Shown here one piece after another: positions 1-64,000 of a stretch of DNA of 64,000 nt. Under the pieces are notes generated by a model, which worked only from the letters and a program-made list of their open reading frames with translations, did not search any database and was not told the origin of the DNA. The position numbers and the translations under genes were made by a program. How positions within the stretch are numbered: position 1 is the first letter of the stretch; each line of letters opens with the position of its first letter. The DNA comes from a bacterium (lineage in GTDB: Bacteria > RBG-13-61-14 > DATKZS01). The DNA is taken from positions 96,001-160,000 of the forward strand of contig CAXXFL010000001.1 in NCBI GenBank assembly GCA_963674965.2. The letters are read 5' to 3'.

Positions 1-1228
1 AATGGCAGATCGAGCCCTGGTTGAAGGCCACGAAGGGAAGGCCGTGCTTCTCGATCAGCTTCTGGAGGCCGGCCGTGAGCTTGTCGCCCGCCTGGCCCGC
101 CTTGACGTGGGCGCCGGTCTTTTCGATCTCGAGGATCGAGTGATATCCCGCGCAGCAGCTCAAGGGGTTGGCCGAGAGGGTGCCGCCCACGTAGGCCCGG
201 GTCTTGCCCGCCTCGAGCCCCGCGGCCAGCCTCTCCATCACCTCGCGACGTCCGCCCAGGCCGCCCGCCGCCGGATACCCGCCGGCCACGGCCTTGCCGA
301 ACACCGTCAGGTCGGGCTTCACCCCGAAGTAACCCTGGGCGCCGCCAAGGCCCACCCTGAAGCCCGTGACGACCTCGTCGAATATTAACAGGGCGCCGAA
401 CTCGTCGCAAAGCTCCCTCACCTTGGCGTTGTAGTCGAAGGGGATGGGGCGGGTGCCGCTTTCCGGACCCACCGGCTCGAGCAGCACCGCGGCCGTTCCG
501 CCGTCCTTCTCGTTGGCCTCGAGGATGGACCGGAGGTCGCCAAGGTCGGAGGGAAAGAACTCCCGCGTGTGCGCGTAGCATTCCTGGGGCAGGCCGTGGG
601 CCTCCATGGGACCGGTGCCGGGCACGTGCAGGCCGAAGACCATCTGGTCGCTCCATCCGTGGTAGGCCCCCCCCGCCTTGATCACCTTGGCCTTGCCCGT
701 GAAGGTGCGGGCCGCCCGGATGGCGGCCATCACGCTCTCGGTGCCGCTCCCGAGCATGCGGAAATACTCGATGGAGGGCATGTGCCGGTTGATAAGCTCG
801 GCCAGCTTAAGCTCGTACTCGTGGAAAAGGCCGGTCACCGGGCCGCATTCCTCGATCAGCTCGATCACCTTTTTTCGCACCGGCTCGTAGTTGCTTCCCA
901 GGATGACGGGGCCGCCGGCCTGGAGGAAGTCCACGTAGCGGTTGTCGTCCGCGTCCCACAAGTAGGCGCCCTGGGCTTTTTTGACGGCGATGGGGAAGGG
1001 ATAGTTGAAGGCCAGGTTGTGCTGGACCCCGCCGGGGATAAGCTTCTTGGCCTGGTCGGTCAGCTTTTTCGAGGCGCCGCACTTGCCCTCGAAGTAGGCC
1101 AGGTACTCCTCCATCTTCTCCCGCTTGATGGGATGCATGGGCTTGTATAAAAGGGCGTCAAGTTTCTTGTGCAGTTCATCGGCGTCGGGCCAGTGGGAAA
1201 TGGCGTATTTATTTTCACTCATGATCAT
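1..1228 (-). CDS. Class III PLP aminotransferase (GSA-aminomutase-like), 3' end runs off the window
   Basis: Read manually on the minus strand (absent from the ORF track): AGGAGG RBS, then MIMSENKYAISHWP...IPGGVQHNLAFNYPFPIAVKKAQGAYLWDADDNRYVDF, the class III N-terminal signature. Confidence 0.8.
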   Translation of the reverse strand, partial: MIMSENKYAISHWPDADELHKKLDALLYKPMHPIKREKMEEYLAYFEGKCGASKKLTDQAKKLIPGGVQHNLAFNYPFPIAVKKAQGAYLWDADDNRYVDFLQAGGPVILGSNYEPVRKKVIELIEECGPVTGLFHEYELKLAELINRHMPSIEYFRMLGSGTESVMAAIRAARTFTGKAKVIKAGGAYHGWSDQMVFGLHVPGTGPMEAHGLPQECYAHTREFFPSDLGDLRSILEANEKDGGTAAVLLEPVGPESGTRPIPFDYNAKVRELCDEFGALLIFDEVVTGFRVGLGGAQGYFGVKPDLTVFGKAVAGGYPAAGGLGGRREVMERLAAGLEAGKTRAYVGGTLSANPLSCCAGYHSILEIEKTGAHVKAGQAGDKLTAGLQKLIEKHGLPFVAFNQGSICH

Positions 1229-1247
1229 GTCCTCCTTTTTAAGCGGC

Positions 1248-1946
1248 TCAGCCCTGGGCCGGGCCTTGTTTCGCGTCCGCCGCTTTCTTCTGCTCCGCCT
1301 TCATCAGGGCGAAGACCAGGGCGGTCACGTTCTCGGGCAGCCTCGAGACCGGCCGGTTGGTGGAAAGGGCCAGGTAATAGGCCATGGCCACCTTGTCGAT
1401 GAGCTTGACGTTGATCATGGCCTTCTCGACGGTCCGCCCCAAAAGCAGACAGCCGTGGTTCTGCAGGATGAAGGCGTTGCATTCGTTGGCCACGGCCGCG
1501 CCGATGTTTTTTAAAAGTTCCTCGCTGCCCGAGAGGGCGTAGGGCACCAGGTCGATCCTGTCGCCCAGGTTGGCCACCTGCTCGTCGAAGATGGCCGGGA
1601 TCGGCTCCCCGATGAGGGCGAACATGCTGGGGTAGACCTGGTGGGTGTGGGCGATGGCGTTGACGTCGGGCCTTTTCTTGTAGACCTCGAGGTGCATGCC
1701 CGTCTCGAGGGACGGACGGTGCTCGCCCTCCACCACGTTTTTGTCGAAATCGACCACGCAGATATCGTCGTCCGTGAGGGTCAGGTAATCCATGCTCGAG
1801 GGAGTAATGGCCACGAGCTTCTCGCCCTCGACCAGCACGGAAATGTTTCCACCCGTCCCGACCAGGTATTTTTCCTCGGCCAGCTTTTTGGCGCACTCCC
1901 TCAAAATCGTTTTATATTTTTTAACGTTACTCATTCTATCCTCCAA
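1248..1946 (-). CDS. Class II aldolase/adducin family (FucA-like); true start may be 1934
   Basis: GTGGNIS, ITPS, PSLETGMHLEVY, AIAHTH and LQNHG metal-binding motifs. Confidence 0.85.
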   Translation of the reverse strand: MEDRMSNVKKYKTILRECAKKLAEEKYLVGTGGNISVLVEGEKLVAITPSSMDYLTLTDDDICVVDFDKNVVEGEHRPSLETGMHLEVYKKRPDVNAIAHTHQVYPSMFALIGEPIPAIFDEQVANLGDRIDLVPYALSGSEELLKNIGAAVANECNAFILQNHGCLLLGRTVEKAMINVKLIDKVAMAYYLALSTNRPVSRLPENVTALVFALMKAEQKKAADAKQGPAQG

Positions 1947-1983
1947 ATATCTTTGCCAAACGGCTACTTACAAAATAATATCG

Positions 1984-1997
1984 ACTGACTGGTCAGT
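1984..1997. promoter_or_regulatory. Putative repressor operator (TetR-like palindrome)
   Basis: ACTGAC-TG-GTCAGT inverted repeat directly downstream of the -10 box. Confidence 0.6.
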
Positions 1998-2026
1998 ATT
2001 ATAGGCAAAGAGGAAAGGCTTGTCAA
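1998..2026 (-). promoter_or_regulatory. Sigma70 promoter for the aldolase-aminotransferase operon
   Basis: Minus strand TTGACA (2026-2021), 17-bp spacer, TATAAT (2003-1998): perfect consensus. Confidence 0.85.
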
Positions 2027-2319
2027 GATAATTTTTTCAAAGGAAACGAAAGCGGCTGAATATAGGGAAAAGACCATCGCGGAAATTCAACCGCTTGGGC
2101 CTTTTCCATACTGGCTTTGCTTTTTAGGCGCGCGGGCGCCTTAACAATCAATCCATTCCGGAACTTCCCCCAATTTTAACCGTTTCACTCTTGGTTCCTT
2201 TTTTCATCCGGCAAGTTGTCCGCCACTCGAAGTGAAAATCATTCCTCGCCTCCTCGCGCGGATAGTCTGGGACGCCGCTGCAAAGGACGCGGCCGCCTCC
2301 CCCCGAAGGGGGGAAATTC

Positions 2320-2490
2320 GAGTAGCCGTAGGCTTTGGCCTACGGTGGGATTTGGCAAATATTCTTCGGCCCTGAAGGGGCCGGACTCGCGGCGACCTGG
2401 ATTGCCGACGCCCGGCAAGGTTCGCCCCCCGTAGGGGCGCCGAAGAAATTTTCGGCCACGCCTCCCGTAGGCTTGCGCCTACGGCTACTC
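2320..2490. repeat. Inverted pair of GTAG-type REP-like hairpins (REPIN-like)
   Basis: GAGTAGCCGTAGGCtttgGCCTACGG at 2320-2345 and the inverted copy CCGTAGGCttgcGCCTACGGCTACTC ending at 2490; imperfect similarity extends about 60 bp inward. Confidence 0.7.
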
Positions 2491-2590
2491 TCGTTAAAGC
2501 CCTTCGGGCTTGGTCTTCGAAATATTTGCATACCGCCACGAACCGTACGTCTCAAGTTTTATAAATTGGGGAAGTCCACATCCATTCCTC

Positions 2591-2648
2591 TTGACGTCGG
2601 GAATGGGGACCTCTATACTAATTATGTACGACTTGTACGTTATGTACG
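2591..2648 (+). promoter_or_regulatory. Sigma70 promoter plus three TGTACG operator-like repeats
   Basis: TTGACG (2591-2596), 17-bp spacer, TATACT (2614-2619); TGTACG at 2625, 2634 and 2643. Confidence 0.7.
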
Positions 2649-2663
2649 ATTTGGGAGGAATGA

Positions 2664-3194
2664 ATGGCAAAGGCGAAAAAACTGGACGACAATTTGCAAA
2701 CCGATCATGGGAACAAGCAAAACCCGAGGTTTCAGGGCGTCACGCGCTACAAGGTCTCGACTTTCAGGGAGAATTTAAAGAGCATTCTGGATGAGGTCCA
2801 TTTGGGTAAAAGGGTCCTGATCGACGTCCGGGACACGCCTTACGCCTTTTTAATTCCCGCGGACGCCCCCGCCGCGCCAATGGGCGAATATGAAGACCAG
2901 CTTGCCTGCATTATATCCGAGCGGTTGCTCAAGGACGCTCCCATGCATATTCTAAGGCCGCAGATCGAAGAACTCGCCAGGCTCGAAAGGGAGGAACTTT
3001 TCGCTCTTATGGACATCGATAAGTTTCCCCTGCCCAGGGAGGTGAGGAAAAGGGTCCTCGCTAAATTGAAAAATCCCGAAATTTTGAAGCGGCTCGAGAA
3101 AAGGCGAAAAATTGTGGACTCGATCCTGGCCGCGAAACGCGACGGGCTTTACGAGGCCTCGGAACACGCCACGGGATTGCAGACCTTTGAATAA
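2664..3194 (+). CDS. Phd/YefM-like DNA-binding domain protein with a helical C-terminal extension
   Basis: KVSTFRENLKSILDEVHLGKRVLIDVRDTPYAFLIP fits the Phd/YefM pattern; GGAGG RBS. Confidence 0.6.
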   Translation: MAKAKKLDDNLQTDHGNKQNPRFQGVTRYKVSTFRENLKSILDEVHLGKRVLIDVRDTPYAFLIPADAPAAPMGEYEDQLACIISERLLKDAPMHILRPQIEELARLEREELFALMDIDKFPLPREVRKRVLAKLKNPEILKRLEKRRKIVDSILAAKRDGLYEASEHATGLQTFE

Positions 3195-3219
3195 TGGCCG
3201 CGCTCGCCATGGTTCCCAT

Positions 3220-4275
3220 TCAAAACCTCACGGGCCAGCCCGAGGGTTCGGCGGCGATGCCGGACCCCGTTTGCTCGGCCAGGCGCCGGGCGGCCAGGGT
3301 CGCGGCGACGGGTGAGGAGTCGATGCCGATCCAGTCCCGGCCCAGGCGGTGGGCGGCGGCTGCCGAGGCCCCGCTGCCCAGGAAGGGATCGAGCACCAGG
3401 TCGCCGGGGTCAGAGCTCGAGGAGACGATCCTCTCGAGAAGGGCCAGGGGCTTCTGGGTGGGATACCCGGTCCTCTCCCGGGCCTGGGAATGAACGTACT
3501 GGACGTCGGTCCACACGTCCCCCGCGGCCGACTTCCTCGGCTCGCGGCGGACCACGCGGCCGTAGCGGGAAAAGTCCAGCCTGCCCTCCTCGGCCGCCGC
3601 GTTGGCCTTTTCCTCGTCGTAGATCAAAAGCTGGAGCACCTTGCCCGAGGGACCTTTGACCTTGTTCACGTTCCAGCCCCGCTCGATCACCCGGGCCTGC
3701 GACTCGGTGGGATCGACGTAGGGCGCGTGGAACTTGACCTTGCCGCCGCCGCCGTAAAAGAGGATCACGTCGTGCATGCGCTGGAAGCCGGCCTGGGCGT
3801 TGGTCCATCTCCGGTAGTGCCAGACGATCTCGTTCTTGAAGTTTTCCCGCCCGAAGACCGAGTCCATGAGGAGCTTGAGGTAATGTCCGGCCGAGGGGTC
3901 GCAGTGGAGGTAAATCGAGCCCGCCGGCCTCAGGGTCCTTTTCATCTCGAGGAGCCTGGGCGCCATCATGGCCAGATAGGCCGCCATGTCGGACTTCCCC
4001 AGGAAATCACGCAGCGCGGCCAGGAGCTTGCCCGTCTCGCCTCCTTGGTTGACCGCCTCCTCGAAGGCGTCCCGCGCCCGGTCGTCCCATTTCCAGGCGT
4101 CGTCAAAGGCCTCGACCCGGACCTTCCCTTCCCTCCCCTTTTCCTCCAGGCTGGCGGCGTACTTGCGGTTGCTCTTGAAGGGAGGATCGAGGTAAATGAG
4201 GTCCACGCTCGAGTCGGCGACCTCGCGCCGGAGCACCTCGAGGTTGTCGCCCAGATGGATTGTCCCGGAGGGCAT
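3220..4275 (-). CDS. Site-specific DNA methyltransferase, beta class (N6/N4), orphan
   Basis: Starts MPSGTIHLGDNL; IYLDPPF (motif IV) precedes GYPTQKP and LDPFLGSG (motif I); the ORF-track extension to 5160 is spurious. Confidence 0.9.
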   Translation of the reverse strand: MPSGTIHLGDNLEVLRREVADSSVDLIYLDPPFKSNRKYAASLEEKGREGKVRVEAFDDAWKWDDRARDAFEEAVNQGGETGKLLAALRDFLGKSDMAAYLAMMAPRLLEMKRTLRPAGSIYLHCDPSAGHYLKLLMDSVFGRENFKNEIVWHYRRWTNAQAGFQRMHDVILFYGGGGKVKFHAPYVDPTESQARVIERGWNVNKVKGPSGKVLQLLIYDEEKANAAAEEGRLDFSRYGRVVRREPRKSAAGDVWTDVQYVHSQARERTGYPTQKPLALLERIVSSSSDPGDLVLDPFLGSGASAAAAHRLGRDWIGIDSSPVAATLAARRLAEQTGSGIAAEPSGWPVRF

Positions 4276-5513
4276 CAGGACGCGGCCTTCTCCCGCCTCG
4301 GGTCGGGCGCGGCCTCGGCCTTGTCGGGAAGAAGCAGCCGGGCCAGGAAGGGACAGACCAGGCCCATGATGATGGCCATCAGAAGAAGGCTCCCCTGCAT
4401 CTCGGCCGACACGCCAATGCCCGCGTCGCCATGGCCCGCCTGGTGGGCCGACTCCGCCAGCGACGCCCCCACCTCGGCCACGGCCACCGTCAGCGTGAGC
4501 GGAGCGGCCAGCAACAGGCCCGCGGCCAGCACTTCCCTCAGCTTGAGGCCCACGCGGAGGAAGGCCAAGGAGGGAAAGACCTTGACCGACAAGGCCAATA
4601 GCGCCAGTACGCCCAGTTCCTCCCACCTGATGGACTTGAGGGTGGCAAAGGGATTGAAATGAGTGCCCACCACGATGAAGAAGAAGGGAACGAAAAAGCC
4701 CTGGCCCATGGCGTTGATCTTCTCGGCCACGACCTCCCTTTCCTGGAAGATGAACCCGAACATGGCCCCCGCCAAAAAGGCCCCGAGGATGGGCTCGACC
4801 TCGACGTAGGCCGACAGGGCCACGAAGATGAAAAGCAGGGCCACCGAGAGCCGGACGCCCAGCTCGAGGGGATCGGCGCCCGCCAGCACGGACTCCACCT
4901 TTTCCGGCGCCCACCAGATGATGAAACGGAAGACCCGGATCAAAAGGTAGGCCAGGATGAATATGCCCGCGAACTTGCCGATGGCCATGGCGAACATGGC
5001 GGGCTCGGGATACTTGGCCCGAAAGTCCAGCACGGTAAGGGCGAGGATGGACAGGGTCTCCCCGATCAGTCCCACCGCCAGGGTCACCTGGCCGATGGGC
5101 TCGGGCAGGAGCCGCTTCTCGCGAAGCAGAACGCTGGCCAAGCCTATGGAAACGGCGCACACGGCCAGCGTGGGCCAGGGGCCGATGCCCAGGTAAAGGG
5201 CCAGGGCGACCGAGGCCCCAGCCGCCAGGATGGTCCAGATCACGGCCGTGCCCAGGGTCTTGGAGCCTCTTTTGCGCAGCGGCGCGAAGTCGATCTCCAT
5301 GCCGGCGCTGAACATGAGGATGGCGAACCCGATCTGGGCCATGAGGTCGGTAAAGTCGGACTGGGATATAAGCTTCAGAACGCTGGGCCCGAGGGCCACG
5401 CCGTAGAGTATCTCGCCCACGGCGGAGGGCGCCCTGAGCCGCCTGGCGATCATGGGCAGGGCGAAGGCCCCGATGGCGATCCAGAAAAGGCTCGCGGCCG
5501 CGGCGGTGGTCAA
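4275..5513 (-). CDS. Cation:proton antiporter (CPA2/KefB-like)
   Basis: Polytopic hydrophobic protein with GEILYGVALGP, LMFSAGME, ILGAFLAG and GFFVPFFF; TTG start overlaps the upstream stop. Confidence 0.85.
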   Translation of the reverse strand: MTTAAAASLFWIAIGAFALPMIARRLRAPSAVGEILYGVALGPSVLKLISQSDFTDLMAQIGFAILMFSAGMEIDFAPLRKRGSKTLGTAVIWTILAAGASVALALYLGIGPWPTLAVCAVSIGLASVLLREKRLLPEPIGQVTLAVGLIGETLSILALTVLDFRAKYPEPAMFAMAIGKFAGIFILAYLLIRVFRFIIWWAPEKVESVLAGADPLELGVRLSVALLFIFVALSAYVEVEPILGAFLAGAMFGFIFQEREVVAEKINAMGQGFFVPFFFIVVGTHFNPFATLKSIRWEELGVLALLALSVKVFPSLAFLRVGLKLREVLAAGLLLAAPLTLTVAVAEVGASLAESAHQAGHGDAGIGVSAEMQGSLLLMAIIMGLVCPFLARLLLPDKAEAAPDPRREKAAS

Positions 5514-7036
5514 TCTTCCTCTCCGGTGTAGGGCAGGACCATGACCGAGCAATCGACGCGGTCGAGTATCTCGAAGGTGATGTTCATCCTGGGCCAGAAG
5601 GACCTTCTTCCCTTCCGGTGGCCGAGGAGGAGGAGGTCGGAATCCTTCGCCAGCTCGACCACCTTCTTGATGGGGTTTCCCTCCACGTGGATGATGTTGA
5701 CGTGGTGCCGGTAAAGCGAGGACCTCTCGACCACCTTGTCGAGAATCTTCCTTTGCTCGGCCACCTCCTCCTCGCCCACGGCGAAGCGGGGCTCGGTGAC
5801 GGTGACGGCCCCCAGGGTGGCGTTGAAGAGCCTGGAGAGGTCTATCCCGAGCTGGGCCACGGCGTAGGGGCTGTTCTTGACCGACACCGGCGCCAGGATG
5901 TTCTTGTAAGGGTGAGACCCCCTCGAGACGAGCACGGGATACTGGGCCCTCTCGAGCACGCGGGTAAGGACGCTCGAGAGCATTCCCGTCCTGCGAAGCA
6001 GCCCGAGCCGTTTTTGGGATAAAACCACGCACCCGAAGTCCTGGGCCTGGCTGGACCGGCGCTGGGGATCGTCATCGTCGTGGAGGAAGTTGGCCATCTC
6101 GCAGGTCACCCCGACCCCGCCGCATATCCGTTCGGCCACCTCGAGGTCGGGCTCGGCCTGGCCCGGCAAATGAAGCATGACCACGCTGGTGGCCTTGGTG
6201 TTGGACGCCAGGTAATGGGACTCGGACACCAGGTCCTCGTTCGAGTCCTTCCCGCCCCCGGCCAGGACGCCGATGAGAGGGCCGTACTGGAGGGGAAACT
6301 CGGGCTGCCCCATTTTGAAGAAGTCGGCTATGCCGTTGAGCACGTGGGGCTCGCCGATAAGCACGACCCTGTCCCCCTCCTGGATCACCGTGTGGCCGTG
6401 GGGCACCACCAGCTTCTCGTTGCGGTAGATGGCGCCCACCAGCCAGGGCCGGGCCCGGTAGGTCGAGAGCGGCCTGCCCACCACGGGCGAGCCGGGCAAG
6501 ATGGGCACCTCGAGTATCTCGCCCTGCCCCAGGCCCACGTTAAGAGCGGTCCTGCGGTCCTGCAGCACCCGGGCCTCGAGGAAGGCCCCCAGCACCTTGG
6601 CCCGGTTCACCGTCTCGACCCCCAGCTTCTCGTACTCCTCGATCCGGCTCGAGCTGTGGATAAGGCCCAGCATCCGCTTGACCCCGAAGTTCTCCTTTAC
6701 GATGCGGCAGACCTCGACGTTGACCTCGTCCCGACGCGTCGTCGTCACCACCACGTCGTCCGGATTAAGTCCAAGCTCCTCCCAACTGATGCGGCTGGTG
6801 GCGTCCTTTTTCGCCAGCTCCGCCAGCCCCCCCAGCACCCGGTCCTTGGCCAGCTCGAACTTCCTTTCCTCGACGTCGAGACCGACCACCCGGGCGTGCT
6901 TCATCAGCCGGTATAAAAGCTCCCGGCCCGTCTGGCCCATGCCCACCACGAATATCCGCGGGCCCTGGACCTCCTCGGCCGCGGGCGCCTCCTCCTCGCC
7001 GGGGTCGCGAGGGTCCTTTAATATCTCGTCTTCCAT
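5510..7036 (-). CDS. TrkA-N/TrkA-C (RCK) regulator fused to universal stress protein domain(s)
   Basis: VVGMGQTG Rossmann motif; AIYRNEKLVVPHGHTVIQEGDRVVLIG (TrkA-C); C-terminal GNPIKKVVELAKDSDLLLLG...CSVMVLP (USP). Confidence 0.85.
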   Translation of the reverse strand: MEDEILKDPRDPGEEEAPAAEEVQGPRIFVVGMGQTGRELLYRLMKHARVVGLDVEERKFELAKDRVLGGLAELAKKDATSRISWEELGLNPDDVVVTTTRRDEVNVEVCRIVKENFGVKRMLGLIHSSSRIEEYEKLGVETVNRAKVLGAFLEARVLQDRRTALNVGLGQGEILEVPILPGSPVVGRPLSTYRARPWLVGAIYRNEKLVVPHGHTVIQEGDRVVLIGEPHVLNGIADFFKMGQPEFPLQYGPLIGVLAGGGKDSNEDLVSESHYLASNTKATSVVMLHLPGQAEPDLEVAERICGGVGVTCEMANFLHDDDDPQRRSSQAQDFGCVVLSQKRLGLLRRTGMLSSVLTRVLERAQYPVLVSRGSHPYKNILAPVSVKNSPYAVAQLGIDLSRLFNATLGAVTVTEPRFAVGEEEVAEQRKILDKVVERSSLYRHHVNIIHVEGNPIKKVVELAKDSDLLLLGHRKGRRSFWPRMNITFEILDRVDCSVMVLPYTGEED

Positions 7037-7248
7037 CGAATTCTCCGAAGCTCTTTATAGCGATACGCCGGGCCGCCGGCGATAAAACCCTTCCTTTTCC
7101 CGTATCCCATAACTTTGTTATGTGGGCGAGTTTTACGAGCGGGTCATATGGCCTTACTTTAAAATCGCCGCGTCGTTCACGCGCGGCTTCAACTCGTCCT
7201 AATATATATCATGCCCGCCCAATAATCACCCCTCACGCCGGGGGGGTC

Positions 7249-7451
7249 CCGGATAGCTTTTGCCGTCTGGGCGCCGAAGGCGCGGGAAAGCGGGGTGGCC
7301 CGGATAGCTTTGCTATCTGGGCGCCGAAGGCGCGGGAAAGAGGGATGGCCCGGATAGCTTTTGCTATCTGGGCGCAGAAGGCGCGGGAAAGCGGGGTGGC
7401 CCGGATAGCTTTTGCTATCTGGGCGCAGAAGGCGCGGGAAAGCGGGGTGGC
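7249..7451. repeat. Four tandem 50-51 bp hairpin repeats
   Basis: Unit CCGGATAGCttttGCTATCTGGGCGCnGAAGGCGCGGGAAAGnGGGnTGGC at 7249, 7300, 7350 and 7401; a further copy at about 8484. Confidence 0.9.
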
Positions 7452-7457
7452 CCGGCC

Positions 7458-8659
7458 GGTTTCGTAAGAAACCGCCCGGGTCCGGCAAAGCCGGATGGGT
7501 ACATTGGCTGGGTGAATGTAGACCGCGACGAAGATACGGCGGCCCGATTCATCGGGCTCCCGAGCGAGCTTTAGCGACGCGAGCTAATAGGCCCGCGCTT
7601 CAGCGCGGGTTGCTCGGTGGCCCGCGTTATCGATCAAGGGCGTTTTAACGTCCTTCTCGAGACGGACGCTTCAGCGGCCCGCTCCCCTGGCTCGACCCGG
7701 ACCGCGTCGCTCCTCGCGCCGTTCCCGGATAAATCCATATTAACGAGAAGCGCGTTGAAACGCGCTCCCGGAAAAAGATATCGGAGCGACCGGCAACCCG
7801 CGCTAAAGCGCGGGCCTGGAACTCGCCACGCTCGGAAGGCCGTTGAAACGGCCAAGGCGGAAAGCCGGGGCCGATTTTGTCAAAAACCGCCCGGGCCGGC
7901 AAAGCCGGATGGGTACATTGGCTGGGTGAAGTAGACCGCGACGAAGATACGGCGGCCCGATTCATCGGGCTCCCGAGCGAGCTTTAGCGACGCGAGCTAA
8001 TAGGCCCGCGCTTCAGCGCGGGTTGCTCGGTGGCCCGCGTTATCGATCAAGGGCGTTTTAACGTCCTTCTCGCGACGGACGCTTCAGCGGCCCGTTCCCC
8101 GGGCTCGACCCGGACCGCGGCGCTCCTTGCGCCGTTCCCCGGATAAATCCGTTGTCACGAGAAGCGCGTTGAAACGCGCTCCCGGAAAAAAATATCGGGG
8201 CGACCGGCAACCCGCGCTAAAGCGCGGGCCTGGAACTCGCCACGCTCGGAAGGCCGTTGAAACGGCCAAGGCGGAAAGCCGGGGCGGGTTTTGCCAAAAA
8301 CCTCCACTCGGCCAAAAACCGTCCGGGTCTGGCGGTGCCGGATTGGCACGTCGGCATGATGGCGGAGACTCGTGGAAAGATGGAGTGACGAAAGGGACGG
8401 GGCGGAATACCCATCCCGCTCCGCGGGACCCGCGCGGTTTCTTCGAAACCGGACGGGCAACCCATTGGCGGGCGGGGTGATGGCCCGGATAGCTCCGCTA
8501 TCTGGGCGCCGAAGGCGCGGGAAAGAGGGCGACGGTCCACCGGGCGCGCGCATGTCAATCCAACGGCGCACTGAACGCGAGCTATCCGCGCCACCCATCG
8601 CCTGGGGCGGCCCTGTACCCATCCCGCTTCGCGGGACCCGCGCGGTTTCTTACGAAACC
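7458..8659. mobile_element. Possible non-autonomous REP/MITE-like element bounded by 46-bp inverted repeats
   Basis: 7458-7503 matches the reverse complement of 8614-8659 at 42 of 46 positions; a related copy lies at 8408-8468; no transposase. Confidence 0.45.
7469..8302. repeat. Tandem duplication of a ~415-bp palindrome-rich unit
   Basis: Near-identical copies start at 7469 and 7884; they contain GCCCGATtcATCGGGC, CCCGCGCTtcAGCGCGGG, GCGCGTTgaAACGCGC and GGCCGTTgaAACGGCC. Confidence 0.9.
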
Positions 8660-8742
8660 AGACGGGTCACCCATTGGTCACCCTAGTCCTCGTTTCACAG
8701 GCTGGATCAGCCGTGCTAAGATTTGTGCTGGGAGGACAAGAA

Positions 8743-9060
8743 ATGGAAGAGGAGAAACAAAACCAGCAGCGCCCGATCAACCTGGAGATTCAGGTGGACC
8801 CGGAGATGGAGGGCGGCCAGTACGTCAACATGGCGGTGGCCCAGCACTCGGGCTCGGAGTTCATCCTGGACTTCATCTTCATCCCGCCGGGCCAGCTCAA
8901 GGCCAAGGTCAAGTCTAGGATCATCCTGGCCCCGGAGCACGCCAAGCGTCTTCTTTACCTCATGAGCGACAACGTGAAGAAGTACGAGGGCCGCTTCGGG
9001 GAGATCAAGCTGGTCGAGCAGGGCCCAAGGCCCATGCCCGCTCCGCGCAATATCCAGTAG
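8743..9060 (+). CDS. DUF3467 family protein
   Basis: GQYVNMAVAQHSGSEFILDF...SRIILAPEHAKRL...YEGRFGEI. Confidence 0.85.
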   Translation: MEEEKQNQQRPINLEIQVDPEMEGGQYVNMAVAQHSGSEFILDFIFIPPGQLKAKVKSRIILAPEHAKRLLYLMSDNVKKYEGRFGEIKLVEQGPRPMPAPRNIQ

Positions 9061-9073
9061 GAACGAGGACAAA

Positions 9074-10456
9074 ATGGCCAAGACGCCCTGGGGAGGAAGG
9101 TTCAAGGTCGGCGTGGACGACCTCATGCGAAGGTTTTCCGAGAGCGTTTCCTACGACCGGCGGTTGATCGATTACGACCTGACGGGAAGCGTGGCCCACG
9201 CCCGCATGTTGGGCGAGACGGGCATCGTCACTCGCGAGGAAGCCGGCCGTCTCGTCGCGGGCCTCGAGGAAATCCGGCGTGACCACGAGGCGGGCAGGAT
9301 CGAGTTCGACCCCGCCCTCGAGGACGTGCATATGAACGTCGAGTCCATTTTGCGCTCCAAGGTGGGCGAGGTGGCGGGCAAGCTCCACACCGCCCGCTCG
9401 CGCAACGACCAGATCAACCTGGACATGAGGCTGTATTTAAAGGACGCGATCGAGGCGGCCATGGACGGACTGGCCGCTCTTTGCCGCGCCCTGGCCGGGT
9501 CGGCCGAGGAGAATATCGGCGCCATCATGCCCGGCTACACTCATACGCGGAAGGCCCAGCCCGTGCCTTTTTCCCATCACCTTCTGGCCTACGTGGAGAT
9601 GTTCCTCCGCGACCGGGGCCGGATGGAGGACTGTCGGAGGAGGATGGACCTTTGCCCCCTCGGCTCCGGCGCCCTGGCGGGAACGACCTTTCCCATCGAC
9701 CGGGAGATGACGGCCCGGGAGCTGGGCTTCGCGGGCGTGACCCAGAACAGCATGGACGCCGTGGGCGACCGGGACTTTCTTCTCGAGTTTTTGTCGGCCG
9801 CCTCGATCGCCATGGTCCATCTCTCGCGGCTGATGGAGGAGCTCATCTGGTGGGGCCTGCCCGAGATAGGCTTCGTGAGCCTGCCCGAGAGCTTCTGCAC
9901 CGGCTCGAGCATGATGCCCAACAAGATGAACCCCGACGCGGCCGAGCTGGTAAGGGGCAAGACCGGCCGGGTGATCGGCTCCCTCAATTCCCTGCTGGTG
10001 ATAATGAAGGGCACGCCCCTGGCCTACAACCGTGACTTGCAGGAGGACAAGGAGGGGACCTTCGACGCCTCGGACACCCTCATCGACTGCCTCCTGGTAA
10101 CGGAGCGCCTGGTGGCGGGAATGAAGATCGACGCCGAGCGCATGCGCCGGGCCTGCTCGACGGGCTTCGTGCTGGCCACGGACCTGGCGGACTACCTGGC
10201 CGGGCGCGGCGTTCCCTTCCGCGATGCCCACGAGGTCTCGGGCAAGCTTGTTCGTCATTGCGAGGAGAGGGGGGTGGGACTCGAGGACCTGTCGCTCTCC
10301 GAGCTAAGGTCCTTTTCGGGGGCCTTCGAGGAGGACGTCAAAGACTGGCTCAGCCTCGAGGCCTCGGTAAACCGCCGTTCCCTGGTGGGCGGCGCCGCGA
10401 CTTCCGAGGTGGCTCGGCAAATTCAAAGGCTGAAGACCGTACTCGAGCCCTTGTAA
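9074..10456 (+). CDS. argH: Argininosuccinate lyase
   Basis: WGGRF, LHTARSRNDQ, PGYTH and GSSMMPNKMNPD signatures. Confidence 0.97.
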   Translation: MAKTPWGGRFKVGVDDLMRRFSESVSYDRRLIDYDLTGSVAHARMLGETGIVTREEAGRLVAGLEEIRRDHEAGRIEFDPALEDVHMNVESILRSKVGEVAGKLHTARSRNDQINLDMRLYLKDAIEAAMDGLAALCRALAGSAEENIGAIMPGYTHTRKAQPVPFSHHLLAYVEMFLRDRGRMEDCRRRMDLCPLGSGALAGTTFPIDREMTARELGFAGVTQNSMDAVGDRDFLLEFLSAASIAMVHLSRLMEELIWWGLPEIGFVSLPESFCTGSSMMPNKMNPDAAELVRGKTGRVIGSLNSLLVIMKGTPLAYNRDLQEDKEGTFDASDTLIDCLLVTERLVAGMKIDAERMRRACSTGFVLATDLADYLAGRGVPFRDAHEVSGKLVRHCEERGVGLEDLSLSELRSFSGAFEEDVKDWLSLEASVNRRSLVGGAATSEVARQIQRLKTVLEPL

Positions 10457-10493
10457 CCCGGCATGAAACGATCTGACTTGACGGAGGTTGGAA

Positions 10494-11270
10494 ATGAAGA
10501 GACTTTTTTTAGCGGCCGCGCTGATATCGTTATTGCCTTTATCGGCGCTGGGACAGGAAGACCTTCGGGCCAGGGCCGACGCGGCCTGGGCCGCCAGGGA
10601 CGAGTTGAGCAAGACCCTCGAGGCCATCGATCTTTTCGAGAAGATGGCGGCCCGGGACCCGTCGGACATGGAGACGCGGGTGAAGCTGGCGCGGGCTGTT
10701 TACTGGGCCATCGAGCAGGACGAGGTGCTGGCGGATATCGAGGACAGGTCCAGGATGGACAAGGACAAGCAGCTCGAGCTGGCGGAGAAGGGCATCAAGG
10801 CCTGCCGCGAGGTCCTGGCCAGTAATGAGAACGACCCGGGCGCCCGCTTCTGGCTGATCTGGAACATGGCGGCCCGGACGCTGGCCAAGGGCCTGTTCTC
10901 GGGCTTCGCCCTGGGCGAGGCCATCATGGGCACCATCGTGGTGAGCAAGGAGGACGTCAATTACTGGTACGGCGGGATTTACTGCTACTGGGCCCGGGTG
11001 ATCTACGAGATACCGGGGCTCCTGGGCAAGTTCTTCCACTTTACCGACGACGACTCGGTCTGGCTTTACGAGCACGCCATCGCGACCGAGCCGAATTACC
11101 TTCGCAACCATTTCTGGCTGGCCGACAGCTACGTGAAGATGGGCAAAAAGGACCTGGCCAAAAAGGAGTTCCAGTTCTGCGCCGGCCAGGCGGAGGGCGC
11201 CCTGCCCGAGGTCGAGCCCGAGAACAAGCTCTACAGAAGGTACGCCGCCAAAAGACTGGAGAAGATGTAG
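10494..11270 (+). CDS. Secreted TPR-like helical protein
   Basis: Signal peptide MKRLFLAAALISLLPLSALG followed by TPR-like helices. Confidence 0.6.
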   Translation: MKRLFLAAALISLLPLSALGQEDLRARADAAWAARDELSKTLEAIDLFEKMAARDPSDMETRVKLARAVYWAIEQDEVLADIEDRSRMDKDKQLELAEKGIKACREVLASNENDPGARFWLIWNMAARTLAKGLFSGFALGEAIMGTIVVSKEDVNYWYGGIYCYWARVIYEIPGLLGKFFHFTDDDSVWLYEHAIATEPNYLRNHFWLADSYVKMGKKDLAKKEFQFCAGQAEGALPEVEPENKLYRRYAAKRLEKM

Positions 11271-11288
11271 TCCGCGGGACCGTCGCCC

Positions 11289-12899
11289 ATGGGAAAGTCC
11301 GGGAAAGCCACAAAGAGGAAAAGCCCAGGCGAGCCGCCCAAGCCCGGGCGCCGATGGGCCCTTCCCGCGGCGGCGCTGGCCGCGGCGCTCTTTCCCTGGC
11401 TCCTTTATTTCCAGACCATCCACGCCGGCTTCGCGTGGGACGACCATAACCTGATCCTCAACCAGCCCCAAGACCCGGGACTTTCAGACTTCGCCCGGCT
11501 GTGGGTCTCGGACTTCTGGATGACCGACCAGGTGACCAACTCGTCCCAATACTACCGGCCCCTTACCACCACCACCTTCGCCCTCGACTCTCTTATTCAC
11601 GGACGGGACCCGGGCGGTTTCCACCTTACCAACCTCATCATCTACTCGGGGACCTGCGCCGTGGCCCTGCTCGTCTTCCGAAGGCTGATGAATGACCTGC
11701 CCGCCGCCCTGGCCCTGGCCCTGGCCTTCGCCGCTCATCCGGCCCACGTCGAGAACGTGGCCTGGGTCTCGGGCCGCACCGACCTGGTCTGCGCCCTGTT
11801 CATGTTCGCGTCTCTTCTTTTCTACCTCCGGGCCGAGGAGGAGGAAAAGCCCTGGCAATGGGCGCTTTCGTTGGCCCTGTTTTTCCTTTCCCTCCTGGGC
11901 AAGGAGATGTCCATCGTCATGGTGGGAGTGGTGGCGGTCCATCAATATTTAAGGCGCGGAGTTAACCGGTCCATGTTCGTCAGGACGGGAACCTACGCCG
12001 CGGCGGGCGCCGTCTTCTGGCTAGTGCACTCCCTGGCCGTCTCGAAGACGACCGCGCCCGAGAACGTGTACCTCACGGCCGCGGAAAAGGCGCTCAGCGT
12101 GGCCCGCAACTTCTCGCTCGGGTCCTTTTACTCGGTCGTTCCCGGCGGCTTCGAGCTGATCGTGACGGCCACCAGGGAGGAGGCGGCCCGTCTTTTCCCG
12201 CTTCCGACCGGGCCGGCGCTGGCGGCGACCCTTTTTCTCCCGGCCGCGCTGGCGGCGGCCGCCGTTTTCGCGCTGGTGAAAAAGGACAAGCTTCTCGCCC
12301 TGGGCCTGGCCTCGGGCCTTGGTTCCATCGCGCCCGTGAGCAACGTCGTGCCTTTCGGCGTGATCTTCGCCGTCCGCTTCCTCCTGATCCCCAGCTTCTT
12401 TTTCCTTCTGGCGGGAGGGGCGCTCCTGGAGCGGGCCCGGGCTTATTCCTTCCGGCTGGGCCAGGTCGAGATCACGCCGCTTATCATGGTCATGGCGCTT
12501 ACGACCATGGTTTACTCGGCGGTCACCCTTTCCTGGGTCCCCCGCTGGCAAAATGATGTTACCCTAATGGAGGCGGCGCTGGCCAAGGCGCCCGATGCCT
12601 CGCTGGCCCATTTTCTTCTCGGCAACGGACTGACGGAAAAGGGCGACCGGGACGGGGCCGTCAGGCATTACGAGCGGGCCATCGAGCTTCGGCCGGGCTA
12701 CCGGGAGGCCATGCTCAACCTGGCGGTGGTGGAGGGCCTTCGAGGCCGGCCCGCCAGGAGCGAGGCCCTCTACCGCGAGATATTGAAAATGTACCCCGGC
12801 GACCGGGGCGCCAGGTCGCGGCTGGCCAGGCTTCTGGCGAATAGCGGGCGCATGGACGAGGCGGTCCGCCTGATGGGCGGCGGGACTGGACCAAGATAG
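11289..12899 (+). CDS. TMTC-like GT-C membrane protein with C-terminal TPRs
   Basis: FAWDD, YYRPL, FHLTNL, HPAHVENVAWVSGRTDL and KE motifs; many TM segments; TPR tail. Confidence 0.75.
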   Translation: MGKSGKATKRKSPGEPPKPGRRWALPAAALAAALFPWLLYFQTIHAGFAWDDHNLILNQPQDPGLSDFARLWVSDFWMTDQVTNSSQYYRPLTTTTFALDSLIHGRDPGGFHLTNLIIYSGTCAVALLVFRRLMNDLPAALALALAFAAHPAHVENVAWVSGRTDLVCALFMFASLLFYLRAEEEEKPWQWALSLALFFLSLLGKEMSIVMVGVVAVHQYLRRGVNRSMFVRTGTYAAAGAVFWLVHSLAVSKTTAPENVYLTAAEKALSVARNFSLGSFYSVVPGGFELIVTATREEAARLFPLPTGPALAATLFLPAALAAAAVFALVKKDKLLALGLASGLGSIAPVSNVVPFGVIFAVRFLLIPSFFFLLAGGALLERARAYSFRLGQVEITPLIMVMALTTMVYSAVTLSWVPRWQNDVTLMEAALAKAPDASLAHFLLGNGLTEKGDRDGAVRHYERAIELRPGYREAMLNLAVVEGLRGRPARSEALYREILKMYPGDRGARSRLARLLANSGRMDEAVRLMGGGTGPR

Positions 12900-12957
12900 G
12901 GACCGGCGTGGGACCGGACGCGGGAGGCCGCGTTCCTTAAAGGGGAGGCTAATCGAG

Positions 12958-13320
12958 ATGGAAAGCGAGATGGACGGCGAGATGATGGATTACATGGAGG
13001 ATGAGGAGATACGCCACGTGGTCGTCTTCGTGACCGCGCCGGACCTGGAGGGCGGCAAGAAGATCGCCCGGGCCCTGGTCGAGGAGGAGATAGCGGCCTG
13101 CGTCAACGTTATCGAGGGCATAACCTCGATCTTCATGTGGAAGAGCAAGATCGAGGAGGAAAAGGAGTGCCTGCTCGTGATCAAGACGCGCCTGGTCCGG
13201 GTGGGCGACGTGATCGACGTGGTCAAGAGCATGCACGGCTACGACGTTCCCGAGATCATCGCCCTGCCCGTGGTGGACGGCAACCCGGCCTATTTGAAGT
13301 GGATCGACGAGGTCACTTGA
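12958..13320 (+). CDS. cutA: Divalent-cation tolerance protein CutA (true start may be slightly downstream)
   Basis: IARALVEEEIAACVN...SIFMWK...HGYDVPEII. Confidence 0.9.
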   Translation: MESEMDGEMMDYMEDEEIRHVVVFVTAPDLEGGKKIARALVEEEIAACVNVIEGITSIFMWKSKIEEEKECLLVIKTRLVRVGDVIDVVKSMHGYDVPEIIALPVVDGNPAYLKWIDEVT

Positions 13321-13400
13321 AACCCCATCCCCCGCGCCCGGGCTTTACACGTGCGCCGTTTGCGCTTACAATCAATCGCTCTTGATAGGAGGGACCTTTT

Positions 13401-14207
13401 TTGTCACGCCTTGCCAAGCGTTTCGAGGAACTGAAGAAAGAGGGGAAAGCGGGGTTTATTCCGTTCATCACCGCGGGGGACCCGACCCTGGCGCGGACGG
13501 CCGAGCTTTTGGACGTTTTGGCCGAGTCGGGGGCGGACGTCATCGAGTTGGGCATGCCCTTCTCGGACCCCATGGCCGACGGTCCCACCATCCAGGCGGC
13601 CTCCGAGCGGGCGCTGAAAAACGACTTCGGCATCGAGGAAATTCTCGAGCTGGCCGGGGACTTCAGGAAGCGCCATGACGTTCCGCTCATTCTTTTCGGC
13701 TATTACAACCCGGTCTTCTCCTACGGCGAGGAGCGGCTGATGAGCGAGGCCCAGGACTCGGGGGTGGACGGCTTTCTCATCGTGGACCTTCCCCCCGAGG
13801 AGGGGGAGGACATGCTCCGCTACGCCGACGGGGCCGGGGTGGACGTCATCTATCTTATCGCTCCCACCACGCCCGACTCCCGGATCGAGAAGATAGCCAG
13901 GGTCGCCCGCGGCTTCGTCTACTACGTGTGCGTCACGGGAGTGACCGGCGCCCGCGCCACCGTGTCCACCACCATTGCCCGCGACGTGGAGAGAATCCGC
14001 CGTCATATCGACCTGCCCGTGGCCGTGGGCTTCGGCATCAGCACGCCCGAGCAGGCGGCCGAGGTGGCCCGCCGGGCCGACGCCGTGGTGGTGGGAAGCG
14101 CCATCGTTTCCATGATCGGAAAACTGGGAGACACGGACGAGATGGTCGGGAAGGTGGGCGAGTTCGCCGCCGCCCTCAGCGCGGGCGTCCGCTCGGCCAA
14201 GAAGTGA
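13401..14207 (+). CDS. trpA: Tryptophan synthase alpha subunit
   Basis: IELGMPFSDPMADGPTIQ, VDLPPEE, GVTGAR, VGFGIS. Confidence 0.97.
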   Translation: MSRLAKRFEELKKEGKAGFIPFITAGDPTLARTAELLDVLAESGADVIELGMPFSDPMADGPTIQAASERALKNDFGIEEILELAGDFRKRHDVPLILFGYYNPVFSYGEERLMSEAQDSGVDGFLIVDLPPEEGEDMLRYADGAGVDVIYLIAPTTPDSRIEKIARVARGFVYYVCVTGVTGARATVSTTIARDVERIRRHIDLPVAVGFGISTPEQAAEVARRADAVVVGSAIVSMIGKLGDTDEMVGKVGEFAAALSAGVRSAKK

Positions 14208-14237
14208 GTCCGGCCTTTTAAGCTCCGCCCATTCGCC

Positions 14238-15044
14238 ATGCCTGAAGTTGAAGTCAACGGAGTCCGCCTGCATTACATGGCCGCGGGAAAAGGAGAGGCG
14301 GTGGTCCTTATCCACGGCTTCACCTCCAGCCACGTCATGTGGTACAACCAGGTACCCGCCCTGGCCCGGGCCGGTTTCAGGAGCTACGCCTACGACGCGC
14401 GCGGCCACGGCGACTCGCAAAAGCCCGGAAAGGGATACGACGCCGACTCCCTCGCCCTCGAGCTCGGGGCCTTCATGGACGCCCTCAATGTCCCGAGGGC
14501 CCACGTGGCGGGCCTGTCCATGGGAGGCATGATCGCCCAGCGCTTCGCGCTCTCGAGTCCCGAGCGGGTCGCCACCCTCACCATCGCCGACAGCTTCACC
14601 GGCGGCCCGGTCAACGGGGTCATGCGCTCCTTCCAGGACCAGATGGACCTGCTCATGAAAAAGGGACTGCCCGGCCTGTGGGCAAGCATGCTTTCAAACC
14701 CCGCCTTTCCGGTGGGACCCGACTTCACCGGTCACCTCGAGCTGATGGACCTGTTCCAAAAGAACTTCATGAAGAACGACCCCGACTCCCTCGCCCTCTT
14801 CGTGCAGGAGTTCGCCGCCGCCCGGGACTGGACCGGAGACCTCGCCTCCATATCGAGGCCCACCCTCCTCATCGTGGGCGAGTACGACGCGCCCTGCCTG
14901 GACCCGATGAGGCGCATGAGCGAGAACATACCCGGCTCCGAGCTGGTGGTCATTCCGCGCTGCGGACACGTGTCGGCCCTCGAGAAGCCGGAGGAATTCA
15001 ACCGCGCCTTCCTGCCCTTTTTAAAGCAACACCCCATCGGGTAA
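14238..15044 (+). CDS. Alpha/beta hydrolase
   Basis: LIHGF, DARGHG, nucleophile elbow GLSMGG, GEYD and CGH. Confidence 0.9.
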   Translation: MPEVEVNGVRLHYMAAGKGEAVVLIHGFTSSHVMWYNQVPALARAGFRSYAYDARGHGDSQKPGKGYDADSLALELGAFMDALNVPRAHVAGLSMGGMIAQRFALSSPERVATLTIADSFTGGPVNGVMRSFQDQMDLLMKKGLPGLWASMLSNPAFPVGPDFTGHLELMDLFQKNFMKNDPDSLALFVQEFAAARDWTGDLASISRPTLLIVGEYDAPCLDPMRRMSENIPGSELVVIPRCGHVSALEKPEEFNRAFLPFLKQHPIG

Positions 15045-15052
15045 CCGCCCTC

Positions 15053-15547
15053 TTACTTGCTCCTGATCAATAAGCCCGCCACGTAAAACATGCGGTCCTG
15101 GGTGGGCGAGCCGTTCTTGCCGGCCACGCTGAAAGGTTTCCATCCCGTCCCGAACCCCGTTATCGAGCCCTCGCCCTTCCAGCCGTAGGAGTCTCCCGTG
15201 TCCGGGCAGGAAAGGTCGCAATATTGAGAGTCCACCGTCACCCGGAAATACTTGCCGCCCGCGGGCGAGTCCTCCGTCATGCCGTACACCCGGACCCCCA
15301 GCTCGGACACCCCGTCGGGTATCCAAACCACGCCGGTGAAAAGTTCCTCGGTGGATTGATTGGACACGTCGCGCTGGGCCTTGAAAACGTACTCCCACGC
15401 GCTCGAGTTATAGAACCTTCCGTGCGCGTTCAAAAGGGGCATGCCCTGGTGAAGCGCGTCCAGGTTGCCTTTGATCTTGCCCATAAGGGTCTGGTTGAGC
15501 GGACTGTTCGCGTCCACCTCGCCGGCCGCTATGTCGGTCCAAGCCAT
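15053..15547 (-). CDS. Putative tail tip or small fibre protein
   Basis: Last gene of the operon; N-terminus MAWTDIAAGEVDANSPLNQTLMGKIKGNLDAL resembles virion anchor segments; beta-rich C-terminus. Confidence 0.45.
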   Translation of the reverse strand: MAWTDIAAGEVDANSPLNQTLMGKIKGNLDALHQGMPLLNAHGRFYNSSAWEYVFKAQRDVSNQSTEELFTGVVWIPDGVSELGVRVYGMTEDSPAGGKYFRVTVDSQYCDLSCPDTGDSYGWKGEGSITGFGTGWKPFSVAGKNGSPTQDRMFYVAGLLIRSK

Positions 15548-15623
15548 CTCGATCTCCTTTTATTTAAGGCTGTCGCCGCGTCCGCCTCTCGCCTCGAGGG
15601 CCGGGGGCTGGGAGCGGCCAGGT

Positions 15624-16133
15624 TCAGTCGGCGGCCAGGAAATTTTTTTCCCGGAGCCAGGCGGCCCTTTTCAGAACGTCCCTCGAGTAGTCCTTGCCGG
15701 TGGTCGAGGAATCCACGTCGCGGCCCCGGATAAGGTGCCGCTCGACCCGGCCCATGCCGCAGTTGTATCCGGCCAGGGCCGCCCGAAGGGCCTTGTCCTT
15801 GTCCAGGTCGGGAAAGGCCTCGGCCAGGCGGTCAAGGTTCTCGCGCAAAAGGCCGCACCCGTAGGCCAGGTTGGCCGCCGGGTTGCGCCACAGATCGCCC
15901 AGCCCGACGAACCCCTTGTGCCAGCGGTCGTCGATCTGCATGAGTCCTCGCCCGTGTCCCTTGTCGCCCGTGTCCGGCGGGTTGCCCCATTTGCCTAAAA
16001 GGCGGCCCGCGCCCGACTCGCGGCTGATTATCGCGGCCACCACCAGGGGGTCCAGGCCGAAGCTTTCCGCCACCGCCGCTATCAGGGGCCCGATCATCTC
16101 GAGCCAGGGAAGGTCCAGTTCCATCGCCTTCAT
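15624..16133 (-). CDS. GH23 g-type-lysozyme/SLT-like endolysin
   Basis: AAIISRES (catalytic Glu), GDKGHGRGLMQIDDRWH, AGYNCG, DYSRDV; ATGA overlap with the upstream gene. Confidence 0.85.
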   Translation of the reverse strand: MKAMELDLPWLEMIGPLIAAVAESFGLDPLVVAAIISRESGAGRLLGKWGNPPDTGDKGHGRGLMQIDDRWHKGFVGLGDLWRNPAANLAYGCGLLRENLDRLAEAFPDLDKDKALRAALAGYNCGMGRVERHLIRGRDVDSSTTGKDYSRDVLKRAAWLREKNFLAAD

Positions 16134-16408
16134 TTGTTCTCCTCCATGGTTTTCCTCCTCTCGTTCTCGCGCGCCAGTCCCTCCCGAATCTCCTCGAGGG
16201 AGGTCCACGCCCTCTCCAGGCCCCGCTTGATCTCGATCACGTCGTCGTGAAGCTCGCGGTGCTGGAGCGCGCAGTACTCGCGCGCCACTTTGCCGTCCAC
16301 GCTCTCTTGCATGGACTCGATCCGCTGGTTGTTGCTCTTCCAAACCAGCCCCCATAAAAACAGGATCGCCGCCCCGTCGATCAGTATCGACGGCAATACT
16401 CCTCCCAT
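16130..16408 (-). CDS. Holin-like small membrane protein
   Basis: 92 aa with one N-terminal TM segment and a coiled coil; coupled to the lysozyme gene. Confidence 0.5.
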   Translation of the reverse strand: MGGVLPSILIDGAAILFLWGLVWKSNNQRIESMQESVDGKVAREYCALQHRELHDDVIEIKRGLERAWTSLEEIREGLARENERRKTMEENK

Positions 16409-16420
16409 TTCCTCACCTCC

Positions 16421-18352
16421 TTAGTAAACGTGGTAGCCGTCCTCGCCGTCCGGCCCCACCTTGTTGTCCCAGTCTCCTATCCAGCCGTGCCTCTCCCTCT
16501 CCTCGACGCTCGCCGACGAGTAGTCGTGGCCGACCTCGGCCGGCGAAATGAGCGGATAGCGCCGGGAAAGGTTGGTGTCGATCGCCGCGTACTCGAAGCG
16601 GTTGTCGCTTCGGGCCGACTTCTTGAGGACCTCGAAGAGCCTCCCCGCCAGCGGAGCGCCGCTCGCGTCCACCACGTCGCGGCTGGTGACGCGGACGAAG
16701 TCGCCCACCTTCAGGCCCGAGTCCTTGAGCTCGAGGGAGAAGCCCAGCGTCGGCGCCCCGCGCCCGTAGCGGATCAAATACCTCGAGGCCAAAATCAGCG
16801 CCTCGTTCTCGCGATATATCCAGTCGGCCTTGATCTCCTTGTTCTTGGAAAGACGGAAAAAGTCGTTGCTCTCGCTCTCGGCGTCTATATAAACCAAAAG
16901 CCCCGCGTAGGAGTCGGCCTCGTCTCCGGACGCCCCGGCCATGGGATCGTAATAAACCGTGGCCCGCGTGGCCTGGAGCTTAAGGCCCGGCTCCCAGCTC
17001 GTCGAGCCGTCGATGAAGCCCGTCTCGTCGTCAAGCTCGGCGGCGTTCCCCGCCATGACGGGCGGGGCCACGCACTTGGCCCATATTTTCGAGTCCTCCC
17101 CCTGCCAGACGTGAAGCATGGTCTGCTCGCGAAGTCCGTTGATGAGCTTCTTGATCGAGGTGGGCTTGTCCACCCTCCTCCGAAAAAGCGAGCCCGAAAG
17201 CCAGCGCCCCAGCTCGTCGCTGAAGACCACCACCGGCGCCGCCTCGTCCTGGCCGTGGCTCGCGGCCTCGGAGCCCAGCGCGCCCCTCTCCGTCGCGTGA
17301 ACGCCCGAGGAGGTCTTGCCCCGGTAGGAAACAAGCTCGTCTCCTATCCGCACGGTCCCGGTCTCGGGCAGGTCCCGGGCGTTATTCAAGCCGATCTCGA
17401 GCTCGGAGGCCCCGATGGACGAGGACAAGGTAACGCCCCGGTCCACCGCCGCCAGGTCGAGAGGGTCGATGCCGCCGCTCTCGCAGAGAAGAGACATGAA
17501 TATCTCGTCCGCCGGAAGTCCCTCCCCCGAGTCCTCCTCCGCGAAGACCGCGGCCTGGGCGACTTTGGTCCCGGCCAAGTGGGACGCCGCCGCCGAGCCG
17601 TAAGCCCCGCTCGAGCACCCCTCCAGCGTCTGGGCGGTCACGCCGGTGAAGGTCACGTACTCGTCCTCGATCTTGACCGCGCCGGGGGCCTCGAACTCGG
17701 CGCCGTCCGCCACGTGCATGACCGAGCCGCCGCTATAGTCCATGAGCAGGACGTTTTTCGAGGACTGGCGGGGAGGTATCTTTTTGTCCAGGAGCTTGAG
17801 CTGGTCCTTGACGATCAGCCGCGCCCTACCCTCCTCCCACTCGAGGCCGTCGATTACTCCCTTGAAGACCAGCCGATACTCCGAGACCTCGAGGCCGCCG
17901 AAGCCCCGGTAGACGCGGGCCGTCCGGCCCTCGAGGTTCGGGTTGCGGGCGATGAGGTTGCGGAAATAGGAGCCTCCCGTCTCGAGGCGGGAGACGGCCT
18001 TGTCCGGATTGGCCAGGGCGAGGGGCTCGTCGTCCAGGAACTCGATGGTGACGCGGGCCCGGCGGGTGACGCTCTCTCCCGGCTTGATCTCGGTGGGTAC
18101 CTCGCCCACGCTCGCGAGGTAGGGCAGGGCGCCCGGCAGCCTGGGACCGTCGGCCGAGCAAAAGCAATACTCCTTCATGGTCCTCGAGAAATCGGCCGGG
18201 GCCAGGCAGGTGGAATAGGTGTAGTAACAGCCCTCGCCGCCCGAGGCCCCGCACGGCGCCTGGCCGTACTCGTTCGCGCAGTAGTCCAGGTCAAGCGCGA
18301 CCAGCCACGTGACCTCCCGGCAAATCCCGGACCTTTTATCATCGTAGTTCAT
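16421..18352 (-). CDS. Tail hub/tip (baseplate hub-like) protein
   Basis: 643 aa after the distal-tail gene; N-terminal Cys cluster; two GxxGSxAASH repeat domains. Confidence 0.65.
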   Translation of the reverse strand: MNYDDKRSGICREVTWLVALDLDYCANEYGQAPCGASGGEGCYYTYSTCLAPADFSRTMKEYCFCSADGPRLPGALPYLASVGEVPTEIKPGESVTRRARVTIEFLDDEPLALANPDKAVSRLETGGSYFRNLIARNPNLEGRTARVYRGFGGLEVSEYRLVFKGVIDGLEWEEGRARLIVKDQLKLLDKKIPPRQSSKNVLLMDYSGGSVMHVADGAEFEAPGAVKIEDEYVTFTGVTAQTLEGCSSGAYGSAAASHLAGTKVAQAAVFAEEDSGEGLPADEIFMSLLCESGGIDPLDLAAVDRGVTLSSSIGASELEIGLNNARDLPETGTVRIGDELVSYRGKTSSGVHATERGALGSEAASHGQDEAAPVVVFSDELGRWLSGSLFRRRVDKPTSIKKLINGLREQTMLHVWQGEDSKIWAKCVAPPVMAGNAAELDDETGFIDGSTSWEPGLKLQATRATVYYDPMAGASGDEADSYAGLLVYIDAESESNDFFRLSKNKEIKADWIYRENEALILASRYLIRYGRGAPTLGFSLELKDSGLKVGDFVRVTSRDVVDASGAPLAGRLFEVLKKSARSDNRFEYAAIDTNLSRRYPLISPAEVGHDYSSASVEERERHGWIGDWDNKVGPDGEDGYHVY

Positions 18353-18381
18353 CCGCGCCTCCAGTTAATCGGTCGTCCCCA

Positions 18382-19155
18382 TCACTCGCCCGCGCTTATC
18401 ATCTCGATCGCGAGCGAGCGGTAGGGCCCCTGATAGGGAGAAGAAAAGCCCGGCTCGGCCGAGCGGACCAGCGCCACGCGTCTCGGGTCGCGCGCCGGGT
18501 CCCAGGCGAAGAAGAAAGGCCTCAGGCCGTGCAGTCGCCAGAAGCGGGACCACTCCTCCTCGATAAAGCCCGGGTCCAGCCGATCGAAGCTGGCCCGAAT
18601 CCGGCGCCTCGAGTATTTTTGCGCCACGCCGAGAAGACGGCCCGTCCTTCCCGTCTCGGCGGCCATGGCCGTCTCGAGACCGTCGGGATCGAAGCCCGCC
18701 TCGGGAAAGGCCGGTATTTCCATGGCCTGGCCCACGAAGAGAACGCCCAACCGCGGGGCGGCCGAGTATCCGTCGGGTATGACCAGCTTGAAATAGCGGC
18801 GGCTTTGGACGGGAAAGCGGCAAAAGAACGCGGAGTCGTCCTCCGGCGCGGCCGGTTCCATGCAGTCATGGTAGATCGAGTCGTCGTCCGAGTACTTGAG
18901 CGCCAGGCCCGAGACGCCGCTCGAGGCCAGGTCATGTCCGGCTATCGCCAGGCAATCCACCGGGGCCTGGCAAGACTCGCCCGCGTCGATCTTGATCTCG
19001 AGGTCTCCCGAGGACGCCTCCGCTCGCCAGTGGGTGTAGTCCCTCCAGTCCAGGGCGTTCTGAAAGGGAAAACCCGCCGCGTCGGCCGGCCGCGTTACCG
19101 TAACGCCGTCCATGCTCAAAACGTTCTCCCAGGCGATCACCGGATAATCGCTCAT
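18382..19155 (-). CDS. Putative distal tail protein
   Basis: Sits after the tape measure; IAGHDL, RYFKLVI, LGVLFVG and PFFFAWDP resemble distal-tail proteins. Confidence 0.5.
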   Translation of the reverse strand: MSDYPVIAWENVLSMDGVTVTRPADAAGFPFQNALDWRDYTHWRAEASSGDLEIKIDAGESCQAPVDCLAIAGHDLASSGVSGLALKYSDDDSIYHDCMEPAAPEDDSAFFCRFPVQSRRYFKLVIPDGYSAAPRLGVLFVGQAMEIPAFPEAGFDPDGLETAMAAETGRTGRLLGVAQKYSRRRIRASFDRLDPGFIEEEWSRFWRLHGLRPFFFAWDPARDPRRVALVRSAEPGFSSPYQGPYRSLAIEMISAGE

Positions 19156-19766
19156 GACGCCACCTCCAGGATCACGTCGTCGCTCAGGTTCTCGTTGATG
19201 GCGTCGATCAGCTCGCGAGCGAAGTCGTAGGTGTCGATCAGGCCCACGTTGCGGCCCACGTCCACCACCACCCGCGTTTGTCTCGTCTCCGGGTCGCTAT
19301 TGGAGGGGGCGGTCTCGGCCGCTGACCCCTGGCCGCCGGTCCGGTATCCCGCTACGCTTCCCCCACCCGACTTGGCGGCCTTGGCGTACTGCTGGGCGGC
19401 CAGGGCGTGCTTGAGCGAGCTGGCCAGGGCCGTCGGGTCCTTGGTCCCCAAAAACCTGGCGAACTCCTTGGTCGCCTCGGCGATCTCGAAGGGGATCATA
19501 ACCTTGGCCTGGTCCTTGACCGACCCGCCCAGCAGCGTGGCCATCGAGCCGGCCAGCTTGCCGTAGCTCGAGAGCTGCTCGGACCAGGACGACTGGCGGA
19601 GGTCCGAGATGAGAGACTCCCACCTCGAGACGGTCCCCGCCTTGTCCGAATAGGAGGTCTCGAGCTTTTCACGCTCGGACCCGAGGTATTGCTCGAGCAG
19701 GGCGGCCCTTTCGTCCATCATTTCCCTAAGCGCCTCCATGTCGGAGGCGAGCAACTGGTCATCCAT
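19152..19766 (-). CDS. Short tape-measure-like protein (~204 aa)
   Basis: Follows the G/GT chaperones; helical and Ala/Ser-rich, Gly-rich linker, C-terminal RELIDAINE helix; GAGGAG RBS. Confidence 0.6.
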   Translation of the reverse strand: MDDQLLASDMEALREMMDERAALLEQYLGSEREKLETSYSDKAGTVSRWESLISDLRQSSWSEQLSSYGKLAGSMATLLGGSVKDQAKVMIPFEIAEATKEFARFLGTKDPTALASSLKHALAAQQYAKAAKSGGGSVAGYRTGGQGSAAETAPSNSDPETRQTRVVVDVGRNVGLIDTYDFARELIDAINENLSDDVILEVAS

Positions 19767-20013
19767 TTTCAATCTCCTCGATCAGGTGAAGGACCCAAAG
19801 GTCCCAGAACTCAAGTCCGGTCTCGGCCGCGGGATACCCGGCCTTTATCGGCCCGCGCCAAAGGAGGACCCGGATAAGCTCCGGCGACGCCTTCTCGATC
19901 GTCGGCTCGGAGCAGTTCCGGCAGGTCCAGTCCGAGTAGGGACCGAGGCGGTCCTCGCAGTCGGCGCAGCTCGAGGCCCGGCCCGAAAGAAAGGCCCGGG
20001 CATCCCGCGCTAT
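19759..20013 (-). CDS. Tail assembly chaperone frameshift extension (gpT-like, -1 frame)
   Basis: Open -1 frame after A-AAA-AAA: IARDARAFLSG...CADC...CRNC...EEIENG*. Confidence 0.7.
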   Translation of the reverse strand: MARDARAFLSGRASSCADCEDRLGPYSDWTCRNCSEPTIEKASPELIRVLLWRGPIKAGYPAAETGLEFWDLWVLHLIEEIENG

Positions 20014-20378
20014 TTTTTTAGGCCGCCCTCCCTCACGTGGGACGGCACGGCCGAAAGGTACTGGCCCAGGGCGATGGGTATGAGCGGACAGCGCTCGGCC
20101 AGGGCGTCCTTCCACCCGCCGCGCTCCTCCCCGGCGCCCGGCGAGGGCGCGCCGTCGATCTCGAGGTCGCCCTCCCCCACGCCGGTCACGCAGGCCAGGC
20201 CCAGCTCGAGGTTGGCGTGAAGGGCCCGGAGCGCGTCCTCATCCTCGCCGCCGCGGGGCATCTTCTTCACCATGGTCTCGATCACCTCGTCCATGGCCGG
20301 CCTTCTGTACCTCACCCGTATCTCGTCGTCTCCGACCCTTAGTCTCAGTTCTCCCTCTTTGCCGATCCTTAACGTCAT
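20010..20378 (-). CDS. Tail assembly chaperone (gpG-like)
   Basis: 122 aa starting MTLRIGKEG, between tube and tape measure; ends CTA AAA AAA TAG. Confidence 0.75.
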   Translation of the reverse strand: MTLRIGKEGELRLRVGDDEIRVRYRRPAMDEVIETMVKKMPRGGEDEDALRALHANLELGLACVTGVGEGDLEIDGAPSPGAGEERGGWKDALAERCPLIPIALGQYLSAVPSHVREGGLKK

Positions 20379-20407
20379 GGCTTTATCCTTTCCGGCCCGG
20401 GCCGATT

Positions 20408-21682
20408 TTAAAGGTATCCGTCCACGCGGTTGTGGCAGCGTATAATCGCGCCGCCGCAAACGCCGTCGTCCATCACCACCAGGTCGCCCTCCTCGGAGAG
20501 CCGGCCGCCGCCGCTTACGATGGCCGACTTGACCAGCCCGCACCTGGGGAAAATCAGCTCGGCCCCGAAGCGCTCGCCTCCCTCGTCGATTTGGGCGCCC
20601 TCGAGCAAAAGGGCCAGCGCCAGGGTCTCCGTCTCCGGGTTGTCCGCCCGCCATCTGCCGACCGTGTTCCTCAGTCCCTCCGACAGGCTGATGGTGATCT
20701 CTCTCGCGCCGCGAAGCGCCAGGGCCGCCGGTCCCGAGTCGCCGGGAAACCTTTTCAGCTCGAGGTTGTTCTTGCCGGAAACGGAAATGGACTCGATCCC
20801 GGAGGATATGGTCTGGCCTCCCAGCAGGGTGGTCCCGTCGAAATAGGCGTCGGCTATAACTCTTGAGTCGATAAGCTTGAGGGGCGACTCGGCGGCCTCG
20901 GCGGGAAAGGCGGCCCAGTCCGGCGCGGGGACCAGGTAGTCCAGGTGGAACTGGACGTCCGAGGAGGACGAGCCGAGGGGCTGGACAAAGGTAATAACCG
21001 CGGGCTCGCCGTCGGACACGGAGGCGACCTCGAGGGTCGTCCAGGCCTGGCTTCCGGCGTCTTTGGCCCGGACCCGGTAGAGGTTGCCAAGACGCTCCAG
21101 AGCGGTGGCCCCCGCCACCTTGTTCGAGGCCAGCGTGATGGAGGCCGAGTCGGCCGGGGCCTCGATTACCTCGCGCTCGTAGTCGGTCTCGCGCGCGCCG
21201 GTCCCGATGACCTCGGCCGAGGCCGTGACCCATCCCTCCCCCAGCCCGATGGTGAAGGACTCGATAAAGTTACCCGAAAGGCGCTCGGTGAAAATCCCCG
21301 CGCCCCTTCGCTGCACGGCGGTGAAGCTGGGAAGCTCGAGGCCGGGAGCGGGACCGATTACGTGCTCGAAGGCCGTCGCGCCGACGGCCGCCGTCTGGAC
21401 CTCGCCGAGGAAATAGGCGAGGACGAAGGCGATGAAATCGGGCCTGGCCCGGGACTGGGCCAGGGAGCCCAAGGCGCCTCGAGCGGCCGAGAAAAGCCGG
21501 GTGGGAAACTCGGAGCCCGTAATCGAGCCGGCGTCGGTTTCTACCTCGGCCGAGCTTTGTATCCATGACCCCGGATCGAGCGGGAAAGAGGCCCCCGCCC
21601 GATTGGACGGCTGGTTCACCGCCTCTTCCGCGCCCCTGTAAAGGGCGATCCTTCCCAGGGCCTCGAGATTGTTCTTGATCAT
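20408..21682 (-). CDS. Tail tube (major tail) protein with an insertion domain
   Basis: FVLAYFLG...FEHVI...LPSFTAVQRRG...SGNFIESFTI is typical of tube proteins; GGAGG RBS. Confidence 0.7.
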   Translation of the reverse strand: MIKNNLEALGRIALYRGAEEAVNQPSNRAGASFPLDPGSWIQSSAEVETDAGSITGSEFPTRLFSAARGALGSLAQSRARPDFIAFVLAYFLGEVQTAAVGATAFEHVIGPAPGLELPSFTAVQRRGAGIFTERLSGNFIESFTIGLGEGWVTASAEVIGTGARETDYEREVIEAPADSASITLASNKVAGATALERLGNLYRVRAKDAGSQAWTTLEVASVSDGEPAVITFVQPLGSSSSDVQFHLDYLVPAPDWAAFPAEAAESPLKLIDSRVIADAYFDGTTLLGGQTISSGIESISVSGKNNLELKRFPGDSGPAALALRGAREITISLSEGLRNTVGRWRADNPETETLALALLLEGAQIDEGGERFGAELIFPRCGLVKSAIVSGGGRLSEEGDLVVMDDGVCGGAIIRCHNRVDGYL

Positions 21683-21702
21683 TTCGATTCCTCCTTGATC
21701 CT

Positions 21703-22227
21703 TTAAAGGGCGAGTCCGGGACAAAAAGGCACGGCGACCTCGATCCCGGTCAGTGACGAGGCCATGGCGCCGTCGGTCCCCGTTTCGGTTTCATTGATCC
21801 GCGTCTGGATGATCGAGCAGGTCAGGGTCCCTTCCCCTCCCTCGATGGATTCGGCCAGCGCCTGCATGGGAGCGTCGGCGCGGTTCTGGGAACGCAGGAC
21901 CCGCTCGATCCTGGCGGCGATCCTTTTAATTTCGTCCTCGATCTTTTCCCTGTCCCTGCCGCGATGGGCCGCTCGGACCTCGAGCGCGAATATCTTGTTC
22001 ATGCGGGCGGCCGGGCACGCGGGCGTCTCGGTCTTGCCCGAGGCCCGGACCAGGACCGCGGGGAACTGGGAGGCCGCGAGGCTGTCGGGCGGTGAGCCGC
22101 CGCGCCCGAAGGTCCTCACCGCGGGACCGGCCGCCCGGTTCAGTCCGCCTTCCCCGGAGTCGGCCAGGAGCGTTTCGATCACTTTTTCCTCGACCTCGAG
22201 GTAGTCTCCATTCGCCAGGTTCGTCAT
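21703..22227 (-). CDS. Putative tail terminator protein
   Basis: 174 aa between adaptor and tube; QFPAVLV and RIERVLR. Confidence 0.55.
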   Translation of the reverse strand: MTNLANGDYLEVEEKVIETLLADSGEGGLNRAAGPAVRTFGRGGSPPDSLAASQFPAVLVRASGKTETPACPAARMNKIFALEVRAAHRGRDREKIEDEIKRIAARIERVLRSQNRADAPMQALAESIEGGEGTLTCSIIQTRINETETGTDGAMASSLTGIEVAVPFCPGLAL

Positions 22228-22242
22228 GGCTTTTCCCCTTCC

Positions 22243-23046
22243 TCATCCCGGCCAGGGCCACTCGACGCCGCCGTCGGAACGGGACAGCTCTCCCCGATAC
22301 GCTGACACGGGACCTCGGTAGCCGGGCAGCCGCAGGACGGGGGTCTTGCCCTCCGAGGGCGTGAGGCGCATGAGCAGGGAAAGGGCGCGCTGATAAAGCT
22401 CCTCGTCGGCCCGGGCGTTGGCCCTTCCCATGAAGGACGCGCATTGCCAGGCGGACAGCTTGCGGCACGCGGTCTCGACCACCGCGGGCGTGGGCGTCTC
22501 GTCGTGGATCGAGGGAAAGGGCACGTCATAGCAAACGCGGAGGAAGGCGTCGATTTTGCGCGAGGCCTCGGCGATGGCCATGCTCACCATTTCCTCGGTG
22601 AACTCCTCGGGCCAGGCGCCGGGCAGCTCGGCCGCGACCCTTGCCGGCGTCGAGTAAAGAGGTCCCTCGACGCTTCCGGCCGCGACCTCGAAGGCCGCCA
22701 GCACGGTCGGATACGGGAAAACCTCGACCCCCGAGACGCGGGCGTAAACGTGGGCCTCGGCCACGCCGGCGGCGAAGCTCGCGAGCTCGATTCCCCCCAC
22801 GTACAAGAAGGGGCCGCCCTCCTGGTTCTGGGTCTCGTGATAGTCGTTGCCTTGCAGGATGGGGGGATCGCCGCCCGCGGTCGCCGCGGCCCTGACCGTT
22901 CCCCCGGCGTCGCGGAACTCGACCTTAAGGTCCGGGTCGTCCCAGTCCGGCAGGGTCCAGTGACCCAGGCCGTCGGGCACGCGGAAGTCGAAGCCGGCCT
23001 TTTCCGATCTCGAAAAAACTGGAAGCGAGTTCATTTTCTCCTCCAT
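22243..23046 (-). CDS. Head-tail adaptor (Mu gp36/DUF1320-like C-terminus) with an N-terminal beta domain
   Basis: YSTPARV...AIAEASRKIDAFLRVCYDVPF...PAVVETACRKLSAW. Confidence 0.7.
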   Translation of the reverse strand: MEEKMNSLPVFSRSEKAGFDFRVPDGLGHWTLPDWDDPDLKVEFRDAGGTVRAAATAGGDPPILQGNDYHETQNQEGGPFLYVGGIELASFAAGVAEAHVYARVSGVEVFPYPTVLAAFEVAAGSVEGPLYSTPARVAAELPGAWPEEFTEEMVSMAIAEASRKIDAFLRVCYDVPFPSIHDETPTPAVVETACRKLSAWQCASFMGRANARADEELYQRALSLLMRLTPSEGKTPVLRLPGYRGPVSAYRGELSRSDGGVEWPWPG

Positions 23047-24422
23047 ATTTCAGGTTGTCTTCTTATCGCCGCGCCGGGAACGCGAGGCTCGGTGACCTGC
23101 TCGAAGCCGGCGTCGATGGACATGGCCCTGGTCTTTCCCGAGGCGCCGCGGCCGGACCAGGGCCGTCCCAGGCCGAGGCAGGGGCTGAAGGTCCGGGGCG
23201 CGAGCCCGGCGTCGAGGAGGGGGTCGGTCTCGAGGGACGCCTGGTCCGTTCCCGTCCTGGCCCTCCACTCTTCCAGGCCCAGCGACTCTCCTCCCACCAC
23301 CGCCATAGCTCCGGACGAGCCGGGATGGAAACAGTTGCCGTCCGAGCGAAGGACCCGGACCTCGGCCGCGGCGTCGGCCCTAATGCACTCGAACTGGGAG
23401 CTTCCCCTTTCGAGGACGTTATTCATCATTCCCGCCAGGATGAGGGCCTTGTCACCCACGTGGCGGACGCCGAAGGAGTTGGCCTTGGCCGAGTTGTTGG
23501 CCAGGACGAAATAGACCTCGGCGTCGTTATAAATCCATTGGAAGCCGCCCATGGAGCGGCATCCGCTCATCTCGACCATGGTCTTGTAATCGTTTGGCGC
23601 CCCGGCGTAAGTCCCGGCGGCCTGGAAGGTCATGTCCTTAAAGTCGCAGCGCCTGATCGCGAGAAGGTCGGCGTTGACCAGGCAGACCCCGATATCGAGC
23701 GGCTTCTCGGGTGACCCCTCGAAGAGGCACTCCTCGATCCGCCAGTCCCGGACGACGGCGCTCCCGGGCCGGGCCGGCAGGATTCCCACCAGGGCGCCGG
23801 TGAACTTGATCCTCCTTACCCTCACGCTTCCCACGTCGCCGCTCTCGAGGCAGGCGCCGGCGTCCTCGCCGTCGAAGGTCACGGCGTTTCCCTCCTCGGC
23901 GTCTATCACCAGGGGATGGGCGGCGGTCGGGCTCAGGGTCGAGAGCGAAAGGGTCGCTCCCGAAACTCCCTGCCCGTAAACGCCGGCCCAGCCGCGAGCG
24001 TAATGGGTCTCGGCGAACTCGGACGGCCCGACCCAGGACAGGAGCGCGTCCAGGGCGGTTTGGGGCGAGCCGTAAGTCCGGCCCGGCCCGTAGTCCCACA
24101 CGGTCGAATGGGAGCGGTCCAGGCCCTCGGGGCCGGGGACGAGGGTCAGGGACGAGCCGAGGTTGGCCACGCGAAACGCGGCGCAGCGGGCGGCCGACTC
24201 GGCGGCGATGAACTCGCCGTCCTTGAATATAAGCGCCCTTTGTTTGAAGGAGGGCGGGTCTTTTTTCCTGAGGGCGGGCGGCAGGGCGCCGACCTTGTGG
24301 GCGCGCCACAGCCTTCCGCTTTTCTCGTAGTCCGTGGGCTCGACTCCATCGGGCATGGCGGCCGAGACCCATCCCTTGGGCAGGACGCCGTAGTCCTTGT
24401 CGACGATCAGCAAAGTGGGCAT
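23031..24422 (-). CDS. Right-handed beta-helix (pectin-lyase-like) virion protein
   Basis: Repeating short beta motifs (IEECLF, IRRCDF, LANNS, MNNVL, GNCF) and a C-terminal DPLL...SPCLGLG...IDAG cap. Confidence 0.55.
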   Translation of the reverse strand: MPTLLIVDKDYGVLPKGWVSAAMPDGVEPTDYEKSGRLWRAHKVGALPPALRKKDPPSFKQRALIFKDGEFIAAESAARCAAFRVANLGSSLTLVPGPEGLDRSHSTVWDYGPGRTYGSPQTALDALLSWVGPSEFAETHYARGWAGVYGQGVSGATLSLSTLSPTAAHPLVIDAEEGNAVTFDGEDAGACLESGDVGSVRVRRIKFTGALVGILPARPGSAVVRDWRIEECLFEGSPEKPLDIGVCLVNADLLAIRRCDFKDMTFQAAGTYAGAPNDYKTMVEMSGCRSMGGFQWIYNDAEVYFVLANNSAKANSFGVRHVGDKALILAGMMNNVLERGSSQFECIRADAAAEVRVLRSDGNCFHPGSSGAMAVVGGESLGLEEWRARTGTDQASLETDPLLDAGLAPRTFSPCLGLGRPWSGRGASGKTRAMSIDAGFEQVTEPRVPGAAIRRQPEIWRRK

Positions 24423-24507
24423 GGGGTAACTCCCTTTCCTATGGCTTGGTCATTATCGTCCGCGGCGGGGCTCGGGGCTCGGCGGCCGCGGGCCTTGCTT
24501 CCCCGGA

Positions 24508-25527
24508 TCAGGACGCGGCGCAGCGCCTGAGCTGCTCGGGTTCTCCCACGATGGCGCCGTACCTTCCCCACCCGGCGGTGGTCTCGGCGTAGGCGAGCAC
24601 GTCGCGCTCGGACAGCACGGTCAGGTCCATCCTGTTGCCGCTTTTTATCTTCCTTCCCGGCAGGGCCACGAAGTATTTGCCCGTCTCGGGCGTGGACAGG
24701 TCCTGGCTTTTAAGGCGCGTGGTGACGGCCAGCTTGACGTTGAAGTTGACCTCCCCCGCGTCGCCCGTGACCTGGCCGGAGACGGTGAGACGCAGAGCGT
24801 TCCTCATCCGGGACATGAGCTGGACCGGGCAGAGCACCACGAAGGACGAGTTGGCGTTGACCTCCATGCCCAGTCCCTCCATGTCATCGAGTATGGCGGC
24901 GCAGGCGGCGTTGATGGTCTCGGCGTCGCGGACGGCCTTGTCCTCGCCGGCCTCTCCCGCCCAGGCCACGTCCGAGTCGGGCCTCGCGGCGCTGATGAGG
25001 TCGTAATGGGCCTGGGCCTTGTGGGCGTACCATTTCGAGCGGAACTCTTTGGAGGCGTCCTCGATTTTCCAGTGCTCCTCGTCGTCGAACCACAGCCGAG
25101 ACCAGCCCAGGGCCCCGCCGTAAAGGTCGAAGTCCACGGTCACCTTCTCGCCGCTCACCTTGAAGACGTGGGCCTTCTCCCCCGGCTTGACGGCCCGAAA
25201 GCTGAGGCCGGAGGAAACGTCGACCAGGTCGAAGCCGTTCTTGCGCGTGCCCGTGAAGTCGATCACGTCGAACACCTCCATCCATCCCGCGTCGGGGTCC
25301 TCGACCTGGTGGTAGCGCGAGATGGCCTCGAGGGCGTCCTCGGGGAAGTCCCCCGGCGAGGTGAACTCCGAGACCCGGGCCAGGGTCTCGGCCGCCGCCG
25401 CCCGCGGACGGTCCATGAAGTACTGCACCGCCTCGATGAAGCGCTCTTGTCCGTCCGCGTCGGAAAGGTCAACCTTGTTCCAGTCGGATATCATCATTCC
25501 TTTCATTTTCTCTCCTCCCTCGATCAT
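24508..25527 (-). CDS. Major capsid protein (HK97-fold, Mu gpT-like); start may be 25506
   Basis: About 335 aa after the protease and cement genes; VKPGEKA...YGGALGWSRLWFDD; C-terminal AGWGRYGAIVG. Confidence 0.75.
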   Translation of the reverse strand: MIEGGEKMKGMMISDWNKVDLSDADGQERFIEAVQYFMDRPRAAAAETLARVSEFTSPGDFPEDALEAISRYHQVEDPDAGWMEVFDVIDFTGTRKNGFDLVDVSSGLSFRAVKPGEKAHVFKVSGEKVTVDFDLYGGALGWSRLWFDDEEHWKIEDASKEFRSKWYAHKAQAHYDLISAARPDSDVAWAGEAGEDKAVRDAETINAACAAILDDMEGLGMEVNANSSFVVLCPVQLMSRMRNALRLTVSGQVTGDAGEVNFNVKLAVTTRLKSQDLSTPETGKYFVALPGRKIKSGNRMDLTVLSERDVLAYAETTAGWGRYGAIVGEPEQLRRCAAS

Positions 25528-25538
25528 GCCCGAGGCGA

Positions 25539-25901
25539 TCAGTCCAGGACCATAAGGTCGATCAGCGCCGTCTCGTCCGAGGCGGCCGCCGCCTCGAGCG
25601 CCCTTCCGCAGGCCACGTTGTCCGTGGACTGGGGAGTCACAACGCCCGCCGACTCGTCGAAGTAAACCCGGTCGCCGGGCGATAAGGTCTCGCCCGAGGC
25701 CTTGGGCGCGAGTATCTTCTCGGCCTCATAGACCAGGACGAAGTCCGAGTTCTCGGGCGCGTCCTCGACCACCACGCCCACCGTGTCGTTCACCACGATC
25801 ATGTCGCCGGCCGACCGGCCCTCGCCCGCGCCCGCGGTCGCCCGCAGGGTCTTGGCCCGGCTTATGCTCGTCCTTAATTTCAATCCCGTCTCAGTCACCA
25901 T
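25539..25901 (-). CDS. Capsid cement/decoration protein (DUF2190-like)
   Basis: GDMIVVNDTVGVVVED...GDRVYFDESAGVVT...CGRALEAA. Confidence 0.75.
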   Translation of the reverse strand: MVTETGLKLRTSISRAKTLRATAGAGEGRSAGDMIVVNDTVGVVVEDAPENSDFVLVYEAEKILAPKASGETLSPGDRVYFDESAGVVTPQSTDNVACGRALEAAAASDETALIDLMVLD

Positions 25902-25928
25902 TTCCTTCTCCTTTCATTTCACGCTCGG

Positions 25929-27044
25929 TTAGAATCCTCGGGGACGGGGTATTAGGGGATTGTCCCGTCCCGCTCCCCACCGACGCGGCCTCTCGGGAGG
26001 GGCCGCCGACCGACCGACCGGCCAGGCCGACTTGAGCCTGTCGATCTTCCTCATCTCCGACTCGATCCTCTCTTTAAGCTCTAGCTCGAAGCCCGCTCCC
26101 TTCAGCGGCGGCCTGGTCACCAGGTCCTCGATGATGATCTCCCTTTCGATCCGGCCCAGGCTCGTGCCCTCGAGCATCCTGGCCGCGTCCACTCTGGCCT
26201 TTTCCGAAAGACGAGCCATGCGGGCCGCCTTTTTCAGCCTGGACAGCTCGCGGCCGGCGCGGCGGAGCTTTCCGTTCTTGGCCTCGAGTCCTTGCTCGAG
26301 GCCCTCCACCTTGGCGGCCTCCTTTCGGATCACGTCCGCCACGACCGGGTCGGACATGAGGCGCTCGCGGCCGAAAAGCTCCGAGGGAAGGGTCTCGGCC
26401 GGCGCGTCCGTTTCGCCGTCGCCGCCTTGCCTTTCGCCCGGCTCCTCGAACTCCTCGACCGCCGCCAGCACCGAGGCGTAGGCGAAGCCGGGACGGTCAT
26501 GGCCCGACCGGCCCAGGGCCACGCCCGTCACCTTCCTGACCGCGTCCACTATCCAGGCGCCGGAACTCCCGTCCTCACCGTGGCACTCGATCTCGGCCTC
26601 GATCGAGCACACGTCCAGGCGGCCCGACCGTATGTCCCGTTTGACCTCCGGGTCAGTCACCGCGGCCAGGCCCACGGCGCTGAGAAGTCCGTTCACCCTT
26701 CTCTCGCCGGCGGACACCACCTCGCCCACCTTGCGCCTGACCGCTCCCGCCGGGGCGTGGCAAAGGTAGAGGGGAACGCCGCTCCCCAGCCGGGCGGCCA
26801 GCTCGCGGACGCGCTCGCGGCTCCAGAACTTCCTTCTCGGAGAACCGCCCTTTCCGTCGTCGCTCATCCTTCCCCGCGAGTAGCCCTCGTGCCCCGCCAC
26901 CAGCTCGACGAACAGGGGACTCGAGTCCATTTCCTCGATCCGCCGGCGGAATCCCTCTCCCACCCGGGCCCTGGCCTCGAGGGCGTCGGTCTCCGTCGGG
27001 CCCGCGGCCACGAGGGTCAGGCCGGTTACCATTGTCTTTTTCAT
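25929..27044 (-). CDS. Prohead protease/scaffold
   Basis: PLYLCH...VGEVV...CSIEA His/Ser pattern followed by a coiled-coil C-terminus; overlaps the portal stop. Confidence 0.65.
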   Translation of the reverse strand: MKKTMVTGLTLVAAGPTETDALEARARVGEGFRRRIEEMDSSPLFVELVAGHEGYSRGRMSDDGKGGSPRRKFWSRERVRELAARLGSGVPLYLCHAPAGAVRRKVGEVVSAGERRVNGLLSAVGLAAVTDPEVKRDIRSGRLDVCSIEAEIECHGEDGSSGAWIVDAVRKVTGVALGRSGHDRPGFAYASVLAAVEEFEEPGERQGGDGETDAPAETLPSELFGRERLMSDPVVADVIRKEAAKVEGLEQGLEAKNGKLRRAGRELSRLKKAARMARLSEKARVDAARMLEGTSLGRIEREIIIEDLVTRPPLKGAGFELELKERIESEMRKIDRLKSAWPVGRSAAPPERPRRWGAGRDNPLIPRPRGF

Positions 27045-28360
27045 ATCTCTCCTCCTTCCTCTTCCTTACTGGGCTGGAAGACTTCCATCCCGCTTTCGCC
27101 CCTCGAGGCGGCCTCCTGTTTTTCCTTGTCGGGATCGACGTCGGGCAAAAGCCCCAGCAGGGTATCGAGCCCGATGGCGCCGGCCTGGAAGAGGGGCAGG
27201 TATAGCTCGGTGAGCCGCTCGATCTGGGCCCTGGTGACGAACTTCATGGAGGGTCTGACCTTGCCCTTCTTGAGGGGCGCGGCGCTCGCGAGGGCGTTTT
27301 CATTCCTCAGCTCGATGGCCTTGTCGAACAGCTCGGAGAACCCTCCCAGCCAGGAGCGCTGCTCGGAGATGGACACCAGGGCCACGGGCTCCATGGTGTT
27401 GTCGGCGGTGGCGCGGTTGCTCATGAACTCGGGAAAGCCCAGAAACTGCACGGGCACTCCCGCGCCTCCGGCGAGAATTTTGACCTTTGTCTCGATCTCG
27501 CGCTGGATGGAGTCGTATCCGGAGTCGCTCATGCCCACGAGGGAGAAGTCGGCCGGCCCGACGAAGACCTTTCCGATCTTCCAGTCCACGCCGGGAGCGA
27601 GAAGGCGCTCGTAAAGGTCCATGGCCTCCCGGACGTCCCGGGTCTTGAAGTAGGGGGTGGGCGAGGCGAAAAAGCGGTTGATCTTGCGCCAGTCGCGCAG
27701 GGCGTGGTCCACGTCCTCGGCCTCCTGGAGGAGCCCCGAAAGGGTCGGCGCCCCCTCGCGGCCGTGCACGCGGGCGTTGAACTTGATGAAGACGGCGCGC
27801 TCGGGAGGCACGCTCACCTCGCCTCCGTTTTCGTCCTCATAGGTGATGGCCGTTATTTCCGCGTAGTCGTCGCGGGCGTACTCGACCTCGTAGCGCGAGT
27901 CGTTCCAGGAGATGAAACGCGTCTTGATTGAGTCGGCCGCGGGTTCGTAATCGAGGGTGAGGAGCACCTGTCCCTCGAGTTCCTTCTCGACGGCGAGCTG
28001 CTGCCCGAACTGCCCGTCGAGGCGGTTCTCCCGGATAAGGCGGCGGAGGAACTCGAGCTCGGGTCCGGGTCCCTCGCCCGGAAGCGGCGCCGCCGACAAC
28101 CCGTTGGCCATGGCGAAGGCGGCCCTCGTGTCCACCAGACGCTGCACGAGCTGGTTGCCCGAGCGGGCGTAGCCCTTGTACTTTTGCACCAGTTCCGAGA
28201 CCAGTCTCTCCCGGTCCCGGTAGGGGTTGGCCGCCGGGATTGACTGGCCCGCCGCTCTTCCCGCCTTGAAGGACAAAACCTCTGACACGTACTCCTCGGT
28301 ACGGGCCAGCTTGATCTCGAGTTCCTTTGCCCTCGTCTTCCATTTCGATCTTCCAAACAT
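27041..28360 (-). CDS. Phage portal protein
   Basis: 439 aa, first gene of the operon; ELEGQVLL, REGAPTL and GVPVQFLG...NRATA. Confidence 0.75.
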   Translation of the reverse strand: MFGRSKWKTRAKELEIKLARTEEYVSEVLSFKAGRAAGQSIPAANPYRDRERLVSELVQKYKGYARSGNQLVQRLVDTRAAFAMANGLSAAPLPGEGPGPELEFLRRLIRENRLDGQFGQQLAVEKELEGQVLLTLDYEPAADSIKTRFISWNDSRYEVEYARDDYAEITAITYEDENGGEVSVPPERAVFIKFNARVHGREGAPTLSGLLQEAEDVDHALRDWRKINRFFASPTPYFKTRDVREAMDLYERLLAPGVDWKIGKVFVGPADFSLVGMSDSGYDSIQREIETKVKILAGGAGVPVQFLGFPEFMSNRATADNTMEPVALVSISEQRSWLGGFSELFDKAIELRNENALASAAPLKKGKVRPSMKFVTRAQIERLTELYLPLFQAGAIGLDTLLGLLPDVDPDKEKQEAASRGESGMEVFQPSKEEEGGEI

Positions 28361-28835
28361 TTGATCCTCCCCTGAACTTGTTTTTTGCCTCTTACTAATG
28401 GCGAAACGGGCGCGTTTTTGTGGACCCCGGGTTGACGAAAAAGGGAAATGGGGGCGCGAGAAGGATATGCCGACGTGTAATTACTCGGCGTTACGGGAGG
28501 TTATGAAACGCGAAAAATTTTTCGTCCATCCTCCCTTGACGAGTTCAATTCAACCGTGACTCGACGAAAATAGGACTCGTTTATGGCCCCGCCTCGCGAC
28601 CTTAAGAGATCGTTACGCCGGGAGAATGGGCGCCCGGACGCCCGGCGGCGGCCGCCGCGAAATACGGGCTTGCTTGAGTCGGTTTCTTGAGATAATTTTT
28701 AGTCGTGTCCTTTTACCGCCCGGTCACGCCGGGCGCGGGCCCCTAGTTCACATCGCGGGTTCAAGGGGCCGCCTATTTCTTCCCGGCTCGGAAAGGCCTT
28801 CTCGAGGCGGGAGTTAAAAAATCGAGGAGGAGTGA

Positions 28836-30584
28836 ATGGGAAAGTATTCTCCTAACGTGATCGCCAACTGTCTGGCTTCCTGCGCCATGCACAACCCCGG
28901 CGGGGAGGTGGTCGTTTACGGCGACCGTCGCGTCACCTGGCTCGAGCTTTGGACGCGGTCGTCGAAGCTGGCCAACGCCCTGATCGGGCTGGGCGTGAAA
29001 AAAGGCGACAAGGTCTGCTTCATGTTCCACAACGTTCCCGAGTTCCTGGAGGTCAACTACGCGGTCCAGGCGGCGGGCGCGGTCCCGGTGCCCATGAACT
29101 ACCGCTTCATCGCCAGGGAGGTCGAGTATCAGGCCGGCCATTGCGACGCGTCGGTTTTCATTTACGACTCGCTTTTCAACGCGGCCGTGGAGGGCGCGGC
29201 CCCGCGTCTGTCCAAGATCGAGAGCTTCATCCGCCTGGGGGAGGGGGAGCTTTCCGGGGCCCTTGATTACGAGGAGGTGGTCAAGTCGGGCGTCGCCCGT
29301 GACCCGGAGGTCGAGAACGACTGGGACGACGTGGCCGCCATGATTTACACGGGGGGCACGACGGGTTTTCCCAAGGGGGTGATGCTGACTTACGCGGCCC
29401 ACGCCGAGATGCACTCGGCCCTTCTGGCCCGGGTGGTGACGCGAGCGGTTGACGTCCAACTGACGGACGAGCAGATGGCGGGGGTGGGAGACACCTTCCC
29501 TCTTCCGGGGGCCAAGCTTGTCCTTCCCCTTACCCGGACGGGGGCGTTCAAGCGTTTCATGAAGCGGGAGGGCGTTTACAAGGCCATATACAAGGGATTA
29601 TACCGCGCCTATACTCATCCCGAGGTGGCGCGTTTCGCCTACGACAAGACGCTCAAATACATGATCCCTTCCATGCCTCTTTTTCACGACGCCTCCTACC
29701 AGATACTTTTCCTGGCCTCCATGTTCGGCAACATCTGCTTCGTGCTGGTGGACGACGTGAAGTTCAACCCCGAGAGGGTCCTGGCCCTGGCGGAGAAGGA
29801 GGAAATCCTTTTCATGGCCAACGTGCCCACGGGCTGGAAAAAGATCGTGGGCTTCGAGGGTCGGCACAAGTTCAACCTCGAGTCCGTCAAGATCGCCGCC
29901 ACCGGGGCGGGCGCGGCCTCGGCCGGCCTCAAGAAAAAGATATTCGAGACCTTTCCCAACATCATCGTGGTCGACATGTTCGGCCAGACGGAGATGACGC
30001 CCATTACCACCTTCCGCATCGACGCCGACCCCTCGACCTTAAAGGACAGGTCGGTGGGCAAGTCCATCATCGAGGCCAAGGTGGTGGACGAGAGTGGAAG
30101 GGAGCTTCCACAAGGCGAGATCGGCGAGATACTTTACAAGTCCAAAACGGTGATGAAGGGCTACTACAAGGACGAGGAAAAGACCGGCGAGGTCATAAAC
30201 GACGGTTGGTTCCGGGGCGGCGACCTGGGCTACATCGACGATGAGGGCGAGATCAGGCTGGTGGACCGGAAGAAGGAGTGCATCAACACCGGCGGCGAGA
30301 AGGTTTTTCCCCTCGAGGTGGAGGAGGTCATACACGAGCACGAGGCGGTGGACGACGCGTGCGTCATCGGCGTGCCCGACGAGGATTGGGGCTCGACGGT
30401 GCGGGCGGTGGTTCAGCTCAAGCCCGGCAAGGACGCCTCGGAAAAGGAGATCATCGATTTCCTTCGCGACAAGCTGGCGGGCTACAAGATTCCCAAGTCC
30501 GTGGTATTCGTCAAGGAGCTTCCCCTCTCTCCCGTGGGCAAGGTCCTGCGGGCCAAGATTCGGGAACAATACGGCCGGCCGTGA
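28836..30584 (+). CDS. Acyl-CoA synthetase (AMP-binding)
   Basis: YTGGTTGFPKG, FGQTE, GDLG, DRKKECINTGGE, GKVLR. Confidence 0.93.
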   Translation: MGKYSPNVIANCLASCAMHNPGGEVVVYGDRRVTWLELWTRSSKLANALIGLGVKKGDKVCFMFHNVPEFLEVNYAVQAAGAVPVPMNYRFIAREVEYQAGHCDASVFIYDSLFNAAVEGAAPRLSKIESFIRLGEGELSGALDYEEVVKSGVARDPEVENDWDDVAAMIYTGGTTGFPKGVMLTYAAHAEMHSALLARVVTRAVDVQLTDEQMAGVGDTFPLPGAKLVLPLTRTGAFKRFMKREGVYKAIYKGLYRAYTHPEVARFAYDKTLKYMIPSMPLFHDASYQILFLASMFGNICFVLVDDVKFNPERVLALAEKEEILFMANVPTGWKKIVGFEGRHKFNLESVKIAATGAGAASAGLKKKIFETFPNIIVVDMFGQTEMTPITTFRIDADPSTLKDRSVGKSIIEAKVVDESGRELPQGEIGEILYKSKTVMKGYYKDEEKTGEVINDGWFRGGDLGYIDDEGEIRLVDRKKECINTGGEKVFPLEVEEVIHEHEAVDDACVIGVPDEDWGSTVRAVVQLKPGKDASEKEIIDFLRDKLAGYKIPKSVVFVKELPLSPVGKVLRAKIREQYGRP

Positions 30585-30604
30585 AGATAAATCAAAGGAG
30601 GACG

Positions 30605-30631
30605 AAAAGGCGGACGCGCTCCGCCCTTTTT
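30605..30631. terminator. Putative bidirectional terminator
   Basis: AAAAGGCGGAcgcgcTCCGCCCTTTT between convergent genes. Confidence 0.55.
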
Positions 30632-31572
30632 CATTTGTAAAGCCCGCGCTCCCATTCCACCTGGGCCTTGAGGCCCTCGGCGAGGGGGGTGGCGGGCACA
30701 AAGCCCGTCTCTTCGCGAAGGAGGGTCGCGTCGGCCGAGGTGTCTCTCACGTCCCCTTTCTGGACCTCCTGGAAGACGATCCGGGGCTTTGCCCCCACCA
30801 GTCCGGCCAGGGTCTCGATGGTCTCGAGCAGCTCGACTCGGTGGCCGCCGCCGATGTTGTAGACCCGGCCCTCTTTTCCCCTTTCCATGCACCTCACCGT
30901 TCCCTCGACTATGTCCCGGATGAAGGTGAAGTCGCGGCTCTGTTTCCCGTCGCCGTAAACGATAATATCCTCGCCCTTGAGGAGGGCCTTGATAAAGCGG
31001 TGGAAGGCCATGTCGGGGCGCTGGCGGGGTCCGTAGACGGTGAAGTAGCGAAGACCGATGGCGTCGACGCCGTAGTTGGCCCGGTACAGGTCGGCCAGGG
31101 ACTCGCAGGCCAGCTTGCTCACGCCGTAGGGCGAGCGGGGCCTGGTCCGGTTGCTCTCGCGGGCGGGAAGCTCGTCGGTGTCGCCGTAGACCGAGCTCGA
31201 GGAGGCGTAGACCACTCGGGGCCCTCCCTTTTCCCGGACCGCCTCGAAAAGGCTTTGAGTGGCCTGAATGTTGTGGCGCAGGTAGTGGTCGAAGCTTTTG
31301 CCCCAACTGGCGCGCACTCCCGCCTGGGCCGAGAGATGGTAGACCCCGTCGGCCCCTTCCACCAGCTCGGCAAGGTCGAGGTCGTTGATATCGGCCTCGA
31401 TGAACTCGAGGCGCCCGCGGTCCCGGAAGCCCGAGGCGTTCGTCTCCTTGAGGAACCGGTCGTAATAGTCGGTAAAGCAATCGACGGCGACGACCTTGTG
31501 GCCGTCGGCCAAAAGCCGCTCGCAAAGATGACTCCCTATAAAACCGGCCGCGCCGGTGACTATGTATTTCAT
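30631..31572 (-). CDS. NAD-dependent nucleotide-sugar epimerase (UDP-glucuronate 4-epimerase-like)
   Basis: GAAGFIG, AQAGVR, SSSSVYG, YGVSK, YGPRQRPDMA. Confidence 0.9.
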   Translation of the reverse strand: MKYIVTGAAGFIGSHLCERLLADGHKVVAVDCFTDYYDRFLKETNASGFRDRGRLEFIEADINDLDLAELVEGADGVYHLSAQAGVRASWGKSFDHYLRHNIQATQSLFEAVREKGGPRVVYASSSSVYGDTDELPARESNRTRPRSPYGVSKLACESLADLYRANYGVDAIGLRYFTVYGPRQRPDMAFHRFIKALLKGEDIIVYGDGKQSRDFTFIRDIVEGTVRCMERGKEGRVYNIGGGHRVELLETIETLAGLVGAKPRIVFQEVQKGDVRDTSADATLLREETGFVPATPLAEGLKAQVEWERGLYK

Positions 31573-31745
31573 GGCTTTCCTTTCCCGCCGTGGCCTTTGC
31601 GTTCCCGGCGGCCCCAGCGGAGTTTTCATTATATATCGGGGAGACGGACGCTCAAATGAACGGCGGCCCGCCCCGGCGTTGTAAGTGGGGCCGATGCTTA
31701 CTACAATCTTGTCATAAACGCCCCGGGCGGGAAGGGAGGAAGGTC

Positions 31746-32708
31746 ATGAAAAAAACCATCGCCATCACCGGCGCGTCGGGTTACATAGGGTCGATGCTTC
31801 TCGAGCGGCTCGCGGCCCGGCCGGAGGTGGGCAAAGTCCTGGCCCTGGACGTTAGACCTCCCGGGTATTTGCCGGCCAATTGCGAGTACGCTCGAATCGA
31901 CGTCAGGGACCCCCGCATAGGGAAGCGGCTCGAGGGCGTGGACGCGGTCGTTCACCTCGCCTTTATCGTCTCGGCCATTCACGATCGGGACCTTATCCAT
32001 GACGTCAACGTGAACGGGAACCGCAACCTCCTGGCGGCCATCGAGGGCTCGGGCGTCGATAAGCTGGTGGCCGCCTCGAGCGTGGCCGCCTACGGCCGAC
32101 TTCCCCGTGACAACTCGATCATCGACGAGGACACGCCGCTTCGAGGGGAGTCCTCCAGCTATTACATGCTCACGAAGAGGATGATGGAGGAGGACCTCGA
32201 CGTCTTCGAGAAAAGGAACCCCGGCGTGATCGTGACCCGGCTTCGGCCCTCCATTTTGATGGGCAAAGGCACGAGGAGCTTCGCCCGGGAAATGGGCAAG
32301 CTCCGGTTCGCGCCCCGTATCAGGGAGGGACTTTACCTTCCCGTGGTCCACGAGGAGGACGCGGTGGACGCCTTCGAGTTGGCCGTCGAGCGCGACGCTC
32401 CCGGGGCCTTTATCATCTCGCTTCCCGAGCCCATGACCCTGGAGGAGATAGTCGAGGGCCGGGGCGTGCCAATAAGGAGCTTCAACCGGAGCACCGTATT
32501 GGGAGCGTCGAGAATCATGTTCCCCCTCCGCCTGACCAGGCTGTCGCCCGACTGGATAGCTTGCGCCGACACGCGGTGGCGCTTCGAGGTCTCGCGGGCG
32601 AGGAACGCGCTGGGATGGGAGCCTAAAAGGGACAAGGAAAAAATCGTCTCCGACATATGGGACAATATCGAGGGCAAGCCCAGGTGGAGAAGATGGATGG
32701 GCGGGTAA
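31746..32708 (+). CDS. NAD-dependent epimerase/dehydratase (extended SDR)
   Basis: TGASGYIG, HLA, SSVAAYG, YxxxK. Confidence 0.85.
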   Translation: MKKTIAITGASGYIGSMLLERLAARPEVGKVLALDVRPPGYLPANCEYARIDVRDPRIGKRLEGVDAVVHLAFIVSAIHDRDLIHDVNVNGNRNLLAAIEGSGVDKLVAASSVAAYGRLPRDNSIIDEDTPLRGESSSYYMLTKRMMEEDLDVFEKRNPGVIVTRLRPSILMGKGTRSFAREMGKLRFAPRIREGLYLPVVHEEDAVDAFELAVERDAPGAFIISLPEPMTLEEIVEGRGVPIRSFNRSTVLGASRIMFPLRLTRLSPDWIACADTRWRFEVSRARNALGWEPKRDKEKIVSDIWDNIEGKPRWRRWMGG

Positions 32709-32748
32709 GGCCGGCTCGTCTCGGCCAGGCGACGGGGAGGAAAAAGTA

Positions 32749-33684
32749 TTGATCGAAAAAATAGCGGACCGGATATGGCTTATCGATACCAACATGAGCG
32801 GACGACGGGGCTACACCTCGGTGTTTCTGGCGGAGGGCGACGGCGGCGCGGCCCTTTTCGACTCGGGCGTCTCGGTCACGGCCGCTGATATTTTGGAGGG
32901 CGTCCGGGAGGCTGGAGTCGATCCTCGCGGGCTCCGCCGGATTTTCCTCAGCCACGCCCACTACGACCACGCGGGAGGGGCCCACGAGCTTTTGCGTCTT
33001 CTGGCCGAGGCGGGGGCCGAGGAGGTCAAGGTGGCCTGCTCGATCAAGCCCAAGGTATATCTTGGGCGGGCGGACGTCCTGGAGAAGCTCATGCGCTCGG
33101 GCCTGGCCACGGAGGGCGAGATGGCGGGCCGGATGCTTCCCATGGCGGATGACCGCTTTCACGTGCTTGAGGACGGGGACGAATTCGACCTGGGCGGAGT
33201 GACGGTCAAGGCCCTGGACTCTCCGGGCCACGCCAACGGGCACATGGTTTTCCTGGTCCGTCCGGGCGATTTTCTTTTCCTGGGCGACTCCTGCGGTTTG
33301 ATGGGCCGCTTCAAGGACGGCGCTCCGGGATTGATACCGACCTCCTTCGCTCCGGAGTACGATCACGAGCCATACCTCGAGACCATAGGGAGGCTGCGGA
33401 AACTCTCGCCCCGGCTCCTGGGCTTTGCCCATTACGGGTGGACGGACGAGCCGGCCAAAGTCCTCGATATGGCGGCCCGAAGCGCGGAGAGGATGAGGGA
33501 GGTAGCGCGGGACGTCGAGGAGGGAAAGCTGGAAAGGGACGAGGCCCTGGACCTTCTCGAGCGCGAGATGGGCGAGCCGGCGGTCTCGCTTTACGGCGAT
33601 CGCGAAAGGTCTCTTTTAACCTTTAAAACTCTTCTTAAGGGCAACCGGGTGGACTTGCGAAGGAAAGCCGTCCCCGCCCCGTGA
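32749..33684 (+). CDS. MBL-fold metallo-hydrolase
   Basis: SHAHYDHAGG, PGHANGH, GD, AHYG. Confidence 0.9.
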   Translation: MIEKIADRIWLIDTNMSGRRGYTSVFLAEGDGGAALFDSGVSVTAADILEGVREAGVDPRGLRRIFLSHAHYDHAGGAHELLRLLAEAGAEEVKVACSIKPKVYLGRADVLEKLMRSGLATEGEMAGRMLPMADDRFHVLEDGDEFDLGGVTVKALDSPGHANGHMVFLVRPGDFLFLGDSCGLMGRFKDGAPGLIPTSFAPEYDHEPYLETIGRLRKLSPRLLGFAHYGWTDEPAKVLDMAARSAERMREVARDVEEGKLERDEALDLLEREMGEPAVSLYGDRERSLLTFKTLLKGNRVDLRRKAVPAP

Positions 33685-33888
33685 CCCCCGGGCTTTTATT
33701 CCCGATACGGCCCGATCTCTTTGCCTTCGGGCTAAAAGCCGGGTTATAATAATTCAGGCCATTGATACGGGGACCGGCGGTCTTGGCCGGCGGGCCAGCC
33801 GATGGGCTCCGTTCAATCATGGCCGGTTTTTTATGACTACGCGGCCTCTCGCCCGAGGGCGGAAGGGCCCGGAATTAACGGGAGCGAC

Positions 33889-35082
33889 ATGGAAGAGACA
33901 AAACAGTTTCAGCGTATGCAGCGGCTTCCCCCCTACGTTTTCGCCGTGGTCGTCGAACAGATGATGCGGGAGCGTCGCGGCGGTGAGGACATCATCGACC
34001 TTGGCATGGGCAACCCCGACGTACCCACTCCCGGCCCGATCGTGGAGAAGATGAAGGAGGCCCTGGACAACCCCAAGAACCACCGTTACAGCGCCTCGAA
34101 GGGGATCAAGGGAATCCGCAAGGCCATTTGCGACTGGTACCAAAGGCGCTACGAGGTCGAGCTCGACCCCGACTCGGAGGCCATCGCCACCATCGGGGCC
34201 AAGGAGGGACTGGCCCATCTCAACCTGGTCACCCTGGGGCCGGGCGACGTGGTCTTCGTGCCCAACCCCTGCTACCCGATACACTTCTACGCCTCCATTA
34301 TCGCGGGGGCGGACGTTCGCAGCATCCCCCTTTGCGACGACGTGGACTTCCTCGAGCAACTTCAGATGGCGGTGCGCTACACCTGGCCGGCCCCCAAGAT
34401 GATTATCCTGAGCTTTCCCCACAACCCCACGACGCGGGTGGTGGAGCTGGACTTCTTCGAGAAGGTGGTGGCCTTCGCCCGCGAGCACAAGATTTACCTG
34501 GTCCACGACCTGGCCTACGCCGACCTGGTTTACGACGACTACCGGGCCCCGAGCCTTCTCGAGGTGCCCGGCGCCAAGGAGGTGGGGGTCGAGTTTTTCT
34601 CCATGACCAAGGGCTACTCGATGGCCGGCTGGCGGGTGGGCTTCTGCGTGGGCAACAAGACCCTGGTGGCCGCCCTGACCCGCATCAAGAGCTACCTGGA
34701 CTACGGCATCTTTCAGCCCATCCAGATCGCGGCCATCAAGGCGCTTAACGACTGCGACCAGGAGTCTCGGGAGATATGCAAGGTCTACGAGGGCAGGCGG
34801 GACGCCCTTTGCGACGGACTCAACCGGATCGGCTGGGAGATCGAGAAGCCCAAGGCCACCATGTTCGTGTGGGCCAGGATACCCGAGAAGTTCCGGGAGC
34901 TGGGCAGTCTCGAGTTCAGTCTCCAGATGCTCAAGGAGGCCAAGGTGGCGGTCAGCCCCGGCATTGGCTTCGGAGACGTCGGGGAGGGCTACGTCAGGTT
35001 CGCCCTGGTCGAGAACGATCAGCGCATCAAGCAGGCCATCCGAGGCGTCAAGCGGTGGTTCGATCAGACCGGCGGCCTTTGA
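33889..35082 (+). CDS. alaC: Class I/II aminotransferase, AlaC-like
   Basis: [37 protein letters not shown]; lies upstream of hom. Confidence 0.8.
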
Positions 35083-35100
35083 CGGGGCCGCGGAGGATTA

Positions 35101-36411
35101 ATGAAAAAGGTTAAGGTGGGCCTGATAGGCTACGGCACCATCGGGCAGGGAGTAATCAAGCTTCTAAAGACCAACAAGCGCGAGCTGGCCGCCAGGCTGG
35201 GGTTCGAGATCGAGCTTGGCGGCGTGGCCGACGTGGATATAAAGCGGCCTCGGAACGTCAAGGTGAAAAAGGGGCTGCTCACGAGCGACCCGTATAAACT
35301 TATTAACGACCCGGGCATCCCCATCATCATCGAGCTGGCGGGCGACTGGCCGGGCGTGCAAAAACAGATAATGGACGCCCTCAAGGCGGGTAAGTCGGTG
35401 GTCACCGCCAACAAGGCGCTTCTGGCCAAGCACGGGGAGGAAATCCTCGGGGCCGCCAGGGAAAGCGGCCAGGACGTGTATTACGAGGCCGCGGTCTGCG
35501 GGACCATACCCATCATCCGGGTCCTTCGGGAGGGCGTGGCCGCCAACCGGATCGACGCGGTTTACGGCATCGTCAACGGTACCTGCAACTACATCCTGAC
35601 CGGCATGTCCATGGGCCTAGGCGATTACCCGGGCATCCTCAAGCGGGCCCAGGAGCTGGGCTACGCGGAGGCCAAGCCCGAGGCCGACGTCGAGGGATAC
35701 GACGCCTCCCATAAGCTGGCCATCCTCATGCGGCTGGCCTTCGGAATTCCGGTCAAGCTCAGCGACATCCACCGGGAGGGCATAACCAAAGTGTCCGCCT
35801 CCGACATCGAGGCGGCGGCCGGCCTGGGCTACTCGGTCAAGCTTCTGGCCATCGCCAAGCGCGTCAACGGCGGCGTCGAGGCCCGGGTCCATCCCACCCT
35901 CATCAACAAGAACTCCGAGCTGGCCGCGGTCTCGGGCCCCTTCAACGCCGTTTACGTGGTGGGCAACATGAGCGGTCCCACCTTGTACTACGGGGCGGGG
36001 GCGGGCATGGATCCCACCGCCAGCGCCGTGGTGAGCGACGTGATGGAACTGGCCCGGCGCCTGGTCCGGGGCGACGCTCCCCGCCGGCTTCCCGCGGGGG
36101 GCTACGTGGAGGGACACCGGCCCGACCTGACCCTTTTGCCCATGAAGGACGTCGAGACCGAGTACTACCTGCGCATGCTGGCGGCCGACAAGCCGGGCGT
36201 GCTCTCGAAAGTGAGCGGGGTCCTGGGCGAGAACGGCATCAGCATCCGGTCGGTGGTGCAAAGGAACCGGGAGCGCGGTCCCGAGGCTTCTCTGGTGATC
36301 GTGACGCACCGGGCCAAAGAGGAAAAGATGATGAGGGCCCTGGACGAGATCAAGAAGTTCAAGGTGATAAAGGGACCGATCAAGCTCATCCGCATCGAGC
36401 AGGGAATATAA
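35101..36411 (+). CDS. hom: Homoserine dehydrogenase with ACT domain
   Basis: GYGTIG, VTANKA, YEAAVCG, NGTCNYIL, GYAEA, DKPGVL. Confidence 0.95.
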   Translation: MKKVKVGLIGYGTIGQGVIKLLKTNKRELAARLGFEIELGGVADVDIKRPRNVKVKKGLLTSDPYKLINDPGIPIIIELAGDWPGVQKQIMDALKAGKSVVTANKALLAKHGEEILGAARESGQDVYYEAAVCGTIPIIRVLREGVAANRIDAVYGIVNGTCNYILTGMSMGLGDYPGILKRAQELGYAEAKPEADVEGYDASHKLAILMRLAFGIPVKLSDIHREGITKVSASDIEAAAGLGYSVKLLAIAKRVNGGVEARVHPTLINKNSELAAVSGPFNAVYVVGNMSGPTLYYGAGAGMDPTASAVVSDVMELARRLVRGDAPRRLPAGGYVEGHRPDLTLLPMKDVETEYYLRMLAADKPGVLSKVSGVLGENGISIRSVVQRNRERGPEASLVIVTHRAKEEKMMRALDEIKKFKVIKGPIKLIRIEQGI

Positions 36412-36433
36412 GGGAAAAGGAGGCTTTGCGCTT

Positions 36434-37501
36434 ATGGCCTGGGAGGGCGTAATAAAGCAATACTGGGATTATCTTCCCATCGAGGACAAGGAGAGCGTGG
36501 TCACGCTGCTGGAGGGAGGCACTCCGCTAATTCCCTCGGTGCGGCTGGCCGAGCGAATAATGCCGGGGATTAGGCTTTTCTTCAAGTTCGAGGGCCTCAA
36601 CCCGACGGGTTCCTTCAAGGACCGGGGCATGACCATGGCCGTGTCCAAGGCGGTCGAGGAGGGCTCGAGGGCCGTCATCTGCGCCAGCACGGGCAACACC
36701 TCGGCGGCGGCGGCGGCCTACGCGGCCCGGGCCGGTCTCGAGGCCTACGTGCTTATCCCGGAGGGCAAGATAGCCGCGGGCAAGCTGGCCCAGGCGGTGA
36801 TGCACGGGGCGCGGGTCATCGAGGTGGAGGGCAACTTCGACCAGGCCCTCCAGATAGTGCGCAAGATATCCGAGAGCCATCCCATTACCCTCGTCAACTC
36901 CCTTAACCCCTATCGCCTTCAGGGCCAGAAGACCGCGGCCTTCGAGATATGCGACGCCCTGGGCGGGCCTCCCGACCACCACGTGCTGCCGGTGGGAAAC
37001 GCCGGCAACGTGACCGCCTACTGGATGGGCTACAAGGAGTACAAGGAAAAGGGCGTGATCAAGGACCTTCCTCAAATGAACGGCTTCCAGGCCTCGGGCG
37101 CCGCGCCTATCGTTCTTAAAAAAATCGTCGAGAAGCCCGAGACCTTCGCCACCGCCATCAGGATCGGCAACCCGGCGAGCTGGAAAATGGCGGAGAACGC
37201 CAGGGACGAGTCGGAAGGCATTATCGAGATGGTCACGGACGACGAGATTCGGGAGGCCTATTTCCTTTTGTCTTCCTTGGAGGGCATCTTCTGCGAGCCG
37301 GCCAGCGCCTCGGGCATCGCCGGCATGATCAAGTACAAGGAAAAGATGGGACTTCAGCCCGGCCAGACCGTGGTGGCGACCCTTACCGGACACGGGCTCA
37401 AGGACCCCGACTCCGGCGCCGAGACGGCCAGAAAGTTCGAGGACAAAAGAGACAAGCTGCCCGCCGACTACGGCGTGGTGGTCAAGGCCCTGGGCTTTTA
37501 A
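36434..37501 (+). CDS. thrC: Threonine synthase
   Basis: EGLNPTGSFKDRG, CASTGNT, PVGNAGN, LTGHGLKDP. Confidence 0.95.
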   Translation: MAWEGVIKQYWDYLPIEDKESVVTLLEGGTPLIPSVRLAERIMPGIRLFFKFEGLNPTGSFKDRGMTMAVSKAVEEGSRAVICASTGNTSAAAAAYAARAGLEAYVLIPEGKIAAGKLAQAVMHGARVIEVEGNFDQALQIVRKISESHPITLVNSLNPYRLQGQKTAAFEICDALGGPPDHHVLPVGNAGNVTAYWMGYKEYKEKGVIKDLPQMNGFQASGAAPIVLKKIVEKPETFATAIRIGNPASWKMAENARDESEGIIEMVTDDEIREAYFLLSSLEGIFCEPASASGIAGMIKYKEKMGLQPGQTVVATLTGHGLKDPDSGAETARKFEDKRDKLPADYGVVVKALGF

Positions 37502-37570
37502 GCCGCGGGCGGCGTGGACCCGCTCCCCAGCCGTGCTACAATAATCGCGTGATTTTCACGTTCCCGGGCC

Positions 37571-38752
37571 ATGGCTGATATCAGGCACATATCCTGCCCC
37601 AAGTGCGGCGGCACTCTCGGGCTTTCCGGCATGGACAGGCTGGTCAAATGCCGCTACTGCGGGACCACCTCTTTGGTCGAAGCCCCCGGCCACGCGCCCG
37701 AGTATTACGTCGATCCCAGGGTCCAGGCCGTGACCGCCCGCCGGACCCTCCAGCGCGTCCTGATGGAATCGGACGTTCCCGCCGGTCTTCTCAAGCGGGC
37801 CAGGTTCCATTCGGCCCGGCTTTACTTCATCCCCTTCCACGAGGTCAACGCCCGCAGGGTGGGCACGATGAAGCTTACCGAGTTCAAGCCGGAAAAGAGG
37901 CCGCGCCAGTCCAGCCGGGCCGTCTCCATGGGCCAGGGGGCCACCGTCTCGATCCCCAGGGTCCACGACGACTGGGCCGTTCCCAAGACGAAGGTCGTGG
38001 ACACGCGGGTGATCATGAACGACTTGACCCGCGTCGAGCCGGCCGTGTCCCTCCCGGAGTGGCACGTCGAGGAGGCCGACGTTCAGACGGCCCGGGCCGG
38101 CGAGACGGGCCTTCTCAAGGCCATGGATCGCCGCCGGGTCGAGAAGCTGGGCCGGATTTACAAGCCGACCATTACTCCCGACCAGATGCTCTCGCGTTTG
38201 GACGCGGACAACCTGGCGGCCAACGTGGAGGACAATACGGAGATAGTGGAGGTACGGATCAAAAGGATTTATTACCCGGTCTGGCGCGTCCGCTACGAGT
38301 ACCAGGGACGGCTTTACGGAGCGGCCATCGACGGCGTCACGGGCAAGATCATGAGCGCCCGCGCCCCGGAGACCGACAAGTACCGCGTGGTCTGGCTCTT
38401 GGGCACGGCGGCCATGGTCAGCTTCTTCGCCGGCAAGATCGCCCGAGTGATCGCGACCCTGGCCATGGGGGACCATGGGGGCGCCGAGGGTCTGGTGGCC
38501 GTCGGAATACAGGGTTCCATCATGATGATTCCCGTAATATTAATCGCCCTCCTGGCCGTGTTTTTCGTGCTGGGAGTCGGCTGGGACCAGTTCCGGTACG
38601 CCGGCGAAATAGTCACGCGGGGCGACAAAAAAATGGTCGAGCGCATCAACCGTCCTAAAAAGACCTTCTTCGACAAGGCCCGCGACTCGGTCTCCCGCAT
38701 GCTCGAGGATTTCATGAAGAAAGCCGAGACCAACGCTCGATGGAGGACTTGA
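37571..38752 (+). CDS. Zn-ribbon membrane protein (YdjG-like)
   Basis: CPKCG...CRYCG; YYPVWRVRYEYQG...IDGVTGK; two C-terminal TM segments. Confidence 0.6.
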   Translation: MADIRHISCPKCGGTLGLSGMDRLVKCRYCGTTSLVEAPGHAPEYYVDPRVQAVTARRTLQRVLMESDVPAGLLKRARFHSARLYFIPFHEVNARRVGTMKLTEFKPEKRPRQSSRAVSMGQGATVSIPRVHDDWAVPKTKVVDTRVIMNDLTRVEPAVSLPEWHVEEADVQTARAGETGLLKAMDRRRVEKLGRIYKPTITPDQMLSRLDADNLAANVEDNTEIVEVRIKRIYYPVWRVRYEYQGRLYGAAIDGVTGKIMSARAPETDKYRVVWLLGTAAMVSFFAGKIARVIATLAMGDHGGAEGLVAVGIQGSIMMIPVILIALLAVFFVLGVGWDQFRYAGEIVTRGDKKMVERINRPKKTFFDKARDSVSRMLEDFMKKAETNARWRT

Positions 38753-39414
38753 TGGGCTCGGGCGTGACGGTCACTCCCCTGGTATGTCCGGACTGTGGTA
38801 GTCCCCTGGCTGGACTTCGCTACGACAGGATTTTCAACTGCATGAACTGCCGCATGGGCTACAAGCCGGGCAAGGAGGGCAAGTGGACCCGGTACGCCCT
38901 TCGCTTCGCGGAGCCGGGCCATGCAAAGGCCAAGGTAAGCTTTTATCTGCCCCTCTGGCAACTCGGTATCGAGTCCTCAGCCAAGGCCTCGAACAAACAG
39001 CAAGAGGTGGCCATCTCCCGGATCGAGGACATGAAGAGCGTTTGGGTCACGGCCTTTACCATGGTCCGGCCCTCTTATTATGGAGACATAGGGCTCAACT
39101 ACTCGAGCGCCGGGGCCATGCCCAGGATGGTCAGGGAATGGCCCCAGGCTTCCTTTACCGCCGGCTGCGCCAGGACCTTGGAGGACGCCTCGAAATACGC
39201 CCGCCTTTTCGTGACCCTCTTTATCGACAAGCGGACCGACGTGACGGGCATGGAGATAGACGTCAAGGTCACGGGCGCGGCCCTCTGGGGCATCCCCTTC
39301 GCCGACCAGGGGAGCAAGGTCATGGACCTGGTCTCGGGCATGGAACTCCCCGCCTTCGCCATCGACGACCTGGCGGAGATAAGAAGGATCGCGAGCGCGA
39401 GAAAAGGGGACTGA
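38740..39414 (+). CDS. Zn-ribbon hypothetical protein
   Basis: CPDCG...CMNC, YLPLW; overlaps the upstream gene. Confidence 0.55.
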   Translation: MEDLMGSGVTVTPLVCPDCGSPLAGLRYDRIFNCMNCRMGYKPGKEGKWTRYALRFAEPGHAKAKVSFYLPLWQLGIESSAKASNKQQEVAISRIEDMKSVWVTAFTMVRPSYYGDIGLNYSSAGAMPRMVREWPQASFTAGCARTLEDASKYARLFVTLFIDKRTDVTGMEIDVKVTGAALWGIPFADQGSKVMDLVSGMELPAFAIDDLAEIRRIASARKGD

Positions 39415-39437
39415 GGAGGAGGACCGGACGGTCCTTC

Positions 39438-40412
39438 TTATTCGATTTCCTCCCACGACAGCGGCGCTATGCAGGCCTTTCCGCCGGGGCATCCAGCCGG
39501 GCGGGGGAAATCGGTCCAGCCGCAGGTGGTTATCCACCAGTTGCCGTCGCCGTCAAGGATATATTCCGGGGCGTGGGCCTCGATCCTTCCCACCAGCCGG
39601 GCCGTCTCGTCCGCCTGGCCGCCCTTGAAAACGCCGAAGTCCAGGGGGTCCGCCGAGTAAAAAACCACCGTGTCGAGATAGACCCCGGGGTCCTTGTCCA
39701 AGGGATAATTGGTCAGGCACACGGAAAGGTAATAGCCGCCGTCCCGGGCCATGACGAAGGGCGACTCGCAGGCGGAGTTGGCGACGTATTTGCCGTAAAC
39801 GTGGGCGGGACGAAGCGCCGTGAAGACCACGCCGGCCTTTTCCCAGTTATAGAGGTCGCGGGAGGTCCAGGCGCTGACCACGTCCTTCTTATCCACCCGG
39901 TCGGTGGCGTACATGATCCACTTGTCGTCCGCCTTCAATGCCATGGTGTCCCGGAGCCATCGGTAGCGGTCCTTGACCGCCACGCCGGCGTACTCGAACT
40001 CCCGGCCGTCGCTCGAGACGAGGTGTCTTATCTTGCCCGGACCGAAAAAGGCGTGGAGCGTGTTTCCGTCCCAAACCGCGTGGGGCGCCCATTTGACGCC
40101 CTTGTCCGGAAAGCCCTTGAACAGGGGACCCATATCTCGCATGGGCTCGGACAAGGACGGCGTGACGCCGCGGATGAAGAATTTCTCGTTCAGCCCGATC
40201 GATGGCTTCTCGCCGGTGATGCCCATGAGCGTCCAGTTTCCTTCCTTGTCCTGGTACACGCAGTGGTCGTTAATATATTTGCCCGAGACGGTGGGCTCGA
40301 GCAGGTCCATCCAGGGGCCCGCGACCAAAGGCCGGCGCGGCGTCTCGGCCGCCGCCGAAAATGAAAGAACAAGAAAACCGATCGCGATAGCCAAGCCAAT
40401 AATTCGTCTCAT
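39438..40412 (-). CDS. Secreted five-bladed beta-propeller glycoside hydrolase (GH32/43-like)
   Basis: Signal peptide; NDH, WAPH, RD, ESP and HAPE motifs. Confidence 0.7.
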   Translation of the reverse strand: MRRIIGLAIAIGFLVLSFSAAAETPRRPLVAGPWMDLLEPTVSGKYINDHCVYQDKEGNWTLMGITGEKPSIGLNEKFFIRGVTPSLSEPMRDMGPLFKGFPDKGVKWAPHAVWDGNTLHAFFGPGKIRHLVSSDGREFEYAGVAVKDRYRWLRDTMALKADDKWIMYATDRVDKKDVVSAWTSRDLYNWEKAGVVFTALRPAHVYGKYVANSACESPFVMARDGGYYLSVCLTNYPLDKDPGVYLDTVVFYSADPLDFGVFKGGQADETARLVGRIEAHAPEYILDGDGNWWITTCGWTDFPRPAGCPGGKACIAPLSWEEIE

Positions 40413-40577
40413 CCGACTTCTCCCGTTGATTGAATATTTCGAATCGATAATAGCGCGAGGGAGGGCGGACGATCAATAAAGAAAACCAAAAACCTTGCCG
40501 GACGTTTTATGAAGTGTATAATCATAAAGAGAATAACAAGGCGGGCCTTATGGCCGCGCCCGAAGGGGGAGGAAATT

Positions 40578-41597
40578 ATGAAGAGCACGGACAACGTTGG
40601 CATGGTCGCGAAAGGAAACAAGCGGGGGAAAATCTTCTCCATCACGGCGCCATTAGTGGTAATGGCCCTTGTTTGCGCCTTGGGCTTTCTCGTGATGGGA
40701 GGCGCCAAAGCCTCGGGCGACCCCGCCGATAAAGCCCCGGCTCCCGAGGCCGCCGCCGGCCAATGCCCCGCCCGGACGGCCCATGACGCGCCGACAATGC
40801 TGGCCCAGGGCGCGAACGCGGAGCAGCATAACGTTTACTCGACGGTTTACCAGTGGGCCTCCGCCTGGGAGAACAACATCTACTCCATCGATTACTACAA
40901 GTCTTACTACCATCCCTCCTTCTGGTCCAACTACAAGGCCAAGAACGGCATGAACTATAGCCAGTGGATGGCCGACAAGGCGGCGAAAGGTAAAAAGGCC
41001 GGCTGCATCCAGATTTACGTTGACGATCTAACGGTGGACGTCCAGGGCCGGATCGCCACGGCCGGCTTCAACCAGACCTACGTGTCCGACACCTATTGCG
41101 ACTCCGGCAGGAAATGGCTTTACCTGGAGAAGTTCGACAACGGCTGGAAAATAGTGGGCGAGGAGCAGCCGTCCTATCAGAAATGCGGCTCCCGCTGCAG
41201 CGCCCGGGGCAAGGATCGCCAGGAGATTCGGGTCCTGGTCAACCAATGGGCCCACGCCTGGGAGAGGAACGTCTATTCCATCGACTACTACCGAAGCTTC
41301 TACGACCCCAGCTTCTGGTCCAATTACAAGTCCAGAAGCGGCATGAACTACAGCCAGTGGATGGCGGACAAGGCGGCGAAGGGCAAGGCCGCCCGGTGCA
41401 TCTGGATTATGGTGGACAAGCTCTCGGTGGACATGTACGACGGCTGGGCCGAGGCCAGGTTCTTCCAGACCTACATCAGTAACAGTTATTGCGACACGGG
41501 CTGGAAGACGCTTTACTGGGCCAATATTGCCGGGGCCTGGAAAATAGTCGGGGAGGAGCAGTCCGGTATTACGCGTTGCTCCAGCAGGTGTAACTGA
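40578..41597 (+). CDS. Exported protein with two tandem NTF2-like (Csd6 C-terminal-like) domains
   Basis: About 125-aa internal repeat: WAxAWExNxYSIDYY...WMADKAAKGK...YCDxG...WKIVGEEQ. Confidence 0.6.
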   Translation: MKSTDNVGMVAKGNKRGKIFSITAPLVVMALVCALGFLVMGGAKASGDPADKAPAPEAAAGQCPARTAHDAPTMLAQGANAEQHNVYSTVYQWASAWENNIYSIDYYKSYYHPSFWSNYKAKNGMNYSQWMADKAAKGKKAGCIQIYVDDLTVDVQGRIATAGFNQTYVSDTYCDSGRKWLYLEKFDNGWKIVGEEQPSYQKCGSRCSARGKDRQEIRVLVNQWAHAWERNVYSIDYYRSFYDPSFWSNYKSRSGMNYSQWMADKAAKGKAARCIWIMVDKLSVDMYDGWAEARFFQTYISNSYCDTGWKTLYWANIAGAWKIVGEEQSGITRCSSRCN

Positions 41598-42502
41598 TGG
41601 TTTCAAAAATGGGAAATATGATGAGATTCAAAGCATGGCCTGGATGGCCGATACTGGTTTTCGCTTTCGCGCTTTTGCTTTGCGGGGTCTTCTCCGCGGT
41701 CGACTCCCGGGTCTTTGCCATGGAGACGGGCGGGACAAAATCCAGTCCGAGCGGCGCCGAAAAGGCTTCCGATCCGCTCCCGGCGGCGGGGGCACAAGAC
41801 GGGAAAGACTCCATAATCAAAAAGGAACTTGGCCTGAGCGTCGAGGGAAAACCCATTATGGCCTACTACTATAACAAGTCCGAAAAAAGACCGACCCTGG
41901 TCTTCTCCGGCATCCACGGCGATGAAAGGACATCGGTCGAGCTGGGCCAGATGCTGCTTAAAAGATGGAACGAGGACCCCGGGATTCTGGGCGGCAAGTA
42001 CGTGATCTATATCCCCATGGCCAACCCGGACGGGTGCGCCAACAATACTCGCCGCAACGCCAACAAGGTGGACTGCAACAGGAACTTTCCCGACGAATGG
42101 GAAAACACCAAGTCCGGCGGCTCGACCTACGGCGGTCCCCGTCCCCTTTCCGAGCCCGAGGCCAGGATATTGTACCAACTGGTCAACGAGGAGAAACCCG
42201 TCAAAATCGTGTCCATACACTCCTGCTCGAAATGCGGCGGCAAGAACAACTACGACGGACCAGCCGAGGCGCTGGCCAAGGCCATGAGCAAAAAAAACGG
42301 CTACGAACCCCTGGCCGACTGGTACGCCAAAACCCCCGGCAGTTTCGGCACCTTCGCCGGCAAAGGCAAGGGTATTCCCACCATCACCCTCGAGCTGCCC
42401 AGAAACATCGAGACGGAAAAGGAATGGGAGGGAAACATACTGGCGGTGGAGGCCGCCGTCCAATTCGAGATCGAGGAAAAAACCGGCGACCAGGCCAAGT
42501 GA
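41597..42502 (+). CDS. M14 zinc carboxypeptidase (MpaA-like murein peptide amidase)
   Basis: GIHGDE, NPDG, NRNFP, SEPE, SIHS, PGSFG, TLELP; signal peptide. Confidence 0.85.
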   Translation: MVSKMGNMMRFKAWPGWPILVFAFALLLCGVFSAVDSRVFAMETGGTKSSPSGAEKASDPLPAAGAQDGKDSIIKKELGLSVEGKPIMAYYYNKSEKRPTLVFSGIHGDERTSVELGQMLLKRWNEDPGILGGKYVIYIPMANPDGCANNTRRNANKVDCNRNFPDEWENTKSGGSTYGGPRPLSEPEARILYQLVNEEKPVKIVSIHSCSKCGGKNNYDGPAEALAKAMSKKNGYEPLADWYAKTPGSFGTFAGKGKGIPTITLELPRNIETEKEWEGNILAVEAAVQFEIEEKTGDQAK

Positions 42503-42600
42503 TTCATGGTAGCCGTCGGTGAAGTGAACATGGTTCAAGAAGCCTGATAGTCCAGGGCCGCAAGGACGATACCAAGTAAAGCCCGCTAATGATATAGGAA

Positions 42601-43239
42601 TTACTCGAACTGCGCCTTGAAGTCGTTGAACCGCTTTTTCAACTCCTCCAGTTCTTCTCTTAGATTTTTCACTTCTTCCTCGATTCTCGCCACGTCGTCG
42701 CCGGCGGAGGCGTAGGATTTGGCGGGCGTGGCCTGGGCCATCTCCTCGATATCGACGGGCCCGGACATGAGGTGGGCGTAGCGCGATTCCTTCTGGCCGG
42801 GCATGCGGGGAAGCTTGACCACCAGGCCCGCGTCCGCCAGCTCGGAAATGGACTCCTCGACCTCCTCGAGGGTCTCGAACTTGTACAGGCGCTCGGTCCT
42901 GGTCCGCAGCTCTCCCGGCGTTTGGGGGCCTCGAAGGAGAAGCACGGCGATGATGGCGCCCTCGCTTTTGAGGACGTTGGCCACGTTGGTGAAGTTCTGG
43001 CCGTACTTGGGCACCCTGTCCCCGGTCACGTCGTGGACGAGCTGCTTTTTGCGGAGGGAGGCCAGGGCGGCGAAGGCTGTTTTATCGTCGTAATTGACCA
43101 CGGGATAGCGGTTTGATTTCTGGTTGCAGGCGTTGACCAGGGAGTTTAGCGACAAAGGGTAATACTCGGGCGTGGCCATCTCCTTTTCCAGCAGGCAGCC
43201 AAGGACCCTGGCCTCGACGTCGTTAAGCTCAATATCCAT
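42601..43239 (-). CDS. yceH: YceH/DUF480 family protein
   Basis: EARVLGCLLEKEMATPEYYPLSLN...ACNQKSNR...LLLRGPQTPGELR. Confidence 0.9.
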   Translation of the reverse strand: MDIELNDVEARVLGCLLEKEMATPEYYPLSLNSLVNACNQKSNRYPVVNYDDKTAFAALASLRKKQLVHDVTGDRVPKYGQNFTNVANVLKSEGAIIAVLLLRGPQTPGELRTRTERLYKFETLEEVEESISELADAGLVVKLPRMPGQKESRYAHLMSGPVDIEEMAQATPAKSYASAGDDVARIEEEVKNLREELEELKKRFNDFKAQFE

Positions 43240-43287
43240 TGTTTCACCCCTCTCGCGTACATTATAACACAATCGAGGCCCGGTCCT

Positions 43288-44703
43288 TTAATACTGTTTC
43301 TTCATCCTCTGCGCGTGGCGTTCGTATTCCACCAGTCGGGAATAAGCGGCCGCGGCGCGCTCGGGCGTGGTGAATGCGGGGACCGACCCCTGGTGGAGCA
43401 GGTCGAGCAGGTCGTCGGTCAGGTTGAATCCCGGAAAGGACGCGGCCATTACGGCCTTGCCCGATTTCTTTCTCGCGGCCGTGAGGCCCTCGACGTAGGC
43501 CTTGTTCGAGTCGTGATCGAAGCCGCAACCGACCGACACCACCGCGTCCACCTCGGGGTCGTCCAGCAGGGCCTCGGCGCTTTTAACGTAAAGGCTTATA
43601 TCGAAGGACGACGAAAGCCCCACGTCCACCGGATTGATAAGGCTCGTGCCCGCGGCGGGCAAAAAGGACCTCAGCCGTCCGATGGTCGCGCCGCTGAGGG
43701 GAGCGAGGGTAAGGCCGCGCCGCTCGACGGCGTCGGCGGCCGACACGGCCGGGCCGCCCGGTCCCGACAGGATGGCCACGTTGCCTCTCGCGCCGGGCGG
43801 GAGCATGGTAAAGGCCAGGGCCGTATCGGTGAATTCCTCGACGTCCTTGACCGAGGTCACTCCGAACTGGCTGAACACCCCCTCCCATATCTCCCGGCTT
43901 CCGGCCATCGAGCCCGTGTGGCCGGCGGCCGCCTTTTTGCCCGCGTCGGTCATGCCCACCTTCCACATGACCACCGGCTTCTTTCGCGTGGTCCGATCGA
44001 GGGCCCGGGCCAGCCGGACGCCGTCTCCCGGGCTTTCGCAATAGACCAGCACCAGGCTCGCGTCATCATCGTCGGCCGCGGCCTCGAGAAGCTCGGGGAG
44101 GTCTATGTCCGCGCCGTTGCCGAAGCTCACGGCGTGTCTCATGAAGATGCCCTTTTTGGCGGCCGAGGTGGTAAAGAGGTTGGTAAGGGACCCGCTTTGG
44201 GAAAGGAAGGTCACGGGTCCCGGACTTTTCGGCATCCAGGGCAAAAAGGCCTGGCCGCTCACCGGCGAATAAACGCCCATGCAGTTGGGTCCCAGGAGGC
44301 GGAAGCCTCCAGCCCTCGCCTTCCGGACCAGCCTTGCCTCGTCAAGCGCACCTTGCTCGGTCCCCGATTCCCTGAAGCCCGAGGTGTACATGACCACGAC
44401 CTTGACGGACTTGGCCGCGCACTCGTCAAGAACGTCCCATACGGCGTCCTTGGGAGTCAGGACGATCGCCATGTCCACCGGGCCGGGCGCCGCCGAAAGC
44501 ATCGGGTAAGCCTTGAGCCCGTCGATCTCGGAGGCCGTCGGGTTCACCGGATAGATGGCGCCCTTGAAGCCCTGGTCGAGAAGGCCCACCAGAAACAGCT
44601 TGCCCGTCTTGAAGCCGCGGGGGACCCCGATTAAAGCTATGGACTGGGGATAGAAAAGGGCCTCGAGTCCCCCGGCGCGGTCCTCGCGAGGCTTATTCTT
44701 CAT
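43288..44703 (-). CDS. ADP-forming acyl-CoA synthetase alpha-like (CoA-binding) protein
   Basis: YPVNP, GPNCMG, SQSG, GHTGSMAG, NPVDV. Confidence 0.88.
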   Translation of the reverse strand: MKNKPREDRAGGLEALFYPQSIALIGVPRGFKTGKLFLVGLLDQGFKGAIYPVNPTASEIDGLKAYPMLSAAPGPVDMAIVLTPKDAVWDVLDECAAKSVKVVVMYTSGFRESGTEQGALDEARLVRKARAGGFRLLGPNCMGVYSPVSGQAFLPWMPKSPGPVTFLSQSGSLTNLFTTSAAKKGIFMRHAVSFGNGADIDLPELLEAAADDDDASLVLVYCESPGDGVRLARALDRTTRKKPVVMWKVGMTDAGKKAAAGHTGSMAGSREIWEGVFSQFGVTSVKDVEEFTDTALAFTMLPPGARGNVAILSGPGGPAVSAADAVERRGLTLAPLSGATIGRLRSFLPAAGTSLINPVDVGLSSSFDISLYVKSAEALLDDPEVDAVVSVGCGFDHDSNKAYVEGLTAARKKSGKAVMAASFPGFNLTDDLLDLLHQGSVPAFTTPERAAAAYSRLVEYERHAQRMKKQY

Positions 44704-47077
44704 CTTTCTTCCACGTCTTTTGTTTGGACCCGCTCATGATGGACATGCCCATCTTGGTCAGGCTCCGCTTGACCGATCCGGCCGGTTTGGGGTCGTGGAC
44801 CCAGAGGTAGTAGCCGTTGACGGAAGTTCCCCAGTCGGCGAAAGCTCCATCCAACACCAACTCGGGAGCGGAGCAATCGGGGGAAAGGACATAGTCTATC
44901 TGGCCGATGGTCACGACGGAATCGGGAGGGATCGCCACTCGCCACGATCCCAGGTCTTCTTTGCACAGCTTTGCCGTGACCACGCCTTTATATTCACGGT
45001 GAAAGTCGTTGACCACCATGATCTCGGCCTGAAGACGGTCTCCGGAGGCGTATTCCTTTTGCTCGAATTTGGCCGTGACCAAGAGAGGATTGTAGGAGTT
45101 CTTGAGCGCGTTATAGGCCAGCTTGGGCCTTAACTCGTAATCGATCACGGACCAGCAGATGGCGGGCCATGGCTCGTTCAATTGCCAGAAGGCGGTCCCC
45201 GAGGTCTTGTATTTCCTTTGTCTCCAGTTCTCGATGCCCCTTTGTAAATAATAGGCCTGCATTACCTGGCTTGCCTGGGTAAGTGAAGCAAGATTGTCTC
45301 CGCCGCTAACGGGCGCTCGGTAGACGCGATATTGTTTCTCCAATCCGGTTGCCTTGAGCGCCGAGACGTATTTCATCATCTTGTCCTTGCCCAGGCTGTG
45401 GTGGACGTGAGTTTTATTGAGCGGCCAGAGTCCGTCGTAGGATATCCAGTTTTCCAGCGTAAGAGTTGAGGGAAAAGCCTGCAGCCCAAACTCGCTGGGA
45501 AGGGGCGAGACGTCGTCCATGTAGTCCTCGAGGTTTCCCTTTTGATGCCACACCACCCAGTTGTGGGAGTCGCCCTTGTAGGGAGAGGCGGGGATGAAAC
45601 GGCGCGTGTCGTCCAGGCTCGAGGTCACGTCCTCCAATATGTCCACCACGTGCTGGTTCTGCTTGGCGTTGAACTCGTTTCCGCCGCACCACATGATAAG
45701 GGACGGATGGTTCCTGAGCTGGCGTACTATCTCCTCCGACTCTTGCCTGACCAGGTTTTTAAAGTGGTCGGTCTTGGGGTAGCCCTTCAGGTAGACGCAG
45801 GCAAAGGGGAACTCCTGCCAGACCAGGACCCCCACCCGGTCGCAGTAATCGTAAAAGGCCCGGCGCTCGCGGTTGCCGCCGCCCCAAACGCGGAGCATGT
45901 TGACGTTGGCCCCCTTGGCCATGTCGATGAGCTTTATGTACCTGTCGTCGTCCATGCGACCGTACATGGACTCGGGCGGGACCCAGTTGGCGCCGCGCAT
46001 GAACTCGCGTTTTCCGTTCACGAAAAGGACCCAGTCGGCCGAGCCCTCGGGCGCGTCCGGGTTGGGGCCCCATGAAATCTCCCGGATGCCGAAGGTCTCG
46101 GAAAGATAATCGACCTTGCCGTCCTGGCCCTTCAGGGCAACCGTGACTTGATAAAGGTCCTGGTCGCCCATGTCCCACGGCCACCAGAGACGGGGATTGG
46201 GAACGTCCATTTGAACGGTAACCACCCCGCTTGTCCCCTCCAGTTCATGCGGTCCCGATACGATTTCATCCATCTCGAAATTTTCGCCGTTAAGAGAAAC
46301 GCCCATGGTCAAGCCCGGCTCGCCCGCGGTCTCATACTCGACCTCGACCTCCACGAGGCCGTTCAGGCTGGGCTTAACGAAGACGTCCTTTATTATGGCG
46401 TCCCCCGTCTCGTAAAAATAAACGCGGTCCCAAATCCCGCAGGTCTTAAGGCGGGGCGCGAAGTCCCAGCCGAAGCTCATCTGGGTCTTCAAGTATTTGC
46501 TTCTTCCGAACTCGTTCGAGCCGAGGACCGGACCCAGCTTTTCCCAACTGGGACTGGGCACGGGAAACAATATCACTCTGATCTTTTGCACGCCCTCCGG
46601 GTCCAGGGCGTCGGTCACGTCGAATTCCATGCGCGAGAACATGCCCTCATGCCGCTCCTCGAGAACGTGGCCGTTAAGCTCGATCCGCGAGATGTAATCG
46701 ACGCCCATGAACCGCAGGCGATACCTCCTGCCCTCGGCCGGCTTGAACTCTCCCTTTGCCTCGTAGGCCCAGGTCTTCTTGCTCACCCAGTCCAGCTCGA
46801 GAGAGTTCTCGTCGCGGTACGGGTCGGGAATCCTGCCCGCGTTCATGAGGTCGGTGTAAACGTCGCCCGGGACCTTGGCCGGGATGTCTTCCCCGGCCGG
46901 CTCGAGGGTCTCCGGATCGACCTCGACCAGCATGAACTCGGTAACCTCCCAACCGCGCCGCTCCGGGGTGGGAGCGCAATCGGAACCCTTCTCGTCGGCC
47001 GAGATGGACATGAACGCGCAGACGAGGGCGATGGCGATTAGAACGCGTCTTACGGGACCGTGATGTTTTTTCTTCAT
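44693..47077 (-). CDS. Secreted GH2 glycoside hydrolase (beta-mannosidase-like)
   Basis: FGWDF, RGANWVP, RVWGGG, RNHPSLIMWCGGNE, SEFG, WQLNEPWP. Confidence 0.9.
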   Translation of the reverse strand: MKKKHHGPVRRVLIAIALVCAFMSISADEKGSDCAPTPERRGWEVTEFMLVEVDPETLEPAGEDIPAKVPGDVYTDLMNAGRIPDPYRDENSLELDWVSKKTWAYEAKGEFKPAEGRRYRLRFMGVDYISRIELNGHVLEERHEGMFSRMEFDVTDALDPEGVQKIRVILFPVPSPSWEKLGPVLGSNEFGRSKYLKTQMSFGWDFAPRLKTCGIWDRVYFYETGDAIIKDVFVKPSLNGLVEVEVEYETAGEPGLTMGVSLNGENFEMDEIVSGPHELEGTSGVVTVQMDVPNPRLWWPWDMGDQDLYQVTVALKGQDGKVDYLSETFGIREISWGPNPDAPEGSADWVLFVNGKREFMRGANWVPPESMYGRMDDDRYIKLIDMAKGANVNMLRVWGGGNRERRAFYDYCDRVGVLVWQEFPFACVYLKGYPKTDHFKNLVRQESEEIVRQLRNHPSLIMWCGGNEFNAKQNQHVVDILEDVTSSLDDTRRFIPASPYKGDSHNWVVWHQKGNLEDYMDDVSPLPSEFGLQAFPSTLTLENWISYDGLWPLNKTHVHHSLGKDKMMKYVSALKATGLEKQYRVYRAPVSGGDNLASLTQASQVMQAYYLQRGIENWRQRKYKTSGTAFWQLNEPWPAICWSVIDYELRPKLAYNALKNSYNPLLVTAKFEQKEYASGDRLQAEIMVVNDFHREYKGVVTAKLCKEDLGSWRVAIPPDSVVTIGQIDYVLSPDCSAPELVLDGAFADWGTSVNGYYLWVHDPKPAGSVKRSLTKMGMSIMSGSKQKTWKKDEE

Positions 47078-47164
47078 TTCTTTTCTCCGGCAAAGGCCTT
47101 TTGCGATCGATGGCAAAGCGCTGCTTCCTAGGGATTATTCTAATACGCCGGCGTCTCCGGATAC

Positions 47165-47200
47165 AAAAAAAGACCCGGACGAAAATCCGCCCGGGTCCTG
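47165..47200 (-). terminator. Rho-independent terminator after pnp
   Basis: Minus strand GACCCGGGCGgattttCGTCCGGGTC followed by a T run. Confidence 0.8.
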
Positions 47201-47218
47201 GTATTTTAATGGAGCGTC

Positions 47219-49516
47219 TCAGTATCTGTCTTCGCCGCCTCCGCCCCTTTCTCCGCGCGGCGGCCTGCTTTTTTTCTTTTTTCTTCTCGGCCGGTTTCTC
47301 CTGTCGTCTCCATCGGGACGGCCTTCCCCTCTCGGGCTGGGCCTGTTCCCGGTGTAGGGCCGCGACTCGGCGGGGGCCTCGGGATCGTCGTCGTCGTCGT
47401 CCCTCTTCGCCCTGGCGCCCTCGGGCTGGAGGTCGAGCACTTCCCTTCTGGAAAGGGCGACCTTGCCCCCCTGGTCGATGCGGATGCACTTGACCACGAC
47501 CTCGTCCCCCTCCCGGAGCACGTCGGTCACCTGGTCGATGCGGTGGTCCTCGATCTCGGAGATGTGAAGCAGGCCCTCCATGCCCGGAAGTATCTCGACG
47601 AAGGCGCCGAAATCGACCACCTTGGTCACCCTGCCCCGGTAAACCTCGCCTATCTCCGGCTCGGCCATCAGGTCGTTAATGATGGCCACCACCTTGGCGT
47701 TCACCTCGGCGTCGGCCGAGGCCACCCGGACCGTGCCGTCGTCCTCGACGTCGATCTGGGCGCCCGTCTCCTCCTGGATGCCCCGGATGACCTTGCCGCC
47801 GGGACCGATAAGGTCCTTGATCTTGTCCACCGGTATCTTGAGGGATACTATGCGCGGCGCGTAGGGGGACATCTCCTCCTTGGGCGCGCTGATGATCGCG
47901 TTCATCTTGTCCAGGATGAAGAGCCTGGCCTCGCGGGCCTGCCCCAGGGCCTTCTGCATGATTTCCTTGTCCAGGCCCGATATCTTGATGTCCATCTGGA
48001 CGGCGGTCACGCCGTCGGCCGTGCCCGCGACCTTGAAGTCCATGTCGCCCACGTGGTCCTCGTGGCCCATGATGTCGGTAAGGACGTGGAACTTGCCCTC
48101 TTCCTCCTTGATCAGGCCCATGGCCACGCCCGCCACCTGACCCTTGACCGGCACGCCGGCGTCCATAAGGCTGAGGGACCCGCCGCAGACGGTGGCCATG
48201 GAGGAGCTTCCATTCGACTCGGTGATCTCGGAGACGATCCTGATTGTATAGGGGAAATCCTCGTGCTCGGGCAGGACCCTGGCCAGGGCCCGCTCGGCGA
48301 GGTATCCGTGTCCGATGTCCCTTCTTCCCGGCCCGAGCCTCATGCTGGTCTCGGCCACCGAGTAGGGCGGGAAGTTGTAATGGAGGAAAAAGGTCTTGTA
48401 GTAGTCTTCCTCGAGCCGCTCGATCTTGCGCTCGTCCTTCCTGGTACCGAGGGTGGTAGTCACGATGCCCTGGGTCTCGCCCCGGGTGAAAAGGGCCGAG
48501 CCGTGGGTGCGGGGAAGCACGGCGGTCTCGATATCGATTTGCCTGATCTCGTCGAGTTTCCTGCCGTCCGCCCTTTTGCCGCTAACCACTATCTGGTCCC
48601 TGACGACCTTCTTTTCCAGCTTCTCGATCAGGGAGTTGAAGTAGTACTCGTCAGGCCCGAAGTCGGTCTCCTCCTCGACGAGCTTTGCCTTGGCCGCCTT
48701 GATAAGCTCGGCCTGCCGGTCGTAGCGATCGAGCTTGCCCGGCAGGGTCCAGGCCTCCTGGAGGTCCTTAAGAAGCATCTTCTCGATCTTGTCGGCCAGT
48801 TCCTTGGGCGGCTCGATAAGCTCGTGCTCCATCTTGGGAAGGCCCACCGCCTGGCGAAGCTCGTCCTGCATGTCCAGGAGAGGCTTGATTTCCTCGTAGG
48901 CGTAGAAGATGCCCTCGAGGATTTCGTCCTCGGGCACCATGTTGGCGCCGCCCTCGACCATGGCCACGCCGTCGCGGTTGCCGGCCACCACCATCTCGAC
49001 GTCGCACTCGTCGAGTTCCTCGTAACTCGGGTTGATGATCCACTGGTTGTTGATCCGCCCGACCTGCACTCCGGCCACGGGTCCCTCGAAGGGGATGTGG
49101 GATATCTCGAGGGCGGCCGAGGCCCCGAGTATGCACATGACGCCGGGGTTGGACTGGTAGTCCGCGGAAAGGACGGTGGGAATTATCTGGGTCTCGTAGA
49201 CCCACTGTTTGGGGAAAAGGGGACGGATGGGCCTGTCGATGAGACGGCAGTTAAGCGTCTCGAAGTCGGTGGGCCTGTTTTCCCGTTTGAAGAAGCCGCC
49301 CGGGATTTTGCCGGCGGCGTAGAATTTTTCCTGGTAGTTGACGGTGATGGGAGCGAAGTCCCGAAGCGGTCTGGGCGTCCTCTCGGCCACGGCGGTGACC
49401 AGGGCCACCGTGTCGCCATATCGGAGCACGACCGCGCCCGATGCCTGCTTTGCAACCTTACCCGCCTCGAGCGAAAGCTCGCGGCCGTGGTAGTGCAAAG
49501 ATATTTTCTTGTACAT
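47219..49516 (-). CDS. pnp: Polyribonucleotide nucleotidyltransferase
   Basis: RLIDRPIRP, HGSALFTRGETQ, ESNGSSSMA, GDMDFKVAG, KH and S1 domains. Confidence 0.97.
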   Translation of the reverse strand: MYKKISLHYHGRELSLEAGKVAKQASGAVVLRYGDTVALVTAVAERTPRPLRDFAPITVNYQEKFYAAGKIPGGFFKRENRPTDFETLNCRLIDRPIRPLFPKQWVYETQIIPTVLSADYQSNPGVMCILGASAALEISHIPFEGPVAGVQVGRINNQWIINPSYEELDECDVEMVVAGNRDGVAMVEGGANMVPEDEILEGIFYAYEEIKPLLDMQDELRQAVGLPKMEHELIEPPKELADKIEKMLLKDLQEAWTLPGKLDRYDRQAELIKAAKAKLVEEETDFGPDEYYFNSLIEKLEKKVVRDQIVVSGKRADGRKLDEIRQIDIETAVLPRTHGSALFTRGETQGIVTTTLGTRKDERKIERLEEDYYKTFFLHYNFPPYSVAETSMRLGPGRRDIGHGYLAERALARVLPEHEDFPYTIRIVSEITESNGSSSMATVCGGSLSLMDAGVPVKGQVAGVAMGLIKEEEGKFHVLTDIMGHEDHVGDMDFKVAGTADGVTAVQMDIKISGLDKEIMQKALGQAREARLFILDKMNAIISAPKEEMSPYAPRIVSLKIPVDKIKDLIGPGGKVIRGIQEETGAQIDVEDDGTVRVASADAEVNAKVVAIINDLMAEPEIGEVYRGRVTKVVDFGAFVEILPGMEGLLHISEIEDHRIDQVTDVLREGDEVVVKCIRIDQGGKVALSRREVLDLQPEGARAKRDDDDDDPEAPAESRPYTGNRPSPRGEGRPDGDDRRNRPRRKKKKSRPPRGERGGGGEDRY

Positions 49517-49739
49517 TCGCGCTAATCTCCTTTTCGGCGTCCGCGCTGACTCACTCCCGATCCACGTCCCGAAGCCGTCGGACAAAAGACATATCGGCTT
49601 ATTCCTCGAGCCGATTCCTCTTTCAACGGCGCCCGGATGTGACCCGGGATTTTGAGCGCGCGTCCATGTTGTTGTCGTAAAACGGCGGGCGCGGTTCGCC
49701 CTGATTGGATCAGGAGCGAGACCGGCGGCCCCGCCTCCG

Positions 49740-50009
49740 TTACTTGCGCAGTCCCAGTCTCTCGATCAGTTCCTTGTATCTGGCGTAATCCTTCTTTTGA
49801 AGGTAGGTGAGAAGCCTTCGCCTCTGACCGACCAGCTTGAGAAGTCCACGCCTGGAATGGTGATCCTTTGGATGAGATTTGAAATGCTCGGTAAGGTACT
49901 TAATTCGCTCGGTTAAAAGAGCGACCTGGACCTCCGCGGACCCGGTGTCGCCTTCGCCGCGCTGATAGTCCCTGATAATGTTCGATTTTTTTTCTTGGGC
50001 CAGCCCCAA
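49740..50009 (-). CDS. rpsO: 30S ribosomal protein S15
   Basis: [13 protein letters not shown]...[23 protein letters not shown] start. Confidence 0.98.
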
Positions 50010-50177
50010 TTTACTTCACCTCCCTTTTGCCGGCCTCCGGGATTACACCCGGAAAACGCGTTTAGTTAGCATAAAAGGTAACATAGAAAAAAGAAATAGT
50101 AAAGCCGACTAAGTCAAGCTTTGTTTTGGTCAGGGAAAAAAGCCAAGCGCCTTTTCCGTCTTTTCTAGTCTGGCTTT

Positions 50178-51722
50178 TTAGAATCTCCACCTGACGGACA
50201 CCCACGCCTGGTTATTGTCCGAGAAGACGGCGATGGGGCTGAATTCCTGCCCGCTGGTCTGGGAGTCGCCGTTGCCTCCGGCGAAGATATTGAGCCCGGC
50301 CGTGACGGAGTAGCGGTCCTTGAACTTATAGGTGACGCGGGGGCTGATGAACCAGTTGTTTTCCTCGGTCTGCATGTTGATGACCCGCCACTCGGGGATG
50401 AGGGAATCGTTCATCGCGTACATCCTGAGGAGGGCGACAAAGTATATGGAGTCGTCGTTCTGGTAGACCAGGTCGCGGGGCGCGCTGAAATAGGTGATCC
50501 TCTCGGCCCCGACCTTGATGAAATATTTCCCGCTCGAGTCCAGGTGGTCGAGCTCGATGGACGCCGCCTGCCATGGCCGCCGGACCTTAACGGTCTCGTC
50601 GAAGGCGGCGTCCTCGTCCGAGTCGAGCCACATGCTCATGGTCCGGCCGGGGCTGTAGGCGTACTCGGCCCTGAGGTCCACGCCCTTAAGATGGGTCTTG
50701 TAGGTTATTCCGTAAAGCTCGTATCTTTGGAACTGAAGCTCGAACTGGGCGTCGGTGACCTCGCCCTCCACCGCGGTCGAGCCCTCGAGGTTCTCCGGTT
50801 CCTTATATTTTATATGCGGGAAGTCCTCCCGGCTATAGAAGTACACCAGCTCGACCACCGAGCTCTCTTGCCTGTAGGCCAGCTTCAAGGCGGCCTCCCC
50901 GAAGGCGACCATCTGTTCCTGGTAGTCCACTTTCTCGATGGGAATCCACTGGTAGTCCCGGTTTAGCAGAGAGTTGAATTCGTCGGGCACGTTATCGGGC
51001 AGGTCCTCCTGTTTCAGGAGACCGAGGTCGGCCCCGGCCAGGTCGAATATGGCCGACTGAAAAATGGGGATATAAAGGGTCTCGACGGTCAGGTCCTCGG
51101 CGTAGAAGTCGGCCTTGACCATGGGCAGGGGGATTTTCAGGTCCTCCGTCCTGGGATCGATGAAGATACGGTAATTAACCGGGTTGATTCCGTTGGTGGG
51201 AGCGAACAGGTCGCAGGCCCCCCATTTGACCAGGATTTTTCCGATCTTCAAGTCCGCGTGCTCGAACTTGAAGTTCATGTACGCCTCGTAAAGGTCGAAG
51301 TCTATCTGCTGTCGGTCGTTCCCCCCCTCTTGCATCCAGGCCAGGGCCCACACGCTAAGGTAAAGGGAAGTATCGCCGGAGAAGCCGTATGTGCCGTACC
51401 CGAAAATCTTCGAGCGCAGGTCGATCATATCCTCGTCGCCGTTTTCCTGGTAGGTATCGACGGCCATCTCGTTGTCCCAGTAGCCGCCAATTTTGACTTT
51501 TCTCTCGTAGGGTTCCTTTTCGGGACCTTCCAGGAGGGACCTGGAGGGAACGCGTTTTTGTTCCTCATCCTCGAAAAAGATGATTTCCTCCTCGTCCTCC
51601 TTTTGGTCCTCCTGGCAAAGGGCCAAGAGGGGAAAGAACTGGAGGCATAAAAGAACAAGCGCCGCCAGAAACGGCGCCGTCCGGTTGACAAGGTCCCAGA
51701 TGGAAGTGCTTGGGCGCGACAT
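50178..51722 (-). CDS. Outer-membrane beta-barrel (DUF1302-like)
   Basis: Signal peptide, EAYM...KIGK..VKWG..D, C-terminal VRWRF; follows the LolA-like gene. Confidence 0.65.
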   Translation of the reverse strand: MSRPSTSIWDLVNRTAPFLAALVLLCLQFFPLLALCQEDQKEDEEEIIFFEDEEQKRVPSRSLLEGPEKEPYERKVKIGGYWDNEMAVDTYQENGDEDMIDLRSKIFGYGTYGFSGDTSLYLSVWALAWMQEGGNDRQQIDFDLYEAYMNFKFEHADLKIGKILVKWGACDLFAPTNGINPVNYRIFIDPRTEDLKIPLPMVKADFYAEDLTVETLYIPIFQSAIFDLAGADLGLLKQEDLPDNVPDEFNSLLNRDYQWIPIEKVDYQEQMVAFGEAALKLAYRQESSVVELVYFYSREDFPHIKYKEPENLEGSTAVEGEVTDAQFELQFQRYELYGITYKTHLKGVDLRAEYAYSPGRTMSMWLDSDEDAAFDETVKVRRPWQAASIELDHLDSSGKYFIKVGAERITYFSAPRDLVYQNDDSIYFVALLRMYAMNDSLIPEWRVINMQTEENNWFISPRVTYKFKDRYSVTAGLNIFAGGNGDSQTSGQEFSPIAVFSDNNQAWVSVRWRF

Positions 51723-51726
51723 GGCT

Positions 51727-52533
51727 TTATGGCTGCTTGAGCCGCCTGATGGTGAAATTGTCGTCGGGGAAGGTCACGTCGAACTTTATTTCCTCGAGCT
51801 CGAGCACGGTCTTATGGTTCGACGCCTTATTGGTCATCTCGGACTTGCTGATGACCCTTCTTTCCCCCTCGGCCCTGTACTTATAGACCTTCATTTCCTT
51901 GGCCATGTTTCCTTCCTTATCGTAGAACTCGGCCTTGATGGGCAGCCAGTAGTCGGTCCTTATCCAGGTCAGGACCTTGCTGTACTTGTAGTCCGGGTCG
52001 CGGGAGACGCTTTGCACCACGTGGCACTCGATGCCGGCGATGGTCTCGGTCCGTAGATAGGTATTCTCCGTGTCCTTGGGGTCCTTGACCTGGAAGTCGG
52101 TCAGGTCGAAGTCCGACCCCAGGAAAGTCTGGGAGCTGTTTTTTTCCTCGACGTTTATCTCCCTCACGTCGTCGGTGGGCGGAGGCAGGTAAACGAAAAT
52201 CTGCGAATCGCCCTTATCGCTGGCCACGAGCAGGTATCCGGTGTCCTTGATGTCGGGGGGGTCCATGAACCGGATGAGCACGTTGTCGCCCATGCGCTGG
52301 ATGCGAAGGGACCTGGTCTGGGTCCTGCCGGTCTTGTCCACCAGGGTCATTTTAATGGTCGAGTCCACGCTTTCCGAGTACTCGTTCTGCCTGACCTTGG
52401 CCATGATTTCGTCGCCCGTGGGCGGCTTGGCGGGCGGGTCGCCCTGGGAAAAAGCGGGAAAGGCAACCAAAAGGAGCGCGATGACAGATACGAAAAACGC
52501 GGCGCGCCATAATGCGCGGGAAATAGTTTCCAT
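51727..52533 (-). CDS. Outer-membrane lipoprotein-sorting protein (LolA-like)
   Basis: RFMDPPDIKDTGYL, FLGSDF, EFYDKEG, C-terminal FTIRRL. Confidence 0.8.
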   Translation of the reverse strand: METISRALWRAAFFVSVIALLLVAFPAFSQGDPPAKPPTGDEIMAKVRQNEYSESVDSTIKMTLVDKTGRTQTRSLRIQRMGDNVLIRFMDPPDIKDTGYLLVASDKGDSQIFVYLPPPTDDVREINVEEKNSSQTFLGSDFDLTDFQVKDPKDTENTYLRTETIAGIECHVVQSVSRDPDYKYSKVLTWIRTDYWLPIKAEFYDKEGNMAKEMKVYKYRAEGERRVISKSEMTNKASNHKTVLELEEIKFDVTFPDDNFTIRRLKQP

Positions 52534-52570
52534 GCCGTCCTCCTGTTTTATGAACCGACTATTGGCCGAA

Positions 52571-53107
52571 TCAGACTTTCTTGCTTCTCATTTTCAAAAG
52601 CTCGTCCACTTCCGCGAGCCTTTCCTTGAAGGTCTGGTTGCTTGGCTCCATCTTGATGGCGAGCTGAAGATTGATCTTCGCGCTTTTATAATCTTTATTC
52701 CTGATGCCCGTCTGGGCCATCTGATAATATTTTTTGCCCATGGGCGTCTGGCCCTCGTCCTCGGGCTTGTCGGCCTTGGCCAGCCGGGCGTAAAGCTTGG
52801 GGTTGTAGCGAATGTACTTTTGCCCGTCATCCCCCGAGATGGCCTTGGTATAGGTGGCCCTTTTGTCCTGGTCGGAGAGGACCTTGTAAGCCTCGCAGAC
52901 CCTTTTGAAAATCTTGTTGACCATTTCCACCAGCCGGGGGTCCTCGTTGTAGAACTTGTCGGGATGGAACCGCCTGGACTGGTTGAAGTAGGCCGTCTTA
53001 ATATCCTGGGTAAAGGCGCGCTTTCGCACCTTGAGTATCTGGTAGTAGTCCATCGCGTCTATGGTCTTGGCCAGCGTTATTATTTCCTGTTTTGTCTCGG
53101 CGTCCAT
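52571..53107 (-). CDS. J-domain (DnaJ-like) protein with a C-terminal TPR-like segment
   Basis: DYYQILKV...FHPDKF...AYKVLSD. Confidence 0.88.
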   Translation of the reverse strand: MDAETKQEIITLAKTIDAMDYYQILKVRKRAFTQDIKTAYFNQSRRFHPDKFYNEDPRLVEMVNKIFKRVCEAYKVLSDQDKRATYTKAISGDDGQKYIRYNPKLYARLAKADKPEDEGQTPMGKKYYQMAQTGIRNKDYKSAKINLQLAIKMEPSNQTFKERLAEVDELLKMRSKKV

Positions 53108-53169
53108 TTTCTATATAGTCCCCTAATTGGAAAGGATTTTCAGGTTATGCGATCGGCCGCCCAGCGACG

Positions 53170-54765
53170 TCACTCGAGCTGAAGCTCGGGCTTGTAGGTC
53201 TGGACCCCCTCGTCCTCGCCGGAGTGCCTTTCCTTCAGGGCCTGGATTTCCTCCTCCGAGAGTCCTCCGGAGACGTTGAGCTGGACCGAGCGGGCCTTGC
53301 CCGTCTCGCGGTCGCGGGCGGTCACGTTCACGATGCCGTTGGCGTCGATCTCGAAGGTGACCTCGATTTTGGCGTCGCCCTTGGGGGCGGCGGGGATATC
53401 GGTCAGCCGGAACTCTCCCAGAAGCTCGTTGTCCTTGCAGAACCTTTCCTCCCCCTGGAAAATCCGGATTTTGACCGCGGTCTGCCCGTCCCTGGTGGTG
53501 GTGAAAACCCTGCTCTGCTCCGTGGGTATGGGGGTGTTGCGCTCGATCAGGGTGTCCATCAGCCCGCCCGCCGTCTCGATGCCCAGCGACATGGGCGTCA
53601 CGTCCAAAAGCAGCGCCCCGGCGGTGGAGTCGACCAGGGCCGAGGCCTGGATGGCCGCTCCCAGACTGACCACCTCCTCGGGGTCGATGCCGTCCTTGGG
53701 CTCCTTGAAGAAGTAACTCTTGACCGCCTCCTTGACGATGGGCATGTTGGTCGGGCCGCCCACCAGTATGAGAGCGTCCACGTCCTCGACCGTCAGGTGC
53801 GCGTTCTGCAGGGCCTCGTCGCAGACCTTGAAGGTCCTCTGTATAAGGTCGTGGACCATCTGGCCGAAATAGTTGCGGTTCACCGTGAGCTCGAGGTCGG
53901 TGGGACTTCCGTTCACTTGGGTGATCCCGGGCAGGCTGATGGTGGTCTCCAGGTTTTCCACCAGGTCTATCTTGGCCCTTTCAGCGGAGTCCTTCAATCT
54001 CTGGAGCGCGCTCCGGTCGTGCCGGAGGTCGACGTCATGGTCGCGCATGAAGCGCTCGGCCATGTAGTCTATGAGCCGATCGTCGAAGTCGTCGCCGCCC
54101 AGGTACATGTCGCCGGCGGTGGAGATGACCTCGAAAACGTCGTCGCCTATCTCGAGGATCGAGATGTCGAAGGTGCCGCCGCCCAGGTCGTAAACGGCCA
54201 CCTTTTGCTGGAGGCCCTTGCCGAAGCCGTAAGCCAGGGCGGCGGCCGTGGGCTCGTTGATGATCCTGAGAACGTTGAGACCGGCGATGGTGCCCGCGTC
54301 CTTGGTGGCCTGGCGCTGGCCGTCGTTGAAGTTGGCCGGGACCGTGATCACGGCCTGGTCCACGTCATCCCCCAGGTGCTCCTCGGCGATCTTCTTCATC
54401 TCCATGAGGATCATGGCGCTGATCTCGGGACAAGAATACTGACGGTCGTCTATCTGAATCCGCACGCTCTGGTTGGGACCCTCCACGATCGAGTAAGTGG
54501 AAACGGCCATGGCCTTCTTGACCTCGGAACTGAAGAACTTGCGGCCGATCAGACGCTTCGAGGAATATACCGTGCGCTCGGGATTGTGGATGATATGCTT
54601 CTTTGCCTCGTTGCCGACCAGTATCTGGCCGTCATCCAGAAAAGAAACCACCGACGACTGAATCGGATCGCCGTCCGGCCCGTTGATTACCCTGGGCTTT
54701 CCATCCTCCACGTATGACACGCAGGACGTGCTCGTTCCCAGATCGATCCCGACTACTCTACCCAT
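53170..54765 (-). CDS. Hsp70/DnaK-family chaperone lacking most of the helical lid
   Basis: [40 protein letters not shown]; only 531 aa. Confidence 0.92.
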
Positions 54766-54987
54766 ATCCGCTCCTTTTGTACGGTCGATATGCAATAAAA
54801 TACTTCGCCCTAGGCTAACATGAAAACCATGGGCGAGGCAAATAAAATTTCATTGTAATCAGAAGGTTCAACCAAACCGGCCCCTTTTTCGCCCGCGCCG
54901 GGATACCGCCTAGAAGATAAATTCGGCGGACCGGCCGTCAAAGCGGGTCCGCCGAGAAATCCCCTCGATCGGCCTGGCGGAGGATTC

Positions 54988-55815
54988 CTAGAAATTGGCC
55001 CCAACGGTGAAGACCATTCCGTCGTTTACCGTGTTCAAATCCGCCTCGAACTCTCCTTCCTCGTCCTCGGCGTGTATGGCCGTGTTGATGAACCTGTATC
55101 CCAGCCCGAGATGGAGCCATTTATAATCGTAGGTAAGTCCGGCGTCAAGGTCTATATAGCTGGCCGAGTTGTCCTCATAGCCCGCGTACATGCCGCAGAC
55201 CTGGCCGCGAAAGCCGAAGCCGTAGGCCAGGTCCATGGCCCCTCCCAGGCCCAGGACCGGAACGGGCAGGGGGAGGGTCTCGTTCTCGTCCACGTGCCCG
55301 CCCGTCACGTCCTCGGTGCCCTCGTATCCGGCCTCGATTATATATAACTGGGTACCCCAGACCAGCCCGAGTCTTCCCCTGTCCTTGTTCAGGAAGTCCC
55401 ACTCGTCCAGTATGGAAATACGGTCCACGGCGTAGGTGGTGCGAAGGGGCGCGTCAGCCGTCAACTCGTACCCCCCGAACTCGATGGTCCGGCTAAGGAG
55501 GTTCGTGCCGCTGTAGTCGACATGGTAGTACCCCAGGGACAGCCTGTGGTTGGGAAGGGTCTTAAACCAGGCCTGGACCTCGAAAACGTCCTGGGGCGAA
55601 TCGAGACCCAGGTCGTCCTCCATGTCCAGCTTGTCGCCGATGACGACGCCCGTGTCCCCCACCTGGTCAACGTCGCGAACCTCGGCGTCGCCCGAGAAAC
55701 CAGCTATCCAGTAATTGACACTGATCCCGCCTTTATACTCGTCCTCCGCGGCCGAGGCCCGCGAGCAAGCTATCATGGCGACCATGACGGCCATCCAGAT
55801 AAACGCCCTTTTCAT
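54988..55815 (-). CDS. Outer-membrane beta-barrel protein
   Basis: Signal peptide, amphipathic strands, LPVPVLG, GYR, terminal Phe. Confidence 0.7.
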   Translation of the reverse strand: MKRAFIWMAVMVAMIACSRASAAEDEYKGGISVNYWIAGFSGDAEVRDVDQVGDTGVVIGDKLDMEDDLGLDSPQDVFEVQAWFKTLPNHRLSLGYYHVDYSGTNLLSRTIEFGGYELTADAPLRTTYAVDRISILDEWDFLNKDRGRLGLVWGTQLYIIEAGYEGTEDVTGGHVDENETLPLPVPVLGLGGAMDLAYGFGFRGQVCGMYAGYEDNSASYIDLDAGLTYDYKWLHLGLGYRFINTAIHAEDEEGEFEADLNTVNDGMVFTVGANF

Positions 55816-55929
55816 GTCTTTCCTCCTTGTGATGGTCGTTCCCCTGTAAGGTCTTGGTATATGCTAGCCAAATTGGGAAATGGATGCAACCAAGTCCCCA
55901 ATTTTTTCCCTTTCAAACCCGGGCCGGGC

Positions 55930-57423
55930 CTAGAAGTACACCGGGATGCAGGTGCAGATGGTGTCGCAAGAGCACCCTATACCGCCGATGGGCCCGCCGA
56001 AGCCCGGGAACGTCGGCGTGTCCGTGCCGGTAAAGGGCTCGATATAAGTGCCCGGTATGCAGTCGCAGGTACACTTGACGCCGGCCGGAAGCTCCACGTC
56101 GCAGGGCACGGTGTAATTTATGGTCTTGCCGCCCTTGGTCGCGTACTTGAACTGCCGGGCCTTGTTCTCGGGGCGGTTGGCCTGGAGATCGATCAGGCAG
56201 CTCGCCATTTCCTCGCCGCTCTCGTCCCAAACCATAATCGTTCCGTCCCACATGCCCGAGACGATGGTCTTGCCGTCCGGGCTCACGGCGATGCTTTTGA
56301 CCGTGTTGATGTCGCCGTGGAATTTCTTGAGCAGCGCGCCCGAGGAGGCGTCCCATATTTTGACGGCCTTGTCGTTGCCGCCGGAGACGATGCTTTTCCC
56401 GTCGGGCAAGAAGGCTATCGCCGTGACCCATCCCTTGTGGGCCTCGATGGTCTTGGCTTTCTGGGGGGTGGCGATTTTCCTGATCTTGACAATGCCCTCC
56501 CTGTCGGCCGAGGCCAAAAGCTGGTCGTCGGCGCTCAGGGCCACCGAGGTCACGGGCTCGCGATGGACCTTGATATCGAGCGAGTGTCCTCCCTTCTCGA
56601 TGCCCCAGAGCTTGACGGTCATGTCGTCCGAGCCCGAGGCCAGGGTCTTGCCGTCGGCGCTGAAGGTTACCGTGTTGACGTGGCCCGCGTGTCCCTCCAG
56701 CGTTTGAATAAGGGCCCCGGCCTTTACGTCCCAGAGCTTGATGGTCCCGTCAAAGGAGCCCGAGGCGGCTATCCTGCCGCCGGGATTGACCGCCACCGAG
56801 CGCACGTAATTGACGTGCCCCTCCATCGTCTTCAGTTCTTTTCCGGTTTTGGCGCTCCAGGTTTTGACCAGGTTGTCGAACCCTCCGGACACGATCGTAC
56901 TTGCGTCCGGCGTGAAGCATACCGAGGCCACAATATCCGAGTGGGCCTTCTCGATTTTTTTAATCAGCTTGCCCTTGGCCACGTCCCAGATTTTTATCAC
57001 CTTGTCCTTGCTCGAGGTCACCAGTTTCGAGCCGTCGCGGCTCAAGGCCACGCAGGTGATGGTGTCCACGTGGGCCAGGATGGGACTGCACTTGCCGGTG
57101 TTTTCGATCTCGGCTTTTTCCTCGTCCTTGACCTCGGTGGGAGTCAGGGACACCGGCTCGCCGGGCTTTGCCGACGAGGTGGACCCGTCTTCCGACCCCG
57201 GCCCGCCCTTGCCGATGGGCTGGGGCTTTTTCCTCCCGCCGGGCTTTTCCTTGCACGAGTAGGCGGCGGCGGCGGCGAAAAGAGAGCCGGCCACCAGGAA
57301 ACCCCGGCGACCCGACCGCCAATTCGCGGAGAGGTCTTTTAGCTCGTATACGCGCGGTTCCTCCGACCTCCCGTCCTCGAGGCGTTTTTCCAGAATGAAC
57401 CTTGGTCTTTTCAAGTCCGTCAT
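55930..57423 (-). CDS. Tat-lipoprotein WD40 (7-blade) protein with a Cys-rich C-terminal tail
   Basis: SGRRGFL...AAAYSC signal; seven GH...WD-type repeats; tail CTCDC...CSCDTICTC. Confidence 0.85.
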   Translation of the reverse strand: MTDLKRPRFILEKRLEDGRSEEPRVYELKDLSANWRSGRRGFLVAGSLFAAAAAYSCKEKPGGRKKPQPIGKGGPGSEDGSTSSAKPGEPVSLTPTEVKDEEKAEIENTGKCSPILAHVDTITCVALSRDGSKLVTSSKDKVIKIWDVAKGKLIKKIEKAHSDIVASVCFTPDASTIVSGGFDNLVKTWSAKTGKELKTMEGHVNYVRSVAVNPGGRIAASGSFDGTIKLWDVKAGALIQTLEGHAGHVNTVTFSADGKTLASGSDDMTVKLWGIEKGGHSLDIKVHREPVTSVALSADDQLLASADREGIVKIRKIATPQKAKTIEAHKGWVTAIAFLPDGKSIVSGGNDKAVKIWDASSGALLKKFHGDINTVKSIAVSPDGKTIVSGMWDGTIMVWDESGEEMASCLIDLQANRPENKARQFKYATKGGKTINYTVPCDVELPAGVKCTCDCIPGTYIEPFTGTDTPTFPGFGGPIGGIGCSCDTICTCIPVYF

Positions 57424-57437
57424 GCTTGGCGCTCCTT

Positions 57438-58772
57438 TTAAGACCCGCCCGGAAGGCTTCCTCTCCAGACGCCTCCCCCGGACGAGATGTATTTCAATAA
57501 CAAATACTTGGTCAACTCGCGGTTAACGCGGCACCTGGGCGTCGGCTTGAACTTGTCAGGCCCGGACTCGGAAAAGGTCTTGGCCATGCAATCGCCGGCG
57601 CAGTGCCACTTGCAAAAGCATTCCCTACAATACTCTAATCGCTCGGGCGCTCGCGAGTCAAGTAGGGACCGCAATTTATTTTTATCCAGTACCGGACGGC
57701 CGCTCTCATCGATCCTTCCGAAGAAAAAATGGCGGGCCAGGGGATGGCGCGAACTGTAGACCTCGAAGCAGGCGGTCAACTCGCCCCGCGGCGTCACCAC
57801 CAGGGATTCCGATCCCGCCCGGCAGAAGCGGCCCGAGGTTATCTCGGGACGGGCGCCCGAGTAGACAAGAGCCACGCCCCGCCGGAGGCAGAGGTCGTGG
57901 GCCGACTTGAATTCCTCGATGAAACGGTCGAGGCTTTCCTCGCCCATCCACTCGCCGCCACCCCTTCCCTGGGGAAAAACGGGCTCGACCTGGATTTTCC
58001 TGGGGCCGGCGTTGTCCAGGACAAACTTTACGCTCGAGGCGAACTCGGGCATGGATATCTCGTCCGCCGTGATCCTGACGCCGTAATGCAGCCCTTTGCG
58101 GTCGAAGGTCTCGATGGTCTTCATCACCGCCTGGAAGGAACCGCCGCCCGACCGGGAGGGTCTTTGCCGGTCCTGGATATGGGCTGGCCCGTCCAGGGAA
58201 AGGCTCACTCCGTCCAGGTTCTCGGCTATCCACTCGGCTTTTTCCCTCCCATAAACCCCGTTGGTGGCCATGGACACGAGGGAGGGCAGGGCCTTTTCCC
58301 GGACGCGGGAGACGGCGGCCCGCATGGTTTCCCAGTTCATGGTGGGCTCGCCGCCGCCGTGGAAGGCCAGCTCGAAATGGCTCGAGAAGCGGCTTTGGGC
58401 CGAGTCGTGGGCGAAGTCCACCGCCGCCAGGGCGAGTTTGGCGCCCATGTCCTCGGGCGGCTCCTCGCCCGAGGAAGCGTAGCAGTAGGCGCAACTGAGG
58501 TTACAGCGGTTGGTAAGGAAGAGGGTGGCCCCCATCGGCAGGTAGTTGTCCCCGGGCTCGGGCCGGGCAGGAGGGGGGTCCGGCCGCAGGAAACCGATCT
58601 CCTCGAGGAAGGACGAGGCTTTCGACCCGTCGCCCTTTCCTCCCTTTTCGAGAAGCTCGGCCGTCAGGTTGGCCATGGCCCGGTTGCCGACGAAAGCCGT
58701 CCTGATCAGGGGCCGATACAAGATCAGCTTTTCCTCGAAGGGTATCTCGAATATCTCCGGAAGGGAAGCCAT
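57438..58772 (-). CDS. Radical SAM/SPASM domain protein
   Basis: CNLSCAYC, FHGGGEP, SLDG; SPASM cysteines CRAG...C...CRECFCKWHCAGDC...C. Confidence 0.92.
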   Translation of the reverse strand: MASLPEIFEIPFEEKLILYRPLIRTAFVGNRAMANLTAELLEKGGKGDGSKASSFLEEIGFLRPDPPPARPEPGDNYLPMGATLFLTNRCNLSCAYCYASSGEEPPEDMGAKLALAAVDFAHDSAQSRFSSHFELAFHGGGEPTMNWETMRAAVSRVREKALPSLVSMATNGVYGREKAEWIAENLDGVSLSLDGPAHIQDRQRPSRSGGGSFQAVMKTIETFDRKGLHYGVRITADEISMPEFASSVKFVLDNAGPRKIQVEPVFPQGRGGGEWMGEESLDRFIEEFKSAHDLCLRRGVALVYSGARPEITSGRFCRAGSESLVVTPRGELTACFEVYSSRHPLARHFFFGRIDESGRPVLDKNKLRSLLDSRAPERLEYCRECFCKWHCAGDCMAKTFSESGPDKFKPTPRCRVNRELTKYLLLKYISSGGGVWRGSLPGGS

Positions 58773-59060
58773 GCAAGTCTCTCTTATATTTATACGCTCG
58801 AAAGGATATAAACTTCTTTTCCCGAGAGTATACACCGAACGGTCGGGCGGGTTCCAATCCGGGCGGGCGCCGGCGTCGGACTTCCGCCGCCCGGGGTCCA
58901 AAAGACGCCTCGCGAAACGTTATCCGGCGCCGCTTGCCCGGGAAGTATCCCGGTGGTATAAGCGTAAAATCGCGTGGCCCGGGCTCTTTTCGCCGGGCCA
59001 GGGGCCGTGTCAAAAGGACGGGGCAGTTTTACCGTCAGTCGTGACCGATGGAGCGAGAGC

Positions 59061-60356
59061 ATGAAAAGCAAGGCGGCAAGGACCTACCTGGCGGCGGTTT
59101 TCTTCGCGGCGATTTTTCTTTCGGGCGCTACATTCGACATGTACGAGGCCATGGACCGGATATGGGAATGGAAGAAGCCCGACCCATATCCATATCCGCT
59201 GGAGGAGTTGGACGCCGAGACCCTTTCAGTCCTCCTGGACGCGGGCAACCTCCAGTGGTACGAGCCGCGTCCGGAAAAAGGCCAGTGGGACGCCGCGGTG
59301 GGAATGAAGGTCCACGCCGCTCCTCAAACCGTCTGGAGCGTAATCACGGACTACGAGGCGCCCTGCCGGATAATGAGCAAGACCTTCCTCGAGTGCAAGA
59401 GCGAGCGGGTATCCGACGACAAGGTTAAAAACGAATACAAAATTATCACCCGGGTCCTCGAGTTCGGCTCGACCTTCGACATGATCGACGAGGTCACGGA
59501 GAAGCCCCCCTATTTCCAGCGGATCGAGACGGTCGAGGGGGGCCTCGAGGGAAGAGTGGTGACCATTACCCTCATTCCCGCCGACGGGGGAAAGACGACC
59601 CTGGCCTTCATGCGCTACTACGCCTCGATGAGGTCCCTGGGCCTGGCCATGAGGGCCGTGCTGGCGGTGGTCCCCGCCGCCGAGTGGCCGGTGGCGGCCG
59701 CCAGCGCCAATTATCACCTCACCACCCACGGCATGGAAGCCGAGCGGATCGAGGGCTATCGGCGCCCGGAAAAGCCGGGCGATTTAAAGCACGACAAGCT
59801 TGACATGGAAACCCTGGCCCGCCTCGCCCGGTTCAACGCCGGCCTTATTCGCGAAACCCCGGAGGGAAAGACCGTCGACGGGCTGGCCTACGCCTTTATC
59901 GACGCTCCCCCCGGAGTCGTGTACGGTATCCTCGAGGACCTGGAGCATTACGACGAGAACCTCCAAAACCAGAAAACAGCGGTGGAAAAACGGGAGGGGA
60001 ACAAGGTATGGGTCACGCAGAAAATAACCTCGCAGTCGGTCCTGGTTTTCACCTTCTCCTACGAGATGCACGCCCTTTATCAGCTCGACCCGCCATACCA
60101 CGTCTCCTACCGGGCCATTGACGGGACCTACGAGGGAAGCACGGGAGACTTCAGGATCGTTCCCCTCGACGGCGGCGAGCGCTGCGCGCTTTTCTGCCAA
60201 ATAGGGATAAACTTCGAGCGCGACTCCGCCCTTACCACGAGGATCATCAGGTCGGGCGATTATCCTTTCAGCACCGTGATGGACCTGATAGCCGCGAGGA
60301 CCTACTTGAATAGCATTAAACCCCTGGCGGAAAAAAGGGCCAGGGAAGGCGGCTGA
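59061..60356 (+). CDS. Exported protein with tandem SRPBCC/START-like domains
   Basis: Signal peptide; two repeats, VHAAPQTVWSVITDYE and IDAPPGVVYGILEDLE. Confidence 0.65.
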   Translation: MKSKAARTYLAAVFFAAIFLSGATFDMYEAMDRIWEWKKPDPYPYPLEELDAETLSVLLDAGNLQWYEPRPEKGQWDAAVGMKVHAAPQTVWSVITDYEAPCRIMSKTFLECKSERVSDDKVKNEYKIITRVLEFGSTFDMIDEVTEKPPYFQRIETVEGGLEGRVVTITLIPADGGKTTLAFMRYYASMRSLGLAMRAVLAVVPAAEWPVAAASANYHLTTHGMEAERIEGYRRPEKPGDLKHDKLDMETLARLARFNAGLIRETPEGKTVDGLAYAFIDAPPGVVYGILEDLEHYDENLQNQKTAVEKREGNKVWVTQKITSQSVLVFTFSYEMHALYQLDPPYHVSYRAIDGTYEGSTGDFRIVPLDGGERCALFCQIGINFERDSALTTRIIRSGDYPFSTVMDLIAARTYLNSIKPLAEKRAREGG

Positions 60357-60364
60357 AGACGGCG

Positions 60365-60404
60365 AAAAAAAGGACCGGCGTCAAATCCCCGGCGCCGGTC
60401 CTTT
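60365..60404. terminator. Bidirectional terminator
   Basis: AAAAGGACCGGCG...CGCCGGTCCTTTT between convergent genes. Confidence 0.8.
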
Positions 60405-60424
60405 TATGACTTGTCCGCGTTCTA

Positions 60425-61567
60425 TTATCTGATTTTTCTCGCCGACTTGGTTTCTCCCCGCAGCGGATTGGGGACCTTGACCACGAAGGTGATCCTTCTG
60501 TTCTTGGCCATGCCCTCGGGCGTGTCGTTGGTGGCGATGGGCTCGTACTCGCCCTTGCCGACGGCGCTGAGCCGCGCTTGCTCGACCCCGGCGTTAACCA
60601 GGAACTGCATGACCGACCCCGCCCTCTTCTCGGAGAGGACCTGGTTGGACTCCTCGCTGCCCCTGGAGTCGGTGTGCCCCTCGATGGTTATCTCGACCTC
60701 GGGGTTGGCGTTCATGACCGAGGCAATTTCCTCGAGCATGTCGTTGTACTTGGGCTTGATGTCCCACTTGCCGGTGTCGAACTGGATGTCGTAAATGGTC
60801 CAGCACCCGAAGTCGTCGATGCTGGCGCCGTAGGGGGTGTTGGGGCACTTGTCCACCGAGTTGTGGACGCCGTCCATGTCCCTGTCCTCCTTGGCCCCGA
60901 AAAAGGCGTTGCCGATGAACTTCTCCATGTTGCCGGCCGTGTCGATCGACCCCGAGGTGGTGCCGAAACCGCAGGCGCTGCCTCCGGCCTCCCGGATTTT
61001 CTGAAGTTGCTTGCCGCCCCGGTCGGACTTGCCCACCTGGATGGTGTAAATGCAGGCCGTGCCGTTATAGTGGTTCTTCAGGTTCTCCGCCTCCTTCACG
61101 GGGTCGTCCGAGTCGCTCAGGCTCCCGTTACTGACGATGATTACGGCCAGGTTGCCGCTGATCCCGTTGGAGGAAAGATCGTCGCGCAACGCGCGAAGGG
61201 CGTCGGACAGGTTGGCCTTGCCGGTCCTGGGCTTCATCGACTCGACGGCGTCAACGAAGTTGGACTCGTTAAAGCCGGCCCATTGCTGGGGGGTCCTTAC
61301 CTCGTTGCTGGGAAGACCGTACTCGTAAACGGCCCCCTTAAGTCCGATGTCGGTGGGAAGCTCCTCGCAGAAAATCTTGGACACCTTGCGAGCGAGGTAG
61401 TTGTGGCTCTGGTTGCGGAAAGTCTTGTTCATGTCGAATGACTGGTCCACGAGAAGAGCGAAGTTCTTATAGCGGGCGGCCCTGCTCGCGTTGGCCCCGT
61501 CGGCGCCGATGAGGACCGCCACTAAAGCGAGGGCCATAATCAGGCATATAGGTTTGACTGTTCTCAT
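60425..61567 (-). CDS. OmpA-family protein with an N-terminal VWA-like domain
   Basis: LLVDQS, DRDMDGV..DKCPNTP, IQFD, EGHTDSRG, LSEKRA, NRR. Confidence 0.9.
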   Translation of the reverse strand: MRTVKPICLIMALALVAVLIGADGANASRAARYKNFALLVDQSFDMNKTFRNQSHNYLARKVSKIFCEELPTDIGLKGAVYEYGLPSNEVRTPQQWAGFNESNFVDAVESMKPRTGKANLSDALRALRDDLSSNGISGNLAVIIVSNGSLSDSDDPVKEAENLKNHYNGTACIYTIQVGKSDRGGKQLQKIREAGGSACGFGTTSGSIDTAGNMEKFIGNAFFGAKEDRDMDGVHNSVDKCPNTPYGASIDDFGCWTIYDIQFDTGKWDIKPKYNDMLEEIASVMNANPEVEITIEGHTDSRGSEESNQVLSEKRAGSVMQFLVNAGVEQARLSAVGKGEYEPIATNDTPEGMAKNRRITFVVKVPNPLRGETKSARKIR

Positions 61568-61700
61568 AAAAAAATCCTCCTTGTTTTCTTTGTTACCCCA
61601 AAGAGTCCTTAAAATTATCCCCCAATTGTTAAGCGAAAGTTATTTTAGCCGCTGGATTGGGGTTTCGCAAGTATGGATGGACGAAAAAAGCCGGGCCCCA

Positions 61701-62477
61701 TCAAAGGGACCATTGTCCCTCCAGCAATTTCAGCGAATTGGAGGGCGCGCCGAGATGGAAAGCGATAAACGGCGATAGGATGTCCATGGACTGGGCAAGG
61801 GAGTTGCGAGTGAAGTTGACCCGGGCCAGCACGCTCTCGTCGGCCTCCATGACCCAGCTCAGGGTCCGCGAGGTATCGGGCGACAGGCCCCTTTCCATGC
61901 CAACGGGAACTTGCCGGCCCTTCTCCTTTGCCCGGCATTCCTCGCACAGTCCGCCCCCAAGGGAGGCGTCGAAACGGCAGCCGCGCTCGAGGGCGCTTTG
62001 GCCGCAGGCCACGCAGCCGGCGACCCTGGGTTCGTAACCTAGTTCTTTGAGCAGCCGGAAGGAGTAGGCCGCGGCCCACCGGTCGGAGTCCGGTTCCCGG
62101 CGCAGGCGGAGGAGTCCGGACAGGAGCGCGTGAAAGGCCGCTGGTGAAGGTTCTTGGGCGGGGGCGGCCATGCCGATTATCTCGAGCAGCAGACAGGCCC
62201 GGGCGAGTCGTCTCGGGTCCTTCCTGAACTCGGGAAAGCCATCGATCAGCCGGGCGTGCTCGAGAATCAGCCGTCCTCCCCGCGGCGAGGTCACGAAGCC
62301 GGCCTCGATGAGGTGGACGAGGTCGAGGGCCCCAACGAACCTTTTTTTGCTGCGGAGGGCTCCCTTGGCCAGGGCCTCGATCCGCCCCCCCTCGGGAGTG
62401 AAGAGCCCGACCGCCAGGTCCGACTCTCCCTCGGGCCTCGTTCCCAGCACCAGGGCCGCCGACTCGAACCTGGTCAT
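61701..62477 (-). CDS. recO: DNA repair protein RecO
   Basis: ESD...AKGALRSKKRF; Zn finger CVACG...CEEC. Confidence 0.92.
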   Translation of the reverse strand: MTRFESAALVLGTRPEGESDLAVGLFTPEGGRIEALAKGALRSKKRFVGALDLVHLIEAGFVTSPRGGRLILEHARLIDGFPEFRKDPRRLARACLLLEIIGMAAPAQEPSPAAFHALLSGLLRLRREPDSDRWAAAYSFRLLKELGYEPRVAGCVACGQSALERGCRFDASLGGGLCEECRAKEKGRQVPVGMERGLSPDTSRTLSWVMEADESVLARVNFTRNSLAQSMDILSPFIAFHLGAPSNSLKLLEGQWSL

Positions 62478-62524
62478 GGCTTCCGGTCCTTCATAATCAC
62501 CTTTGCCCTCGCCCGAAGAATCTA

Positions 62525-63868
62525 CTAAAGAAGCAGGTTGGCCAGGGTTAGATAGATGAAGATTCCCATGATATCGCAGGTGGTGGAAATTATCGGAGCG
62601 GTGGCTATGGCGGGATCGACCCCTATCCTTTTGAAGAAGGCCGGAAGAAAGGTGCCCACCAGGGCGCTAAAGCCCATGACCGAGACGATGGCGCAGCCGA
62701 TAACGACGCTGAACTCGATGGCGGAATGTCGGAAATGCACGAAAGTCGCGGTGGCCATCCCAATTATCATTCCCAGGATCAGGCCCACGGCGACCTGTCC
62801 GAAGAAGAAGGCGCCGATGTCCTTGTAATCGATTTTCCCGGTGGCGATGCCGCGGACCACGATGGTGGCCGACTGGGTGCCCACGTTGCCGCCCATGGCC
62901 ATGACTATGGGGATGAAGGCGGCCAGCGCCACCATTTCCTTCATGGTCTCCTCGAAGTGGCCCAGGATAATCGAGGTAACGATGCCTCCCACCCAGGTGA
63001 TGGCGAGCCAGGGGAGCCGGGCCTGGACGCTTTTGAAAACGGAGAGTTCCTCGAGCTCCTCCTCGCCGGCCCCGGCCATGAGAAGGAAGTCCTCGTCGGC
63101 CTCGTCCTCGATGACGTCCATAACGTCGTCGAACCAGATGCGGCCAATAAGCCTGCCCGAGTCGCCGACCACGGGAAGAGAGATCAAATTGTACTTCAAG
63201 AAAAGGTTGCTGACCTCCTCCTGGTCCATGTCGGCCTTGACCGAGATAACGTCGGGGTCCATGATCTCGGAGACCTTGCGTTCGGGAGTGGACAGGATCA
63301 GGTCGCGAAGATCGAGTACTCCCTCCAGCGTCTTGTCCTCGTTGACCACGAAGACGAAGTGCAGGTTCTCGACCTCGTCCTTTTGCGCCCTGATCTCCTC
63401 GATGGTCTCGCTGACGGTGGCGTCCTTTAACACCGCCACCATCTCCGTCTGCATGAGCCCGCCGGCCGTTTCCTCGTCGTAGCCCATCAGCCGCCGGATT
63501 TCCTCGGAGTCGGAGGCGTCGATCCGCGCCAGTATCCGGCGGCGGTCCTCCCGGGTAAGCTCGGCCAAGAGGTCCGCCGCGTCGTCCGTGTCCATCTCCT
63601 CGACGAAGTGGACCATGCGCTCGTCCGGAACGGACTCGATCACTTCATCGAGAACGTGGTCCTCGATCTCAGGAAGAACGTCGGCGGCGACCGAGCGGGG
63701 GATAAGGGTGAAAATGCGTCTTCTTCCCTCCTCGTCGACTTGCTCGACCAGGTCGGCGATGTCGGCGGGATGGACGAGACCGAGGAACTCACGAAGTTCC
63801 TCGTCCGACCCTTGTTTAACGAGAATCTCGAGATCGTTGAACTCGGGATATTTAGCCGTTCCTTCCAT
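62525..63868 (-). CDS. mgtE: Magnesium transporter MgtE
   Basis: HPADIAD, CBS pair, RLPWL, GGNVGTQS, DPAIATAP. Confidence 0.96.
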   Translation of the reverse strand: MEGTAKYPEFNDLEILVKQGSDEELREFLGLVHPADIADLVEQVDEEGRRRIFTLIPRSVAADVLPEIEDHVLDEVIESVPDERMVHFVEEMDTDDAADLLAELTREDRRRILARIDASDSEEIRRLMGYDEETAGGLMQTEMVAVLKDATVSETIEEIRAQKDEVENLHFVFVVNEDKTLEGVLDLRDLILSTPERKVSEIMDPDVISVKADMDQEEVSNLFLKYNLISLPVVGDSGRLIGRIWFDDVMDVIEDEADEDFLLMAGAGEEELEELSVFKSVQARLPWLAITWVGGIVTSIILGHFEETMKEMVALAAFIPIVMAMGGNVGTQSATIVVRGIATGKIDYKDIGAFFFGQVAVGLILGMIIGMATATFVHFRHSAIEFSVVIGCAIVSVMGFSALVGTFLPAFFKRIGVDPAIATAPIISTTCDIMGIFIYLTLANLLL

Positions 63869-64000
63869 GGCCGCGACTCCCCCCGGCGCCGGGCCGGGGC
63901 ATCAACATACTACACCCGCCCATCGGGAAGCGTCAAAAAGAAAAGAAACCCGACGCCAAGTTCCCTACGGGAACCGCGGGGTCCCTCATCGCCTGGGGGG

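Follow-up and report, generated by a model that had tools for sequence, protein, structure and literature searches.

A candidate GTA-like particle system with its terminase at a separate locus in an uncultured candidate phylum

The gene cluster described here is read, at a probability of roughly 0.6, as the head-tail-lysis half of a domesticated, phage-derived particle system, a 'viriform' resembling gene transfer agents (GTAs). It lies in a 64-kb stretch of DNA (64,000 nucleotides, the window) from the genome G000, and its large terminase gene (terL) was found on another contig. The two loci were shown to be single-copy, intact, under purifying selection and co-diversifying with the host throughout the candidate phylum, and the genes were shown to encode a capsid bearing a non-contractile tail. 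The element is very probably a host-maintained domesticated particle; that its function would be gene transfer in the GTA sense is given about even odds, judging from the genes.

Gene content of the cluster

The ORFs at 15053-28360 were read as 15 intact genes and one -1 frameshift product (Table 1), in an unbroken run of tightly packed or overlapping genes, all on the minus strand. The products are portal, scaffold-like, cement, capsid, adaptor, tail tube (modelled as T5/P74-26-type), chaperone, short tape measure, tail tip, holin-like and transglycosylase proteins. This count agrees with the original prediction, made from the letters of the window, of about 16 such ORFs between an alpha/beta hydrolase and an acyl-CoA synthetase gene; both flanking genes and the Mu-gp36-like part (the adaptor) were confirmed by Pfam matches. 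Family matches also bore out the predicted portal-protease-cement-capsid-neck-tail-lysis order, except for the protease.

Table 1. Features of the cluster and its flanks, with positions in the window
Feature	Position	Strand	Basis
Alpha/beta hydrolase, flanking gene	14238-15044		PF00561 5.6e-31
164-aa protein, last gene of cluster	15053..15547	-	no family match
SLT-domain lytic transglycosylase	15624..16133	-	PF01464 E 2.5e-7
Holin-like candidate, 92-aa single-pass membrane protein with coiled coil	16130..16408	-	translation; position
Tail tip / fibre-adhesin protein with N-terminal Cys motif, 643 aa	16421..18352	-	phrog_11439 'tail fiber protein' E 3.4e-49
Distal tail protein candidate, CBM32/discoidin-like N-terminal half, 257 aa	18382..19155	-	phrog_11633 E 4e-21
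Short tape-measure-like protein, 206 aa	19152..19772	-	follows chaperone; weak matches to tape-measure PHROG C-termini, E 3e-4 and 5e-4
-1 frame extension of chaperone, GT form	19759..20019	-	fills apparent 237-nt gap before tape-measure gene
Tail assembly chaperone, short form G, 122 aa from ATG 20378	20010..20378	-	position between tube and tape measure
Major tail tube protein, tandem-domain type, 424 aa from second ATG (ORF open to 21724)	20408..21682	-	AlphaFold2 model and Foldseek
Neck/head-tail joining candidate, 174 aa	21703..22227	-	position only
Head-tail adaptor with Mu gp36-like C-terminal domain, 267 aa	22243..23046	-	PF07030 E 2.5e-6; phrog_195 head-tail adaptor E 1e-4
463-aa protein, variable slot after capsid gene	23031..24422	-	position; beta-helix-type feature search
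Major capsid protein, 339 aa	24508..25527	-	phrog_24071 E 4e-20; weak Phage_capsid_4 match
Head cement/decoration protein, 120 aa	25539..25901	-	PF09956 Phage_cement_2 E 4.6e-16; phrog_122 head decoration E 7.6e-18
Scaffold-like protein, 371 aa	25929..27044	-	phrog_24820 E 1e-4
Portal protein, 439 aa	27041..28360	-	phrog_27684 E 5.8e-21; weak Portal_Mu match E 0.005
Intergenic region upstream of portal gene, 475 nt	28361..28835	.	GGGAGGA before portal ATG; no terminase gene
AMP-binding acyl-CoA synthetase, flanking gene	28836-30584		PF00501 7.5e-72

Portal orthologues were present in 11 of 12 relatives (57-71% identity); in the twelfth the locus ends before the gene. The supposed protease, the 371-aa scaffold-like protein, matched no protease family in Pfam, NCBIfam and PDB sequence searches, and its matches were confined to the coiled-coil half. 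In the alignment a conserved N-terminal domain with invariant His/Ser/Cys/Asp is followed by an acidic linker, the coiled coil and a conserved C-terminal NPLIP motif, and the protein may be a protease-scaffold fusion. The capsid was shown to belong to an HK97-class family (345 representatives among 1.84 billion proteins). The 463-aa protein gave no match in Pfam, PHROG or PDB sequence searches, its orthologues are limited to four genomes of the same family (f1), and an Atlas feature search led to beta-helix/NosD clusters (score 0.95). It is probably a right-handed beta-helix protein and, as a lead, a candidate head fibre or receptor-binding/glycan-binding protein. The 174-aa neck candidate matched no family and has intact orthologues in 12/12 relatives.

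The tail tube was modelled with AlphaFold2 (pLDDT 80, pTM 0.77), and the top Foldseek matches of the model were the P74-26 tail tube 8ed0 (E 9e-9), DT57C 8hrg and T5 pb6 9iny/5ngj; as modelled, it is a T5/P74-26-type tandem fusion. A tblastn search of 50,697 phage records returned nothing matching the tube. The stop codon of chaperone form G comes straight after a slippery A AAA AAT, and the heptamer, with an open -1 frame reaching the start of the next gene, was present in all eight genomes examined. The tape-measure-like protein is 192-211 aa long in the nine relatives from which it was extracted. The profile of the distal tail candidate matched the CBM32 module 4a42 in PDB (E 2.3e-4). The tail tip protein is 24-29% identical to tail fibre/adhesion proteins of marine phages and cyanophages of 31-40 kb; its AlphaFold2 model was poor (pLDDT 54) and was left out of inference.

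At the lysis end, small ORFs homologous to the holin-like gene directly precede the peptidoglycan hydrolase gene in relatives. The SLT gene probably starts at 16133, though its ORF is open to 16355; its slot is filled by an amidase-type hydrolase in families f2 and f3. The 164-aa last gene has full-length orthologues in four relatives (28-38% identity) and shorter N-terminal matches in three more. In G000 it stands in swapped order with the SLT gene, and the 241-aa spanin-like gene of the relatives is missing.

Two loci in a host setting

No terminase gene was found in the cluster, a gap on which the original prediction does not comment, and the region upstream of the portal gene held no match to the sigma-70 consensus. 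In G000 the packaging locus (G000:C2:212159-215326) encodes the large terminase, a ParB-N-domain protein and a methyltransferase-like protein, and adjoins a divergent spore-photoproduct-lyase-like radical SAM gene. In G006, G008 and G009, too, the terL block and the portal are unlinked; in G003 and G007 the block lies ~9-12 kb from the portal, on the other strand, and in G001, G002, G004, G005 and G011 the element is contiguous, at roughly 17 kb. Eight long contigs from metagenomes, the largest of 480 kb, have no terL in the 7 kb upstream of the portal. With the element genes at two distant loci in G000, no one particle can carry the element in full, and it therefore cannot propagate as a virus. 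The phage relatives of the capsid sit on contigs or genomes of 30-42 kb, and a head of that size could hold the element where it is contiguous, so the criterion that a particle be too small to carry its own genes depends here on dispersal.

It was considered very unlikely that the loci belong to still-functional temperate or chronic phages co-speciated with their hosts, their splitting being a product of fragmented or mis-joined metagenome assemblies. All genomes were metagenome bins (MAGs), and in three relatives the contig ends close to terL, as such an origin of the split would have it. In G000, however, each of the two loci is embedded well within its contig (1.6 Mb and 0.77 Mb) and has host genes to either side; one 26-kb run contig covers 12001-31000 without a difference and shows no real excision joint; and the genes next upstream of the portal are host genes in G006, G008 and G009 and on contigs of up to 480 kb.

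Signs of mobility bear on the same phage explanation. As originally predicted, integrase, tRNA and att repeats were not found: the 12 tyrosine-recombinase matches of the genome all fall outside the window, no tRNA was found within it, and no att-type direct repeat brackets the cluster. Across the 13 genomes, 0/65 tyrosine-recombinase matches were on contigs with the cluster or the terL block, G000's megabase-size contigs excepted, where the closest match is still 338 kb or more distant. Neither lysogeny nor replication genes turned up in the cluster and its immediate flanks. A functional phage would fit the tRNA-Leu gene 345 nt upstream of the portal in one of 12 relatives (G006), which may leave room for past mobility, and the genes flanking the cluster, which differ from one relative to the next, even among members of one genus.

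Base composition departed from the prediction, which had called GC host-like and CTCGAG equally dense. The cluster has 65.9% GC against 58.3% for the genome, 7.6 points above the mean and in the top 0.08% of 13.3-kb windows, and CTCGAG occurs at 3.46 per kb against 1.66. This departure from the genome mean could be read as foreign composition too, as a functional phage would have it. Cluster GC tracks host GC across relatives (0.44 to 0.645), and codon frequencies of the cluster and of long host ORFs correlate at r = 0.96. RcGTA clusters are also reported with GC above the host mean (PMC7360931).

The closest IMG/VR capsid match was 43% identical, with the resemblance covering the head genes only, and the best cultured phage match was 28% identical (Microcystis phage MACPNOA1, KY697807.1); near-identity to an active phage, listed beforehand as a finding that would count against domestication, was thus not seen. 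These phages share with the cluster the capsid, cement, portal and scaffold family and the head-module gene order (28-43% identity), and some IMG/VR relatives also have a large ORF directly after the capsid gene. The tail genes g5-g14 had no tblastn match in the IMG/VR relatives or MACPNOA1. Unlike the cluster, the phage relatives carry replication genes, or recombinases with an XRE regulator and a 1437-aa tape measure; DnaC-like, DnaD-like and Cas4-like genes adjoin the terminase in one IMG/VR relative.

Conservation and co-diversification with the host

The capsid and terL genes were each found in one copy in 13/13 genomes of the candidate phylum (5 families, 10 genera; capsid identity 53-77%), the capsid thus once in all 12 other genomes, and neither was present in any of 28 genomes sampled from outside the phylum. 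From the portal to the tail tip the genes stand in the same order in 12/12 relatives, as far as contigs reach. Every RpoB clade with good support (f5, f3 with both genus pairs, f1, and G002+G004) also appears in the TerL tree and in the concatenated particle tree, and pairwise particle identity follows that of RpoB (Spearman 0.87 for 78 non-independent pairs). This single occurrence and congruence further argue against functional phages. The capsid tree also places two unassigned metagenome proteins next to family f5.

No internal stops were present in the extracted orthologues, except for one SLT extraction running through a stop in one relative. In the closest pair, G002-G004, dN/dS was 0.10-0.29 for 13/13 genes, and in G009-G010 it was 0.12-0.26. 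Neither absence from close relatives nor pseudogenisation, both named in advance as adverse outcomes, was therefore observed. The G000 copy has higher dN/dS (0.22-0.57) and a long particle branch (0.55 against 0.13 for RpoB); with its missing spanin-like gene, these suggest that constraint may be relaxed in G000 specifically. The same features, and a locus that lacks a terminase, could point to a cryptic prophage remnant, slowly decaying and without host function. This too was judged highly improbable: 14-15 ORFs would not have survived neutral decay intact in 13 genomes with saturated synonymous divergence, dN/dS is well below 1 for every gene, the frameshift signal is kept in every genome examined for it, and the unlinked terL is still conserved, with a tree that still agrees with that of the host.

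Comparison with known particles and possible function

The cluster resembles the RcGTA-type agents (Rhodogtaviriformidae; Rhodobacter capsulatus, Caulobacter) as a ~13-15 kb head-tail cluster without integrase or replication genes, with further genes at other loci, vertical inheritance, host-congruent trees, purifying selection, a GC content exceeding the host average, and a siphovirus-type tail with a short tape measure. No cluster protein matched any of what we take to be the Pfam families of the RcGTA genes, and no sequence relationship was detectable; an origin independent of RcGTA is supported, as originally proposed. Unlike RcGTA, the cluster encodes a Mu-like portal and adaptor, a cement protein and the modelled tandem-fusion tail tube. 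The terminase is the unlinked part of the present element, whereas that of RcGTA heads the main cluster. The host, unlike those of RcGTA, belongs to an uncultured candidate phylum, and the particle is known here from its genes.

Other experimentally known GTAs are BaGTA (Bartonella), VSH-1/BhGTA (Brachyspira), VTA (Methanococcus voltae) and Dd1 (Desulfovibrio desulfuricans), each of which arose when tailed phages were independently exapted as particles that package host DNA. To our knowledge, the Dd1 genes are still unidentified. Relatives of the window once carried the label 'Deltaproteobacteria', but the cluster was absent from all 28 genomes outside the phylum. These agents were likened to the present element by description. 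GTA family names appear in PMC9662315, and the defining features used for the RcGTA comparison were taken from PMC9662315 and PMC7360931. On such genomic criteria the element would be classed as a GTA.

A domesticated particle need not transfer genes. PBSX of Bacillus is a myovirus-like, contiguous defective prophage that packages DNA, and PBSX-like prophages are, by description, like the cluster in being conserved, non-propagating, chromosomally fixed particles with their own lysis genes; the present element differs from PBSX in its non-contractile tail and its split over two loci. A PBSX-like 'killer particle', packaging host DNA and acting as a bacteriocin, or a lysis/DNA-release device supplying biofilm matrix or nutrients, was held to be unlikely, at somewhat longer odds than one in four. 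The genomic signatures of host-level maintenance would fit it equally well, the tail tip carries a carbohydrate-binding module, family f1 has the probable beta-helix protein and the lysis cassette is retained. Against it, the full packaging set (TerL, portal and ParB-like partner) is under selection phylum-wide, for which a device serving only to kill or to lyse has no obvious need, though PBSX packages DNA.

If the particle is a GTA, some host signal would cause both loci to be co-expressed in a subpopulation, and headful-type packaging by the terminase would load host chromosomal DNA into the heads. A tail of about 30 nm is suggested by the length of the tape measure. The holin-like protein and the transglycosylase would lyse the producer, after which particles could deliver DNA to kin cells. 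The prediction of a domesticated GTA-like particle gains support at the level of genes, and the decisive features, the terminase at another locus and the co-diversification with the host, had not been seen when it was made. The whole candidate phylum appears to have inherited the particle genes vertically, and the element is a strong candidate for a new, independently evolved GTA of an uncultured sediment-type bacterium.

Gene content of the structural cluster

The cluster is read here as an independently domesticated particle system resembling a gene transfer agent (GTA). In an excerpt of Kogay et al. (2022; PMC9662315), GTAs, as viriforms, are defined by six features: caudovirion-like particles made from caudoviricete-derived proteins, packaging of mostly random host DNA, full endogenisation, a head too small for the whole element, mostly vertical inheritance and delivery of the DNA to other cells.

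The cluster consisted of minus-strand ORFs in an unbroken series from 28360 down to 15053, flanked by genes for an alpha/beta hydrolase and an acyl-CoA synthetase. PHROG or Pfam families were matched by the portal, capsid, cement, adaptor, tape measure and tail-tip proteins and by the large terminase (TerL); when all cluster proteins were scanned against Pfam (E≤0.01), the only families found were Portal_Mu, Phage_cement_2, Phage_capsid_4, Phage_Mu_Gp36 and SLT. Because of these matches and of the fold match of the tail tube, the particle proteins are taken to be caudoviricete-derived, as judged from sequence.

Features of the cluster and of associated loci (cluster genes g1-g14 are numbered from the portal on; C and L numbers denote contigs and extracted loci)
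Feature	Coordinates	Match or remark
Portal		phrog_27684, 5.8e-21; weak Portal_Mu
371-aa scaffold-like protein (g2)		unnamed phage family phrog_24820
Head cement protein		PF09956, 4.6e-16
Major capsid protein		phrog_24071, 4e-20
463-aa protein, probable beta-helix	23031-24422	no match in family searches
Adaptor with Mu gp36 domain		PF07030, 2.5e-6
174-aa protein		follows the adaptor
438-aa protein		family label 'minor tail'; recast as tail tube from its model
Small protein		between tail tube and tape-measure-like gene; recast as tail assembly chaperone
206-aa protein		resembles tape-measure C-termini
Tail-tip proteins (two)		phrog_11633, 4e-21; phrog_11439, 3.4e-49
643-aa tail-tip protein (g12)	16421-18352	N-terminal cysteine cluster
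92-aa single-pass membrane protein	16130-16408	holin-like candidate; precedes the transglycosylase
SLT transglycosylase		family search match
164-aa protein		last gene listed in the cluster
SLT and 164-aa genes together	15053-16355	variable order
TerL, source genome (G000)	G000:C2:212159-213559	phrog_38, 1.5e-95; Terminase_6C
Spore-photoproduct-lyase-like (SPL-like) radical SAM gene	G000:C2:215425-216351 (+) = L055:11420-12667	PF20903, 2.8e-24; TIGR04070, 7e-28, far below the TIGR04070 cut-off
TerL locus of relative G007	L074 = G007:C80:40695-53880; L019	TerL in two pieces
tRNA-Leu(CAA), relative G006	L020:14478-14565	about 345 nt upstream of the portal start
521-aa frame	G000:C6:965334-967514	weak Terminase_6N match

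An AlphaFold2 model was made for the 438-aa protein (pLDDT 80); its matches (E from 9e-9 to 1e-5) were tail tubes of the tandem-domain type, those of P74-26 and T5/DT57C, and the tail is therefore predicted to be non-contractile. An apparent gap of 237 nt after the small protein was found to be a -1 frame extension of the tail assembly chaperone, reached through a slippery sequence (A AAA AAT) immediately 5' of the stop, and the same arrangement was present in all eight genomes examined. The 371-aa protein had been labelled a protease in the original prediction; neither Pfam (11 members scanned) nor NCBIfam nor the PDB bore this label out. The N-terminal domain of the protein is conserved, and one half of it is a coiled coil, as is typical of scaffolds. 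Sequence-profile searches of the PDB with the capsid, tail tube, tail tip, g5 and g2 returned nothing except coiled coils, and the only other result of these searches was a CBM32-like match for the 257-aa g11 product. The model of g12 was poor (pLDDT 54) and was kept out of the fold search. The 92-aa membrane protein was homologous to small ORFs at the same place in the relatives.

Homology of the capsid, portal, TerL or tail to genes g1-g15 of the Rhodobacter capsulatus agent (RcGTA) was not found, as judged by the Pfam families that we take the RcGTA proteins to carry. Since no cluster protein matched the RcGTA gene families and the tail tube is of a different architecture, the cluster appears to lie outside the RcGTA family, in line with the separate origin proposed earlier.

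Several parts of the cluster varied. The slot between capsid and adaptor held the probable beta-helix protein only in the window's own family; 1.4-2.2 kb of unrelated sequence stood there in the other families (L018-L025), and a 490-666-aa ORF in distant phage relatives (IMG/VR L044, L052 and L053), that of one such phage having a sialyltransferase-like PHROG match. The order of the SLT and 164-aa genes in G000 was swapped relative to three same-family relatives (L014, L015 and L016). A 241-aa spanin-like gene, present in four relatives and placed after the SLT gene in those three, gave no tblastn match in the whole of G000. Some phage tail-tip proteins carry a metal or Fe-S site; the cysteine cluster of g12, within its first 50 residues and with C42 and C49 invariant in 8/8 sequences, could be such a site.

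The packaging block and its linkage to the cluster

No terminase gene lay beside the portal gene in the window. A 464-478-aa ORF was present upstream of the portal in four relatives, and its homologue in G000, 57-59% identical to those of same-family relatives, is the TerL gene on a second contig. Upstream of TerL were genes for a ParB-N-domain protein and for a 215-aa protein weakly similar to SAM-dependent methyltransferases. This block is adjoined, in divergent orientation, by the SPL-like gene, and in G000 ordinary metabolic genes surround it. The separation of cluster and terminase in G000 is not an effect of assembly ends, since both loci lie deep inside their contigs (the window at 96-160 kb in a contig of 1.6 Mb, the terminase block at 212 kb in one of 0.77 Mb).

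The terminase block stood directly upstream of the portal in G001, G002, G004, G005 and G011, about 9-12 kb from it and on the opposite strand in G003 and G007, and on another contig, with unrelated genes upstream of the portal, in G000, G006, G008 and G009. At eight long metagenome loci TerL was absent from the 7 kb upstream of the portal. Linked to the cluster or not, the block of SPL-like, methyltransferase-like, ParB-like and TerL genes was kept in all 11 genomes of the order. The SPL-like gene may be a DNA repair or modification partner of the element. In G007 TerL appeared in two pieces (residues 31-141 and 243-465) at a locus with 207 N bases. The weak Terminase_6N match in G000 adjoins a tyrosine recombinase and was set aside as an unrelated prophage remnant.

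The short intergenic region contains a conserved TTGACA-N17-ATAATx-like motif directed toward the SPL-like gene. This motif, the only conserved one upstream of the packaging block, reads as the -35/-10 promoter of that gene; a sigma-70 scan gave 2 sites against 1.1 expected. No regulatory motif common to the packaging block and the portal upstream region could be established in G000.

The original prediction that integrase, tRNA and att repeat are lacking held in the window, where no tRNA, tyrosine recombinase or bracketing direct repeat was found. In the 13 genomes of the phylum none of 65 tyrosine recombinase matches (serine recombinases lay outside the search) fell on an element-bearing contig other than the megabase-size ones of G000, and on these the nearest was at least 338 kb away. 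No RNA run was among the runs listed as containing the locus. Among contigs from three sequencing runs of one study, one of 26 kb was identical over window positions 12001-31000, and none showed an excision joint at the cluster; the candidate joints in run contigs had sides of only 20-21 letters and were taken as chance matches from other organisms. A tRNA-Leu(CAA) gene was present near the portal in G006 only, and no tRNA gene of any kind was found at the other 11 head-tail loci. The genes flanking the cluster were not conserved among relatives, and in G001-G005 the orthologues of the acyl-CoA synthetase gene and of the TerL-adjacent radical SAM gene were on contigs other than that of the cluster.

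The element does not fit the description of a functional temperate prophage, which would be contiguous and would carry a lysogeny switch, replication genes and either an integrase or att sites: the searches for tyrosine recombinases, tRNAs and repeats at the locus were negative, the genes lie on two contigs and the immediate flanks are metabolic. Assignment as a tailocin, that is, tail genes without capsid, portal or terminase, fails because the element retains conserved genes for capsid, portal, cement, scaffold-like protein and TerL. The two loci in G000, the separation in G003, G006, G007, G008 and G009 and the lack of integrase and att repeat mark the element as fully endogenised, over multiple loci as is often the case for GTAs. 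In the split genomes one particle cannot hold both loci; a contiguous element of about 17 kb could fit into a head of the size expected for the phage relatives (contigs or genomes of 30-42 kb).

Distribution, inheritance and base composition

The sample comprised 13 species genomes of the phylum, all of them metagenome bins, and 28 genomes from other phyla. The capsid gene was found in exactly one copy in 13/13 genomes of the phylum and in 0/28 outside it; TerL, present in 13/13, behaved in the same way. Capsid identity to the window was 74-77% within the family, 62-71% within the order and 53-55% within the class, and gene order from portal to tail tip was colinear in 12/12 relatives as far as the contigs extend. 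A further 46 metagenome contigs carried the capsid gene, 39 of them at 50-74% identity and some on long contigs (290 and 480 kb); among the 15 longest loci, 11 had a colinear cluster reaching far into the tail genes, and another three showed its head genes only.

Trees were built from RpoB, from concatenated portal, cement, capsid, g7 and tail tube, and from TerL. The three trees gave the same well-supported clades, with conflict only at nodes weak in all three, and pairwise identities correlated with those of RpoB (Spearman 0.87 over 78 pairs, which are non-independent). The capsid tree grouped the order's 11 genomes in one clade (99% support), to which family f5 was sister along with two unassigned metagenome proteins. 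Inheritance appears to have been mostly vertical, the element co-diversifying with its host, as seen from the single copy in 13/13 genomes, the agreement of the trees at well-supported nodes and a cluster GC content that tracks that of the host (0.44 to 0.645).

The extracted orthologues contained no internal stops, apart from one SLT sequence, which was extracted across a stop. In the closest pair dN/dS (Nei-Gojobori) was 0.10-0.29 in 13/13 genes, at dS of 0.56-1.3, and in a second same-genus pair it was 0.12-0.26; in a third pair dS was saturated. The G000 copy was faster-evolving than those of the relatives (branch length 0.55 vs 0.13 for RpoB; dN/dS 0.22-0.57). A decaying remnant fits the data as a whole poorly.

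At 65.9% the GC content of the cluster is far above the genome mean of 58.3% and ranks in the top 0.08% of 13.3-kb windows; its density of CTCGAG is twice that of the genome. Both values contradict the earlier description of the cluster as host-like in GC and CTCGAG density. The terminase block stood at 63.2%. The raised GC could be foreign composition; cluster GC was at or above that of the flanks in 11/12 relatives, and RcGTA clusters are reported, in an excerpt of PMC7360931, to have raised GC. Amino-acid cost of capsid and portal (23.2-23.3 vs 24.0 ~P per residue in IMG/VR homologues) was dropped as an argument, since it is confounded by GC (0.59-0.60 vs 0.42-0.45) and the difference nearly disappears at matched GC.

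Capsids of this family are rare: a search of 1.84 billion proteins gave 345 representatives (E≤1e-3), and no informative name was found among the nearest unnamed representatives. In IMG/VR 16 contigs carried capsids 35-43% identical, and one Omnitrophota bin a capsid 41% identical; they had the head module alone in common with the cluster, genes g5-g14 of the tail finding no match there. One IMG/VR contig had DnaC-like, DnaD-like and Cas4-like genes beside its terminase. Among 50,697 deposited phages the sole capsid match (28%) was Microcystis phage MACPNOA1, which shares only capsid and cement proteins with the cluster and, unlike it, carries recombinases, an XRE regulator and a 1437-aa tape measure. 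In the same phages the tail tube had zero tblastn matches. The tail-tip protein had relatives at 24-29% in small marine phages and cyanophages.

Interpretation and significance

An active phage that co-speciates with its hosts fits poorly with the findings as a whole; a virus that needs excision and packaging as one piece cannot tolerate the split arrangement, and the purifying selection that both parts still show although they have come apart points to host-level selection. The strongest competing explanation is a domesticated particle put to some other use, PBSX-like killing or lysis; genomics has no means of telling such a use from gene transfer. The reading as a GTA-like system, extended to the whole candidate phylum RBG-13-61-14 as bearer of its own independently domesticated GTA since the last common ancestor, with the hint given by the terminase-SPL-like linkage, is held at somewhat below even odds (about 0.45). 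Such an agent would combine a Mu-like portal and adaptor, a capsid of a rare family and a T5-type tail tube, and its packaging module (terminase, ParB-like and methyltransferase-like genes) would stay tied to the SPL-like gene even when apart from the structural genes. This linkage hints at a built-in tie of particle-mediated DNA exchange to DNA repair or modification. In the literature searched, as judged from titles and abstract openings, no account of a GTA from this lineage came up.

To our knowledge only a handful of independently evolved GTAs are known, and the alphaproteobacterial one underlies almost all evolutionary work on GTAs. A second case sharing its genomic signatures (phylum-wide single copy, host-congruent trees, purifying selection, raised GC and dispersal over loci), in a deeply separate uncultured lineage and from unrelated phage parts, would mean that GTA-type domestication is repeatable and no alphaproteobacterial oddity. 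Sequencing of particle DNA from sediments would also gain a sequence-defined target, in the form of profiles of capsid, portal and TerL. The phylum would further offer a natural experiment on which gene linkages become dispensable once the host owns the virus: the linkage of terminase and portal has been lost several times, and the SPL-like gene is still linked to the terminase block.

What the first reader, a model, noticed from the sequence alone, without database searches (positions are those of the whole stretch)
55930..58772. Radical SAM/SPASM enzyme paired with a WD40 lipoprotein carrying a RiPP-like Cys tail
Seen in sequence: the rSAM/SPASM gene lies 14 bp upstream of a gene encoding an unusually long (~37 aa) pre-RR N-region, a Tat-lipoprotein signal (RRGFL...AYSC), seven WD40 blades, and a tail VPC...KCTCDCIP...GCSCDTICTCIPVYF. 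No small precursor peptide is evident nearby. Established: SPASM rSAM enzymes form thioether crosslinks on Cys-rich peptides, and Tat exports folded or modified proteins. Inference: a protein-fused RiPP-like system in which the tail is modified in the cytoplasm and then displayed in the envelope; the long N-region may act as a recognition leader.
Basis: partly seen in the sequence, partly recalled or inferred. Interest (0 to 1): 0.75.

Follow-up and report, generated by a model that had tools for sequence, protein, structure and literature searches.

The report
Radical-SAM enzyme paired with Cys-tailed WD40 protein
A radical-SAM enzyme gene sits directly in front of a gene for an exported seven-bladed propeller protein whose cysteine-rich tail marks a widespread family not found in the databases and papers searched, so the tail is most likely a protein-sized substrate of a peptide-modifying enzyme.

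Summary
The sequence features are as described. On the minus strand a radical SAM/SPASM gene (57438-58772) ends 14 bp before a 497-aa protein (55930-57423). That protein has 38 residues before an RRGFL motif, seven WD40 blades and a CxC-rich tail.

The pairing is not chance. A scan with the conserved tail head (consensus YTLPCGSPIPAGAVCTCNCVPG) found 117 metagenome relatives, of which 79 loci were kept. Of the 13 loci with at least 5 kb on both sides, 12 carry a related radical SAM/SPASM gene. The tail head matches 731 of 1.84 billion representative proteins. It has no Pfam or NCBIfam model, and I found no paper on it.

The window holds the minimal two-gene form: one enzyme, a PRFxL-type N-region, and a tail ending CxCxxxCxC-IP.

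The enzyme is closest to thioether-forming maturases (5wgg/5why). It keeps all cluster cysteines and has an RRE-like N-terminal domain in the model.

Most likely the enzyme cross-links tail cysteines in the cytoplasm before Tat-type export. The chemistry is untested. The leader role of the N-region has only weak support, and the lipoprotein label is not supported.

This scan had already met the same family on other DNA (three earlier findings).

The parts
57438..58772 (-). Radical SAM/SPASM enzyme gene ('rSAM-A', 444 aa, P0002), stop included
   Evidence: Pfam Radical_SAM 6.1e-14. The best NCBIfam hit is the SCIFF maturase model at 115 bits, far under its 425 cut-off. PDB 5wgg E 6.4e-26. Foldseek 5why_B E 3.3e-21.
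58599..58751 (-). N-terminal RRE-like domain of the enzyme (residues 8-58: three strands, two helices)
   Evidence: AlphaFold2 model, mean pLDDT 87. The whole chain aligns to 5why/5wgg over 451-462 columns. Y19, P21 and N30 are invariant in 20 orthologues. Pfam PqqD hits 0 of 20.
58482..58505 (-). CX3CX2C radical SAM cluster motif (C90, C94, C97)
   Evidence: Read. All three Cys are invariant in 20 orthologues.
57531..57824 (-). SPASM region with seven auxiliary-cluster cysteines (C317, C335, C382, C385, C391, C395, C414; G330)
   Evidence: All are invariant in alignment A4. The region aligns to the SPASM part of 5wgg.
57424..57437 (-). 14-base spacer with AAGGAG ribosome-binding site
   Evidence: Read. 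A 223-letter contig from an RNA library spans 57387-57609. This is only a weak hint of co-transcription.
55930..57423 (-). WD40 propeller protein with Cys-rich tail (497 aa, P0001), stop included
57310..57423 (-). Conserved N-region before the twin arginine (residues 1-38; 'type 1', PRFxL...DG...EP)
   Evidence: P7, F9 and L11 are invariant and G18 nearly so in 17 orthologues. Complex prediction with the enzyme gave weak support: 0.48 against 0.01 for the best control.
57253..57309 (-). RRGFL motif, hydrophobic stretch and Cys57 (Tat-like signal or anchor)
   Evidence: R39 is invariant; R40 and F42 are nearly so in 23 full-length relatives. R39 and R40 are both invariant in the 17 type-1 N-regions. 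TIGR01409 gives no hit for this copy; 3 of 8 relatives reach the cut-off. TatC is present in the genome.
57091..57252 (-). Low-complexity linker (residues 58-111, K/P/G/E/S-rich)
   Evidence: pLDDT 34-45 and no secondary structure in the model.
56179..57090 (-). Seven-bladed WD40 propeller (residues 112-415)
   Evidence: Pfam WD40 in 7 stretches. The model has 28 strands with pLDDT above 90.
56050..56211 (-). Tail head (residues 405-458): CLxDL...Y...YTxPC....PAG..CxC[ND]C[IV]PG, the family's signature
   Evidence: Profile of 69 heads: P42, G44, C47, C49 and C51 are invariant. 731 representative proteins match at E<=1e-3. No Pfam or NCBIfam model covers it.
55933..55977 (-). Terminal CxC[ND]xxCxC-[IV]P motif (residues 483-497)
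   Evidence: The same ending occurs in 10 of 19 type-1 relatives (sequences).

Best explanation
This is the minimal, two-gene form of a widespread system for which I found no database model and no paper. In it a radical SAM/SPASM maturase acts on the cysteine-rich C-terminal tail of a full-length, exported WD40 propeller protein.

Proposed course (inferred):
1. The enzyme docks through its N-terminal RRE-like domain on a conserved recognition stretch of the substrate. That stretch is either the 38-residue N-region before the twin arginine or the conserved stretch just before the Cys core.
2. The enzyme uses its radical SAM cluster and two auxiliary clusters to modify the tail cysteines in the cytoplasm. 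The most likely products are Cys-to-carbon thioether cross-links, with the Asn/Asp of the CxC[ND] motifs as possible acceptors.
3. The folded, modified protein crosses the membrane by the Tat route, and the stapled tail sits in the envelope.

Shown: the gene pair, the domain anatomy, the conservation, and the genomic linkage of enzyme clade and tail across phyla.
Inferred: the enzyme-substrate relation, the chemistry, the timing and the export route.
Not known: what the mature protein does.
For: (1) Linkage.
- A metagenome scan with the tail head gave 117 relatives, of which 79 loci were kept.
- 46 of those 79 loci carry a homologue of this enzyme or of two companion radical SAM types.
- The share rises with available flank: 24 of 27 at 1.5 kb or more, 15 of 16 at 3 kb or more, 12 of 13 at 5 kb or more.
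- The nearest enzyme gene overlaps the tail-gene ORF (measured stop to stop) in 27 of the 46 loci and lies within 100 bases in 8 more.

(2) The reverse direction. The six best orthologues of the enzyme in named genomes come from five groups.
- Three have the tail protein beside or near them: L013, L014, L015.
- Two have it on another contig of the genome: L012 and L016.
- The planctomycete L031 has a free 101-aa CxC peptide instead.

(3) Genome level. Among 101 genomes (the window's own plus 100 relatives), the tail head is found in 2. These are the 2 best of the 4 genomes with an enzyme match at E<=1e-30.

(4) The enzyme looks competent.
- CX3CX2C and all seven SPASM cysteines are invariant in 20 orthologues.
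- The model has pLDDT 87 and an N-terminal three-strand, two-helix domain.

(5) The nearest characterised relatives form thioethers.
- NCBIfam: SCIFF maturase 115 bits, PapB 110.5, QhpD 89.4.
- PDB: 5wgg/5why E 6.4e-26, titled 'Thioether Bond Formation in the Biosynthesis of Sactipeptides'; Foldseek E 3.3e-21, TM 0.68.

(6) The tail behaves like a peptide substrate.
- It has no confident fold (pLDDT under 50).
- Its cysteines are invariant.
- The number of CxC repeats varies between relatives.

(7) N-region type, tail ending and enzyme set go together. 16 of 19 type-1 proteins lie in loci with only this enzyme type, and 15 of the 19 end in CxC-[IV]P or in that motif plus an extension. Shared descent could explain this too.

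(8) Complex prediction of enzyme with N-region gave a verdict of weak support.
- Median score 0.48 (runs 0.43, 0.63, 0.48); best of 3 controls 0.01.
- The runs agree in at least 48% of contacts; partner pLDDT is at least 39.
- In calibration the mark was reached by 58 of 80 solved complexes and 2 of 110 mismatched pairs. At 0.60 or under it was reached by only 7 of the 80 solved complexes and by both mismatches that passed.

(9) Export. TatC is in the genome. The RR motif is conserved: R39 invariant, R40 nearly so.
Against: - No chemistry is shown, and nothing here measures a modification.
- The enzyme is under the cut-off of every NCBIfam equivalog (best 115 bits against 425), so its reaction cannot be read from family membership.
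- L107 has 7 kb on both sides of its tail gene and no radical SAM gene. L062 and L100 have none in shorter flanks.
- 33 of 79 loci show no enzyme. 30 of those 33 have less than 1.5 kb of flank on at least one side; the other three are L062, L100 and L107.
- One genome (G085) has a 35%-identical enzyme and no tail.
- CxC runs are also what metallothionein-type metal binders look like (recalled).
- The Pfam PqqD model hits 0 of 20 orthologues.
- The Tat model gives no hit for this copy.
- Asp stands in this copy where most relatives have Asn. If that residue is an acceptor, it must tolerate both.
- The loci are metagenome contigs of unknown relatedness, so the counts are not independent events.
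Confidence: 0.6

Rival explanations
1. The enzyme does act on the tail, but with other chemistry than thioether formation. Options are oxidation of a Cys to formylglycine as in anaerobic sulfatase maturases, carbon-carbon (cyclophane-type) links, epimerisation, or another radical reaction.
For: The enzyme is below every equivalog cut-off. anSME structures are the second-best structural matches (4k37 E 2.1e-15). anSME also acts on whole exported proteins (recalled). Cyclophane-forming maturases appear among the weaker NCBIfam hits.
Against: The three best-scoring characterised relatives all make thioethers. The invariant residues of the tail are cysteines. The sulfatase motif C/S-x-P/A-x-R (recalled) is not in the tail as read.
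Confidence: 0.15
2. The tail is a metal- or cluster-binding module of metallothionein or Fe-S type. It is loaded in the cytoplasm, which would explain a Tat route. The radical SAM protein is then a cofactor maturase or insertase rather than a peptide cross-linker.
For: There are dense CxC motifs and two groups of four cysteines, each with a C-[IV]-P ending. Tat substrates often carry cofactors (established knowledge). Repeat number varies as in metallothioneins.
Against: The enzyme has the build of RiPP maturases: an RRE-like domain plus SPASM. Up to four such enzymes and a PqqD-type peptide chaperone accompany the tails elsewhere. Some tails have up to about twenty repeats and others only two CxC groups, which does not suggest one defined cluster site.
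Confidence: 0.15
3. The adjacency has no functional meaning here. The enzyme serves an unseen small peptide or another protein, and the tail simply forms disulfides in the envelope.
For: The substrate relation is not shown directly. One enzyme relative occurs without a tail (G085). One tail gene has no enzyme within 7 kb (L107).
Against: 12 of 13 well-flanked loci have the pairing, and it holds across several phyla. No Cys-rich small ORF lies within 53-62 kb. None of the window's other neighbours recurs in 124 other loci. That leaves enzyme and tail protein as the only conserved pair.
Confidence: 0.05

Closest known systems
SCIFF/ranthipeptide maturation (CteB with CteA, PDB 5wgg/5why; ScfB, NCBIfam TIGR03974; PapB, NF047865)
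   Same: Best match by sequence and by structure. It shares the radical SAM core, the seven-Cys SPASM region, an N-terminal RRE-like domain and a Cys-rich target.
   Different: Scores lie far under the family cut-offs (115 against 425; 110.5 against 340). The presumed substrate is the tail of a 497-aa exported propeller protein, not a peptide of about 45 residues. The Cys pattern is CxC[ND], not that of SCIFF. The candidate leader lies in front of an export signal.
Quinohemoprotein amine dehydrogenase maturation (QhpD acting on the gamma subunit QhpC)
   Same: A radical SAM/SPASM enzyme makes Cys thioethers to Asp/Glu in a protein subunit that then works in the periplasm (recalled). QhpD is among the hits, and its alignment reaches into the N-terminal domain (query 35-221).
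   Different: 89.4 bits against a cut-off of 453. None of the window's six neighbours scanned gave a dehydrogenase, protease or exporter family. The target here is a tail on a WD40 propeller, not a small catalytic subunit.
Anaerobic sulfatase-maturating enzymes (anSME, PDB 4k36-4k39)
   Same: A SPASM enzyme that modifies a Cys in a whole protein before export (recalled). It is the second-best structural match.
   Different: 70 bits against a cut-off of 349. anSME has no RRE domain (recalled). The sulfatase motif is not in the tail.
HYWYPN-tailed / multi-enzyme form of the same family (type 2 here; earlier scan findings e1-2148614 and e1-4698682)
   Same: The same tail head, a WD40 propeller, an RR motif and the same enzyme clade.
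   Different: The window's form has one enzyme instead of up to four, a different N-region (PRFxL type) and a tail ending in CxC-[IV]P instead of HYWYPN.

Membership tests
Radical SAM/SPASM peptide maturases (superfamily level) | CX3CX2C cluster motif | tested here: met
   C90, C94 and C97 are invariant in 20 orthologues. Pfam Radical_SAM 6.1e-14.
Radical SAM/SPASM peptide maturases (superfamily level) | Seven-cysteine SPASM region for two auxiliary clusters | tested here: met
   C317, G330, C335, C382, C385, C391, C395 and C414 are invariant. Pfam SPASM scores 21.3 bits, just under the 21.5 cut-off. The region aligns to 5wgg.
Radical SAM/SPASM peptide maturases (superfamily level) | N-terminal RiPP recognition element (PqqD-like) | tested here: inconclusive
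   The model shows strand-strand-strand-helix-helix at residues 8-58, and the full-length alignment to 5why spans 462 columns. Pfam PqqD hits 0 of 20 orthologues at E<=1.
SCIFF maturase ScfB/CteB (TIGR03974) | Score above the curated cut-off | tested here: not met
   115 bits against 425.
SCIFF maturase ScfB/CteB (TIGR03974) | Adjacent short SCIFF precursor peptide | tested here: not met
   No Cys-rich small ORF lies in 53-62 kb. The neighbour is a 497-aa protein.
PapB ranthipeptide maturase (NF047865) | Score above the curated cut-off | tested here: not met
   110.5 bits against 340.
QhpD (TIGR03906) | Score above the curated cut-off; Qhp genes nearby | tested here: not met
   89.4 bits against 453. 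The six neighbours scanned carry OmpA, Polyketide_cyc, HSP70, DnaJ, LolA_like and RecO domains; one of them has no hit.
Anaerobic sulfatase maturase (TIGR03942) | Score above the cut-off; C/S-x-P/A-x-R in the target | tested here: not met
   70.2 bits against 349. The motif (recalled) is not in the tail as read.
Thioether-forming enzymes (sacti/ranthi) | Sulfur-to-carbon cross-link in the product | not testable with these tools
   Needs mass spectrometry or NMR of the modified tail.
Tat substrates | Twin-arginine motif followed by a hydrophobic stretch | tested here: inconclusive
   RRGFL plus a hydrophobic stretch is present. R39 is invariant and R40 nearly so in relatives. TIGR01409 gives no hit for this copy. 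L013, L056 and L066 reach the cut-off, i.e. 3 of 8 N-termini. TatC is in the genome.
Bacterial lipoproteins | Lipobox [LVI][ASTVI][GAS]C at the end of the signal (recalled consensus) | tested here: not met
   This copy reads A-Y-S-C. Relatives often have no Cys there.
Cys-tailed WD40 family (defined here and in earlier scan findings) | Tail head matching the 54-position profile, placed after a WD40 propeller | tested here: met
   E 1.9e-20 for the window copy, which is itself one of the 69 sequences in the profile. 731 representatives match at E<=1e-3.
Cys-tailed WD40 family (defined here and in earlier scan findings) | A radical SAM/SPASM gene of clade A, B or C close by | tested here: met
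   Here the gap is 14 bases. 12 of 13 well-flanked relatives have such a gene.

The most novel reading that the evidence does not exclude
The 38 residues in front of the twin-arginine motif are a RiPP-type leader placed upstream of an export signal, with the modified core 400 residues away at the far C-terminus.

The two ends of a seven-bladed propeller normally meet in one blade. The enzyme could therefore hold the leader and reach the tail of an already folded 50-kDa protein.

The Tat route would then export the stapled product, and removal of the signal would also remove the leader. No dedicated leader protease would be needed.
Probability: 0.25. Interest if true: 0.85.

Novelty: new variant of a known kind. 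Interest (0 to 1): 0.68.

Why it matters
Radical SAM/SPASM maturases are known mostly for short peptides. Here the likely substrate is a tail on a whole exported protein, in a family with hundreds of sequence clusters in uncultured bacteria of several phyla.

The family has no Pfam or NCBIfam model, and I found no paper on it. If the tail is cross-linked, that widens the reach of RiPP-type chemistry to protein-sized substrates. It would also give a new cross-link motif (CxC[ND]) and link peptide maturation to Tat export.

The window's two-gene form is the simplest version. That makes it the most practical one for a co-expression and mass spectrometry test.

Tried and rejected
- A word-indexed search with residues 405-497 found only the protein itself. 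The tail search in the own genome gave no second copy.
A narrower five-row alignment worked.
- Pfam and NCBIfam scans of tails, of the N-region and of the free peptide gave nothing.
- The ESM Atlas gave no usable hit.
- Profile comparison of the planctomycete free peptide with the N-region profile gave probability 0.4% and E 0.17. With the tail-head profile it gave 1.8% and E 0.028. Neither is significant, so the eye-catching likeness of its leader to the window's N-region is not supported.
- Pfam PqqD did not detect an RRE in any of 20 orthologues.
- The idea that the downstream barrel-like protein, Hsp70, DnaJ and LolA-like genes, or the upstream SRPBCC and OmpA genes, belong to the system was rejected. 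There were 0 hits in 124 other loci.
- Reads: only contigs were available. The RNA-library run covers 6 of 30 bins; the uncovered parts say nothing.
- Seven literature searches found nothing on a radical SAM/SPASM enzyme tied to a WD40 or propeller protein. One search was badly posed, because WD40 plus propeller alone satisfied it. A text search in PMC5587647 on prokaryotic WD40 proteins found 0 occurrences of radical, twin-arginine, signal peptide, cysteine, lipoprotein or periplasm.
- Supplementary files were not seen.
Full report
**Observation.**
On the minus strand a 444-aa radical SAM/SPASM protein (ATG 58772, TAA 57440-57438) is followed by a second gene. The gap is 14 bases and contains AAGGAG. 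The second gene encodes a 497-aa protein (ATG 57423, stop 55930-55932).
- Pfam finds Radical_SAM (6.1e-14) in the first protein. SPASM scores 21.3 bits, just under its 21.5 cut-off.
- Pfam finds seven WD40 stretches in the second.
- The second protein has 38 residues before R39-R40 (RRGFL), then a hydrophobic stretch, Cys57 and a low-complexity linker.
- A seven-bladed propeller follows: 28 strands between residues 122 and 411 with pLDDT above 90.
- A tail of about 90 residues with two groups of CxC motifs closes the protein.
- No Cys-rich small ORF lies between 53 and 62 kb.

Only the word 'lipoprotein' lacks support. The Tat model TIGR01409 gives no hit for this copy. A-Y-S-C does not fit the usual lipobox pattern, and relatives often lack a Cys at that place.

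**The enzyme.**
It is below the cut-off of every NCBIfam model. The best hits are the SCIFF maturase (115 bits against 425), PapB (110.5 against 340) and QhpD (89.4 against 453).
- The best solved relative by sequence is 5wgg/5why (E 6.4e-26).
- An AlphaFold2 model built on 20 orthologues has mean pLDDT 87. Its N-terminal domain has three strands and two helices (residues 8-58).
- Foldseek places the whole chain on 5why/5wgg (E 3.3e-21, TM 0.68, 451-462 columns), followed by the anaerobic sulfatase maturase.
- The CX3CX2C cysteines and seven SPASM cysteines are invariant in the 20 orthologues.
- The Pfam PqqD model does not detect the N-terminal domain in any of the 20. The RRE therefore rests on the model alone.

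**The tail is a family signature.**
I found it by following the enzyme. The six best relatives of the enzyme in named genomes come from five groups: Zipacnadia, Synergistia, Syntrophorhabdaceae, Vulcanimicrobiota (two) and Planctomycetaceae.
- In three of them a WD40 protein with the same tail lies beside or near the enzyme: L013, L014 and L015.
- In two the tail protein is on another contig of the same genome.
- The planctomycete locus instead has a Tat-motif PqqD protein (Pfam PqqD 9.5e-9), three tandem radical SAM genes and a free 101-aa peptide with similar CxC motifs.

The most conserved part of the tail is a head of about 50 residues that ends in the consensus YTLPCGSPIPAGAVCTCNCVPG.

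**Linkage test.**
A metagenome scan with the head gave 117 relatives, of which 79 loci were kept. They hold 90 tail-bearing ORFs.
- 46 of the 79 loci carry a homologue of the window's enzyme (type A) or of two companion radical SAM types (B and C).
- Many contigs are short, so the fair count uses loci with enough flank on both sides: 24 of 27 at 1.5 kb or more, 15 of 16 at 3 kb or more, 12 of 13 at 5 kb or more.
- Two of those 12 are the fused form described below.
- The exceptions are L107 (7 kb on both sides, no enzyme), L062 and L100.
- Among 101 genomes (the window's own and 100 relatives), the head occurs in 2. These are the 2 best of the 4 genomes with an enzyme match.
- None of the window's other neighbours recurs in 124 other loci.
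- The loci are not independent samples, so I give no P value. By a rough count, four radical SAM relatives in 6.5 Mb would put one in about 1% of 16-kb stretches by chance.

**Size and status of the family.**
- The head profile matches 731 of 1.84 billion representative proteins at E<=1e-3, and 450 at E<=1e-10.
- Of the nine hits fetched, the three shortest (88, 98 and 113 aa) look like fragments of propeller proteins, and the two longest hold several propellers.
- The enzyme has at least 864 relatives at E<=1e-40. Among the 120 listed, the only names given are 'uncharacterized protein', 'radical SAM protein' and one uninformative MGnify label.
- Of ten tail-family clusters looked up, one is named 'WD40 repeat protein', one 'hypothetical protein' and eight have no name.
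- Pfam and NCBIfam have no model for the tail.
- Seven literature searches found nothing on this pairing, and a survey of prokaryotic WD40 proteins does not mention it.
- This scan had already met the family on other DNA, in three earlier findings with the same family-level reading. I read them after reaching my own.

**Two forms.**
I sorted 92 distinct tail proteins by their N-region.
- Type 1, the window's form (19 proteins), starts a few residues before a PRFxL...DG...EP stretch.
  - P7, F9 and L11 are invariant in 17 sequences.
  - The tail ends in CxC[ND]xxCxC-[IV]P (10 of 19) or in that motif plus an extension of about 110 residues (5 of 19).
  - The locus holds only enzyme type A in 16 of 19 cases.
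- Type 2 (41 proteins) has an EPEVYAIxRGxSGW-like stretch before the RR.
  - The tail ends in HYWYPN-like letters (34) or long GCGCVSD-type repeats (6).
  - It comes with mixtures of enzyme types A, B and C, and often in tandem arrays.

The window is thus the minimal form.

**Mechanism.**
The best reading has three steps. The enzyme binds a recognition stretch through its N-terminal domain. It modifies the tail cysteines in the cytoplasm, most likely as thioethers, since its three nearest characterised relatives do that. The folded product is then exported by the Tat route. TatC is present in the genome.

Which stretch is recognised is open.
- A complex prediction of the enzyme with the 43-residue N-region gave the verdict 'weak support'.
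  - Median score 0.48 (runs 0.43, 0.63, 0.48); best of three controls 0.01.
  - The runs agree in at least 48% of contacts; partner pLDDT is at least 39.
  - In calibration the mark was reached by 58 of 80 solved complexes and 2 of 110 mismatched pairs. At 0.60 or under it was reached by only 7 of the 80 solved complexes and by both mismatches that passed.
- The conserved stretch just before the Cys core is an equally natural candidate.
- The likeness of the planctomycete peptide's leader to either stretch is not significant.
- The tail has no confident fold in the model. That fits a peptide-like substrate but proves nothing.

Rivals are other radical chemistry on the same tail, a metal- or cluster-binding tail, and chance adjacency. 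The linkage counts weigh against the last.

**Expression.**
Only contigs could be laid. In one metatranscriptome library a 223-letter contig with 3 differences spans 57387-57609, across the junction of the two genes. Another covers 57955-58164. This is a weak hint that a close relative transcribes the pair. DNA can be present in such libraries.

**Verdict.**
This is a real and well-linked gene pair. It is the minimal member of a widespread family with no database model and no paper that I could find. It is a new variant of radical SAM/SPASM maturation, with a protein-sized, exported substrate. The chemistry, the recognition element and the function of the mature protein remain to be shown.

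Noticed in passing
L009 955-2319 (G003, same family as the window's genome); L078 and L079 6909-8285: One open frame joins the first ~270 residues of the enzyme (50% identical to the window's) in frame to the last WD40 blades and the Cys tail. The SPASM region, the N-region and the RR motif are missing. It looks like a deletion remnant of the two-gene unit. The two metagenome contigs carry the identical frame but may be the source of that genome, so they are not independent.
   Followed up: partly
window 51727-55815, minus strand: Downstream on the same strand lie four genes. The first is a 275-aa protein with a signal-like start, a final Phe and no Pfam hit. It is followed by a short Hsp70 paralogue (541 aa), a DnaJ-domain protein and a LolA-like protein. 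None recurs beside the tail family in 124 loci.
   Followed up: partly
L111 6771-8570 and 8613-10325; P0040, P0012: In some relatives the Cys tail is followed by a Peptidase_S74 intramolecular-chaperone domain (Pfam 2.9e-14 for L111). In P0040 and P0012 I judged this by eye only. The domain is known from trimeric phage fibres (recalled). That hints the tail may form an oligomeric stalk that is cut free.
   Followed up: no
L056, L059, L062, L072, L091/L094/L095, L129; P0003, P0005, P0024: An extension of about 110 residues, starting CQAHRL.H.DP, follows the tail in several type-1 relatives. The L056 copy has no Pfam hit.
   Followed up: no
L031 4711-9569: The planctomycete variant has the RR motif on a PqqD-type protein, three radical SAM genes in tandem, and a free 101-aa CxC peptide without a signal. 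This matches the earlier finding e1-1085770, which proposed piggy-back export.
   Followed up: partly
L069 1897-9990: Six WD40 genes stand head to tail; five match the strict tail-head motif. L082, L084, L097, L099, L106 and L117 have two to four in tandem.
   Followed up: no
L100, L101, L107, L110, L116, L120, L128, L131: One subgroup has up to about twenty GCGCVSDTG-like repeats and no HYWYPN ending. In L107 no radical SAM gene lies within 7 kb. In L131 one lies about 1.9 kb upstream.
   Followed up: partly
L013/L015/L113, L109, L124 tails: After the conserved head, some tails carry Tyr/Thr-rich or PVYY-type repeats instead of CxC repeats. Some of these repeats hold no Cys at all.
   Followed up: no
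window 58974-60356, plus strand: A divergently oriented 460-aa protein with a Polyketide_cyc (SRPBCC) domain starts about 200 bases from the enzyme gene's start. It is not conserved in other loci.
   Followed up: partly
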